Positions 1 through 64,000 of a stretch of DNA of 64,000 bases are shown in pieces (within the stretch, counting starts at the first letter, position 1; the number at the start of each line of letters is the position of its first letter). Location: contig MCFE01000132.1 of assembly GCA_002104905.1 (NCBI GenBank), positions 62,001 to 126,000 of the forward strand, written 5' to 3'. This DNA is from Basidiobolus meristosporus CBS 931.73 (lineage: Eukaryota; Fungi; Basidiobolomycota). The notes below the pieces were generated by a model that saw nothing but the letters and a program-made list of their open reading frames with translations, searched no databases and had not been told where the DNA came from. A program made the position numbers and the translations under genes.

Positions 1-868
1 ATTTTTTCTCTGAGGGCAGTACTTTGCAATATGTCCTTGCTGGTGGCAATTAAAGCAAAGTCCTTTCTTCTTATATTTTTCTGAGGTAGGATTCTTCTGC
101 ATAGCATCTATTTCCATTGGCACTGCTTCTGATTGTCTTTGTTCATAGTGATTGTAGCCTTTGTGATTAGTCACTGTAGGCTTCCCAACTCCAAACATAG
201 CTGAGTCATAGTCAATGGCAATCTTTGTGGCTTCTTCCATAGTCTGAGGTCTTTGATAATTCACTTTCTTGCAAGTTATTTCTTTCAACCCATCAATAAA
301 GTATTCAACTTGATCCAGGGGGTCCATTCTTTCAATTTGTCCAAGTAGACATCTGTACTCATAGATGTATTCTTGTACCATTACTTTCTGTCTGAGTGTC
401 TTTAACTTCCTTCTTAGTAGTGTCTGCTGGTGTGGAGGCTCAAAAGCATCCTGAATTTCCAACACAAACTCATCCCATGTAGAGTTTGTAGAGCATCCCA
501 TGATAGTGGCTGACCTTATCTTGTTGTGTTACCACTGTAAAGCTGCATCTGCCAGGTAAGAAGCTGCATAATGCAATTTGCTTTCTGGAGCAATTCCTTT
601 AGCCTTCAAAGCTTCTTCAATCTGAAAGAGCCAAGTGTCAGGTTTTCATTGACTCTGCCATGGTACCAGTTGACCTTCACACTAAAGTTGCTCTTGATAG
701 GGCTTTGCTGGCTCTGAGCCATAGTAGTCATTCCTTGTTGCTGTTGGCTGAGGATCTGGAGTAACTGTTGCTGTTGGGCCAGAATTTGCTGCATAGCATT
801 CTTCCATTCTTGATTGTCCTATATCTTGAGGGTGGTTTCTTCTTTCTTCAGGAAGGAGGTTTCTGGTT
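1..868 (-). pseudogene. Degenerate Ty3/gypsy gag (family A), running off the window start
   Basis: The minus strand reads through stops and frameshifts from the ORF at 606-794 into retrotransposon-gag-like text (LFQIEEALKAKGIAP..YAASYLADAALQWY..WDEFV). It ends in a CCHC knuckle, CFNCHQQGHIAKYC (about 15-57). Confidence 0.85.
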
Positions 869-882
869 ATTGCTACTACCAA

Positions 883-1250
883 TGTCACAAGTCTTGGTAT
901 AATAGTTGTAAAGGAATAGGGAGTTTAGCTAGTATTGTATTCACTATAACTTGAACTGATTTTTATTGATGTTCCAGCAGCTCCTTATATACATTTTGCC
1001 AGATCAAATTCTGACTAATTGTACTTCCTAATGTAGGTTGTGGCTGATGACTCATTTGATTGCATCATCATCACCCAATAAGATCCTACTAGATATATCT
1101 ATTTCTGTCTGATAAGAATCTGCCGAGTCAATTGCTGACTAATGCTACTGATTTCACAGATAATACTGATATACTGCTAACCTAAACTTAAACTAATTGA
1201 TTTGACTAAAAACTGATCTAACTTAAATATTCAAGCAGCAGATCATAACA
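883..1250 (-). repeat. 5' LTR of the family A Ty3/gypsy element
   Basis: TG...CA ends on the minus strand are followed by PBS-like TGGTAGTAGC (about 871-881) just before gag. 900-1060 aligns by eye with 20985-21135. The outer boundary is approximate. Confidence 0.6.
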
Positions 1251-1711
1251 GTAGACTATTGTATTAATAATATTGACATCTCCAGATATTGAAGATGCAG
1301 TGGTAATAGTCAGTCAGTTGATGTAGAATTATGGATATGATCAAATTGTTGCGGTAAGGCAGATTTTCAAATATCTTAAAGTACTCTAGATATGGTGCTG
1401 AAATGCTCTGGAGAAGCTAAAAGGCAAAAAATCTGATGCTTATAGTCATTCTGATTGAGGAAGAGGTCTGTTTGACAGATGCTTCATAACTTAATATAGG
1501 TTATTATGTAATTGTATAGTTGTTACCTGGAATATCAAGAAACAACCAACTTCAACATTCTCAGCACCAGAGGCAGAGTATGTGCCTTCTTCTCACGCAA
1601 TCAGCAACAAAATATAGGTAAAGAGCTTACTCAAAGACTTTTGTATCAATGCTCATGAGCTAGTTTGTATTTACAAGGATATTCAAAGTTGTATTTCATT
1701 GGACAGAAGGG
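1251..1711 (+). mobile_element. Ty1/copia RT-RNaseH C-terminal remnant
   Basis: PDI..AV..VSQ, AVRQIFKYLK and STxEAEYV (about 1560-1585) motifs are homologous to 6080-6400. A purine tract at about 1701-1711 precedes the LTR. Confidence 0.7.
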
Positions 1712-4700
1712 TTGGTGATAATTGATTAGTTGATTTCATTCAGTTTCTGAGAAGTTTACTTATTAACTCTGGACCTGTTTAACTCAGTGTTGGACTTATT
1801 TGCACAGCAGATGTCACTATCTTTTGGATCTATGATTTTATCATTGTTCCCCTACAGTCAAGATCAAGTTAATGCTTTTACTAAATAGTAGTACTTTAGA
1901 TCCATAAACCTCTCAAACAGCCACAGAAGGCTGAAGAGACTTTGACAGAAAATAACTGCCTGTTAATACCTCAATCAAAATTGATGTTTACTTGCACTAG
2001 CTCAAAAGATGAGACACTTGATCAAGATGGGTAACATGCAGATAGGCTGAAGAAAAGTGCTATAAGGGGAGTAGGTTATTGGAGACTGCAGACTATGGAC
2101 AAAGCCATCAAGATTGCTATTCACTGAGAGCCAGCTATGGTTGGAGCTGGACAGCACACAATGAACCATAAAAAATCTGCAATTACTATGAACACAAAAA
2201 TGGCAAACTGCGCCTGCAGAATTATTTGTATACAAAACTATGAGACTCCCCTTACTTAGTATTACAGCTGATTACTTCTACAAAGGCATAAATACTGTGC
2301 TTCTTTATGAATAAACAACAGCTCAGCTTTAATCATTATTTCTTGATATGATCCTTGTATCTAAAACATTTCTCAAATTGCTGCAGGTTATGAGTCCCAT
2401 TTGCCTTTATCAATTTTAGATATGACTTCTACCAGCAAATAGAGCAATACCTATATCTTCCCTCTAAAGGAGAGGTTTGATAGGAGAAACTACAGACTTG
2501 GAGAATCAAGATGCATATCCACCTTGAGGATACACAGCTTTAGAATATAGTAGCACAATAAGTAGTTGAGCCCAAAAAATCAGCAGAAGAAGTTAACAAG
2601 CTTGAAGAAATGTAGAGAAAGGCCTGTGATGCCATATATATTAGTATGCAAAATTCTTTCACTGGAAAGATTTATTCATTGGACAAGTTTATGCTTTCAA
2701 ATACTGTCAAAGCATCATGGGAATTATCAGACAAGATCTTTAGAGCAAAGTCAGTATCAAGCAGGCTTTTTTTAAAACAAATGTGCTTCAATATGTGGAA
2801 GAAGCCAGATTATGATATGCTATAGCTCATTAACAGAATGGAGATACTTACAGAAGAACTTTACCATATTAATGGTGGTGTAGATGATGCAAGAAAAAAT
2901 AGTATGTCTGCTTTGTAGCTTACCAGACAAGTATTAGCCACTTGTACCTTCTCTTGAAAGTAGGGAAGTCAATGCAACTTTGGACTATGTCAAATGAAGA
3001 CTTCTCCATGAGGAACTCTGACATAATGATCAAGCAGAGAAAACTGAAGATAATTCTATATTTAGCTCAGAAAGGCACTCTGAAAAGAAGGGAAATCAAC
3101 AAAATAAAGGGCACCTAGTTGCTGTAACTACTGTAGAAGCCAGGGAACTGGGCAAGAGAATGCAAGAAAAACCAAGCAGTCAAAAACAGAAGCTAGAGCA
3201 GGCAAACAATATAAGAACTGATGAGCAGTTAATTATGGCTGTAAAAGAGAGTGCAAGTAGCTGTAGAAATGAATGGTATATTGGCTCTAGTGCATCAAAG
3301 CATATTTGCAATATAGAGGAGTGATTCAGCAACTTCAAGACTATTCCCATATGATAGACTTATCTGGGAGACAACTCTGCACTGGAAGCCACAGCCAGTG
3401 AGTCAAAACAGCTAAATATAAGTGATATCTGTTGAAATATTGGACTATTTGGTATCATTCAGCAGCTAATAATTTACTTAGCAATTCTAGCCTAGTCTTA
3501 GTCACTGTAGGACTCACTTACTGCCTTAACTTTGCCACTTTCTTCAGATATATGATCTTATGATTATTCCCCTATAGTCAGAATCAAATCAGCACCGTTA
3601 CCAAACATTATGTACTAACCCTGAAACTGTTACAGAATGCTCCTGAATATTGAGAAACCCTCCCTACCTAGTGTTGCAGCTGTATTACTTCTGCAAAGGT
3701 ATGAATACAGAGCTTCTTTATGAATAAACAACAGTTCAACTATTATCACTATTTCTTGATAAGTTCCTTATATCCAAATCACTTCTTAAGTTGCAACAAT
3801 ATCTCAGGGGCAACAACATCAAAACTGACTGACATACTTTATGCACCTGGACCATCTAAGAGCCTACTGTCAGTTAGCAAAGCCAAGACTCAAGGACTGA
3901 AATTGGCTTTTACTAAGCTGAACTGCTCAATAGTGAATGAAATGGACCAAAATTAGCTCCAGGTATCAGAGATTACAATATATGCAAGTTGTATGAAGGA
4001 TTATTGTACTTGGGAATGTCAACATTGATGAAAATGTTGAAAATAACTCAGAGACATGGTATAGGAGTGTAGAATACATTGGGGAACAGAAAATGAACTA
4101 AGTTGTGAAAAATCTGCTTGCTCTGGGCCTCAATTACTCAATTCCAATCATATAGGGTGCCTTTACAGATTGATTGTATGGCCAACAAGCTAGGCAATGC
4201 TTCAGGAGCTCAGAAGGCATTAATACTACCAAAATACTAGCTATTGCACAATCAGACATATGAGGGGCCATAAGAGCACTCTCCCTTGGAGCCATGAGGT
4301 AGGTTATGACATTTATTGATGACAAATCAGGATGTACAAGGGTGTACTCCCTCAAGACAACAGATGAGGCTCTAGAGACGTTCAAGCATCTTGAGAGCAA
4401 GGCAGAAACTCAAGCTGGGTGTAAATTGACTCTACTTTAAAGTGCAAATGGAGGGAAATACTGCTTTAAAGAGTTTGCAAAGTACTCCCAACTACTGGTA
4501 TACTTCAACAGACAGCTGTTTCACATATTCCACTGCATAATGGAGTAGCAGAATGTCCAAATAGACCAAACGTAGAGATGGGAAGATCTATTCCATGTGA
4601 TAAGGTGAATGGACTATTTATTTTGGACTGAATCTGTATTTTGCATAGTGTACATCAAGAATAGCTGCCCAACTACAGCACTACATCTTTCTACATTCTT

Positions 4701-6816
4701 TGAAGCATATACAGGTAATAACCACCCCTTAGGGGCCTCAAGATCTTTAGCAGTGATGATTTTTATTGCAACCCTTCCAAAAAATACCCTAAGTCGGAGC
4801 CATGTAGTGAACAAGGGATCTTGCTTGGGTATTATGAAGATATTAAGGGTTATAGAGTGAATAATGGCTAAATTCAGAAGCCAATCAAGAGCAGCAATGT
4901 TGTATATGAGGTGAAATCAGATCTGAAAGCTACTCAAATCTTTTCGCCAGCTGCCCAATGATGTATTCAACACTAATGAAGGAGTTGTATACCTAATTCA
5001 GCCAGATACAGAAGAAAATTCACTAGTTCCAGATTGGAGCAAATTATCCCAGATAGGTGATCTACCAGAATAAAAAATGCTTCTGAATACTGGTGGCAGA
5101 CATTCAATGAATGTGAAGAACCTTGTCTTGCCTTATGGGCCAAATTTCAGAGTCTGGAAAAAGCAAGGTAGGGTTCAGATACTACTATATGGCAACAAGC
5201 CTTGCAGGAGGAGTACCAATCACTGTTCATGGCAGAAATGTGGCAACTGGTAGATTTACCAAATGGGAGAATGCTAATGGGATGTAGATGGGTTCACAAG
5301 ATCAAGATAATCTCAAATGGTACTCTTGACAAGTACAAGACTAAATTTGTGCTTAAAGGCTGTTCCCAGATCCAAGCACTGAGCTTAAGGGTACATTTGC
5401 TCCAGTTGCATATTTTACCTCCTTTAGGACAGCTCTAGCCCTGGCAGCAGTATACAGTCTAGGTCTGCACCAAATGTATTTCAGAACAGCCTTTCTAAGT
5501 GGGAATCTGCAGGAGAACTTACCTATGGAGCAACAAAAAGGTATTACCAACCCAAACGGCCCCTACATGATTTGCTGACTTAAAAACTGCTGTGCAGACT
5601 TAACAGGCACCTAGAGCATGGTGTAAGAAGACTAGCACATACATAGAGGAAAATGGGTTCATTTGTAGCACTGCAAATTATAGTATATATGTGCAACATC
5701 TCAAAAGGGGAGTAATTGTTGTAGTTCTTCAGATGACAACCTAATATCAGCTGTAAGAGTCCAGAAGGCACTTAAACAGACAAAATCAGATCACTACAGC
5801 AAGTTTGAGATGAAAGATTTGTGAAAATTGGGCTATTTTGTTGGGATTGAAGTCAAATTTGATATAACTATGTAGAAGATTGCGCTGAATTAGTCTAGCT
5901 AGATCAGAGACTTTCTTAGACAACTCAAGATGTAAAATTGCAAGCCAGCAGCAACCCTCATGGAAAATAACTTAAGATTGAGCAAGTCTCAGCCAGTTCT
6001 GGGTCAAAACTGCTCAAATTTGGACCACAACTTCAACTACCAGTCAATGGTTGGTAGCCTGCTGTACTGATTGGTATCTACATATTCAGATACTGCAGAG
6101 GCATTTGGAATAGTTAGTCATATTATGCATATTATGGATCTGACCAAATAACAGCAGTTAAGCAGATTTTCAGATATCTACAAGGTACTATCTGTATGGT
6201 ACCGGAATACTCTGGAGCAGCCAAGAGGCAAGAATTTGATTTTTGTGGTGATTCAGCTTGGGTTAGGGATCTGATCAACAGATGCTTTACCACTGGGCAT
6301 GCATTTTGTATGCTTGTGCAGCTATTACCTGGTATTGTTAGAAACAACCATCTGTGGCCCTATCTACACCTGAGGCAGAATATATGGCTGCATGTTAAGA
6401 ATCTCAGTGAGAAATTAGGATTAAGATACTATTTAGTTGAAGAGAAAGGTTGAAATAATGGGCTACAAGGTATCATTCAATAGCTAAAACTTACTTAATA
6501 ATTCTGGACTAGTCTTAGTCATTGTGGGACTCATTTGCAGCCCTAAAAGTGCCTATATCATTCAGATCTATGTTCCTGTGATTATTCTCTGCTAGTCAAG
6601 ATTTAATTAACACTGTTACCAAGCATTATATATAAACCCTGAAACTCTTGTAGTAGGCTACTGAATGTGGAGAGACTTCCCTTACTTAGTGTTACAGCAG
6701 TATTACTTCTATAAAGGTATAAATGCTGAGCTTTTTTTTGAATATATAACAGTTCAACTTTTATCATTATTCCTTGATAAGTTCCTTATATCCAAAAAAC
6801 TTCTTAATTTATATCA
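1712..6816 (+). mobile_element. Degenerate Ty1/copia LTR retrotransposon (gag-PR-IN-RT-RH remnants)
   Basis: LTRs lie at about 1712-2385 (with an internal insertion) and 6448-6816. A copia-type PBS, GGTTATGAGTCCC, is at 2386. Remnant motifs: protease WYIGSSASKHIC (about 3275-3310); integrase TFIDD.SG, SANGGKY, NGVAE, FWTESV (4300-4650); RT QEEYQSL..WQLVDLP..GCRWV (5202-5350); RNaseH DSAWVRD (6250). Many stops. Confidence 0.8.
3430..3798 (+). repeat. Solo copia LTR (369 bp) inserted inside its own family's element
   Basis: TGTTGAAAT...TTGCAACA has the same length as the LTR at 6448-6816 and aligns with it. It is flanked by a 5-bp TSD, ATATC (3425-3429 and 3799-3803). Confidence 0.85.
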
Positions 6817-6920
6817 CGTTACCTGCTGTGCTGGAGAAAACTAATTTATGAACCACTGTTTCACTAATTGTGCTGGAGAAACACCAGTTTTGACCTTTTT
6901 TGGGATTAACGTTGTGCATG

Positions 6921-7239
6921 ATGTGTAAGAGTACAGTTGACCTTAGGACATGCATTTGATACTCAGTACCCAGGGTGCTCTTATTAGCTCAAGAGGCTTG
7001 TAACATAAGCCAAACATACATGCCACTATCTTGGTCCACTGGTACTATCTGTCATTATTCTCCTATATTGGCCTTAAAGTAAAATCAATACAACACACTT
7101 ATAGTGCCAGTTAATACCAGTGGACTAAGATAGTGGCATGTATGTTTGGTTCATGTTGGAAGCCTCTTGTGCTAGAGTCAGAGTGCCATGGATAGTGAGT
7201 ACAACATTCATGTCTTTGGTACTCTGTGCTCTTACACAT
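6921..7239. repeat. Imperfect inverted repeat / MITE-like foldback element
   Basis: 6921-7048 is the approximate reverse complement of about 7110-7239. For example, caagaggcttgtaacataagccaaacatacatgccactatcttggtccactgg pairs with ccagtggactaagatagtggcatgtatgtttggttcatgttggaagcctcttg. Confidence 0.75.
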
Positions 7240-7399
7240 TGTCCTATACTACTGATTTGATAGAAAATACTGATCTAGGGATAGTCTATGCATGAAACCA
7301 GTTGGTTTCACTTGAAACTGGTCAAACTTAAACACTCAAGCAGTGGATTGTAACAGTTACTCCAGTTTGTCATCCAGCAGTAACAAGGAATGACTACTA

Positions 7400-8235
7400 T
7401 GGAATAGAGGCAGCAAAGTCCTGGCAACAGCTAATGTGGTGTGAATGTTAACAGGTACCATTATGGATTGATGTGGCTTTCAAGGCTAAACAAATTGCCT
7501 GAGAAAGCATGTTGCATGCTGTAGCTTCTAACTTGGCAGCTGCAGCTTTGCATTACAACCACAACAAAACCAGATTAGCCACCATGATGGCATGTTCTAC
7601 TATCCCTGCCTGGAATGATTTTGTGTTGGAAATTCTAAACAATTATGAACCTCCACACAAGTGGATACTACCAAGAAGGAAGCTGAAGATGGAGAAACAA
7701 ATCTAACAGTGACTGCAGCAAGGATACATTAGGCCCAGTAGACCAGTTTGAGGAGCACCAGAGCAATTTTTGAAAAGAAGGAAGAAACACTAAGTATAAG
7801 TGTTGACTGCAGAGCTGAGTAACAGTGAGAAACAAGTACCCTATAGCTTGAAGAGAAAAGCTTTTGAGCCATCTTAATGGGGCTACTAAACTCAGCAAGT
7901 TTTACCTCATCTGAGGGTACAACCAGATGAGACCCACCAGCAAGCATTCAGAACCCAATCCAGACATTATGAGCACTTAGTTATGAGTTTTGGTCTCAAT
8001 TGTACCCTTCCAATATTCATGCTATTGATACAAACATCTTTTAGGAGTGCTTGGACAGATTTGCAGTAATCTACCTTAGATGATATATTGATATACAGCA
8101 TAACAGAAGAGGACTACATGTTTCACATTGAGAAGGTCTAGGAGTGGCTAACAGCAAACAAGCTTTATAGCAAGCTGACAAAGTGTGAGCTTTTAAAGAA
8201 GCATGTTTTATATTTAGGAAACTTACTGACTGGTA
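7400..8235 (+). mobile_element. Degenerate Ty3/gypsy gag and RT fragments (family A)
   Basis: ORF 7509-7706 (AASNLAAAALHY..WNDFVLEILNNYEPPH) is paralogous to the gag at 1-868. RT remnants FGLN..P.IF, FAVIYL.DDILIYS and KLTKCE lie at 7985-8200. Confidence 0.7.
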
Positions 8236-8239
8236 GAAT

Positions 8240-8600
8240 TGCAACCTTGGACCCCAAGGATGCTAAAGCTTGTATGTGTGCAGGTACTCCTAAAAAATAG
8301 CTTGCATCAATCTCACTAATGTTGCCAAGGCATTAGTGAGGCAAAAACCTATGTCTAAATACTTATATTGTTCATATTTGGTTGTGAGTGCTGTCTTGGG
8401 GATATCTTGAGGTTTCTTCCTGATCAGGTTGTATTTTGACATGGGTCAATCTTGCTGAATATGGTGGCACCATTAGGCTGATTGTGAAGCTTATTAATCT
8501 GCAGTGTCCATTTGTTGCACTTCATAGTAACTGAGTTCTGGGCTCTGTAGCTTATGCACATCCCAAGCGCTCCATTCCCCTTCTTAACTCAAAGCACCGG
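8240..8600 (-). mobile_element. RT fragment of an older family A Ty3/gypsy element (target of later insertions)
   Basis: Reads PVL*VKKGNGALGMCISYRAQNSVT..GATIFSKID and DIPKTALTTKYEQYKYLDIGFCLTNALATLVRLMQ. Joined across the CCGG TSD to 16012+, it gives GYIGPSKSLWEAPVL*VKK, the canonical Ty3 RT start. Confidence 0.8.
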
Positions 8601-9906
8601 TGTGGTGGTGTATAGGTCCAAGGGAGAGATACGTCCAACACTTCTCAAGTGTTTTGTGTGTGGGGTGTTCACTGTGTGCAATAACCTCTGGCAAAAGCTT
8701 GCTAGGAATACTTGGGTTCTGTTTCTAATCTAATGTGAAGGGGAATAAAGCCACAAGCTTGTTAAGGGAAAACTATTGAGCTACAATCCCCAACTTAGTT
8801 GGCGTCTTAACAAAAGTATGTGCTGGGTTTGGCGTTGTGGTGGTATATAGGTCCAAGGGAGAGATACGTCCAACACTTCTCAAGTGTTTTGTGTGTGGGG
8901 TGTTCACTGGGTGCGATAACCTCTGGCAAAAGCTTGCTAGGAATACTTGGGTTCTGTCTCTAATCTAATGTGAAGGGGAATAAAGCCACAAGCTTGTCAA
9001 GGGAAAACTATTGAGCTACAATCCCCAACTTAGTTGGCGTCTTAACAAAAGTATGTGCTGGGTTCAGCATCCTTTGAGATGACAATGTACTAAAGCTTCC
9101 AAAGTCAAAACAACTGTAAACTCCACCAGCAGGGACTTGATAAGAATGCAGCTGTGGTCAATAGTTACAAAGACAGAAAAGTATCTTTGCCTGTACAAGA
9201 ACAAACTTGGGAAAGAATCAAATATAATAAAAGATACCTACTCTGAGTATTCCTCACAAGTAGTGCCTCCAAGGTCAGTTGGCTGTCAGCGCGGTTTCCT
9301 GGGAGTGTCCTGTGGTCTAGGGTTGGAAGTTCAGGTAGCAGCAGGTAGCAGTGATCACACTAATCAACAAGTTGGTATATTGATAAAAGGGATGATGATT
9401 TATTGTTGAGGGATAGCCTCCCTTATATACTTTTCTTACTGGCTAAGTGATTACTAATCATGGTGTTCCAGAAGGTTCCAGATATCAATAGAAATCTTAA
9501 TGACATCCAAATGACCTAAGAATGTTCTAAGTAGGTGCCGGAAGGTTCTAAGAGGCACAGCACATCCAACCAATCAGGAATCAGTATTCTGAAGCCTGTG
9601 TAACATGGGGATACCATATATGGTATGGAAGTGGTAGGGATGGTGACACGGGCTGATCATGTGTCACGGGTACTGGCGCGGGTACTTGCCTAATATAGAA
9701 GTACTTATAGCTAGTAATCTTACATAAAGTGAGGGGTAACTTATGCAATAAGGTAAGCAGGTGTGATAGTCAACCGGCTTATGGGATAGTACTGATTGGG
9801 TAAGACAAATGGGATAAAACTAAAATAAGTGTAGTAGAGATATAGGGAAGTAGAAAATAAGGGAATGAGCACATCTGTCAGTGGGTGTCACTGTCACCCC
9901 ACTACA
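8601..9906 (-). repeat. 3' LTR of the family B element with a 235-bp terminal tandem duplication
   Basis: 8836-9906 is a complete 1071-bp LTR. 8601-8835 repeats 8836-9070. Confidence 0.9.
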
Positions 9907-9987
9907 TCCACCCCCCTCTCAGCTTTGAACTTGGGTCAAAGCAAACTAATCTTGATGTGCGAAATTCCCATGCTTGAATAACTTAAG

Positions 9988-12900
9988 TCAATTTCCAGCA
10001 ACTGGTGCTCTCAACTGGGTGTTGTCAAGCTCAGATATGTAATAACTTCCATTTCCAATCACTTTGGAAATGAGGTAGGGGCCAGTCCATTTGTTGTCAA
10101 ACTTCCGACTCCATTGCTTGTCCAAGGTAGAATCGTAGAGTAATACTGGGTCTCCTAGTGATAGTGGTTTTGGTCTTGTTGGGTGTGATTTGTCAAAGGG
10201 CACCTTGTTCTTTAGTTGTGTATCCTTAAGTTGTTCAGCAGCTCTGCTGATATTCAAGTCATGGTGATCAAGTTGCTGTATGCAAGTTGCAAGGAGGTCT
10301 TCAGTCTGCATATTGGATCTCCAATTCAATGAGTTCCAAGTGACTGTGTTTAACTCAACTGGTAGTATGCAGTCATGTCCATAGAGTAGCTTGAATGGCG
10401 ATAATCCAGTTGTCCTCTTAGTAGTAATTCTATCTGCCCAGAGTGCTAGATGTAATTGCTGTGGCCACAGTGTTGTGTTATTCTCACAGGTCTTGACAAG
10501 AGAGTTCACCAATGGTCCATGTCCTCTCTCTATCATTCCATTGGCTTGAGGGTGGTAAGCTGTTGTAAAAGCAATGTGTATCTTGTACTTTGAGCACAAC
10601 TCCTGGATCATTTGGGATGTCATCTCTCCTCTGTCAGCAACAAACTGTTGGATGCAGCCAAATCTGCAGATGATGTCTTCAAGTATAAATCTCCATATGG
10701 TATGGCTCTTGTTGTTGGGCAAGGCTCAAGCCTCTGCCCATCCACTAAGGTCATCTCTAGCAACAATCAGGTACTTTTTTTGATCCAGCTGTTGGCATGT
10801 GGACAAGGTCAATACCAACCTTTTGCCATAGACAGATTGTGTAAGTAGGATGCAGTGGTTCTTCAAAACGCTTGGAGGATCTCTTCTGGCAGGCTACACA
10901 TGACTCAACAAAGTGTTGGATACCATAGTACATGTTTTCCCAGTAGTACCTCTGAGCTGTAGTATTGTATGTGGCTTCTTGTCCTCTATGTCCTCCTGGT
11001 TCTCCTTGGTGGATACTTGTCATGATGTTCAGTTGCTCTTGAGGGGTAGTGACTACTCTTCTTGGCATAAGTCCAGGTTTCACTTGCTTAAAGAGAAGAT
11101 CATCTTTAAGATAGCAGTGGTGTGCCTTCTTCCTGAGTTTTCTAAACTCCTGAATATCCATCCAACTAGGTTTCTTAAGTGTCCTTAGATATTCCTTGAT
11201 CAGACTCCAGGTAGTTCTCTCTTGGTCTTTGATGGCAATCTGTCGGATCTCTGCATCAATAATATCATCAAAGTGAGGGTCCAAGTCTTCAAATAATTGT
11301 GGTCCCTTCCTGGAGAGTGCATCAGCCACAACGTTTGTCTTGCCAGGGATATGTTTGACCTCAAAGTCAAACATTTTTAGCCATGCCATCCATCGGTTTG
11401 TGGCATCATCAGGTAGGTCAGGCTTGTTGATCATTCCTATAAGTGGCTTGGCATCTGTCTCCAGGATAAAATGTGTCATGTAGAGTTGTGACTTCAGTTT
11501 CCTCAGCATCTTCACAACTCCTAGTAGTTCTCTCTTAATCTGTGAGTATCTTTGTTCTCTAGGAGAGAATAGGCAGCTCTCATATCTGCAGGCATAGCGG
11601 TTGCCATCTTCATCATCTTGTCCAAGTAGTGCTCCAGCTCCTATGGGGCTTGCATCCACTGTCAAAATAGGTGGGCATTCAGTGTTTTGATAGTCAAGAG
11701 GTCTTAGAACTGGTGGAGATACTAAGGCCTCTTTCAGTAATTGCATGGCTTCTTCTTGCTCTTCTCCCCAGATAAATGGGGTGTTCTTTCTCTGTAGTTG
11801 GTAAATTGGTTCTGCTATCTCAGAAAATCTTGGGATCCAGATCCTAAAGAACCCACAAGCAGCCACAAAGCCACAAGCTTGTGTGAGATTTGTGGGGGTA
11901 GGCCAGTTGCATATCTTTTGTGTCTTGGAGTCTCCACGTGAACGACCAAAGGTGTTGCATTTTTGTCCAACAATGGATATCTCTGATACACCAAAGCTGC
12001 TTTTCTCACCACTGATGGTGAGTCCAGCTTCTTCAATGGCTCCTAATATGGCATCATTGTCTGCAATATGGTCATAGACAAACTTTCTTACTCCAGGCAT
12101 AACTTCAGTGGTGTCCCGGAATTTTGATCCTTTGATGCCTATGTCATCCACAAAGACAGCAAGTTTCTCAGGTATAAGCTGATACAGCACATTTACCATG
12201 CATCTCTGGAACTGAGCCACGGAGTTTGTAGCCCCTTGACTGAGTCTTGTCATCCTTAACAGTCCAAATGGTGTCTGTAGTGCAAACATATCTCTTGATG
12301 TCTCATCAAGGGGGATCTGGTCATATCCTGAGTAGAGATCATATGTTGAGTAGATGGAGTGGCCACTAAAGCTTTCTGCAAAGTCATCAATAGATGGAGG
12401 TATAGCAGCATCTCTGATAGTGACAGCATTTGCAGGTTGCATGTCTTGAATGAATCGGAGCTTTCCATTCTTGTTTTTGGTCACAAACCATCTGTTAGCA
12501 TAGGGTCCATGGCCAGGTTCTAGGATACCAGCTTCTATCTTCTTCTTAAGTAGGTCATGCACATCAGCTTGGAGTCCTCTGGGCAGTGGGTAAGGCTTAA
12601 ATGACCAGGGTGTGTGGGGCACTGTATGAATCTTGATGGGTTTTTCAACCGATGTCTTTAAGAGTCCCATCTCCTTGTCATTATATGAGAAGACCTTATC
12701 ATGCCTTTTCAAGGTCTCCTTGAATAATAGTATCTCCTCTGGTGTTAGGTTTCCATCACCAATGATAAGTTGCTTAAGTCTCTCAGGTGTAAGTTGTATG
12801 TCATCTGGTGTTTCTTCTGGTGGTCTAATGTAATCAGCAGGTTGAGATCCATCAGTCAGTGGGGTAAGTGATGGTCTAATCTTCTGCTCTACTGTCTTGT

Positions 12901-14800
12901 ATTTTGTTTGAACCATAGCTGTTTGCTCCTGTATACCTAATGAGCAGCTCCAAATGTTGGGGTGTATATTGTCAGGCTCTTCATCTTCTTCCTTAACAAG
13001 ATGTGCCTTCTGGCAAGCAGTATGTGTCCTCTTATTGTTGGGTGTTACACCACAGAAGGTTGACTGTAGTCCTGGATTGGATCCTTGTATGGTATACCAT
13101 ACTGACCCATCGGAATAGTTGGTAGTTGTAGCCTTAGTACTGGTTTCCCATGGTCTACCTAGCAGAAGGTCAAAGTTTGCCTTCTGGCAGATGAAGAGGG
13201 GAAGCCAGACCTTGATTCCTTGTACCTCAATAGGAAACTTGTGTACTACACCATAGAGTGGACTAGATCCTGAGTTTGCATTGGTCATGTTCCATCCAAT
13301 ATCTCTATCAACAGGCAGTAGCTCCTTGCTTTCAAGTGTCTTCCAGAAGTCTAGCGGCATAACACAAATCTTTGAGCCACTGTCAATATGGCAGTCAACA
13401 GGGTCATCATATATATACCCTTTCACCACAGCAGTTGCAACTGAGTAAAAGGTCTTATATTCAGTAGTGTTGTCATCCTTTTGGTGGTCTTCATGGTTTG
13501 TCTGAATTATATGAGTGTCCATATGTTCAACAGCTTGTTGTCTTGTTCTAAGCTGCTCATCAAAGGTCTTCCTAACAGATGGGGATACACTCATGATTTC
13601 TCCAACCAACAAAGTGAGGTTCTGCTTCAGCAGCTTCTCAGTAATCAGTTGAGGGCTTGAGTAGCTTGCTATCTTTGAGGTCATCTGAACGTGAGGCAAT
13701 GGATCTTGGGTGGGCAGCATACTAGGCCTCTTGTCAATAACAACTTCAGGTTCTTCAAATCGTGGTCTTCTAAGGATGGGTTTGGCAGGTTCTTCAGGGA
13801 GGTGTCTTTTGGTAGCAAAGGCATCAACTTCATATTGTCTGTTGTCAGGGCTGCTTGGATTCACTTTATGAGTCCCAATAGGGGCATCAACAGTAATCTT
13901 TCTGGTTGCTGAGTCAGATTTCTGGAAAAGGGCTCTCATCCCTCCTCTTTGGAAATTAGTGGGAATCCTTCTTCCTTCCTTGTCAGCAAGCATTCCATCA
14001 GCATCAAACTGTACAGCTCCTTCTCTGAGTAGCTGACTAAGCTCTGAGCATTCTCGTCTGGCATGCTGAGTAGAGTCACACCAGATGCAGTGCCTTGGCA
14101 AAGGTCTTTGTCCCTCAGTAGCAACCTCAGCTGAGCCATTAATCTTGAGGGCTAGCTTCTGTAGCTGTTCAGCAAGTTGGTCAATTCTGTCAGTAGTGTA
14201 GGTCTGATTGTCAGCAGCAGCACTCCTTGGCTCCTTGATTGACTGGTCTGGCAGATTAGATGTCAGGAGTCTCATAAAGGTAGAAGTTTGCTTTGCCTCT
14301 AGGAGAACACGTTTCATCTCTGCAAAGCAAGGAATGCCAGACTTGTCAGCCTTGGCTGCATGTAAGTCAACTTTCCTTGCCAAGTCCTGGGGAAGCCCTT
14401 GTGCAAGGTAAAGTGTCATGGTAAACTCAGTTATAGCCTGGGACTCTAGGAGTGGCTTGGCCATATCTTCATACTGTTGAATGAACTCTTCAAGTGGTAG
14501 CTTGGAAAGTCCAGTTCTTCCAAAGTGCCTGAGGTCTTCAATTCCATAGTATAACTGGGGTCTACCATACTCGGTCTGTAGGTAGGTCTTCATTAAGGCC
14601 CAGTCAGTGAGAATGTCTCCTTGTCTTAGAAGCTTAGTGGTAATATCATCCGTGCAGTAGTAGGGGAAGTCTTCAGCCATTTCTTGTTCAGATAGGCTGC
14701 ACATCTTGCAGAGCTTCTCCCATTTGAATATGAAGCTTTCCACATTCTTTCCATCAAACTGTAGAGCTCCATGTGAGAGTGGTAATGGCATAGAGTTCAT
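9988..14800 (-). CDS. Gag-Pol polyprotein (Gag-PR-RT-RNaseH-IN), split by one 1-bp insertion
   Basis: The 1347-aa ORF has CIWCDS..HARREC, protease IDSGS, RT FVDD, RNaseH TVDAS/ETDAKPL/NVVADALSR and the integrase HHCC zinc finger. The integrase core continues in 9988-10722. Removing one A from the A7 run at about 10775-10781 restores GSKKYLIVARDDLSGWAEA and fuses both ORFs. Confidence 0.92.
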
Positions 14801-14940
14801 TTTGGGCAGGTAGGTTGGTGTTGTAATCTTGGTAATATCGGTAGTCTCTTTTCAATAGGTGGATAACAGCTCAAATCTTCAGGTAAATCCTGTTGGGTCC
14901 TAGGGAGCTTGTATGAACCCCCCAGGTTGGGTGCCAAATA

Positions 14941-16011
14941 TGTGTTGGTGTATAGGTCCAAGGGAGAGATACGTCCAACACTTCTCAAGTGTTTTGTGTG
15001 TGGGGTGTTCACTGGGTGCAATAACCTCTGGCAAAAGCTTGCTAGGAATACTTGGGTTCTGTTTCTAATCTAATGTGAAGGGGAACAAAGCCACAAGCTT
15101 GTTAAGGGAAAACTATTGAGCTACAATCCCCAACTTAGTTGGCGTCTTAACAAAAGTATGTGCTGGGTTCAGCGTCCTTTGAGATGACAATGTACTAAAG
15201 CTTCTAGAGTCAAAACAACTGTAAACTCCACCAGCAGGGACTTGATAAGAATGCAGCTGTGGTCAATAGTTACAAAGACAGAAAAGTATCTTTGCCTGTA
15301 CAAGAACAAACTTGGGAAAGAATCAAATATAATAAAAGATACCTACTCTGAGTATTCCTCACAAGTAGTGCCTCCAAGGTCAGTTGGCTGTCAGCGCGGT
15401 TTCCTGGGAGTGTCCTGTGGTCTAGGGTTGGAAGTTCAGGTAGCAGCAGGTAGCAGTGATCACACTAATCAACAAGTTGGTATATTGATAAAAGGAATGA
15501 TGATTTATTGTTGAGGGATAGCCTCCCTTATATACTTTTCTCACTGGCTAAGTGCTTACTAATCATGGTGTTCCAGAAGGTTCCGGAGATCAAAAGAAAT
15601 CTTAATGACATCAGAATGACCTAAGAATGTTCTAAGTAGGTGCCGGAAGGTTCTAAGAGGCACAGCACCTCCAACCAATCAGGAATCAGTATTCTGAAAC
15701 CTGTGTAACATGGGGATACCATATATGGTATGGAAATGGTAGGGATGGTAACACAGGTTGATCATGTGTCACGGGTACTGGAGCGGGTACTTGCCTAATA
15801 TAGAAGTACTTATAGCTAGTAATCTTACATAAAGTGAGGGGTAACTTATGCAATAAGGTAAGCAGGTGTGATAGTCAACCGGCTTATGGGATAGTACTGA
15901 TTGGGTAAGACAAATGGGATCAAACTAAAATAAGTGTAGTAGAGATATAGGGAAGTAGAAAATAAGGGAATGAGCACATCTGTCAGTGGGTGTCACTGTC
16001 ACCCCACTACA
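14941..16011 (-). repeat. 5' LTR of the family B element
   Basis: Near-identical to 8836-9906, with a TATA-like motif followed closely by AATAAA on the minus strand. Confidence 0.95.
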
Positions 16012-16302
16012 CCGGTGCTTCCCATAGTGACTTGCTGGGTCCAATGTATCCTTTCTTGAAAATCTGATCAGCTTGAATATTCATTCTATGTCAATAGAAT
16101 GATAATTTCTTATAAGCTTGTTGTTCTTATGGATCTATGTGGCATGGGTACTCTGGCTGATTTATATACTACAAATCAAAAGCTATGTTTTTTCAGATAC
16201 AAGTGCAGAGTTGCAGTAATGAGTTATATTGGCCTTGTATTTGTCTTTATAATGAGTGATCCTCTTTTGTACTGGCTGAGTAATGTGGTTAACCATTTGC
16301 GG
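16012..16302 (-). mobile_element. Middle fragment (PR-RT linker) of the older family A element
   Basis: Continuous with 19913+ across the GCGG TSD and with 8600- across the CCGG TSD. Confidence 0.7.
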
Positions 16303-19300
16303 TGTGGTAGGGTAAACATACCTCCCACAGACAAGTTTACTCATATAGTCATTATGCTATACTTATCCATATTTTATCTTATCAGTAGAATCCCATTCTT
16401 CTATTGCCCATATTATCAGTATTATACCCATATGATGTTAACCCTGATTAGTTATTAGCATTAGTCATCCCAGAAGTTATTCAGCTTTGTGATCAGTATA
16501 TGTATCTACATAAGGCAAGTACCCGCGTCAGTACCCGTGACACATGACTTAAGTCTGTGTTACCATCCCTACCATTTCAATAACATATATGGTATTTCTA
16601 TATTGCACAGGTTTCAGACTACTGATTTCTGATTGATTGAATGTACTGTGCCTTTTAGAACCTTCAGACATTCTTGCATATTTTTGTCATAGTGATGTCA
16701 TCAGAATCACTGATACCTTGAACTTCTAGAACCTTGTCATTAGTAATCACTTGGCAATCAGGAAAAGTATTTAAGGGAAAGCAATCCCTCATCAATAAAT
16801 TATCCCTTCTATCAGTAACACTTCTCCCTTATTGATTAGCAGTTGATCACTGCACCTGCCTTCAAGAGTACATCTCAGACCTGCCATCAAGGAGCTTTTC
16901 AGGGTAGTGCACAAGACACACAGAGGCCTTTGGAGGCACTTGGAGCACCTAGGAAGCTAGAGAAGCAGGAGCTTTTACCATAGAGACCTATTGACAAAAG
17001 ACATCAGCAGTTTAGACCCAGAGGTTATTGCACCCATCAGACACCTCACACACCTTGAGTTGTGTAGCTTCTCCCAGGAGTACCTCTACACCACCACATA
17101 TTTGGCACCCAATGTGGGGGGTTTGACTGAACTGCTCCTAGAAGACTTAAGAAAGAACAAATTATCAAGACCATGGATCTACCTTTACCAGGAATGCAAG
17201 GAACCCCTTTCTTTGATGGAACTAAAGTCAAAGCTTTGATCAAGAAGTGGGAGCTTTTCTGCAGAGCCCACAGAATACCTGAGGCCATTATGGCTGAAGA
17301 GATGCCCCCTTACAGCACTGATGAGATCATGCTCTCATTATGTGAAAGAAATGATCTGCTGACAAATTGGACCCTCTTGAAGAGCTACTTGATTGATGAA
17401 TATGGAGAGAGACAAGTTGACTACACACTTCAAGACTTGGAGAACTTTGCTTATAGCAAGTTTAAGCTGCTACCATTGAAAGAATACTTGAGTGGCCTTG
17501 AGCAAATTGGAGAGTTACTGAAAGCCCAAGGAGTTATCACTGATCTCACTTTATCCGCCTATCTTCTCTGAGCACTACCAGAAGACCTGGTGAGAAGGAT
17601 TGAAAACAATCCTACTGTGAAAGCTATGAGTTCACTGCCTGCATTTCAGTTAGCTAAGCAGATTCTAATTGCCCCTGAAGAAACCTCACCAATCAGAAGG
17701 TTTCTTTCAAGCTCAGCACAAAACCAAGATAGCCAAGACTTACTTAATCCCAGTAATCAAAGCACTCAAATTCAGGAGCTGACACAGCAACTAGAGAAAC
17801 TCTCTTTGCTACTCACCAGCAAAGCATATGGGCAGAAGCCAGTAGAGAAAGAAGTCAAGTATACATGCATGTGGTGTGACTCTGCCAACCATTCCAAGAG
17901 AAATTGCCAAGAGCTTCAGTCATTACTATCCACAGGTGATGTCCTATATAGTCCTCAGGGATACATAGTCAGTAAGCATGGTGACAAATTATCCACAGCA
18001 TTTGGACAAGGAGGAATGAGAGTTCACTACAAGCAAGTCACCTCTCATACAAGAAAGGTGCACCTCCATGAAGAAGAAGATCCTGACTACTTTGATCCAG
18101 CTGAAGTTCTGAACTTTGACTATGAGGACCCCAGAGAGGGCCAAGATCCTATAGCTTCAATTTATGCTTCAAAGAGACACCATTCTGAAAAAATGGCTAA
18201 TCCAGGCCCAGCAACAAAAGTACCAAGATGTGAGCCAGAAGTTGTGATTGAGAAGAAAGCATCACCCCCATTAATTTTACAAGAGTCTGCCAAGGCCAAC
18301 AACTACCACATGCAGCCTAGAGTCAAGCAAAATGGTACCCCAGAGGCTCTGACAAGTCATATACTAGGAAGCAACATATCAATCAAGGTTGGAGCGCTAC
18401 TCAGTGTATCACCATCTGTGAGAAAGACTCTGGATGAGCACATCAGAATAAGAAAGCATCCAATTGAAGCAACCCAAGGCAACCAGGTCAGGACAGTTCA
18501 AGGAAGCCAAGATATCAGTAAGCTGCATCAAAGCCAGAAACACTACTACTCAGTGCCAACTGCAACAACTACAGGAACTGTGCATAATCAAGAAATCCTA
18601 TGTCATATAGACAGTGGATCTGAGATATGTGTGATGCCTTTGGAGGCTTGGAAACAACTACCATGCAAAGACCTATTGCCCATAGACACCAATATCAATT
18701 GGAGCATGAAGGATGCCAACTCAGGGCAATCAAAGCTTTTAGGAACTATTCACAGCTTCCCTCTCATCATTGAGGGAATACCCCATGAGATCCCAGTATT
18801 CATTTGTGCAAAGGCTAACTTTGAATTACTTCTTTGAAGACCATGGGAGGTAAAAGCAAGAGCAACTGCAGTGAACTACCCAGATGGTTCAGTATGGTAT
18901 ACTATATACTCAGAGAGCCCAGGACTAACAGCAACCTTCTGTGGTGTGGACTCAAACAATATCCAATCAATGACATCATGTAGATTTCTATCCCAAGAAA
19001 GGACAGGTGGCTTCATTGAGGAAGACTGAGAGAGCACTTTCTTATCCAAACTTACAGTGGTTAGCTAAAAAGTTCCCTGAAACTTACTAGCTCAAGTGGG
19101 GGGTGGATTTGGTAGGGTAAACATACCTCCCACAGACAAGTTTACTCATATAGTCATTATGATATACTTATCCATGTTTTATCTTATCAGTATTATCCCA
19201 TTCTTCTATTGCCCATATTATCAGTATTATCCTCATATGATGTTTACCCTGATTAGTTATTAGCATTAGTCATCCAAGATGTTATTCAGCTTTGTGATCA

Positions 19301-19912
19301 GTATATGTATCTACATAAGGCAAATACCCGCGTCAGTACCCGTGACACATGACTTAAGTCTGTGTTATCATCCCTACCACTTCAATGCCATATATGGTAT
19401 TTCTATGTTGCACAGGTTTCAGACTACTGATTCCTGATTGGTTGAATGTGCTGTGCCTTTTAGAACCTTCTAGGACATTCTTGGCATATTTTTAGCTCAT
19501 AGTGATGTCATCAAGAAATCCACTGATACCTAGAACCTTCTAGTACCTTGTCATTAGTAATCACTTGGCAATCAGGAAAAGTATTTAAGGGAAAGCAATC
19601 CCTCATCAATAAATCATCCCTTCTATCAGTAACACTTCTCCCTTATTGATTAGCAGTTGATCACTGCACCTGCCTTCAAGAGTACATCTCAGACCTGCCA
19701 TCAAGGAGCTTTTCAGGGTAGTGCACAAGACACACAGAGGCCTTTGGAGGCACTTGGAGCACCTAGGAAGCTAGAGAAGCAGGAGCTTTTACCATAGAGA
19801 CCTATTGACAAAAGACATCAGCAGTTTAGACCCAGAGGTTATTGCACCCATCAGACACCTCACACACCTTGAGTTGTGTAGCTTCTCCCAGGAGTACCTC
19901 TACACCACCACA
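16303..19912 (+). mobile_element. Non-autonomous Gag-protease-only LTR element (TR-GAG-like), related to family B
   Basis: LTRs lie at 16303-17098 and 19108-19912. The PBS TGGCACCCAATGTGGGG is at about 17103 and the PPT GTGGGGGGTGGA ends at 19107. The TSD GCGG is at 16299-16302 and 19913-19916. The interior holds only gag-PR, with no RT, RNaseH or IN. Confidence 0.9.
17173..19029 (+). pseudogene. Gag-protease ORF (618 codons) with two in-frame TGA stops
   Basis: ORFs 17173-17571 and 17590-18837 and the tail to 19029 share one frame. It has CMWCDSANHSKRNC and protease IDSGSEICVM, collinear with family B Gag-PR. Stops at 17569 and 18835 fall where family B has sense codons. Confidence 0.85.
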
Positions 19913-20960
19913 GCGGGTTCCCATCAGCACTTGATATTGGAGCTGGTTTGGTGCCCTCTGAGCTGATAGCTGCATTTGCAGCAACTTGGTCAATCATATA
20001 CTTGTAAAATGCTCCTGAACAAGTCATGATCTTGGCAGGTATTCCATTGATTGCTCCATTGAAGGGTAATAGCCTTACTGATATTGAGGTCATTTGGGAT
20101 AGGCATTCTTCTGTACTATGGGAGGTGAATTTGTAGTCTTCTTCAAGATCTTCCTCTACATTTTTATCATCCAGATTGACACTCTGATAGAAGAATATTT
20201 GTGCCTAATGTCCATTTCATCACTCAGGATAGTACCTAATATATGTCTGTGCTATTGACAATGAAAGCAAGGTCCTTTCTTCTTACAATTTTCCAAGGTA
20301 AGGACATTCTGCATAGTATCTATTTTCATTGATTCTACTTCTGATTGTCTTCTTTCAAAACAACTGTACTCTCTGTTTGAAGTCATTGTAGCCCTTCCAA
20401 TTTCATACCCATCAGCAGAGTACTCAGCTAGATCAGTTGGGTTTGTTCATTCAATTAGCCTTATTTACTTATAGATGATTTCTTGAACCATTCCATTCTG
20501 TCTGTGAATCTTGAGCTTCCTTCTTATTGGTTTCTGCTGATATGGAGGTTCAAAAGCATCCTGAATCTCCAATAAAACTCATCCAAGTTCAGGATAATTG
20601 AGTATACTGTCAGGTTTGCTGAACTGATCTACTTGTGCTGCAACTGTAAACCTGCATCATCCAAGTAGGATGCTGCATAGGGCAACTTGCTTTCTGGGGC
20701 AATCACTTTTGGCTTAAATGCTGCCTCAATTTGAAAGAGCCAAATTTGCAGGTTTTCATCAATTGTGTAATGGTGCCAGTTTACATTCACACTAAAATTG
20801 CTCTTGACAAGGATTTGCTGGTTCTGTGCCATGGTATTCATCCCTTGTTGTTACTGCTAGGCCAGGGCTTACTATTTACTATTCAAGCATTCTTGACTTA
20901 TGACAACTTGGGGGAGGTTTCTGCTGTGTTCAGGAAGCTAGTTTTGGTTATTTCTGCTAT
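19913..20960 (-). mobile_element. gag and protease remnants of the older family A element
   Basis: ORF 20629-20841 (SNFSVNVNW..ENLQIWLFQIEAAFK..YAASYLDDAGLQ) is paralogous to 1-868. Protease-like PFNGAINGIPAKIMTCSGA lies at about 20000-20070. Confidence 0.8.
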
Positions 20961-20963
20961 CAA

Positions 20964-21140
20964 TGTTAGAAGTCCTAATATAAGAATTGTAGGACAATAG
21001 GGAGTTTAGCTTGTATTGCATTAACCAAAATTCAAACTAATTTTATTGAAGTTCCAGTGGCTCCTTAGATAAATTTGCCAGATCAAGTGCTGACTAATTG
21101 TATTTTGTAATGTAGATTATGGCAGATGAGTTGTTCATGT
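20964..21140 (-). repeat. Truncated 5' LTR of the older family A element
   Basis: Aligns with 883-1060 (atagggagtttagct..ttttattga.gttccag..gccagatcaa..ctgactaattgta) and is cut off by the long-TIR element. Confidence 0.65.
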
Positions 21141-21154
21141 TGAATACATAGAGG

Positions 21155-22409
21155 AAGTTTTTTGCCATATAAGGCTACTGGATGTACTAGCTGGTTAGAT
21201 CCACTTAAATAGTTGTAAAGTGCACCAAGACTGTAACAATGGCATGCCACCCTTGGTAAAACACCTTACAAACACTGTTTTACTTTATCAATTTTATTTG
21301 GCTGTAAAATTAGCAAAATGCTGTAGTGGTCCCATCATAAGATTGTGTAGATGGTCATTAATTCCAAGCTGCTGGTAACATAGTGGTCTCTTGATAGGAT
21401 CTTTATGGTGGATATAGATTGGATCTACCTGCAGGACCATTTTTTTTTCATAGGTGTACTGAGTACTTGTTATTTTGTAAGAATATTCCAAGTAAGTTGC
21501 AACAAGGAATTGTGACAATATTCTCCAAGATTTGTAGGTATAGCTCTGAGTGACTAAGTTGAATGAATACTTGTATGGAATTACAATTAATTTACACACT
21601 TCCACTCAACTAAATGTTCATATTGGCCTGTCCTAATTTTTCCTAAGATATTTATATTTGTCCTTAGCTAATGGTTGGAAAATATGTCTGCAATCATTTC
21701 AACTGCAGGACAATAATGTGGCTGACAACCAAGTTAAGGTTTATTGTGGTTGGGGTTGCTGCTGATATAAAGTCTTCCATTTGTACTTCTTTAGTATGTC
21801 TTGAATATACTTGGATTTACCTAGGGTAATAGTCTGAGTACTTCTGACTATGGAAAACTTTATCCCTAAGAGTTAATTGAGTACTACTAAATTAAACATC
21901 CGGCACACCTAAGAGGGGCTAGATATGATATCTTCCAATGCTTCTAAATTATTTGCAGCTATAGTAATATCATATACATATAGAGCTCATAAAACTGGAT
22001 TTGCTCTATCTGGCTTATAATAGATTAAATGGTAAGCTGTACTGTTTTGGAAACTCAAAGATTACAAGATAGAATCTATCTTGCAAATTTGGACTCTTGA
22101 TGATTATCCCTATGAAAAATAACTTGGTCCTATGGGTGGATCCAATTGGGATCATCCATCAAGATCCCATTTAGGGACTGTCATAATAACAGCAGCTTGG
22201 AATTAGTGACCCTCCTGACAATCTGATAACAAGATCATGACGGTGTTTTGCAAATTTTACAGCCAAATAAAGGGATAAAACTTGACAATTTTTTATTAGT
22301 GCTGTGACAATATTTGCATGGTATTGTTGCGGTCTTTCAGCTCTCTATTACCATTTTAAGTGGATCCAGCTGGCCAGGACTTCCAATTGCCTTATATGGC
22401 AAGAAACTT
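21155..22409. mobile_element. Element with about 300-bp imperfect terminal inverted repeats (Mutator/foldback-like, non-autonomous)
   Basis: 21155-21454 is the approximate reverse complement of 22109-22409. Shared blocks: ttgccatataaggc, gatccacttaaa, tttatttggctgtaaaatt.gcaaaa, taattccaagctgctg, ttggatc.acc. No TSD or transposase was seen. Confidence 0.7.
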
Positions 22410-23264
22410 GACAGTATTTTGTTGGCCTCACAGCAAGACTCTGATGGCATTTTTTTGACAGTATGACGGCCTACAGCTGGTTCTGTATAATGCTACTGTA
22501 CCAATTTACCAAATGGTATTTCCTTTTTCTACCTCCCCTAGTGCAATTCATATATTCCACTGTAGAATCACCTTTCTTTATTTGCTTACCCACTACTACC
22601 TTGGGTATTCTACATATAGTTTGAATCAAAAAAACTATGGCCTCCTGCTTACTAACCTTTACAAACGTGCACACCTGCCACAATTGACATACTTCTATCA
22701 CCTCAACTTTACGGCTTTTTAGTGTGATACTTGCAAAGTTGCCATATACCTTGTACTGCCCGTAACATATACATCTTGCAAACATATGCTTGGTTATTGC
22801 CACTTCTGCCATGAATACCTCCTGAATATTGGCAAAGAACTTCTTGGTATTTAGCCAATATATTCCTTGTCTGTGCTGGATTCTAGTCCCCCTTATAGGT
22901 GTGCACGGGCTTTTGTTTGTGTGAAATCCGTATTCAATAGTGTAGAAGCAGGCTTGTGACCACAAGATATCTGGCATATCTTGGTGGAGTTTCCTGATAA
23001 AAATTAGTTGTTTGTTTCACCCATCCCGACTTTGCATTACTTAACTGATTACCCACGCATTGGGGCTGCTTGGCTTCTTAATGCCATAGGCATAGGTGTC
23101 TCCATGTGCACATTTGTCCTCAGTGTTCTCCAACTCTTTCTGGCTGTCCTTCATGTGCCAGTTCATCACATTCATGATGGACTTGAAGGTAATATTCTTG
23201 ATGAGATTGCAATATGGTAGTACCTGTAACTTGATTTGTCTTCCTATCTCCCCACAGGTGCCAG

Positions 23265-24317
23265 TGTAGTGGGGTGACAGTGACACCCACTGACAGATGT
23301 GCTCATTCCCTCATTTTCTACTATCCTATATCTCTACTACATTTATTTTAGTTTTATCCCATTTGTCTTACCTGATCAGTACTATCTCATAAGCCAGTTG
23401 ACTATCACACCTGCTTACCTTATTGCATAAGTTACCCCTCACTCTATGTAAGATTACTAGCTATAAGTGCTTCTATATTAGGCAAATACCCATGCCAGTA
23501 CCCATGTCACCATCTCTACCACTTCCATACCATATATGGTATCCCCATGTTACACAGGTATTGGAATACTGATTCCTGATTGGTTGGATGTGCTGTGCCT
23601 CTTAGAACATTCCAGCACCTACTTAGAACATTCTTAGGTCATTCTGATGTCATTAAGATTTCTATTGATATCCAGAACCTTCCAGAACACCATGATTAGT
23701 AATCACTTAGGCAGTAAGAAAAGTATATCAGGGCGGCTATCCCTCAACAATAAATCATCATCCCTTTTATCAATATTCTGACTTGTTGATTAGTGTGATC
23801 ACTGCTACCTGCAGCTACCTGAACTTCCAACCCCAGACCACAGGACACTCCCAGGAAACCGCATTGACAGCCAACTGACCTTGGAGGTACTACTTGTGAG
23901 GAATACTCAGAGTAGGTATCTTTTATTATATTTGATTCTTTCCCAAGTTTGTTCTTGTACAAGCAAAGATACTTTTCTGTCTTTGTAACTATTGACCACA
24001 GCTGCATTCTTATCAAGTCCCTGCTGGTGGAGTTTACAGTTGTTTTGACTTTGGAAGCTCTAGTACATTGTCATCTCAAAGGATGCTGAATCCAGTACAT
24101 ACTTTTGTTAAGACACCAACTAAGTTGGGGATTGTAGCTCAACAGTTTTCCCTTGACAAGCTTGTGGCTTTGTTCCCCTTCACATTAGATTAGAGACAGA
24201 ACCCAAGTATTCCTAGCAAGCTTTTGCCAGAGGTTATTGCACCCAGTGAACACCCCACACACAATACACTTGAGAAGTGTTGGACATATCTCTCCCTTGG
24301 ACCTATACACCACCACA
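23265..24317 (+). repeat. Solo LTR of family B
   Basis: TGTAGTGGGG...ACACCACCACA is reverse-complement homologous to 14941-16011. The flanks CCAG and GTGC do not form a TSD. Confidence 0.9.
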
Positions 24318-24325
24318 GTGCTTAA

Positions 24326-25200
24326 TTAATACTGAGTGCAGTACTGTATAGCTTTGCAGTATTTGTTGGACTGCATTGGCTTCCTCAGATGGAGTGTGAC
24401 CAGAATATATCTGGCGTGTGAACAATGTTTTCCCTCAATAGTGGTGGACTCCTGACAATTTGGACATGTTGCAATGGTAGCATTTTTGGATGTGAATGCC
24501 ATGCAACTGTTAAAACATGCTGGAATCAGGACAGTCTCTGGATCATATGTTGCCAGCCACATGACAGTTGTCCACTTGTACTATGTACATGGTAAGTTGC
24601 ATCCCAGTATGATTTTGGCAAGAAGTAGTAATAAATCCTCAAAGCCCCCATTACTGATATTAGTGGAAACATGCCACCTCTCTAGCCACAATGTTACATC
24701 ATTCACCAGTAGATGGATTACTGGGCTCACTTGGCTCCATAAAGTATCCTTTGCATTTGTTTCAATGGGTGTTGACTCATTACACATAGGGATTTGACCA
24801 AGCTCATATGTGGTACTGTTGTTAGGGGTGATAGGCTCAAAATCCATCAATGAACCTTCTTTGTCAGAGCTATCACTCTGTGTGCCATATTCAGAAGGCT
24901 GTGGTGAGCCTAAAGGTGTCACAAACTCACCTGACTCAGTTTGCACAAGGTGACAAAGATGGCCAGGTGCCAATACAGAAGTATCAACTGGCTGGCAAGA
25001 TAATGTTAGTACAGTAGTGACCAATCAATGGTCAAATATGACCTGGGTGGCAAAACACTGGCTGTGATCCTTGTAGTACTTCCTATGCTGTTTGTGTGCT
25101 TCATGGCTGAAAGGCTTGCCACAATAGCCACATGGACTTTTTATTTTTTTTTGCTGAGACACAATCTTAACTGTGTTGAGACACACACTACACCAAAAGG
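24326..25200 (-). mobile_element. CACTA/EnSpm-like transposase N-terminal remnant
   Basis: Contains CGYCGKPFSHEAHKQH (about 25085-25130), then W..NISNGGFEDLLLLLAK..NLPCT (ORF 24581-25024) and PACFNSCMAF..ATCPNCQE (ORF 24326-24562). This matches from memory the HACxNxC..F..CPxC pattern of CACTA transposases. No database search was run. Confidence 0.55.
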
Positions 25201-25955
25201 TTCAGTAAACTTTGTTTATACTTTTTTGATCAAGTTGAATAAGTAAGCACCAAGAGACTGGACTAATTGAAATCAGTTTGGATGTTGATAGGCACATAAG
25301 ATATATGAAAATTGCATCATTAATCAGCTGATGTCTTGGCAATTGCTAAGTGGTTGGATAGATCTCAGATGACTAATCACTTGGGAAGGCTTAGCAGATG
25401 AGATGGGGATGTAATGACCAGATGAAAATCAATAAGGTGTGACAGCTAGAAATAGATTCTGAGAAGTGATAAAATAAGCCATAACTGGAATCAGTTATGT
25501 TTGGGTTAGGGAAAATCAGTTAGGGTACTAGATTTTCTTACAGAGTAAAATTGGCTAAGTCTTAAATATTAATGCACAACAGCTGTTACAAAGCCATTAT
25601 AAACTTGCCATAAGATAGTTTAAACACCACCAAGTCTATTCTTATACTAGGCAGTCTAATAATCAAAACACTGCCACAATCCCATCATGACATTGTTGAA
25701 AAGGTTAGGAATTCCCAGCTCCTGGCATTCTTACAGCCTCATTGCATGATCTTGATAGTTGATCCTGATTAGATCCACCTGTGGGACCAAATTATTTTTC
25801 ATAAGGAAGTATGCTAGTTGCAGCAGTTATTCATGTATTTGACAACTAATAAGCAGTAGGCAATAGCACTTAGGAACAAAACTAGCTGTAAGAAGGCACC
25901 TGGGTATTTACTACAATAGTGGAGCAAAAGTCTAACACTTGATCTTCTTCAAAAT

Positions 25956-26280
25956 ATGTCTGTTGAGTATACATCCCCTCTGTTTGTAATTTGGCCCATT
26001 AGTTTGATCTTCTTCTAATCCTCAGCTAACATACAAATTCTAAGTTGGCATGACTTACTCTAGCTGCAGTGGTGCCCTCAACATGGTTCTCACCAAGCTC
26101 AACGGTAACTGGCACATCTAGAAGCGAAACAATGTACTCGATAGGCACTAACCACCTTCCGTATTTCTCTTAGGCGTTACAAAAGTGGAGATTTCCTTGG
26201 GGCAACAGCTCGTTGTTGTTCAAGGGACCATTTCTCAGGAGGAGATCGCGAGCACCATCAAGAAAACCACTCCGCAGTGA
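25956..26280 (+). pseudogene. ATX1: ATX1-like copper chaperone pseudogene
   Basis: Collinear with 32341-32684. The first donor site is damaged, there is a CAA>TAA stop at 26041, the metal motif MTCSGC has become MTYSSC, the 3' end has a small deletion, and the TATA box is altered (ctgtaagaag). Confidence 0.85.
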
Positions 26281-27465
26281 AAATTGAGAGCGCATTTTGC
26301 GGTGACTCTCAGCATCGACCAGATACCTTCCTAATTACCTTGTACAACTGGCGATTTGGCAGTTTGATGGCCGAACCCTACGATTAACTACTCTACACTT
26401 AGCTGATGATGATAATAAAATTATTGCATGATAATTTAGTGTTTCGATGTCCTCAGTACAGCTTTCACTATGACATGTTTGTCCTGATTACAGCCGTTAG
26501 TTGCGGTAGAATCTTCGTAAGGGGATGCAGGGAGGCTAGAGACTCGTACCAGTGCTCACCATCTTCCATATTTCACGTACCAGTGCTCGCCATCTTCCAT
26601 ATTTCAAATACCGGTCAAAATGTCAGAGATCTATCCATGGTATGGCAAGTATGCCCGGTGAAGTGCAATCATGAGCGAACAAACCGGTAAAAGAGCATTC
26701 GGATGAAACAGTTTCCCACCTGGGGGTACCGACCAGTTCGCCCATCAAGCCTGGAAATAATTCAGATCGTCTGACAAGATCCCACCACAAGTATAGAAAT
26801 GATCGACCCCAACCAGAAGTACGCATTATGTCAGGATAAAGGTTTCCTCTACGGAAATTGATAGAGTCGGATCATCCCAGTTACTTGTCTCATCCAAGAA
26901 AATACCTGATATTTTACAGGCTCTTTCGACATAAAGCTTAGCTGACTCTGGTTTCAACTTGGTCGCATCAAATCATGATTTAGGAAGGTGAGAATCCCCT
27001 AATAGTAAGGTAACAATGCTGAGAATATTGATTGGTCTCTGTATGGTAAACACCTACTTGGCACCTCCAGAGCTCAAACCAATTCACCAAATTGTGGCCT
27101 GATAAGAACTCATAAACGTACTGACGAGATCGTGCAACATAATGTGCTGACCGGGGAAGTGACTAGTCCACGCATGACGTTCCCAGGTGACTTCCACCCA
27201 AAACATCATGAAAGGTGCTCACTTAATAGCAACGATAATGGCTAGTCTTCATATATGAATCCTACAGATCGAAGTCCTAGATGATGTAAATGTTAATTTC
27301 TAGCCAATTGCTCCAGAGAAGTAAATATTGAGGCATGCCGTTCCGAGTGAGGCTACCCCACATGTATTACGCCCAGCCTTCTGCACCATGCCAAATGAAC
27401 TAAAATGGCAATCTGGAATATTTCACATCAAGTGATGGAATGGTACACACGCATGTACTCCCGAA

Positions 27466-27482
27466 ATATGGAAATGATCAGC
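27466..27482 (+). promoter_or_regulatory. Candidate subtilisin promoter motif TGGAAnnGATC (first of seven positional copies)
   Basis: Found 280-380 bp upstream of every subtilisin ATG: 27466, 29605, 33831, 35739, 40458, 42635 and 44595. Confidence 0.45.
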
Positions 27483-27789
27483 GAGTATTCCCATAGAGAC
27501 AGGATCCGCTGCATGCTTTGAAAAGAGCTTGATTATCACATAGGCACACATATGGCTAAGAGTTGTTGCATATTCACAAAGGGTAGACCTGTGTGGAGCT
27601 CGTATGTTCTGGAGAAATCTCATTGTTGTTACATGATTTACTTGACGCGTAATAGGAGCCGTGGCTGAAATTACAGTATGAACCATATACCATGAGACGG
27701 TTTATGAGAAATACTTGGGCATTAAGGACTATAAAAGGTGCCGAAAAAACATGAAGTCAATCAACACGTAGCTTTACTGCTTTATAGTC

Positions 27790-29053
27790 ATGGTCAATTT
27801 CCGCACTTTTACCTTAGGCTACCTAGTAGCCATTCTCTTGACTGCCCAACTGACCGAGGCTCAAATTGTCGACGTCTCCAACAAGTACATCGTTAAGATC
27901 AAGGAAGGTGCTGACTCCAACAAAGGTAGGAATGCAAGATCGTGGCATGATTGACATGCGAGGACCATCTAACCAATACCTATCATTGCTTACTGTAGTT
28001 GACCAATTCCTGAAGACCAAGCTTGACCAGTACAACCGCGGTCGCAGCGGTAACAATGGCCTGAAGAATGAGCTCAAGAGCAAGTTCTCGTTGGAGAGCT
28101 TCAACGCCTATGCCGGCACTCTCAGTCAAGGCTTGGTCTCCGAGCTCAAGGCTCATGGAGATGTTGAGTATGTCGAGGCTGAGCAAGTGTTCACCATCTC
28201 CGGTGTTCAGACTAACCCACCAAGCTGGGGACTGCCAAGAATCTCTCAGCGTGCTCGTGACACCAGTGCCCCTTACAACTACCCCAACTCAGCCGGCGAG
28301 GGTGTGGATGTGTACATCATTGATACTGGCATCAATGTCAAGCACACCGACCTCGGTGGTAGAGCCACCCTCCCCGTGAGCTTCATCACTGGTGAGGCCA
28401 CTGACGACCTCAATGGCCATGGCACTCATGTGTCAGGTACTGTTGGCGGCAACACCTATGGTGTGGCCAAGAAGGCCAAGCTCATCGGAGTCAAGGTGCT
28501 GAGCGGTAGTGGAAGTGGCACCACCTCGGGTGTCATCTCAGGAGTCAACTGGGTTGCTGAGCAAGCCAAGAAGAGTGGCCGTAAGAGTGTCGCCAACATG
28601 TCACTCGGCGGTGGCAACAGTGAGGCACTGAAGCAGGCTGTCAATGCTGCTGTCCAAGCTGGTGTCACCTTCATTGTTGCCGCTGGTAATGAGAGCCAAG
28701 ATGCCTGCAACGTCTCCCCCGCCAACGCCGCTCAAGCATTCGCTGTTGGGGCCACCACCATCTCTGACACCCTGGCCAGCTTCAGCAACTACGGCAAGTG
28801 CGTGAAGATCTTGGCCCCGGGCCAGGACATCACCTCTGCCTGGATTGGAGGCACCAGCGCATCCAAGAAGATCTCTGGCACCAGTATGGCTAGTCCACAT
28901 GTTGCAGGTGTTGCTGCGTTGTACTTGTCGCAAGGTGGATTGAACACCCCAGCCGAAGTCTACACTGCACTCCAATCCAAGGCCACCAAAGACGCCATTA
29001 CCGGATTGAAGGGAACTACCCCTAACCTATTGGTATTCAACTCCAACCAGTAA
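27790..29053 (+). CDS. Secreted subtilisin (S8A, proteinase K-like), copy S1; exons 27790-27925 and 27999-29053, 396 aa
   Basis: Signal peptide MVNFRTFTLGYLVAILLTAQLTEAQ, a 73-nt GT-AG intron with a CTAAC branch site, an I9-like prodomain, and the triad IIDTG / NGHGTH / GTSMASPHVAG. TATA at about 27730. Confidence 0.95.
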
Positions 29054-29981
29054 AGGATCGAATAACCATAGTATGATATACGCAAGATTGAATAAAGTCA
29101 TCACATTATCTACCATAATTAAAATTTATGGAACCAAGACTAAAGACATATTGTGACTTGCAATAATGAGACAAGAAATGGCTACGCCACAAGTGCGACG
29201 ATAATCCAATTTAGCTGGTCGCTGAAAATTTCCAGTAGTGTGGTGAGGTACGGAGTTTGGGAGAGAAATGGATTGGTTGGATAGGGCTCCCAATAAATTC
29301 GTCATATCGGCATCCTGCGAGCAATAATAACATATGAGAAAAACTGATTGTCAGTCTGGTGGCATCGGGGGAAATTCAGGTGTTCTTTCCCGATATGTGG
29401 ACAAGATCGACAATCGTATTGCATATTTAGTGCCAGAACAGGTGGATTTCTTGATTTGGGTATGTTTATTTAAAATTTACCATGATCACGGATATTCTGT
29501 GGGAAGCCCGGTCTATGGAAGCTTTACTCCCAGCATTCCTTAAAATGGAAATCTACGTGAATTAGCCAGACTAGTAAAATGGTATATTCACAATCTTGCT
29601 CAGAGTATGGAAATGATCGGCAGGCAATCAAGGAGACGCATCAACATGTTCTATCAGCGTACTCGATGGCCAAGAGCAGGTGACCATGGCAATTTTTAAG
29701 ATCCTAAAATACGACAGTATTCTGTACAGGTTTTTTGGTGCATAAGACGACTTGATATATCCAAGAGGATCATTCATGAGAGAAATGCTGCACATCCTGT
29801 CGAAATCTATCTTGATTTCCGATAACCGTAAACATGGAGGTTTCCAAGGCACGAAAGTCCACGGTAGTATTGGTATTGTAGTTAAATTCAAAGTATAGAG
29901 CCTGGAATAAATTATTTTGCTATAAAAGAGAGCGGCGGAATGTTAAAAAGCACAATCATTTCTTGAAGTGTCTACTACAAT

Positions 29982-31245
29982 ATGGTCGGTTTCCGCACAC
30001 TCACATTCGGCTCCCTGGTCGCCATTCTCTTGACTGCCCAGCTAACCGAAGCTCAAATTGTCGATGTCTCCAACAAGTACATCGTCAAGATCAAGGAAGG
30101 TGCTGACTCCAACAAAGGTAGGAATGCAAGATCGTGGCATGATTGACATACGAGGATGGTCTAACCAATGCCTGCCGTTGCTTACTGTAGTTGACCAATT
30201 CCTGAAGACCAAGCTTGACCAGTACAACCGCGGTCGCAGCGGTAACAATGGCCTGAAGAATGAGCTCAAGAGCAAGTTCTCGTTGGAGAGCTTCAACGCC
30301 TATGCCGGCACTCTCAGTCAAGGCTTGGTCTCCGAGCTCAAGGCTCACGGGGATGTTGAGTATGTCGAGGCTGAGCAAGTGTTCACCATCTCCGGTGTTC
30401 AGACTAACCCACCAAGCTGGGGACTGCCAAGAATCTCTCAGCGCGCTCGTGACACCAGTGCCCCTTACAACTACCCCGACTCAGCTGGCGAGGGTGTGGA
30501 TGTGTACATCATTGATACTGGCATCAATGTCAAGCACACTGACCTCGGTGGTAGAGCCACCCTCCCCGTGAGCTTCATCACTGGTGAGGCCACCGACGAC
30601 CTCAATGGCCATGGCACTCATGTGTCAGGTACTGTTGGCGGCAATACCTATGGTGTGGCCAAGAAGGCCAAGCTCATCGGAGTCAAGGTGCTGAGCGGTA
30701 GTGGAAGTGGCACCACCTCGGGTGTCATCTCAGGAGTCAACTGGGTTGCCGAGCAAGCCAAGAAGAGTGGCCGTAAGAGTGTCGCCAACATGTCGCTCGG
30801 CGGTGGCAACAGTGAGGCACTGAAGCAGGCAGTCAATGCTGCTGTCCAAGCTGGTGTCACCTTCATTGTTGCCGCTGGTAATGAGAGCCAAGATGCCTGC
30901 AACGTCTCCCCCGCCAACGCCGCTCAAGCATTCGCTGTTGGGGCCACCACCATCTCTGACACTCTGGCCAGCTTCAGCAACTACGGCAAGTGCGTGAAGA
31001 TCTTGGCCCCGGGCCAGGACATCACCTCTGCCTGGATTGGAGGCACCAACGCATCTAAGAAGATCTCTGGCACCAGTATGGCTAGTCCACATGTTGCTGG
31101 TGTTGCTGCGTTGTACTTGTCGCAAGGTGGATTGAACACCCCAGCCGAAGTCTACACCGCACTCCAATCCAAGGCCACCAAAGACGCCATTACCGGATTG
31201 AAGGGCACCACCCCTAACCTATTGGTATTCAACTCCAATCAGTAA
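29982..31245 (+). CDS. Secreted subtilisin S8A, copy S2 (2 exons, 396 aa)
   Basis: Same 1264-bp structure and intact triad. TATA at about 29921, AATAAA downstream. Confidence 0.95.
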
Positions 31246-32340
31246 ATCACTCATCACTTTTGTCATCGTTCAGATGCAAATAAAAGTATCCGGTTAAATA
31301 TTAACGTGTTCATATATATATATATATATTGATAGAGGCACGCAGACCTAGTTTTATGAAATTGCCCCTGGCGACATTTGTTGACACACATATCATCTAA
31401 GAATGGAACTTATTTTACTAGTTTTGTTTACACCATGCGTAAATAAGGCGCTGGATTGCTCATGATCCATGATAATAAAATTCGAATTATTTTGTTTGAA
31501 CCATTTCGCAGGTGACATCTCACTTGGCTGCATCAAATTTCTTCAGGTTCGAAGAAATAAGCAATCACATATAGGAAGCCATTTTTCTGTCCAGATAGTA
31601 ATATATAAACCGGGGATTTCGTATTTTGAATCCCAAACAGTGGTTTATTCTAAGGTTAAAGCCTCATCGGAGCACCTTACAATAAGTAGAAATTGTTCAT
31701 TGATGAGTAATTCAGCGTATGGCTTTCAACAATTTTCCCAAGTTCTCATTGCTATTCAAAATATGATAAATTGCTGGATATTATTCTACTGAAGTGTCGG
31801 ACCATTTGGTCAGATTCGGATTTGGCAAGGATCGCCACAATTTAATATAAGGTTAGTACGAGTTTTTTGAAAAACCAAAATAACATCTTGAAGAGCAGAC
31901 TTGAGAGATCTCATTCACTTCATTGGACCTCACACATCTTTTCTATGAGGTCAGGATTATTTGAGTACAGTCGGACCATTTGGTCCGATTGGGATAATCT
32001 ACTTGCAAGTTGATCATCGATTAGTGCGGATGATCAAGTTATCTCGGTATTCCAATCAATCAGTAATTGGAAGTTTTAACGCTGATTGATCAGCAGTGAA
32101 TATTTATCCGAAGTTTTCAGGAAGATGGTTTTTGAAATCAACGCTGGGCCATGCCCAATAGCGTAAATCACGCACCAAAATCCCAGTTTCTCGCTTGGTC
32201 CAACGAAAAGCAGTGGTTGTTAATCATCGCTCTGACAACTATGGAAGCTGTATGGAATGTATTGAATTCACTATAAAAAGGCACTCGTGGGTCCACCAAA
32301 ATGGCAGAACACAAGCCTAACACTTCATCTACTTCGCAAT

Positions 32341-32684
32341 ATGGCCGGATCGGTGAGTACACATGCCCACTCTATTCGTAATTCAATACAGTGGTCTGAT
32401 CTTCATCTAATCCCCAGCAAACATACAAATTCCAAGTTGGCATGACCTGCTCTGGTTGCACTGGTGCTGTCAACAGGGTTCTCACCAAGCTCAACGGTAA
32501 CTGGCACATCTAGAAGCGAAACAATGTACTCGATAGGCACTAACCACCTTCCGTATTTCTCTTAGGCGTTACAAAAGTGGAGATTTCCTTGGAGCAACAG
32601 CTCGTTGTTGTTGAAGGGACCGCTTCTCAGGAGGAGATCATGAACACCATCAAGAAAACTGGCAAATCCGTGACTCTGCTGTGA
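32341..32684 (+). CDS. ATX1: ATX1 copper chaperone (HMA domain); exons 32341-32352, 32418-32496, 32566-32684; 69 aa
   Basis: The spliced product is MAGSQTYKFQVGMTCSGCTGAVNRVLTKLNGVTKVEISLEQQLVVVEGTASQEEIMNTIKKTGKSVTLL. It has the MTCSGC motif and the C-terminal IKKTGK as in yeast Atx1. Introns are GT-AG with CTAAY branch sites; TATA at about 32272. Confidence 0.93.
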
Positions 32685-34112
32685 ATATTGGGAGCGCATT
32701 TTGCGGTGGACTCTCAGCATCGACCAGATACCTTCCTCACTGCCCTGTACAATTGTCGATTTGGCAGTTTGATGGCCGAACCCTATGATTAACTACTCTA
32801 CATTTAGCTGACTACGATAATAAAATATTTGCATGTTAATTTAGTGTTTCGATGTCCTCCGTGCAGCTTTTACTATTCATTCACTATGACATTTTTGTCC
32901 TGATTACAGCCGTTTGTTGCGGTAGAACTTTCGTCAGGGGATGCAGGGAGGCTAGAGACTCGTACCAGTGCTCACCATCTTCCATATTTCAAATACCGGT
33001 CAAAATGTCAGAGGTCTGTCCATGGTATGGTAAGTATGCACGGTAAAGTGCAATCATGAGCGAACAAACCGGCAAAAGAGCATTCGGATGAAACAGTTTC
33101 CCATTTGTGATCATCAGGCCTAGAAGTGGTTCAAATTGTTGCTGGCAAGTTCATACCGCCAATATAAAAATAACCGATCCCAATTACTGGATTCCAAGTC
33201 TCTCATTTCAACTTCGTCCTCTTGAACCGTAACTTAGGCGGGTGAGAATTCACTAGTAGGAAGGTGATATTGCTGCGAATATTGATTGGTCTGGGTAAAC
33301 GTGAAAATGCCCCGTATTTGCAAACACATACTTGCCATCTCCAGAGCTCAAGCCAATTTACCATATTGAGGCCTAATAAGAACTCATAAACTTACCGGTG
33401 AGATCGGGGTCTCATACAACATAACATACTTACCGGAGAAACCGTCAATCTCTAGCAAAGACTAGTTCACAAGTGGCTCCCCCGGTAATATACCTTCCAC
33501 TCAAAATACCATGATAGGGGTTCACTTGATACCAACGATTGTGACTGGTCTTCATATCTAGATCCTAGAGATCGAAGGAAATTCTTAGATGGTGCAAATG
33601 GTAATTTCGGCTGACGATCTAACCAATTACTCCAAAGAAGTAAAAATTGAAGCATGCCGTTCTGAGCGAGGCTACCCTACATGTATTAGAATGTTGCTCC
33701 GAGTGAGGTTACTCAACATGTATAACGCCCAGTCTTATGTAGCATGCCAAAGCAACTACAATGGTAATCAATGATATTTCTCATCAAGGGATGGAATGAT
33801 GCACACAATATTCACACATGCATTCCCGAAATATGGAAAAGATCATCGAGTGTTCCCATAGAGACAGGATCCGATTGATAGCAACATAGGTACATATATG
33901 GCTAAGAGTCATCGCATATTCGCAAAGGGATAAAGCTGGACGGAGTCCACATGACCTTGAGAAGTCGCATTGTTGTTGCATCATTTACACAATGCGTAAT
34001 ATGAACCATATAACATGAAGCGGGTGATGAGAATTATTTGGGCATCAAGGACTATAAAAGGTGACGAAAAAACATGAATTCAATCAACTAATAGCTTTAC
34101 TGCTTAATCGCC

Positions 34113-35376
34113 ATGGTCAATCTCCGCACTTTTACCTTAGGCTCCCTTGTCGCCATTCTCTTGACTGTCCAGCTAACCGAGGCTCAAATTGTCGACGTCT
34201 CCAACAAGTACATCGTCAAGATCAAAGAAGGTGCTGACTCCAACAAAGGTAGGAATGCAAGATCGTGGCATGATTGACATAGCAGGACCGTCTAACCAAT
34301 ACCTGCCGTTGCTCACTGTAGTTGACCAATTCCTGAAGACCAAGCTTGACCAGTACAACCGCGGTCGCAGTAGTAACAATGGCCTGAAGAATGAGCTCAA
34401 GAGCAAGTTCTCGTTGGAGAGCTTCAACGCCTATGCCGGCACCCTCAGTCAAGGCTTGGTCTCCGAGCTCAAGGCTCATGGAGATGTTGAGTATGTCGAG
34501 GCTGAGCAAGTGTTCACCATCTCCGGTGTTCAGACTAACCCGCCAAGCTGGGGACTGCCAAGAATCTCTCAGCGTGCTCGTGACACCAGTGCCCCTTACA
34601 ACTACCCCGACTCAGCCGGGGAGGGTGTGGATGTGTACATCATTGATACTGGCATCAATGTCAAGCACACCGACCTCGGTGGTAGAGCCACCCTCCCCGT
34701 GAGCTTCATCACTGGTGAGGCCACTGACGACCTCAATGGCCATGGCACTCATGTGTCAGGTACTGTTGGCGGCAACACCTATGGTGTGGCCAAGAAGGCC
34801 AAGCTCATCGGAGTCAAGGTGCTGAGTGGTAGTGGAAGTGGCACCACCTCGGGAGTCATCTCAGGAGTCAACTGGGTTGCCGAGCAAGCCAAGAAGAGTG
34901 GCCGTAAGAGTGTCGCCAACATGTCGCTCGGCGGTGGCAACAGCGAGGCACTGAAGCAGGCTGTCAATGCTGCTGTCCAAGCTGGTGTCACCTTCATTGT
35001 TGCCGCTGGTAATGAGAGCCAAGATGCCTGCAACGTCTCCCCCGCCAACGCCGCTCAAGCATTCGCTGTTGGGGCCACCACCATCTCTGACACTCTGGCC
35101 AGCTTCAGCAACTACGGCAAATGTGTGAAGATCTTGGCCCCAGGCCAGGACATCACTTCTGCATGGATCGGAGGCACCAGCGCATCCAAGAAGATCTCTG
35201 GCACCAGTATGGCTAGTCCACATGTTGCTGGTGTTGCTGCGTTGTACTTGTCGCAAGGTGGATTGAACACCCCAGCCGAAGTCTACACTGCACTCCAATC
35301 CAAGGCCACCAAAGACGCCATTACCGGATTGAAGGGAACTACCCCTAACCTATTGGTATTCAACTCCAACCAGTAA
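34113..35376 (+). CDS. Secreted subtilisin S8A, copy S3 (2 exons, 396 aa)
   Basis: Same 1264-bp structure and intact triad; TATA at about 34052. Confidence 0.95.
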
Positions 35377-36100
35377 ATCAAGTGGTACCGAATACCGGTA
35401 CATTCCTATGTCACGATCACGTATAGGCGAATAAAGTCACGATACCTTCATTACTAAGAAATTATGGCATCACCCGTCGTGGTAATTTGATGTATTTGGT
35501 AATTTTTACGACTGCTAGTACCAGGAATATGGATGTATTTCGATTTCGCAGTTGGAATTTTTGATCATTCTGAGTGGAACGGCATTCGGGTAGGAAAGAA
35601 AAATGGCTGGGATCACAAGCACAATCTAAAATTGCGCCATTTTGGCACTTCGCATGCAAAACGGTATATAAGGAAAGCTGTTGGATGGTGCCATAACCAC
35701 ATTGATTGTTTCTGTGAAAATGTTCACGCCCACTCCTGATATGTGGAAAGGATCAGCAATCGTTCGTTCGTGTGCTGATCGATACTATATTGGCCATTGA
35801 CTTCCACTTGATACGTTTTTCTCAAAGCTTCTGAAATGGGAGTATTCCTGTTTACTACAAATGCACACACTTATACTGCACATATCAAGTGATGGCCGAA
35901 TACCTGTAATCACCGACTGGCTTGAAGTATGATAATCAGTCTAGTGCCGTCATTACTTGCCGTGTGAAAGCATTATCAAGGTCACGATATATGTTGACGG
36001 ACATTATTACAACTCAATAAACCATGGGTTTGAAAAGGCTATATAAGAGGCTAATGAGCCATTACCTAACGATATCAATACCGCCGAAAATCAATCTACC

Positions 36101-37364
36101 ATGGTCAACTTCCGCACTTTCACTTTGGGCTCTCTGGTTGCCATTCTTCTGACTGCGCAACTTACTGAGGCTCAAATCGTCGACGTCTCCAACAAGTACA
36201 TCGTCAAGATCAAGGAAGGTGCTGACTCCAACAAAGGTAGGAATGCAAGATCGTGGCATGATTGACATGGCAGGACCGTCTAACCAATACCTGCCGTTGC
36301 TCACTGTAGTTGACCAATTCCTGAAGACCAAGCTTGACCAGTACAACCGTGGTCGCAGTGGTAACAATGGCCTGAAGAATGAGCTCAAGAGCAAGTTCTC
36401 GTTGGAGAGCTTCAACGCCTATGCCGGCACCCTCAGTCAAGGCTTGGTCTCCGAGCTCAAGGCTCATGGAGATGTTGAGTATGTCGAGGCTGAGCAAGTG
36501 TTCACCATCTCCGGTGTTCAGACTAACCCGCCAAGCTGGGGACTGCCAAGAATCTCTCAGCGTGCTCGTGACACCAGTGCCCCTTACAACTACCCCGACT
36601 CAGCCGGCGAGGGTGTGGATGTGTACATCATTGATACTGGCATCAATGTCAAACACACCGACCTCGGTGGTAGAGCCACCCTCCCCGTGAGCTTCATCAC
36701 TGGTGAGGCCACCGACGACCTCAATGGCCATGGCACTCATGTGTCAGGTACTGTTGGCGGCAACACCTATGGTGTGGCCAAGAAGGCCAAGCTCATCGGA
36801 GTCAAGGTGCTGAGCGGTAGTGGAAGTGGGACCACCTCGGGTGTCATCTCAGGAGTCAACTGGGTTGCCGAGCAAGCCAAGAAGAGTGGCCGTAAGAGTG
36901 TCGCCAACATGTCGCTCGGCGGTGGCAACAGTGAGGCACTGAAGCAGGCAGTCAATGCTGCTGTCCAAGCTGGTGTCACTTTCATTGTTGCCGCTGGTAA
37001 TGAGAGCCAAGATGCCTGCAACGTCTCCCCCGCCAACGCCGCTCAAGCATTCGCTGTTGGGGCCACCACCATCTCTGACACTCTGGCCAGCTTCAGCAAC
37101 TACGGCAAGTGTGTGAAGATCTTGGCCCCAGGCCAGGACATCACTTCTGCATGGATCGGAGGCACCAGCGCATCCAAGAAGATCTCTGGCACCAGTATGG
37201 CTAGTCCACATGTTGCTGGTGTTGCTGCGTTGTACTTATCGCAAGGTGGATTGAACACCCCAGCCGAAGTCTACACTGCACTCCAATCCAAGGCCACCAA
37301 AGACGCCATTACCGGATTGAAGGGAACTACCCCTAACCTATTGGTATTCAATTCCAATCAGTAA
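36101..37364 (+). CDS. Secreted subtilisin S8A, copy S4 (2 exons, 396 aa)
   Basis: Same 1264-bp structure and intact triad; TATA-like ctatataag at about 36040. Confidence 0.95.
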
Positions 37365-38871
37365 ATCACTCAACATTTTTGTTGTCGTTAAGATGAAAAT
37401 AAAAGTATCTGGTTAAATATTAGCGTATATATATATTGATTGAGGCACGTAGTCCAAGTGTTATGAAATCGCTCTTCTTGTGGGGTACCTGTGTTAACTC
37501 ACCTGTCACCCAAGGATAGAACGTATTTTACTAGTTTTGTTTACACCATGCGTAAATAATGAGCCGGATTGCTCATGATCCATAACAATGATAAAAATCG
37601 AATTATTTTTGTTTGAATCTTTTCACGGATGCTATCCACTTAGGAGCATCAAATTTGTTCAGATTCGAGGAAACTAGCAATTAGTTATTGCATGCTAGTT
37701 TGTTGTCCAAATGGAAATATATGAACTGGTGATTTTCATAGCTTGAACCCCAAACACTGGTGTATACTATGGCTAAACCCTTACCAGGGCATCTTGCGAT
37801 TGAGTAAAGATTGATCAACAACCTGAACATAATTAAATGCAGCCATTCCCATCAAATCTATCATATTTTTGATATGATACCTGATTATTATTTCAAGTTC
37901 TGTTTAATCCCTGCTTCGTCTAAGGTACTTTTTTGCAAGGTTTACCTGTTAGCTTGTTGAGATCATTGGACCGTTGCTAATGAGCAAAAAACCAACACTT
38001 AATGCCGGTAGCACGCTATAAATATTACCACGTCAAAAAATCCACTGGACAATATTTTAGCATTCATTCATGTGGCGCAATTAAAGCTCATCTCATTTCT
38101 TGATGAGCATTGATATTACGGAATATATGTCGCGTAGAGGATTCGATGATATTCTGAGAACGCACATCCTCAAAATTCCTACAGGTATCATGCAGCTGCA
38201 ATCCTCACTACCCAATGTGTAAAGGTTGAAGGTAGCATATGAAAAAATAAGTAATAATCAATAATTCTTCGCAGTCAGTCGGGTTGGCTTCCGAACTGTT
38301 CATACGAAATTGTGAAAGCCATACACTACAATACTCCTCAATGTAAACTAAGGTTATTGTGAGTATTTCAAAAGTAATAAAATGCCATCTTGGAAAGCAC
38401 ACTTAAGAGATTTCATTCACTTCAATGGACTTCACGCATCTTTTCTATGAGGTCAGGATTATCCGAGTATAGTCGGACCATTTGGTCCGATTGGGGTAAT
38501 CTACTTGCAAGTTGATCATTGATTAATGCGGATGATCAAGTTATCTCGGTATTCCAATCAATCAGTAACTGAGAGATTCAACGTTGATTGATCAGCAGTG
38601 AATATTTCTGCGAAGTTGTGAGGAAGGTGATTTCAGAAATCCTTGATATCACTGAGCGAATCGCTATTTTCCCTCGAGGCCATGCCCAATAGCGTAAATC
38701 ACGCACAAAAATCCCAGTTTCTCGCTTGGTCCAACGAAAAGCAGTGGTTGTTAATCATCGCTCTGACAACTATGGAAGCTGTATGGAATGTATTGAATTC
38801 ACTATAAAAAGGCACTCGTGGGTCCACCAAAATGGCAGAACACAAGCCTAACACTTCATCTACTTCGCAAT

Positions 38872-39215
38872 ATGGCCGGATCGGTGAGTACACATGCCCA
38901 CTCTATTCGTAATTCAATACAGTGGTCTGATCTTCATCTAATCCCCAGCATACATACAAATTCCAAGTTGGCATGACCTGCTCTGGTTGCACTGGTGCTG
39001 TCAACAGGGTTCTCACCAAGCTCAACGGTAACTGGCACATCTAGAAGCGAAACAATGTACTCGATAGGCACTAACCACCTTCCGTATTTCTCTTAGGCGT
39101 TACAAAAGTGGAGATTTCCTTGGAGCAACAGCTCGTTGTTGTTGAAGGGACCGCTTCTCAGGAGGAGATCATGAACACCATCAAGAAAACTGGCAAAACG
39201 GTGACTCCGCTTTGA
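38872..39215 (+). CDS. ATX1: ATX1 copper chaperone, second intact copy (3 exons, 69 aa)
   Basis: 344-bp span identical in structure to 32341-32684, with MTCSGC intact; the product ends KKTGKTVTPL. Confidence 0.93.
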
Positions 39216-40785
39216 AAACAGAGAGTACATGTTACAATGGACTCTCAGCATCGACCAGATACCTTCCTAATTACCCTGTACAATTGCCCAAATCTCCTGT
39301 TTAAATTTCCAATAAAATGCTTGCATGCTAAATACGAGCTATTGTATCCTCGGTATAATTCCCACACTAGGTTTGCACTGATTGCAGCCATTAGGTACGG
39401 TAAGACCTCACAACTTTGTTGACCGTTCGAACACACGGTCTATGCCCCAAATGAGTCCATGGTACGATTCATGTGGTAACGGTAGGATTTTCAATCCCAT
39501 CATTAAATTGAACATAAAGGATAGGTAGGGGAAATGCCAGAATGGACACAGTGAGAAAAGCGGGGTGGTTTAAGGTTCTTATGTATTTCAAATACCGACC
39601 AAAATTTCGGAAATTTATCAACGTTGAGTATGGAATCAATAATACGGTATATTTGAAATCAAGCGAGAAATCAATGTGGTGGTAAAATCGGGACTTGGGT
39701 GAATTACCTGATGAAACGGTTTCTCACTGGTGGTTACTGACCAGTTCACCCATCAAGCCTGGGTTGGAATCATCGATAGTACGCTCTGATCATCAACGTG
39801 ATTGAGAATTGCCGTCTGAATAGAATCGAACCTTCCCAGTAATCTGTCGCACCTAAAACACCGGAAATAACCCAGTCTTTTTACAGGCTCAGTTGCTTTA
39901 GGTATTCCGTCATAATTGTGGCCGATGGGTGGCTTCAATAATAATTCAGTAAACATCGATCACGTATTATGAGCATATACTTGCCATTCGCAAAGCTCAA
40001 AGGACTCTAGAGCGTGCTGATGATACCACGGTCTTCTACAGTATGATGAACTAATTGGTGAGATTATTAACCTCTGGCACTGATACCACCTTCGCCAAGA
40101 ATGACTGGGTTTCCCAGGTAATATGACTTCAACCCAAAACACCACTTAGTATCCATGATTATGACTGCTTGGCCCATCAAGATCTTAGAGCTGCAAAGCC
40201 AGATGGTTGACAAATTATTTGGTGATATAAGGTACGGCGTGATGGTTAGGATACGGACAAAAATATGATGATTTCGGCCGACAACTGTACTCTGTACTGC
40301 AGAGAAGCTACTTGGGACGCATATCCGGAGTATGGGTATCCTACATGTAACAAGCTCCATCTGCAAAAATATGCCAAATCGACTAAAATGGGAATCAGAA
40401 ATATTTCTCATCAAGTGATGGAATGATGTGCACGATATTCACACATGCATTCCCGAAATATGGAAGCGATCAGCGAGTGTTCCCAGAGATACACGATCCG
40501 ATGCATATTCTGAAAGAGATTGATTTGTACAGAAGCAGATATACGGGTTCTCAAGAGCCACCAATTACTTACAAGTGGTAAACCTGGACAGAGTTCATAT
40601 GATCTAAAGAAATCCCACCATTGCTCATGATTTATCTTATGTTTGATAGAATACCTTAGTAAATATAGAAGATGGAAGTCATATAGCATGGGAATGAGAA
40701 TTATGAGACATATTCATTGTCTATAACACTATAAAAAGTGACAAACAAGCGTGAAGCCAATTAACGAATTACATTACTCACCACT

Positions 40786-42050
40786 ATGGTCAATTTCCGT
40801 ACTTTCACTTTAGGCTCTCTGGTTGCCATTCTCTTGACTGCCCAACTGACCGAAGCTCAAATCGTCGACGTCTCCAACAAGTACATCGTCAAGATCAAGG
40901 AAGGTGCTGACTCCAACAAAGGTAGGAATGCAAGATCGTGGCATGATTGACATGGGAGGACCGTCTAACCAATACCTGCCGTTGCTCACTGTAGTTGACC
41001 AATTCCTGAAGACCAAGCTTGACCAGTACAACCGCGGTCGCAGTGGTAACAATGGCCTGAAGAATGAGCTCAAGAGCAAGTTCTCGTTGGAGAGCTTCAA
41101 CGCCTATGCCGGCACCCTCAGTCAAGGCTTGGTCTCCGAGCTCAAGGCTCATGGAGATGTTGAGTATGTCGAGGCTGAGCAAGTGTTCACCATCTCCGGT
41201 GTTCAGACTAACCCGCCAAGCTGGGGACTGCCAAGAATCTCTCAGCGTGCTCGTGACACCAGTGCCCCTTACAACTACCCCGACTCAGCTGGCGAGGGTG
41301 TGGATGTGTACATCATTGATACTGGCATCAATGTCAAGCACACTGACCTCGGTGGTAGAGCCACCCTCCCCGTGAGCTTCATCACTGGTGAGGCCACCGA
41401 CGACCTCAATGGCCATGGCACTCATGTGTCAGGTACTGTTGGCGGCAACACCTATGGAGTGGCCAAGAAGGCCAAGCTCATCGGAGTCAAGGTGCTGAGC
41501 GGTAGTGGAAGTGGCACCACCTCGGGAGTCATCTCAGGAGTCAACTGGGTTGCCGAGCAAGCCAAGAAGAGTGGCCGTAAGAGTGTCGCCAACATGTCAC
41601 TCGGCGGTGGCAACAGTGAGGCACTGAAGCAGGCTGTCAATGCTGCTGTCCAAGCTGGTGTCACCTTCATTGTTGCCGCTGGTAATGAGAGCCAAGATGC
41701 CTGCAACGTCTCCCCCGCCAACGCCGCTCAAGCATTCGCTGTTGGGGCCACCACCATCTCTGACACTCTGGCCAGCTTCAGCAACTACGGCAAATGTGTG
41801 AAGATCTTGGCCCCAGGCCAGGACATCACTTCTGCCTGGATTGGAGGCACCAACGCATCCAAGAAGATCTCTGGCACCAGTATGGCTAGTCCACATGTTG
41901 CTGGTGTTGCTGCGTTGTACTTGTCGCAAGGTGGATTGAACACCCCAGCCGAAGTCTACACTGCACTCCAATCCAAGGCCACCAAAGACGCCATTACCGG
42001 ATTGAAGGGCACCACTCCCTAATCTATTGGTATTCAACTCCAACCAGTAA
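40786..42050 (+). CDS. Secreted subtilisin S8A, copy S5; a 1-bp insertion near the 3' end (about 42016) removes the last 9 aa as assembled
   Basis: The span is 1265 bp versus 1264 in the other copies. It reads ACC ACT CCC TAA where S6 has ACC ACT CCT AAC and S2 has ACC ACC CCT AAC. The triad is intact. Confidence 0.9.
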
Positions 42051-42968
42051 AGGATCGAGTAATCATAGTATGATATACGTAAGATTGAATAAAGCCACCA
42101 CATTATCTACAATACTTGAAATTTATGGAACAAAGGCAAAAGGCATATTGTGACTTGCTTCAATCAGTTAAGAAATAACAACGCCATAAGTGCGACTATA
42201 ATTCAATCCTATTGTCTCTAGTTGCGGAAAACATCTAGCAATTTGTTGAGGTACGAGGTTTAGGAACGAAATTGGATGGTTGGAATCACAAGGACTCACC
42301 AAAAATTCGACATTTGGGCACTTTACAAGTAATAATATCGTGATAGGGATGTCACTAGGCAGTCAGGTGATATCCAGGTGTATTCAGGAGTTCATTCCGG
42401 ATATGTGGAAAGGATCGACAATGATTTCTGCATATTCAGTGGCAGAACCGGTTGGCTTCTCGATTGCGGGTGGTTCTAGTTTATTTGAAGTTTACCGTAA
42501 TCATGGAAATTCTGTGGGAAAAGTCACATCACGCCATAAATCAATGGAGATGGTAAGCAATGGCAATGTAGATTTCCTTCCGAGCTTCCCCCACGGCGAG
42601 GAATTCGAGAGAATTATTGTGAGATAAGCTCGAAATATGGAAATGATCAGCAGGCATGTGTTTACGTGTCCTATTAACTTGATCAATAACCAAGAGTAGA
42701 TGGCCATGGTAATTTTCAAGATTCCGATGCACGACAGTAAGCCGTACCAGTTTTTTCGTGTATGAGACAACTAGGTAACTCGAAGAAGAGTGATCATGGG
42801 AGAAATATTGCTCTGCATGTCGAGATCACTATTAACTTTGGATTATCAAAGGTAAAGTTCCCAAGGGTACTAAATATATGGTTCATAGAAATATACAATA
42901 TTGCGCACTATAAAAGAGGGCAACCAAGTGTTGAAACGCATCATCATTTTCTGATCTAATATTGTAGT

Positions 42969-44232
42969 ATGGTCAATTTCCGCACTTTCACTTTGGGTTC
43001 TCTGGTTGCCATTCTTCTGACTGCGCAACTTACTGAGGCTCAAATCGTCGACGTCTCCAACAAGTACATCGTCAAGATCAAGGAAGGTGCTGACTCCAAC
43101 AAAGGTAGGAATGCAAGATCGTGGCATGATTGACATGGCAGGACCGTCTAACCAATACCTGCCGTTGCTCACTGTAGTTGACCAATTCCTGAAGACCAAG
43201 CTTGACCAGTACAACCGCGGTCGCAGCGGTAACAATGGCCTGAAGAATGAGCTCAAGAGCAAGTTCTCGTTGGAGAGCTTCAACGCCTATGCCGGCACCC
43301 TCAGTCAAGGCTTGGTCTCCGAGCTCAAGGCTCATGGAGATGTTGAGTATGTCGAGGCTGAGCAAGTGTTCACCATCTCCGGTGTTCAGACTAACCCGCC
43401 AAGCTGGGGACTGCCAAGAATCTCTCAGCGTGCTCGTGACACCAGTGCCCCTTACAACTACCCCGACTCAGCTGGCGAGGGTGTGGATGTGTACATCATT
43501 GATACTGGCATCAATGTCAAGCACACCGACCTCGGTGGTAGAGCCACCCTCCCCGTGAGCTTCATCACTGGTGAGGCCACTGACGACCTCAATGGCCATG
43601 GCACTCATGTGTCAGGTACTGTTGGCGGCAACACCTATGGTGTGGCCAAGAAGGCCAAGCTCATCGGAGTCAAGGTGCTGAGTGGTAGTGGAAGTGGCAC
43701 CACCTCGGGAGTCATCTCAGGAGTCAACTGGGTTGCCGAGCAAGCCAAGAAGAGTGGCCGTAAGAGTGTCGCCAACATGTCGCTCGGCGGTGGCAACAGT
43801 GAGGCACTGAAGCAGGCTGTCAATGCTGCTGTCCAAGCTGGCGTCACCTTCATTGTTGCCGCTGGTAATGAGAGCCAAGATGCCTGCAACGTCTCCCCTG
43901 CCAACGCCGCTCAAGCATTCGCTGTTGGGGCCACCACCATCTCTGACACTCTGGCCAGCTTCAGCAACTACGGCAAGTGCGTGAAGATCTTGGCCCCGGG
44001 CCAGGACATCACTTCTGCCTGGATTGGAGGAACCAACGCATCCAAGAAGATCTCTGGCACCAGTATGGCTAGTCCACATGTTGCTGGTGTTGCTGCGTTG
44101 TACTTGTCGCAAGGTGGATTGAACACTCCAGCCGAAGTCTACACTGCACTCCAATCCAAGGCCACCAAAGACGCCATTACCGGATTGAAGGGCACCACTC
44201 CTAACCTATTGGTATTCAACTCCAACCAGTAA
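42969..44232 (+). CDS. Secreted subtilisin S8A, copy S6 (2 exons, 396 aa)
   Basis: Same 1264-bp structure and intact triad; TATA at about 42909. Confidence 0.95.
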
Positions 44233-44941
44233 ATCAAGCGGTACCGAATACCGGTACATTCCTATGTCACGATCACGTATAGGCGAATAAAGTCACGATA
44301 CCTTCATTACTAAGAAATTATGGCATCACCCGTCGTAGTAATTTGATGTATTTGGTAATTTTTACGACTGCTAGTGCCAGGAATGTGGATGTATTTCGAT
44401 TCCGCAGTTGGAATTTATGATCATTCTGAGTGGAACGGCATTCGGGTAGGAAAGAAAAATGGCTGGGATCACAAGCACAATCTAAAATTGCGCCATTTTG
44501 GCACTTCGCATTCAAAACGGTATATAAGGAAAGCTGTTGGATGGTGCCATAACCACATTGATTGTTTCTGTGAAAATGTTCACGCCCACTCCTGATATGT
44601 GGAAAGGATCAGCAATCGTTCGTTCGTGTGCTGATCGATACTATATTGGCCATTGACTTCCACTTGATACATTTTTCTCAAAGCTTCAGAAATGGGAGTA
44701 TTCCTGTTTACTACAACTGCACATATCAAGTGATGGCCGAATACCTGTAATCACCGACTGGCTTGAAGTATGATAATCAGTCTAGTGCCGTCATTACTTG
44801 CCGTGTGAAAGCATTATCAAAGTCACGATATATGTTGACGGACATTATTACAACTCAATAAACCATGGGTTTGAAAAGGCTATATAAGAGGCTAATGAGC
44901 CATTACCTAACGATATCAATACCGCCGAAAATCAATCTACC

Positions 44942-46205
44942 ATGGTCAACTTCCGCACTTTCACTTTGGGCTCTCTGGTTGCCATTCTTCTGACCGCGCA
45001 ACTTACTGGGGCTCAAATCGTCGACGTCTCCAACAAGTACATCGTCAAGATCAAGGAAGGTGCTGACTCCAACAAAGGTAGGAATGCAAGATCGTGGCAT
45101 GATTGACATGGCAGGACCGTCTAACCAATACCTGCCGTTGCTCACTGTAGTTGACCAATTCCTGAAGACCAAGCTTGACCAGTACAACCGCGGTCGCAGT
45201 GGTAACAATGGCCTGAAGAATGAGCTCAAGAGCAAGTTCTCGTTGGAAAGCTTCAACGCCTATGCCGGCACCCTCAGTCAAGGCTTGGTCTCCGAGCTCA
45301 AGGCTCATGGAGATGTTGAGTATGTCGAGGCTGAGCAAGTGTTCACCATCTCCGGTGTTCAGACTAACCCGCCAAGCTGGGGACTGCCAAGAATCTCTCA
45401 GCGTGCTCGTGACACCAGTGCCCCTTACAACTACCCCGACTCAGCTGGCGAGGGTGTGGATGTGTACATCATTGATACTGGCATCAATGTCAAGCACACC
45501 GACCTCGGTGGTAGAGCCACCCTCCCCGTGAGCTTCATCACTGGTGAGGCCACTGACGACCTCAATGGCCATGGCACTCATGTGTCAGGTACTGTTGGCG
45601 GCAACACCTATGGTGTGGCCAAGAAGGCCAAGCTCATCGGAGTCAAGGTGCTGAGTGGTAGTGGAAGTGGCACCACCTCGGGTGTCATCTCAGGAGTCAA
45701 CTGGGTTGCCGAGCAAGCCAAGAAGAGTGGCCGTAAGAGTGTCGCCAACATGTCGCTCGGCGGTGGCAACAGTGAGGCACTGAAGCAGGCTGTCAATGCT
45801 GCTGTCCAAGCTGGTGTCACCTTCATTGTTGCCGCTGGTAATGAGAGCCAAGATGCCTGCAACGTCTCCCCCGCCAACGCCGCTCAAGCATTCGCTGTTG
45901 GGGCCACCACCATCTCTGACACTCTGGCCAGCTTCAGCAACTACGGCAAGTGCGTGAAGATCTTGGCCCCTGGCCAGGACATCACCTCTGCCTGGATTGG
46001 AGGCACCAACGCATCCAAGAAGATCTCTGGCACCAGTATGGCTAGTCCACATGTTGCTGGTGTTGCTGCGTTGTACTTGTCGCAAGGTGGATTGAACACT
46101 CCAGCCGAAGTCTACACTGCACTCCAATCCAAGGCCACCAAAGACGCCATTACCTGATTGAAGGGCACCACCCCTAATCTATTGGTATTCAATTCCAATC
46201 AATAA
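44942..46205 (+). CDS. Secreted subtilisin S8A, copy S7; GGA>TGA nonsense at 46155 truncates the last 16 aa
   Basis: Same 1264-bp span and intact triad. The premature stop follows KDAIT. Confidence 0.88.
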
Positions 46206-47187
46206 GTTTGCTATTTTTTTGTGATCGAAGTGGAAATAAAAGTTGGCAGTTAAGTTATTACATGAAATACGTACCAGGCAGGGCAAACAGCATGAGTTCT
46301 AGTTTATTGAGAAATGGTCTTGGCTTGAAGCAGATTTGTTAAAAGTGTGCTCTTTGCTGCTGGTTTATTGAGAGTGCAGAATAATTATTGGTCTGCAAAG
46401 CGTACTATTGAATTACGCTATGGAAGGTCGCTAATAGACGTGTGTAAAACTCATCCGTTCAATGACTTAACGGTTGGCATATCAGCAAAAATATCTTTGA
46501 AATACATATTCCATTGTCTGAATCGAAGCACTAGTACTTAACATTTCTTCAATGAAAAAAAGCAGTGCAGCACAATCAACTACTGAAGTAGATTACATGG
46601 AAATCTAAGAAATAAACAATCTAATATTAAAGACTGCCATGTTGTAGTAGAACCATATAAACATGCTTTTCCCATTCTTTGAATTCCAAGGTGACTAATA
46701 CGCATGACTGTTAAACCGTTATCAAGATCATATATGTTCTTTTAGCGACGCATGTCGAGATTAGTTAACAGCCTAGAAGTACTTCAGTGGGAGTGTTGCA
46801 AACAATTAATCTTGCAATACATAAAATTGGATGTTTTTGCACTTGTTTCATTTCACAATCATTTCCAGAGTTTTCACCCAACAGAACCATTAGCTATACG
46901 TACACATTCAAAATACTTCAAGTTACTTTCCAAACTCTCTCTTCTCTTTCCCTTACGAATCTTTCGGAGGATCATAAATCCATCAGATTACTCTACTTCC
47001 CAATAAGCGCTTGTAACCAGCAGCCATGAAATATGAAAAGTAAATGACCTTTGTAATTCGCGGAAGCATGTCCCAAGTATAAACTATCTTAGTGTTGGTT
47101 ATGCTACGGTGATGGAATATTATAAATGAAAAGACCCTGACATGTGGAGGAAGTATTTTATTTCTATAGGCCATGGTTAAATGCCGT

Positions 47188-49370
47188 TCAAGATCCCACA
47201 TATTTCAATCCAAATAGATATACAGCTCGCTTTGGTCCCAGTCTTCCGGTTCGAAATTTGAAGATATTATACTCAGCAGATAGATGCAGGTATACTTCTT
47301 GTAGCGGAATCATCCGGAAATTTGGTGTACACCTCCTAGCATAGTATAACGTTGATCTGTCCTCAAACTCACTCTCCTTGATGCAGAAACCATGTTGTAT
47401 AAGCGACGACAAACCATTCACAGTGATTTGACTTGTATCACCCAGAATTTCGAAATCCCCATCAAGAAAGGCCCTCACAATGTCTCCCTGGCCCCAGAAT
47501 TGGTCAGTAACATCGAGGATCGCTCGGCACCAGTTTATACACTGTTCTTTGTAGTAGAGCTACGCTCCTCGTATAATCCATCGAAAGAATTCGCTACGCA
47601 TCTCAATCGAATCAACCAACACCTCATGGACCAAGTTGCCGCTCTTTCTAAATCGCGTTTCAGGCTCGTCTTCTTTCATTGTCGGATCGAATAGCTTTTA
47701 TACGTGCCACCACGGCTGGGTCCGGTGATTTCTCGCGCAGCACATTTGTCATGATAACAACCGGCTTCTGGATGCTGAAGGTATCTTTTTTGTATGCCGC
47801 TCGTACGACAGTAGCACCTCGAAAGTCCAAATCCTCTCTCTCGTTCAGTTCGTTAACGATTACGCACCTTACACCCACGATCAGCTGTGAAGTTTGGGCG
47901 TTGATAGCCGAGCGAGTCTTGTTGTACAAGATACATCTGTGGAGATCTGCGACCAGGTTGCTGAGGCTGTAACCAGTTTCATCCTTGACATAATTGGTTT
48001 CTTGTAAATGCTGTTCAATGGTCTTCATCTCCAGGAAATCTCGGATGCTCATTTTGTCGGCTGGATCAACGCATTTGAGCTTGGGCGAAGTGGCATTCAG
48101 ATCACCAACCATGACTGATTTTAACAGACGGCAACAGAGACCCTTACCATTATGTCCAGAGCCATATAGGAGCAAGCTATTGTGAATGTCTGTCCTCCCC
48201 GTTAGACTATATTCAAGGAGCATTTGAACGTTTCTAACAAGCTCACTATAATCAGCAGGCCAGCAATCAGAAAAGAGCACTCTCAAAAAAGATAACCTTG
48301 GCAACGGGGCATCCAAATCAGCTTCGGCAGTGTCTTTGCCTTGCCAAGGGGTATGGACAATTTGAGAGATGTACAAATTCGTAACAGGGCTATGAAGCGC
48401 TCCAGTTTTTAGATACCTAAACTTCTGTGAATTGGTATTCGCGTCTTTTTCTTGGGTAGCGGAGCCTTGGGGCTTGAGGTTGGTTAGGTTGGAACTCGAC
48501 CCAGAGGTGAAGTTTTCTTTTCGTTTCCTTTCCTTTCCATACTAGGCAAGATTGTAAAGTTGCATCCCGTTGATTTGTGATAGACTGGGGAGTGATCGAT
48601 ACCTACCGTGCTCTCAACAGTCATGTGGATATTCACTGACAGAATATCTCTCGCTGTGGTGTGTTGAAAGCAATGAGGTAAGCGGAAGGCCTTCTTTTGG
48701 TTACATACCGAAGAGTCCGGTTGTTTAGTTTCAATAGTAGGTTTGCTTCGGATTCTCCGCAGTCGGCACGTTCAACGATATTGGCCATTGTTTTGTTGAA
48801 AAGTGCATCTTCCTCCTGGATATCACCAAAAACGTAGAGACTATCGCCCCTCACAATATTGGTAACCGTATGCCAGTTACACTTTGCATATCCAGTCGCT
48901 TTGAATGGCTGCTGATTCTTGGACCAGCGCAAGTCAGACGCTTTCACTTCGAAGCCCAAAGATTCGCCGTACTCTTCATTGAACACTTGCAAATTTATGC
49001 TCCGTAATTATTTCACTGAATTTAGCGGCTGGTGTTGCTCCGCGACAAGATCCTCTCCAACACGGTAAACTCCACTCAGGACAACCATGAATACAACCTC
49101 ATGCCAGTCACGTTTCGACTCGTCACCTGCAGCGAAACAAGTGGCAACTGGGGCCTCCTTGACAAACTGTAGGAACGAAGAGATATGTTCGATGACCGCA
49201 TAGTTGGACAGTCCATCCTTTACAATAACCCCTTTCCTTTGCTTCTTCAGCTTTAACGCCTCCAACTGTGGGTTCTCTGCCTCGACTAAGAATCCAACCC
49301 CTCGTCGAAGAAAACCCTTTAGCGCAGTAACCGGCATATCACGCAAATTGCCTGAAGTGAACGGGCACAA
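47188..49370 (-). pseudogene. Decayed D5-type (SF3) primase-helicase gene, intronless, probably of viral/Polinton-like origin
   Basis: D5_N-like LKTGALHSPVTNLYISQI; YSLTG..LLLYGSGHNGKG (Walker A, 48140-48163); GVRCVIVNE (Walker B); VIMTN (motif C). After a frameshift at about 47690 it reads FRWIIRGA*LYYKE..VTDQFWGQGDIVRAFLD and continues to RTGRLGPKRAVYLFGLK*. Upstream ORFs 48633-48992 and 49008-49370 are on the same strand but their identity is unknown. Confidence 0.75.
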
Positions 49371-50140
49371 GTACCTACTAGTACGTTGTTTTTCTTGAAA
49401 AAAAAACTTCCATGACGTGTCTCTCCCTAGCCCTAATCTATTTCATGAGCACTGCAGAGCGGAGAAGTTTGGTCTACATGGCTTGTATCGCGACACCATG
49501 CCCATCAAACTTCGCATTGATACTGATCCACAAGGAAGAATTATCACGTGATTTTCGGATGGAATGTTGATGCAGACAAACTTGGTTGCAAACATACTGG
49601 TAGCATGTTGCATAGTTTAGATATTACTACCAGTCTCACCAAACTAAGATTCAGTCATTGCCAGGAGATAGCCAAGCACGACCGAGATATCACAGCCCAA
49701 TACCGAGACTGAATGACTGTGGTAGCGAAGATCGTAGAGTGTGAATTAACCTGCTCAAAAGATAATGAGGGTGTATGAATATTGATTATGAGGACTGCAA
49801 CCTACTCCTATCACCTTGAAAATCCAGGCTAATTCATTCAAATTCCATATTTAATTCACACTTCTCCCCCCCCCCACCGAATTTGACTAATTGCCACATG
49901 ATCTTGAGGAGTGCTACGATTCCGTAGCAGCCGCAGTGGGGAAATTATGGGACTCTTCAATCATGCGATAGTTTGGCGGGAAAAATTCGGTGTCTATGTT
50001 GAAGTTAAAAGTGGAACTGGATTCCAAGTTGGGTGCAATCCTCCGTACCATTTATTCTACGTCATTTTGGCATACCAAGTGTGAAGTACTAACGAGAAAT
50101 TTTGTTCGTTGTATTTCCCTGCTTTATCCCCCTTTCGACC

Positions 50141-51865
50141 ATGTCTAAATTCGGCCCCCCCTCTACCCTTCTCGCCATCGCCAGGCCCACCCCGTTGCTG
50201 TTGGCTCTGAAGCCCCGTCTCGTCAGCTACAAAGTCCCTCAACTGGTAATTGTTTCCCGGAGTCCATTTTCTTGGTCGGCCCAGTCGTTCACCTCACTTC
50301 TTTGTTCGCTGTAACTCTCTATAGGTAGCCAACCGGTTGGCCCTTCACGAGCAACGTGCGAGCTATAGCAATCCACCAGGATATGGAAGCTCCACTTGGT
50401 CGCGTAAGCGGCTGCCCAGGAACACTGTAAGTTACTTTTCAGCTAAGCTAGCGGGTGCTGCATCACTCACCTCACGGCTACGAGTAGATAGTTAAATTCG
50501 TCCCACAACAAGAAGCCTGGGTGGTGGAACGCATGGGGAAATTCAATCGAGTTCTGGAGCCAGGTTTAGCCATACTGGTCCCCTTCTTGGACAGTATCAA
50601 ATATGTAAAGAGTTTGAAAGAAGTGGCGATCGAGATCCCAACCCAAAGCGCTATTACTCAGGGTATGCATTCGGACCAAGTACTCTCCTCGAGGTCGCCT
50701 AACTCCCTCCGTAGATAACGTCACCCTCCAGCTCGACGGTGTTCTTTATTACAAAGTGGAGGATCCGTACAAGGTACCTATGGTTCATAGCTTACTCTCT
50801 CCGGAGCGATCGCTCATACCACGTAGGCTTCATACGGAGTCGAGGATGCGGAATTCTCCGTCTCTCAGCTGGCACAAACCACCATGCGTGCCGAAATCGG
50901 CCAAATGACTCTAGACAAAACCCTCGCAGAACGTAACACATTGAACGTCAACATCGTGGAGGCCATCAATACCGCTGCCTACGATTGGGGCATCCGATGC
51001 CTGAGATACGAGATCCGTAAGGGGACTTAGAATCAATCCTTCCAGCTGACAATTGTTGATTGAACGTTGCGTAGGGGACATCCATCCACCGGACAATGTG
51101 GTCGAGGCTATGCACTCACAGGTTTCCGCCGAACGTAGCAAACGTGCCCAGATCTTGGAATCCGAAGGTAGGGAGAGATCGCATTAGGCGGAGTTCCCTT
51201 CGATGGCGTTAACCCAGGGAATCCTCTTTAGGTGCGCGTCAGTCGGCCATCAATGTTGCCGAAGGTAAAAAGCAGGCCACCATCCTTGCATCCGAGGCCC
51301 AGAAGTTGGAGCAAATCAATCGAGCTCATGGTATCTCGAGTACAGTTCGTGTCCCTCATTGGATCCCGGCATTGACACTTGATTTGTAGGTGAGGCGGAG
51401 GCAATTATCCTTCGTGCGCAGGCCACTGCTCAGGGGATCCAACGTATCGCCCAATCCATCACCCAATCCCATGGTGGCCAGGAGGCAGTCTCACTGACGG
51501 TTGCTGAGAAGTACGTCGATGCCTTCGGAAAACTGGCCAAGGAGGGCACCACCATTGTAGTTCCGGCGGCGGCTGCGGATGTCGGAAGTATGGTTGCTCA
51601 GGTGAGTAGCGGCATTCAGTGTGGCGCGGGCGAGATATTTACGAATTACATCCCATAGGCCTTGACCATCTACAACAAAATCAATCAGAACGTCGATACC
51701 AAGGGACATTCCAAAATCACTGAAATTCAAGACGAATCGGCAGCCAAGTTGTACCACGAGAAGCCAGCACCCAAATCAGCACCAACCCCTACCATCACCG
51801 ATGAATTCAATGTATTCCAAGGCCATCTTGATAATCCTGAACCAGATAACAAGGATAAAGAGTAG
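50141..51865 (+). CDS. STOML2: Stomatin-like protein 2 (SPFH/band-7, mitochondrial type), 9 exons
   Basis: The spliced product contains LPRNTIVKFVPQQEAWVVERMGKF, QSAITQDNVTLQLDGVLY, YGVEDAEFSVSQLAQTTMRAEIG, WGIRCLRYEIRDIHPP, AERSKRAQILESEG and AEKYVDAFGKLAK. Eight GT-AG introns (first 50246-50324, 50427-50487, 50663-50714, 50774-50826). The N-terminus is basic and presequence-like. Confidence 0.92.
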
Positions 51866-51946
51866 TTCCCTTTCAAATCAAAATAAATCAGTCTGTCTCC
51901 ATACTCGAGTGTTCTCACGAGATGTGCTCAATCGGAGCGTGAGGGA

Positions 51947-51990
51947 GAGGATGAGGAATGAGGATGAGAATGAGGAATGAGGAATGAGGT
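51947..51990 (+). repeat. Purine-rich GAGGA(A)T minisatellite
   Basis: gaggatgaggaatgaggatgagaatgaggaatgaggaatgagg lies between STOML2 and the first GDH. Confidence 0.8.
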
Positions 51991-52242
51991 TGATAATCTC
52001 AACCTCCAGGTCACAGGGCTTGCCCAAAAGTGGCAAAAATGATGATCAGCCAAGATTCGATTAGTGGCATATCTTTGGTACCGGCAACAGTAATGAGTGA
52101 CCAATTTCCACGACGCCACCATTTCGACCACCTTGCATCTAAAACTTGATTTTCCTGAGATAAGAGATGTCTCGTGTATAAAAGTGCTCCCCTCACATGT
52201 GATTAATCATACAAGAAGCTGTGAACGAGTTGAGATATTCCA

Positions 52243-53780
52243 ATGTCTGCCACTTTATTGAGATCAGCATCTTTAATCAAGCTTGCCGCCCCCACCACCG
52301 CCAGAGTTCTCCCTGCACTCCGAGGGATGAGCACTCATGCTAACGCTGCCTGCGAAGAGAGTGAACCCGCTTTCCTCGGCTGTGTTGAGCAGTTCTTCGA
52401 CAAAGCTGCCGCTGTGAGTGGTGTCAAGCCTGAGACTCTTGCTGCCATCAAGAGAGTCGATGCTGTGCTCAGTGTCACCTTCCCCATCGAGCTCGAGAAT
52501 GGCAAGACCGAGATTGTTCGTGGCTACCGTGCTCAGCACTCTCACCACCGTCTCCCGGTCAAGGGTGGCATCCGTTATGCCGACGAGGTTGACATGCAAG
52601 AGGTCGAGGCCTTGGCCTCCCTCATGACCTACAAGTGTGCTGTTGTCGATGTCCCATTCGGCGGAGCCAAGGGTGGTGTGGCCATCAACCCCAAGAAGTA
52701 CAGCACCCGTGAGTTGGAGCGCATCACTCGTCGCTTTGCCCTCGAGCTCTGCCAGAAGAACTTCATTGGCCCTGGCATCGATGTCCCCGCGCCTGATGTA
52801 GGCACTGGAGGCCGCGAGATGTCCTGGATCATGGACACCTATCGCCAGTTCAACCCCACCGACATCAACTCTGCCGGGTGCATCACCGGAAAGCCAGTCA
52901 ATCCAAGGTGGTGTCCGTGGCCGCTACCGAGGCCACTGGTCTTGGCGTGTACTATGGTGTCCGCGAGTTCCTCAAGTACGACGAGGTCCAGAAGCAAACT
53001 GGCCTCACTGGTGACATCGAAGGCAAGCGTGTCGTCATCCAAGGTTTCGGCAATGTTGGCTACTGGGCCGCCAAGTTCTTCGAGGCCAACGGAGCCAAGA
53101 TTGTCGGTGTTGCTGACCAAGACTGCGGTATCTACAACGAGCAGGGCATCAACATCGATGAGCTGCAAGAGTACAAGAGTGCCAAGGGTGTCCTTGGTGG
53201 CTACAGCTCTGGCACCATTGTTCCCGAGTCCATCAAGCTCATTGAAGCTGAGTGTGATGTGTTGATCCCTGCCGCCCTCGAGCGTCAAATTGGCCTCAAG
53301 AATGTCAACCGCATCAAGGCCAAGGTCATTGGCGAGGGCGCCAACGGTCCCATCACCCCTGCCGCCCACGACATTCTGGTCAAGAATGGCCGTGTTGTCG
53401 TTCCTGACTTGTTGCTCAACGCCGGTGGCGTGTGCGTGTCATACTTCGAGTGGCTCAAGAACATCTCTCATATCCGCTTCGGCCGCATGAACAAGAAGTG
53501 GGATGAGCAAGGCAAGGCCCAACTCTTGTCCCTTGTCGAGGAGAACGCCGGTCGCAAGCTCACCGTCACTGAGCGCCAGCAGGTGATCCACGGGGCTGAG
53601 GAGCATGAGCTTGTGTACTCTGGCTTGGAGGACACCATGATCAAGGCCTGTGAGGAGACCAGAGTTACGGCCAATGAGTTCGGCAACATCGACTACCGTA
53701 CTGCAGCTATTGCCAATGCCATTCGCAAGATTGCCGCCGTCTCCGAAGGATCTGGCTCTCTCTTCACTAACCGCGGTTAA
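52243..53780 (+). CDS. GDH: Mitochondrial glutamate dehydrogenase (GLUD-type, antenna-bearing), copy G1; two 1-bp insertions at about 52902 and 52924
   Basis: Contains [36 protein letters not shown] and SYFEWLKN, with an Arg/Ser/Leu-rich presequence. It is 511 aa once the two extra bases are removed. TATA at about 52177. Confidence 0.92.
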
Positions 53781-54637
53781 ATATGACTGTACTCCTAGAT
53801 AACAACCAAGACTCCTAGCATTCACTTCTCCCATATGAACATTCAATAAATTGTATAACTTGATTCCCATTAATTTCACCCGCAACAATTGAAGCCTTGC
53901 ATTGGTGTGAGATCGTTGACTGTATTGAGAGTGCACCTGTTTCAGCTGTCTCCTTGATATCATTACCAATTTGCAACTCCAATTGAAAATTCGTACTGAA
54001 TGAGACAACCCCAGAGCTTACGAAATCGTGAGTGAGAATGGCCCATTAAAATTCCAGCTTTATGCATATTAGATGAGGTCGAAGATGGATTTATAAGGTG
54101 CTGAGATTAACGAATCATCACCAACTAGTCCAGGTATTCAAAATATCAAGCGGCCAGCAATGTAATTAATCACAGAACCCCGACCGTATTGTAGGTAGCA
54201 AAATTATTGAGCCCTCGTGAACGTGCTACAGAAATATCGCTTCATATTCCTGGTTCAAATACACCTCCGGTCCATCCCGAAGCACACGACTTCCACCTTC
54301 GCAGGCTTTATCCAAGAGATGATTGACAGATAAAGCTACTCCGAGATCCGCATATTAGAGAGTTGAATTGACAGTTTGTCGGATTACCCTAAATAGCTAG
54401 ATTATTCGGCCAGATAATTTTCACTACCGCATCAGATGTGGAGGCAAATTCTTTGTAGGACACGGAGCATATCGCATATTTCTACTCGGGACCAATCGTG
54501 GCTTACAGGAACCAGGTATATGGTATTCTAGAGGGTGGGCATGATAGGGTCATGTAACAAATAACGAAACAATCAAATGGTGGATGTATAAAAATAATGC
54601 TATCTCCTTGCTAAGCGACAGTTAATACCGCCCAACG

Positions 54638-56174
54638 ATGTCTATTACACTGATAAGATCTGCTTCATTGTACAGAAGTGCCACCTCTCAGGTAATCAAA
54701 GCTCTCCCTTCCCTCAGGGGTATGAGCACTCATGCTAACGCTGCCTGCGAAGAGAGTGAACCCGCTTTCCTCGGCTGTGTTGAGCAGTTCTTCGACAAAG
54801 CTGCCGCTGTGAGTGGTGTCAAGCCTGAGACTCTTGCTGCCATCAAGAGAGTCGATGCTGTGCTCAGTGTCACCTTCCCCATCGAGCTCGAGAATGGCAA
54901 GACCGAGATTGTTCGTGGCTACCGTGCCCAACACTCTCACCACCGTCTCCCGGTCAAGGGTGGCATCCGTTATGCCGACGAGGTTGACATGCAAGAGGTC
55001 GAGGCCTTGGCCTCCCTCATGACATACAAGTGTGCTGTTGTCGATGTCCCATTCGGCGGAGCCAAGGGTGGTGTGGCCATCAACCCCAAGAAGTACAGCA
55101 CCCGTGAGTTGGAGCGCATCACTCGTCGCTTCGCCCTCGAGCTCTGCCAGAAGAACTTCATTGGCCCTGGCATCGATGTCCCCGCGCCTGATGTAGGCAC
55201 TGGAGGCCGCGAGATGTCCTGGATCATGGACACCTATCGCCAGTTCAACCCCACCGACATCAACTCTGCCGGGTGCATCACCGGAAAGCCAGTCAACCAA
55301 GGTGGTGTCCGTGGCCGTACCGAGGCCACTGGTCTTGGCGTGTACTATGGTGTCCGCGAGTTCCTCAAGTACGACGAGGTCCAGAAGCAAACTGGCCTCA
55401 CTGGTGACATCGAAGGCAAGCGTGTTGTCATCCAAGGTTTCGGCAATGTTGGCTACTGGGCCGCCAAGTTCTTCGAGGCCAACGGAGCCAAGATTGTCGG
55501 TGTTGCTGACCAAGACTGCGGTATCTACAACGAGCAGGGCATCAACATCGATGAGCTGCAGGAGTACAAGAGTGCCAAGGGTGTCCTTGGTGGCTACAGC
55601 TCTGGCACCATTGTTCCCGAGTCCATCAAGCTCATTGAAGCTGAGTGTGATGTGTTGATCCCTGCCGCCCTCGAGCGTCAAATTGGCCTCAAGAATGTCA
55701 ACCGCATCAAGGCCAAGGTCATTGGCGAGGGCGCCAACGGTCCCATCACCCCTGCCGCCCACGACATTCTGGTCAAGAATGGCCGTGTTGTCGTTCCTGA
55801 CTTGTTGCTCAACGCCGGTGGTGTGTGCGTGTCATACTTCGAGTGGCTCAAGAACATCTCTCACATCCGCTTCGGCCGCATGAACAAGAAGTGGGATGAG
55901 CAAGGCAAGGCCCAACTCTTGTCCCTTGTCGAGGAGAACGCCGGTCGCAAGCTCACCGTCACTGAGCGCCAGCAGGTGATCCACGGGGCTGAGGAGCATG
56001 AGCTTGTGTACTCTGGCTTGGAGGACACCATGATCAAGGCCTGTGAGGAGACCAGAGTTACGGCCAACTGAGTTCGGCAACATCGACTACCGTACTGCAG
56101 CTATTGCCAATGCCATTCGCAAGATTGCCTCGGTCTCCGAAGGATCCGGCTCTCTTTTCACCAGCCGTGGCTGA
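54638..56174 (+). CDS. GDH: Glutamate dehydrogenase copy G2; 1-bp insertion at about 56068
   Basis: The 477-aa ORF stops at AAC TGA where paralogues have AAC/AAT GAG. Removing one base gives 511 aa. TATA at about 54587. Confidence 0.92.
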
Positions 56175-57125
56175 GCTAACCATATTCGTCAATAATTCCA
56201 GCTTGAAATATACACTTCTTACACCAAAACCAATAAATTGTAGACATAAACAAATTTTGGACCAGTCCGAATGTCGGATATCGTCATTACGATTGTTTAG
56301 GTGGGAAGAATGACAGTCTCAGAGATACTACTTAGCCCTGTACCTGTCTATATGCGTGATGGGCCATTGTGTTGGATTCAAATGCACATATAGTGCTCTT
56401 TTGGGTAGTGTGCGAAGAATCGACTATATTCAGTAGATCTGAATCGATTGTTTCTTCGTGCCTTCAAAGAAAACCGTGATTCGTGTAAATGTGGGATTCC
56501 GTCTATATAAAGCAGAATTCTCGTCAGAGCTTGGGATAGATGCGGGGACACTACATACGTGTTCAGTAACACTATCTACAATTCCCTTATCACGGCCGAT
56601 CACCCAGTTCTTGGCTTCTAATCATCCTCAAATGTGACTGGTACAACTTCGACCAAGTGCCGTATGAATGTGGGTCTTTTCTACTGTAGGGTTTACAAAG
56701 TTTAATCCCGAGAGTTCCCTATTCTAACGGTGGCTTTTACCAGATAAACCTGGCGAAAGCAACACGGTATACTGGTTTGAGTCCAAATTCCACAGACATA
56801 CACCTGCGCCACTCGAATGTGGGTACCTGAGCACATCCCACTTACCAGGTGACTGAGGTGGGTACGTACCATCAGGCATAATCGATATGAAGATTTCACT
56901 TGAGTCGTACAAATATGCAACCCGGATTGCCTCAATAACGTGTTTGTGGCTGCCATGATACGGGCATTAGACATGGTTAGAGCACGCTTGGCGCTATGAT
57001 AACAAAAAAGATGAGATTAGGTAAATCTGGGTTTACCGGCTAATGCAATGTTAGAAGCACGAAATTCCCATTTGAAAAACAACACAAGGTGAGGTTAGAG
57101 CGTAAACTCAACTACAAGTCGAAGT

Positions 57126-57309
57126 ATGTCAGTCTCAATCCTAAGATCAGCGTCTTTGTTTAAAACTACCTTCCAAGCAGCAAGAGATCTCCCTTCCCTC
57201 AGGGTTATGAGCACTCATGCTAATGCTTCCTGCGAAGAGAGTGAAATCGCTTTCCTCCGTTGCCTCGGTCCCCGAAGGATCCGGCTCTCTTTTTACCAAT
57301 CGCGGCTAG
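57126..57309 (+). pseudogene. GDH: Internally deleted GDH relic (presequence and first residues fused to the last codons)
   Basis: MSVSILRSASLFKTTFQAARDLPSLRVMSTHANASCEESEIAFL is joined directly to ttgcctcggtc..gaaggatccggctctctttttaccaatcgcggctag, the 3' end of GDH. Confidence 0.88.
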
Positions 57310-58059
57310 TTCTATGTATAAACAGAATCTAGAAGATTAATTGTAACTTTCAATTAGATTTTAATAAATATCGGAGTCCGTATTGTTATGAACGCTCTTG
57401 CCTTGCACCAACAGCATCAATATCAAAGATCTGCGTTCTGAGTGCGCAGGTACCTCTCACGACTGCAACCCCACCTTGGTAACCAAGAATCATTCACTCA
57501 AGCATGAATCAAGGTCAACTTCGACTACAAGCGAATGCTACACAATACAACCTGGTGCCATATATCGCCAATGTGACCGATCAACCAGAAATGGATATCT
57601 TATCTAGAGTAAGTACAGGTGCACATATTGGTGATACACAGATGGAAGATATCTATTACAGGGCTAAGGGTTAACCCTTAGTTCTTGGTAATATCTGATT
57701 CAATGTTGAATCGTAGAGCCCGGAATCTTCCTAGATTATTTATTAACATTACGAGTCGGAAATGATCAATCAGACACGACGTGTATTACCCCATACCGTA
57801 AACTTTCTCGAGGGTAGTAGCTTTCACTTGCCCAGAGATAATCTATATAGATTATATCCGCTAGGTTCTCATCTCGGGCTTTGCCGCTGGGACACTATGC
57901 TATGTTTTGAGGATTCTTGCTAAATCACAAAGTAGTGTGGCGTAGGTCATGCGACAAATACGATGGATGAATGCATTACTAGTAAGTATGGATTCCACGA
58001 TATGGTATCTCCTATATAAAGACCTTGAATATACATATCAAAACATAACCTGGAATACG

Positions 58060-59596
58060 ATGTCTCTCTCACTCCTGAAATCCTCCTCTTTATACAGAGC
58101 TGTAGCCTCTCAAGCAGCAAGAGCTCTCCCTTCCCTCAGGGGTATGAGCACTCATGCTAACGCTGCCTGCGAAGAGAGTGAACCCGCTTTCCTCGGCTGT
58201 GTTGAGCAGTTCTTCGACAAAGCTGCCGCTGTGAGTGGTGTCAAGCCTGAGACTCTTGCTGCCATCAAGAGAGTCGATGCTGTGCTCAGTGTCACCTTCC
58301 CCATCGAGCTCGAGAATGGCAAGACCGAGATTGTTCGTGGCTACCGTGCTCAGCACTCTCACCACCGTCTCCCGGTCAAGGGTGGCATCCGTTATGCCGA
58401 CGAGGTTGACATGCAAGAGGTCGAGGCCTTGGCCTCCCTCATGACCTACAAGTGTGCTGTTGTCGATGTCCCATTCGGCGGAGCCAAGGGTGGTGTGGCC
58501 ATCAACCCCAAGAAGTACAGCACCCGTGAGTTGGAGCGCATCACTCGTCGCTTTCGCCCTCGAGCTCTGCCAGAAGAACTTCATTGGCCCTGGCATCGAT
58601 GTCCCCGCGCCTGATGTAGGCACTGGAGGCCGCGAGATGTCCTGGATCATGGACACCTATCGCCAGTTCAACCCCACCGACATCAACTCTGCCGGGTGCA
58701 TCACCGGAAAGCCAGTCAACCAAGGTGGTGTCCGTGGCCGCACCGAGGCCACTGGTCTTGGCGTGTACTATGGTGTCCGCGAGTTCCTCAAGTACGACGA
58801 GGTCCAGAAGCAAACTGGCCTCACTGGGGACATCGAAGGCAAGCGTGTCGTCATCCAAGGTTTCGGCAATGTTGGCTACTGGGCCGCCAAGTTCTTCGAG
58901 GCCAACGGAGCCAAGATTGTCGGTGTTGCTGACCAAGACTGCGGTATCTACAACGAGCAGGGCATCAACATCGATGAGCTGCAGGAGTACAAGAGCGCCA
59001 AGGGTGTCCTTGGTGGCTACAGCTCTGGCACCATTGTTCCCGAGTCCATCAAGCTCATTGAAGCTGAGTGTGATGTGTTGATCCCTGCCGCCCTCGAGCG
59101 TCAAATTGGCCTCAAGAATGTCAACCGCATCAAGGCCAAGGTCATTGGCGAGGGCGCCAACGGTCCCATCACCCCTGCCGCCCACGACATTCTGGTCAAG
59201 AATGGTCGTGTTGTCGTTCCTGACTTGTTGCTCAACGCCGGTGGCGTGTGCGTGTCATACTTCGAGTGGCTCAAGAACATCTCTCACATCCGCTTCGGCC
59301 GCATGAACAAGAAGTGGGATGAGCAAGGCAAGGCCCAACTCTTGTCCCTTGTCGAGGAGAACGCCGGTCGCAAGCTCACCGTCACTGAGCGCCAGCAGGT
59401 GATCCACGGGGCTGAGGAGCATGAGCTTGTGTACTCTGGCTTGGAGGACACCATGATCAAGGCCTGTGAGGAGACCAGAGTTACGGCCAACGAGTTCGGC
59501 AACATCGACTACCGTACTGCAGCTATTGCCAATGCCATTCGCAAGATTGCCTCGGTCTCCGAAGGCTCCGGTTCTCTCTTCACTAACCGCGGTTAG
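58060..59596 (+). CDS. GDH: Glutamate dehydrogenase copy G3; 1-bp insertion at about 58554
   Basis: ATG at 58060 (MSLSLLKSSSLYRAVASQAAR), TATA at about 58013. It reads cgc tttc gcc versus ttt or ttc in paralogues, and is 511 aa when corrected. Confidence 0.92.
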
Positions 59597-60471
59597 ATAC
59601 CCCCAACCGCAAACAATATCATAATAATTAGGCATTCACTTTTCCCCATAATTTACAATAAACCAATCTCTGCATTAAAAATTTCGATAGCGTGAAAGTC
59701 CAACTTATGTGGATAGCGAGATGCTGTAAATTGTTCAAGTCACGCAATAGGCGCATAAAATTTTGAGAGATTTGATGAGCCAACGTAATTATTACTACTG
59801 TGGACTGCCGAACGGCAGGTACTGTACCACTTATTGAGGACGGATAATGGGATTGATTGCACAAGAACGCCTACCTAATCTTGGTTCCCAGGGGTCGGTT
59901 AAGGAATAAGCTGATGTTCCATAGTTTACTTTTCTCATTACCTGGAAAGTGATTTAATGAGTTCCGAATCTCTCCTGAGGGATTAACATCACGAGGTTAC
60001 AACGGGTCGCACATTCTGTAAAGATCCTTGGACTATCATTGTTTGCAGTACATTTGAGCAAGAATGATCCAATAAGTGGTACACCACATTATGTTTGATC
60101 CGAAAAAACTGAGGGCAAATCATCCCAGTAATCAGTAGGTTGGCTCGAGTGAGAACTGGGTGTACTAGACTTGCATCCATCTCATCAAGTCTATCCAGAT
60201 AGCGATGCACATGATGTAAATGAAGTTGCACGTTTTGGGTTCGGCTACTAGTCTATTTTGTCTGTGATACGAAAGATAAGGTCCATTCACACCGGAGCAA
60301 AACCGTGGCGCACCTAATTCGATCGGAGTGCGTTTAGAGTTACATAGATGGGTCAACAATCTGTGATTAGATGACTTACGAGGGGGGGAAGCTATCTAGA
60401 TACGTGCATGTACATCAGAGTTCAAGTATAAAAAGAGTTGTCGTGTGTTTGAGAAGGTAGCAACAATTAAG

Positions 60472-62008
60472 ATGTCCCTATCACTCTTAAAATCCTCCTC
60501 TTTGTATAGAACTGTAGTCTCTCAAGCAGCAAGAGCTCTCCCTTCCCTCAGGGGTATGAGCACTCATGCTAACGCTGCCTGCGAAGAGAGTGAACCCGCT
60601 TTCCTCGGCTGTGTTGAGCAGTTCTTCGACAAAGCTGCCGCTTGTGAGTGGTGTCAAGCCTGAGACTCTTGCTGCCATCAAGAGAGTCGATGCTGTGCTC
60701 AGTGTCACCTTCCCCATCGAGCTCGAGAATGGCAAGACCGAGATTGTTCGTGGCTACCGTGCTCAGCACTCTCACCACCGTCTCCCGGTCAAGGGTGGCA
60801 TCCGTTATGCCGATGAGGTTGACATGCAAGAGGTCGAGGCCTTGGCCTCCCTCATGACCTACAAGTGTGCTGTTGTCGATGTCCCATTCGGCGGAGCCAA
60901 GGGTGGTGTGGCCATCAACCCCAAGAAGTACAGCACCCGTGAGTTGGAGCGCATCACTCGTCGCTTTGCCCTCGAGCTCTGCCAGAAGAACTTCATTGGC
61001 CCTGGCATCGATGTCCCCGCGCCTGATGTAGGCACTGGAGGCCGCGAGATGTCCTGGATCATGGACACCTATCGCCAGTTCAACCCCACCGACATCAACT
61101 CTGCCGGGTGCATCACCGGAAAGCCAGTCAACCAAGGTGGTGTCCGTGGCCGTACCGAGGCCACTGGTCTTGGCGTGTACTATGGTGTCCGCGAGTTCCT
61201 CAAGTACGACGAGGTCCAGAAGCAAACTGGCCTCACTGGGGACATCGAAGGCAAGCGTGTTGTCATCCAAGGTTTCGGCAATGTTGGCTACTGGGCCGCC
61301 AAGTTCTTCGAGGCCAACGGAGCCAAGATTGTCGGTGTTGCTGACCAAGACTGCGGTATCTACAACGAGCAGGGCATCAACATCGATGAGCTGCAAGAGT
61401 ACAAGAGTGCCAATGGAATTCTCGGAGGATATAGCAACGGCACCATTGTTCCCGAGTCCATCAAGCTCATTGAAGCTGAGTGTGATGTGTTGATCCCTGC
61501 CGCCCTCGAGCGTCAAATTGGCCTCAAGAATGTCAACCGCATCAAGGCCAAGGTCATTGGCGAGGGCGCCAACGGTCCCATCACCCCTGCTGCCCACGAC
61601 ATTCTGGTCAAGAATGGCCGTGTTGTCGTTCCTGACTTGTTACTCAACGCCGGTGGCGTGTGCGTGTCATACTTCGAGTGGCTCAAGAACATCTCTCACA
61701 TCCGCTTCGGCCGCATGAACAAGAAGTGGGATGAGCAAGGCAAGGCCCAACTCTTGTCCCTTGTCGAGGAGAACGCTGGTCGCAAGCTCACCGTCACTGA
61801 GCGCCAGCAGGTGATCCACGGGGCTGAGGAGCATGAGCTTGTGTACTCTGGCTTGGAGGACACCATGATCAAGGCCTGTGAGGAGACCAGAGTTACGGCC
61901 AACGAGTTCGGCAACATCGACTACCGTACTGCAGCTATTGCCAATGCCATCCGTAAGATTGCCGCCGTCTCGGAAGGATCCGGCTCTCTCTTCACTAACC
62001 GCGGTTAA
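60472..62008 (+). CDS. GDH: Glutamate dehydrogenase copy G4; 1-bp insertion at about 60642
   Basis: ATG at 60472, TATA at about 60427. It reads gcc gctt gtg versus gcc gct gtg, and is 511 aa when corrected. Confidence 0.92.
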
Positions 62009-62700
62009 GAACCAATAATTTTTTCATACATATTAAGCATTCACTTCTCCCCATACATTTTCAGTAAATTCAAAGTCATCAACCATTAGGCATTTCAAAT
62101 TATTGTTAAGGCTGCATTTTGATCGATCCGCAAGTATGCACCGAATAGTTTGTGGGGGTTATCAGAGGTTTCATCTTGAATGTGGTTGACGGAGATGACC
62201 GGAATGGGATGTTACCCGAATTAAGGTTTTTGCTATGTTTGCAACATACAGATTCTTGAGAGGCCATATTTCATTTAACAGAATATGTATAGCATAGCAA
62301 TCTCCGGTTTCACTGCTTACAGTGTGAGCAACGTGACCGATCAGGCATCTCCCTCTGAGAGTTTGCTTGCCGAGATACGGACTGGTAATACATTGATTGT
62401 GGATATCAGCTACGAACATTGTGTGTACCCTTTTGCCTTGGATCCTCGTGACGGACCAAAATATACTGAATGATACTGATTGTTCCCAAAGTTGCAACAA
62501 TTAAGATTAACATAAAATTATGTTGAGAAAGTAAGCTATTTCTGGTACTGTAGTTTGCGCTACAGCTACAACCAAGTAACCCGCATGGCTAGTCCAATAT
62601 ATATTTGGGATGATCTGGGCAGTAGAATGACCTAAATGCGTGTATAACCTGATTACAAGATGATCTCAACTTAGGAGGTAAGGTTAATTATTAGGGTTAG

Positions 62701-63074
62701 CAAACTGGCCTCACTGGTGACATCGAAGGCAAGCGTGTCGTCATCCAAGGTTTCGGCAATGTTGGCTACTGGGCCGCCAAGTTCTTCGAGGCCAACTGGA
62801 GCCAAGATTGTCGGTGTTGCTGACCAAGACTGCGGTATCTACAACGAGCAGGCATCAACATCGATGAGCTGCAAGAGTACAAGAGCGCCAAGGGTGTCCT
62901 TGGTGGCTACAGCTCTGGCACCATTGTCCCAAAGTCCATAGGCCTGTGAGGAGACCAGTATTACAGCCAATGAATTCGGCAACATCGACTACCGTACCGC
63001 TGCTATTGCCAATGCCATTCGCAAGATTGTCACCGTCTCGAAAGGATCTGACTCTCTTCACCATCCGCGGATAA
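62701..63074 (+). pseudogene. GDH: 5'-truncated, internally deleted GDH relic
   Basis: Starts abruptly at caaactggcctcactggtgac and has small indels. About 0.4 kb is missing between ..agtccat and aggcctgtgag, followed by a diverged GDH 3' end. Confidence 0.88.
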
Positions 63075-63660
63075 GCTTACTATAATAATTCTTGGGACGA
63101 CACTTACTGGTAGAATGTACATACAATGCGTCCCCTCGTGTCGAACATTCGTACAGCTTGAACTTTTGGAAAGTGCTCGTTAATAAATAATTCCATTCTA
63201 GCTGCTAAAGATTGATATGATTTTCTATACCCAATATGGCACTTTCGTCATTGTGCTGTCCGTAACGATGCTTACGTCTCATAAAATGTGGTCGATGCGA
63301 AGTCAAGTGAATATGGAGTTCGTAATTTCAACCTCAAGGCTGCTTGGATCTCCTAAATTGTAACACAAATGGTGGCTAATTTTGTATTGTAACTGATAAG
63401 ATCCGTAGAACACAATATTCGTCCACCAGCCTTGGATAGTGAGTAGGTTGCCATAAAAAGGAATCTTGATTTTATTCTACTGAATAGATGCGAGAGATGT
63501 TCACAAGATCACAAAGATCATCTCGGGAAAGGGCTCCTCATCTCTAGATAAATATTAGATGATCATTGGGATGCTAGACCTGGCTCCGATTTCCTCAAAA
63601 CAGTATAAAAGCTAGTAACCCTCGCCTTATAGTCATCAGCGGTCGCAATCATCAAATACT

Positions 63661-64000
63661 ATGGTTCTTACCACCTTACTTAAATCTGCTGGCTCATTAC
63701 GCAGCGCTGCCCCAAATGTTGTTAGAGCTCTTCCTGCCCTCAGGGGTATGAGCACTCATGCTAACGCTGCCTGCGAAGAGAGTGAACCCGCTTTCCTCGG
63801 CTGTGTTGAGCAGTTCTTCGACAAAGCTGCCGCTGTGAGTGGTGTCAAGTCTGAGACTCTTGCTGCCATCAAGAGAGTCGATGCTGTGCTCAGTGTCACC
63901 TTCCCCATCGAGCTCGAGAATGGCAAGACCGAGATTGTTCGTGGCTACCGTGCCCAGCACTCTCACCACCGTCTCCCGGTCAAGGGTGGCATCCGTTATG
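63661..64000 (+). CDS. GDH: Glutamate dehydrogenase copy G6, partial (runs off the window)
   Basis: Reads [45 protein letters not shown]..., with TATA at about 63604. Confidence 0.9.
   Translation, partial: MVLTTLLKSAGSLRSAAPNVVRALPALRGMSTHANAACEESEPAFLGCVEQFFDKAAAVSGVKSETLAAIKRVDAVLSVTFPIELENGKTEIVRGYRAQHSHHRLPVKGGIRY

Follow-up and report, generated by a model that had tools for sequence, protein, structure and literature searches.

A predicted ATX1 copper chaperone gene repeated within a subtilisin array of Basidiobolus meristosporus was probably duplicated as a passenger of its protease neighbours

Introduction

Why a gene for a copper chaperone should recur inside a tandem array of protease genes is the question raised by a 64,000-nt stretch of DNA (the window) on a 158.5-kb contig of Basidiobolus meristosporus CBS 931.73. 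Atx1 carries Cu(I) to the Ccc2/ATP7-type P1B ATPase of the secretory pathway, and this is the role predicted for the Basidiobolus copies. An earlier note on this DNA described three ATX1 copies interleaved in a subtilisin array and proposed either hitch-hiking of ATX1 with the proteases or selected co-dosage of the two. Its remark that Atx1 is usually single-copy agrees with the one annotated ATX1 of B. ranarum, and a literature search, like the earlier note, found no described Atx1-S8 cluster. SLSP expansions have been described in Entomophthoromycotina, where tandem arrangement and copper go unmentioned (PMC6169396).

Results

Seven proteinase-K-type S8 genes (S1-S7) lie head-to-tail in homology blocks that are 96-98.6% identical in pairwise comparison (Table 1). 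DTG, HGTH, AAGNE and GTSMASPH, which supply the Asp-His-Ser triad and the oxyanion Asn, are present in 7/7 copies (Pfam Peptidase_S8, E 5e-41). The N-terminus specified by exon 1, MVNFRTFTLG.LVAILLTAQLTEA, is hydrophobic and was judged by eye to be a signal peptide, and the propeptide matches Inhibitor_I9 (PF05922 in the GenBank full-length models). With dS of 0.03-0.10 and dN/dS of 0-0.06, the S genes appear both homogenised and constrained. Each of the three long spacers carries one three-exon ATX1 gene, two of them intact (A2 and A3) and the third a pseudogene (psiA), confirming the interleaving of three ATX1 copies with the proteases.

Table 1. Positions in the window of the ATX1 and S8 features of the array.
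Feature	Position	Strand	Details
Left edge of psiA unit and decayed psiA promoter	25826..25955	+	Homology to A2 spacer begins at 25826/32219
psiA, ATX1 pseudogene	25956..26280	+	ATG 25956; in-frame stop in exon 2, 26041-26043; 12-nt deletion near 3' end
S1, proteinase-K-type S8	27790..29053	+	Exon 1 27790-27925, 73-nt intron, exon 2 to stop; ORX97467.1
S2, S8, full length	29982..31245	+	Homology block
Putative conversion tract, shared with 38678-39197	32147..32666	+	2 differences in 520 bp; promoter, both introns, nearly all coding sequence
A2, intact ATX1	32272..32684	+	Exons 32341-32352, 32418-32496, 32566-32684; ORX97469.1 (partial model)
S3, S8, full length	34113..35376	+	ORX97470.1
S4, S8, full length	36101..37364	+	ORX97471.1; identical protein also on 14.9-kb contig
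A3, intact ATX1	38803..39215	+	Exons 38872-38883, 38949-39027, 39097-39215; ORX97472.1, 69 aa
S5, S8, one-base insertion near 3' end, product without last 9 residues	40786..42022	+	ORX97473.1, 387 aa
S6, S8, full length, chimeric copy	42969..44232	+	5' flank of S2 type, 3' flank of S3 type
S7, last S8 copy; premature stop ends at 46157, product without last 16 residues	44942..46205	+	

Homologous spacers of the array are 68-79% identical, and the S3/S4 spacer bears no relation to the S1/S2 and S5/S6 spacers. Between S3-spacer-S4 (34113-37364) and S6-spacer-S7 (42969-46205) identity is 97.4%, and array homology stops at the end of S7. Flank types and coding similarity disagree among the S copies, giving a mosaic pattern. 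On these alignments S6-S7 is read as a recent copy of S3-S4, and the history of the array is messier than three clean units. The layout given in the earlier note, [psiA-S1-S2][A-S3-S4][A-S5-S6]-S7, thus holds in placing ATX1 in the three long spacers, but its [A-S5-S6]-S7 split is too simple. The long spacers were also searched for hidden genes: none of ten ORFs of 87-147 aa had a credible Pfam match, and no tRNAs were found. One of the spacer ORFs (31469-31792) had a weak Kre9_KNH match (E 0.006) and was rejected as a gene, its version in the homologous spacer being broken by indels. A glutamate dehydrogenase array and LTR retroelements lie in the same window, suggesting that segmental duplication is frequent here.

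The ATX1 genes had been called hidden and were indeed missed by the ORF track; GenBank, however, already annotates both A2 and A3 (Table 1). In A2 a TATA box (TATAAAAA, 32272-32279) precedes the ATG at 32341, and introns occupy 32353-32417 and 32497-32565, the second with a CTAAC branch site. The A3 model is that of A2 shifted by +6531, and ORX97472.1 uses the same exons. Codons for MTCSGC are present at two places only, 32442 and 38973, compared with 0.06 occurrences expected by chance. Both intact copies retain this motif, the introns and the TATA box, as first described. The exons were searched separately, and exons 2 and 3 match adjoining halves of the Pfam HMA profile (positions 2-24 and 26-61); full-length analyses were performed on the database proteins, which agree with the exon translations.

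The 69-aa protein aligns with yeast Atx1 along the whole length (E 1.8e-16, phmmer) and consists of a single HMA domain at residues 9-64 (Pfam E 5e-16). Yeast Atx1 is its best single-domain match, ahead of ATOX1 (8.6e-13) and CCS (4e-8), and its match to ATP7B is the sum of six weak domains. An AF2 model (pLDDT 88) has the element order E-H-E-E-H-E (beta-alpha-beta-beta-alpha-beta), and its best fold matches are yeast Atx1 structures (1cc7, 1fd8 and 3k7r; TM 0.81-0.89), with 54-57% identity over the structural alignment. MTCSGC corresponds to the MxCxxC Cu(I)-binding motif, and IKKTGK, which aligns with yeast IKKTGK (the KTGK loop, with yeast Lys65), is invariant in 6/6 Basidiobolus sequences. 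The product of A2 and A3 is therefore a predicted copper metallochaperone of the Atx1/ATOX1 type, like yeast Atx1 and human ATOX1 in its one HMA domain, MTCSGC copper site and KTGK lysine loop. It is unlike them in that the B. meristosporus gene is multi-copy and sits inside a protease array, with one copy a pseudogene.

That one copy, psiA, carries MTYSSC instead of MTCSGC, past the in-frame stop, and thereby replaces the first copper cysteine. The equivalent of its TATA box, at about 25887, is mutated. Relative to A2, pN/pS is 1.15, and 42/66 changes are transitions. Taken together, the stop codon, the cysteine loss, the TATA decay and the pN/pS ratio indicate that psiA is dead and evolving neutrally. 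Repeat-induced point mutation (RIP) was considered and rejected as a source of the decay, because C>T and G>A changes together number 23 and A>G and T>C changes 19, which is no bias.

The earlier observation that A2 and A3 are near-identical within diverged spacer DNA was borne out. Within the 520-bp tract identity is 99.6%, and the introns show 0/134 differences; outside its sharp edges identity falls to 35-80% in 100-column windows. Across the coding sequence there are five differences in all, three non-synonymous and two synonymous, too few for dN/dS. Sites that tell the two copies apart are position 32420 (A/T) and the final six codons. Since the identity takes in introns and promoter and the edges are sharp, it points to gene conversion rather than protein-level selection, on which an identity extending through the introns carries no information. 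The same contrast of similar genes and diverged spacers is seen in both families of the array (S genes 96-98.6% against spacers at 68-79%; ATX1 tract against its flanks). Tandem families such as rDNA, histone and globin arrays undergo concerted evolution by gene conversion, and the present array resembles them in having genes far closer than their spacers, a sharp-edged tract that includes introns and promoter, and mosaic relationships. It differs in that the ATX1 tract would represent a single event between two copies, with conversion read from the pattern of identity.

A second, paralogous S8 array lies on a 165,975-bp contig (ORX98383, 98387, 92 and 94 are S8), and the accession that follows them, ORX98395.1, is an ATX1-like gene, apparently at the edge of the array. 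The content of this array was deduced from accession order, which equals gene order on the present window. Two intact and one dead ATX1 thus accompany seven S8 genes here, compared with apparently one annotated ATX1 per ~12 at the second array, so that no fixed ratio of ATX1 to S8 is kept at these two arrays. The second array appears to have been amplified without matching ATX1 copies, suggesting that protease amplification does not need them.

The B. meristosporus assembly contains at least five annotated ATX1-like genes, as found by a word-based search that more divergent ATX1 genes would escape, compared with one in B. ranarum. Haplotype copies of this locus probably account for some of the five; on a 14.9-kb contig of fitting size, the genes follow the order seen here and one S8 protein is identical. 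The B. ranarum gene is on a 19.9-kb contig of a fragmented assembly, and 0/14 of the close S8 homologues listed for that species are on a contig of that size. A metagenome scan with the ATX1 protein returned 29 loci at 34-68% identity; none resembled Basidiobolus, and S8 genes were absent from all of them.

Discussion

These findings make it probable that ATX1 was duplicated as a passenger of segmental duplication of the proteases, followed by concerted evolution, and that the locus is not a copper-protease system. ATX1 would originally have lain immediately beside a gene for a secreted proteinase-K-type protease. A ~6.4-kb unit that contains ATX1 and two protease genes, and whose left edge is ~120 bp upstream of the start codon of ATX1, may then have been duplicated in tandem by unequal crossing-over, to give three units. 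Later copy-to-copy conversion would have kept the protease coding regions similar, the enzyme itself being under strong purifying selection, and the 520-bp tract of one ATX1 copy would have been overwritten by the other as the spacers drifted to ~30% divergence. One ATX1 copy would have lost function and entered its present neutral decay, and a more recent 3.25-kb event may have extended the array at its end by a copy of S3-spacer-S4, now S6-S7. At least one intact ATX1 was presumably retained because the cell needs Atx1 to hand Cu(I) to the copper pump of the secretory pathway; the extra copies would be neutral or nearly so.

Of the two readings offered in the earlier note, hitch-hiking fits the decay of psiA, the conversion between A2 and A3, the second array with its apparent lack of ATX1 amplification, and the other tandem arrays in the window. 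Two findings count against a passenger origin. A2 and A3 are fully intact (TATA, splice sites, MTCSGC and KTGK), with conversion preserving both, as would also be expected were extra dosage useful. Furthermore, every ATX1 in the genome with inferable neighbours adjoins an S8 array, which fits an old adjacency and would be allowed by a functional link too.

Selection on ATX1 dosage itself, independent of the protease and with the array merely supplying the mechanism of duplication, is unlikely, though it is the better placed of the adaptive alternatives. More chaperone might, for example, feed copper into a secretory pathway exporting many cuproenzymes, and both the excess of ATX1-like genes over B. 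ranarum and the retention of every functional motif in the intact copies are as such selection would predict. Yet the excess is reduced by the probable haplotype copies among the five, and psiA shows that a copy can be lost.

Co-dosage, in which ATX1 is kept in step with the proteases so that proteolysis is coupled to copper handling, is improbable, and nothing tested here points to a copper-protease link. Chaperone supply could serve to load secreted cuproenzymes acting with the proteases, or to buffer copper from digested proteins, and co-dosage draws on the two intact, homogenised copies within the array and on the ATX1 beside the second one. Against this, the numbers of ATX1 and S8 genes are out of step (2 live ATX1 against 7 S8 here), one copy is dead and neutral, and the A2/A3 identity, covering introns, is silent on protein selection. 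Proteinase-K-type enzymes are not known to use copper. Mac1-type elements are not enriched (TTTGCKCR occurs twice in the window compared with 7.6 expected, and in none of the ATX1 or S promoters), and none of the 29 metagenome loci has S8 nearby; a search of the window's long ORFs found no other copper gene. If the link were true, metal trafficking would be tied to the dosage of secreted enzymes in a gut-dwelling fungus able to infect people.

It is similarly doubtful that the ATX1 amplification is adaptive in a broader sense, with extra Atx1 genes inside the most amplified secreted-protease loci lifting copper supply along with secretory load; were it so, metal trafficking and extracellular digestion would be genomically coupled. 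Such an account pictures Basidiobolus as gut-dwelling and seemingly exporting many copper proteins. Mis-assembly of reads from fewer real genes is a very remote prospect: near-identical arrays are hard to assemble and short extra contigs carry the same genes, but the copies differ by 1.4-8%, the spacers are distinct, old and mutually divergent, and psiA, S5 and S7 bear lesions of their own.

As a passenger, ATX1 offers a clean, well-bounded case of a housekeeping gene swept into the tandem amplification of a neighbour, and its three fates can be seen together: one copy has been retained, one homogenised by conversion and one is decaying as a pseudogene. The case also cautions that near-identity of duplicates, even in their introns, is no evidence of selection. 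The array resembles fungal tandem S8A expansions, among them the second S8 array in the same genome, in its signal peptide, I9 propeptide, Asp-His-Ser motifs and head-to-tail order, and in having copies kept similar by conversion and purifying selection; it is unlike them in that an unrelated housekeeping gene lies inside the repeat unit, which makes the array a higher-order repeat.

Structure of the protease and ATX1 array

Seven copies (S1 to S7) of a proteinase-K-type S8 protease gene lie head-to-tail on the + strand between 25.8 and 46.2 kb, with pairwise identities of 96-98.6%. Promoters are TATA-type in every copy. Exon 1 (136 nt) encodes a hydrophobic N-terminus and the beginning of the I9 propeptide, and is followed by a 73-nt intron and a large exon 2 encoding the Peptidase_S8 domain (Pfam E 5e-41); each copy carries the DTG, HGTH, AAGNE and GTSMASPH motifs. 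Five of the seven are full-length. A one-base insertion close to the 3′ end of S5 removes the final 9 residues, and a premature stop in S7 the final 16, which in both cases takes away the conserved C-terminal NLLVFN strand. Since the C-terminus of ORX64974.1, an S5-like protein from a 14.9-kb contig, is complete, the S5 lesion is particular to this copy or haplotype. Low dS (0.03-0.10) and a dN/dS of 0-0.06, against only 68-79% identity between homologous spacers, indicate genes homogenised by conversion and an enzyme under strong purifying selection. The GenBank S proteins of the window (ORX97467, 97470, 97471, 97473, 97474 and 97475) are all on the 158,516-bp contig.

The three long spacers (5′ of S1, S2/S3 and S4/S5) are mutually homologous, and each holds one copy of ATX1, namely the pseudogene psiA and the intact copies A2 and A3. 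The repeat unit starts at 25826/32219, ~120 bp 5′ of the ATX1 start codon, ends ~1 kb past the even-numbered protease gene and spans ~6.4-6.5 kb. The S1/S2 and S5/S6 spacers match at 68%; the S3/S4 spacer matches neither and is 96.5% identical to the S6/S7 spacer. Over their whole extent, blocks 34113-37364 and 42969-46205 share 97.4% identity, array homology ends at 46205, and S6 has a 5′ flank of S2 type and a 3′ flank of S3 type. These flank types and identities suggest that S3-spacer-S4 was recently copied onto the array end by unequal exchange or long conversion. The arrangement proposed in an earlier note, [psiA-S1-S2][A-S3-S4][A-S5-S6]-S7, is correct in placing ATX1 in each long spacer, but S6-S7 is a copy of S3-S4, and the array departs from a simple series of three units with one extra gene.

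Features of the window (S1 to S7 are given by the start of the homology block, S5 and S7 also by their end)
Feature	Position	Strand	Remarks
psiA	25956-26280	+	third ATX1 copy; ATG at 25956
A2 TATA element	32272	+	TATAAAAA
A2 exon 1	32341-32352	+	ATG, four codons; then 65-nt intron
A2 exon 2	32418-32496	+	then 69-nt intron with CTAAC branch site
A2 exon 3	32566-32684	+	
S1	27790	+	
S2	29982	+	
S3	34113	+	
S4	36101	+	
S5	40786-42022	+	
S6	42969	+	
S7	44942-46157	+	
Ty3/gypsy-type LTR retrotransposon	8598-16011		LTRs 1071 bp (8836-9906, 14941-16011), 97.7% identical
Inverted solo LTR of this element	23261-24317		93-94% identical; ~1.5 kb left of array edge
Second repeat pair	16305-17098, 19110-19912		96%; encloses ORF 17590-18837
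Glutamate dehydrogenase tandem array	52243-64000		at least 5 genes, ~1.48-kb units, 96-98.7% identical; continues beyond window edge

Identity of the ATX1 genes

Codons for MTCSGC occur at exactly two sites in the window, 32442 and 38973, against a chance expectation of 0.06. A3 has the gene model of A2 displaced 6531 bp downstream. The window exons were searched separately, unjoined, and matched adjoining halves of Pfam HMA (exon 2, profile positions 2-24; exon 3, 26-61). A word search with a piece of exon 3 returned a cluster of four proteins of Basidiobolus meristosporus CBS 931.73. A3 equals ORX97472.1 exactly (69 aa, MAGSH...) with an identical exon model, and A2 equals ORX97469.1, for which the GenBank model is partial; the label of these genes is 'heavy metal transport/detoxification protein'. 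They had been described as hidden, which is true of a plain ORF track only, since GenBank already annotates both. An out-of-frame ATG (32301-32303 and 38832-38834) lies 40 nt 5′ of the annotated start and 30 nt past the TATA box; if inside the transcript, it could form an upstream ORF.

Full-length analyses were run on the database proteins returned by the searches. Over its whole length the 69-aa protein aligned with yeast Atx1 (E 1.8e-16) and human ATOX1 (E 8.6e-13), the aligned segments including MTCSGC.GAVN.VLTKL and IKKTGK. Its AlphaFold model (pLDDT 88) has the order beta-alpha-beta-beta-alpha-beta, and the top PDB matches of the model were yeast Atx1 structures (54-57% identity, TM 0.81-0.89). 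Judged on sequence and predicted fold, the A2/A3 product has all the characters of the Atx1 family, with copper transfer as its putative function.

Gene conversion and decay among the ATX1 copies

A2 and A3 differ at 2 of 520 positions (32147-32666), a tract that opens ~190 bp 5′ of the ATG and closes 18 nt short of the stop, and at none of 134 intron bases. Identity drops immediately outside these limits, to 75-80% on the upstream side and 35-55% on the downstream side, bearing out the earlier observation of almost identical genes amid diverged spacers. Selection on the protein only would have let the introns drift comparably to the spacers, and they show no such drift; the sharply bounded identical tract, taking in promoter and introns, argues instead for gene conversion. 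On these sequence comparisons, the near-identity is read as a mark of conversion and no evidence of selection. In the third copy, psiA, exon 2 is interrupted by an in-frame stop and reads MTYSSC for MTCSGC; 12 nt have been deleted and the TATA box is degraded. It is a mosaic, in which intron 2 and the adjacent exon ends are the same as in A2 and A3 and 15 of 63 aligned bases of intron 1 differ. Its coding changes are neutral (pN/pS = 1.15). No RIP-like bias is seen, 42 of 66 changes being transitions, evenly in both directions.

ATX1 and S8 genes at other loci

On this contig the order of accessions matches that of the genes (S1, [S2], A2, S3, S4, A3, S5, S6, S7), and adjacency on other contigs was deduced from accession order. 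The word-based protein search reaches down to ~70% identity; yeast Atx1 itself was not returned, and a more divergent ATX1 may lie elsewhere in the genome. A 14,898-bp contig carries, by accession order, three S genes (the third identical to S4), ATX1 (ORX64973) and two further S genes, its size being consistent with the region from S1 to S6 on a second haplotype. An additional ATX1, ORX62498.1, reading ...NIITKTGK..., is on a 6,045-bp contig. Both contigs repeat parts of the array locus with slightly different proteins and appear to be either a second haplotype or segmental copies of recent origin. An ATX1-like protein, ORX98395.1 (88% identical), comes in accession order immediately after the S8 protein ORX98394 on a 165,975-bp contig bearing a paralogous S8 array (members identified, ORX98383, 98387, 98392 and 98394; 94% identity). 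Its position beside a second S8 array implies that ATX1-S8 adjacency is older than the split of the two loci, and this second locus seems to have amplified the protease without ATX1. In B. ranarum a single ATX1 is annotated (KAK9718037.1, 77% identity), and its contig is 19.9 kb long; the 14 close S8 homologues listed for this species all lie on contigs of other lengths, in a fragmented assembly where breaks at arrays are possible. Among metagenome sequences, 29 loci (204 kb) carried ATX1-like genes, and no S8 gene was found in any of them.

Origin of the association

The earlier note had offered either hitch-hiking or selected co-dosage. Hitch-hiking of ATX1 with protease duplication is the best reading, favoured by the death of psiA, by conversion and by the apparent amplification of S8 without ATX1. 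ATX1, a long-standing neighbour of the protease gene, would at this locus have become part of the unit that was duplicated; of the extra copies, one would have died, with conversion holding the others alike. At least one intact copy was presumably retained because the cell needs Atx1. As a separate possibility, greater Atx1 dosage might be beneficial in its own right in B. meristosporus. Selected co-dosage of the two genes is a less likely reading, disfavoured by the unequal ATX1:S8 ratios, the pseudogene, the lack of any known copper requirement of the S8 protease itself, and a search of the window that found no enrichment of copper-response elements.

Our literature search found no paper combining Atx1 with a subtilisin cluster, and work on Basidiobolus and copper yielded nothing about chaperones. 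Fungal S8 expansions are already known, neither tandem arrangement nor copper being mentioned there (PMC6169396). With its ATX1 genes already annotated, the array is a fresh case of a familiar process and no new system.

Surroundings of the array

Retroelements are abundant on the left flank. Minus-strand ORFs between the LTRs of the Ty3/gypsy-type element (10757-14800 and 9988-10722) encode reverse transcriptase, RNase H and integrase, and a further partial LTR copy lies at 8598-8829. The ORF within the second repeat pair has a weak DUF4100 match, like that of the Ty3/gypsy-type element's polyprotein, and 16305-19912 is probably another degraded retroelement. Between the two arrays, a 238-aa ORF (47660-48376, minus strand) has no Pfam match at E 0.001. 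In the glutamate dehydrogenase array, ORF 54638-56068 matches ELFV_dehydrog (E 8e-57).
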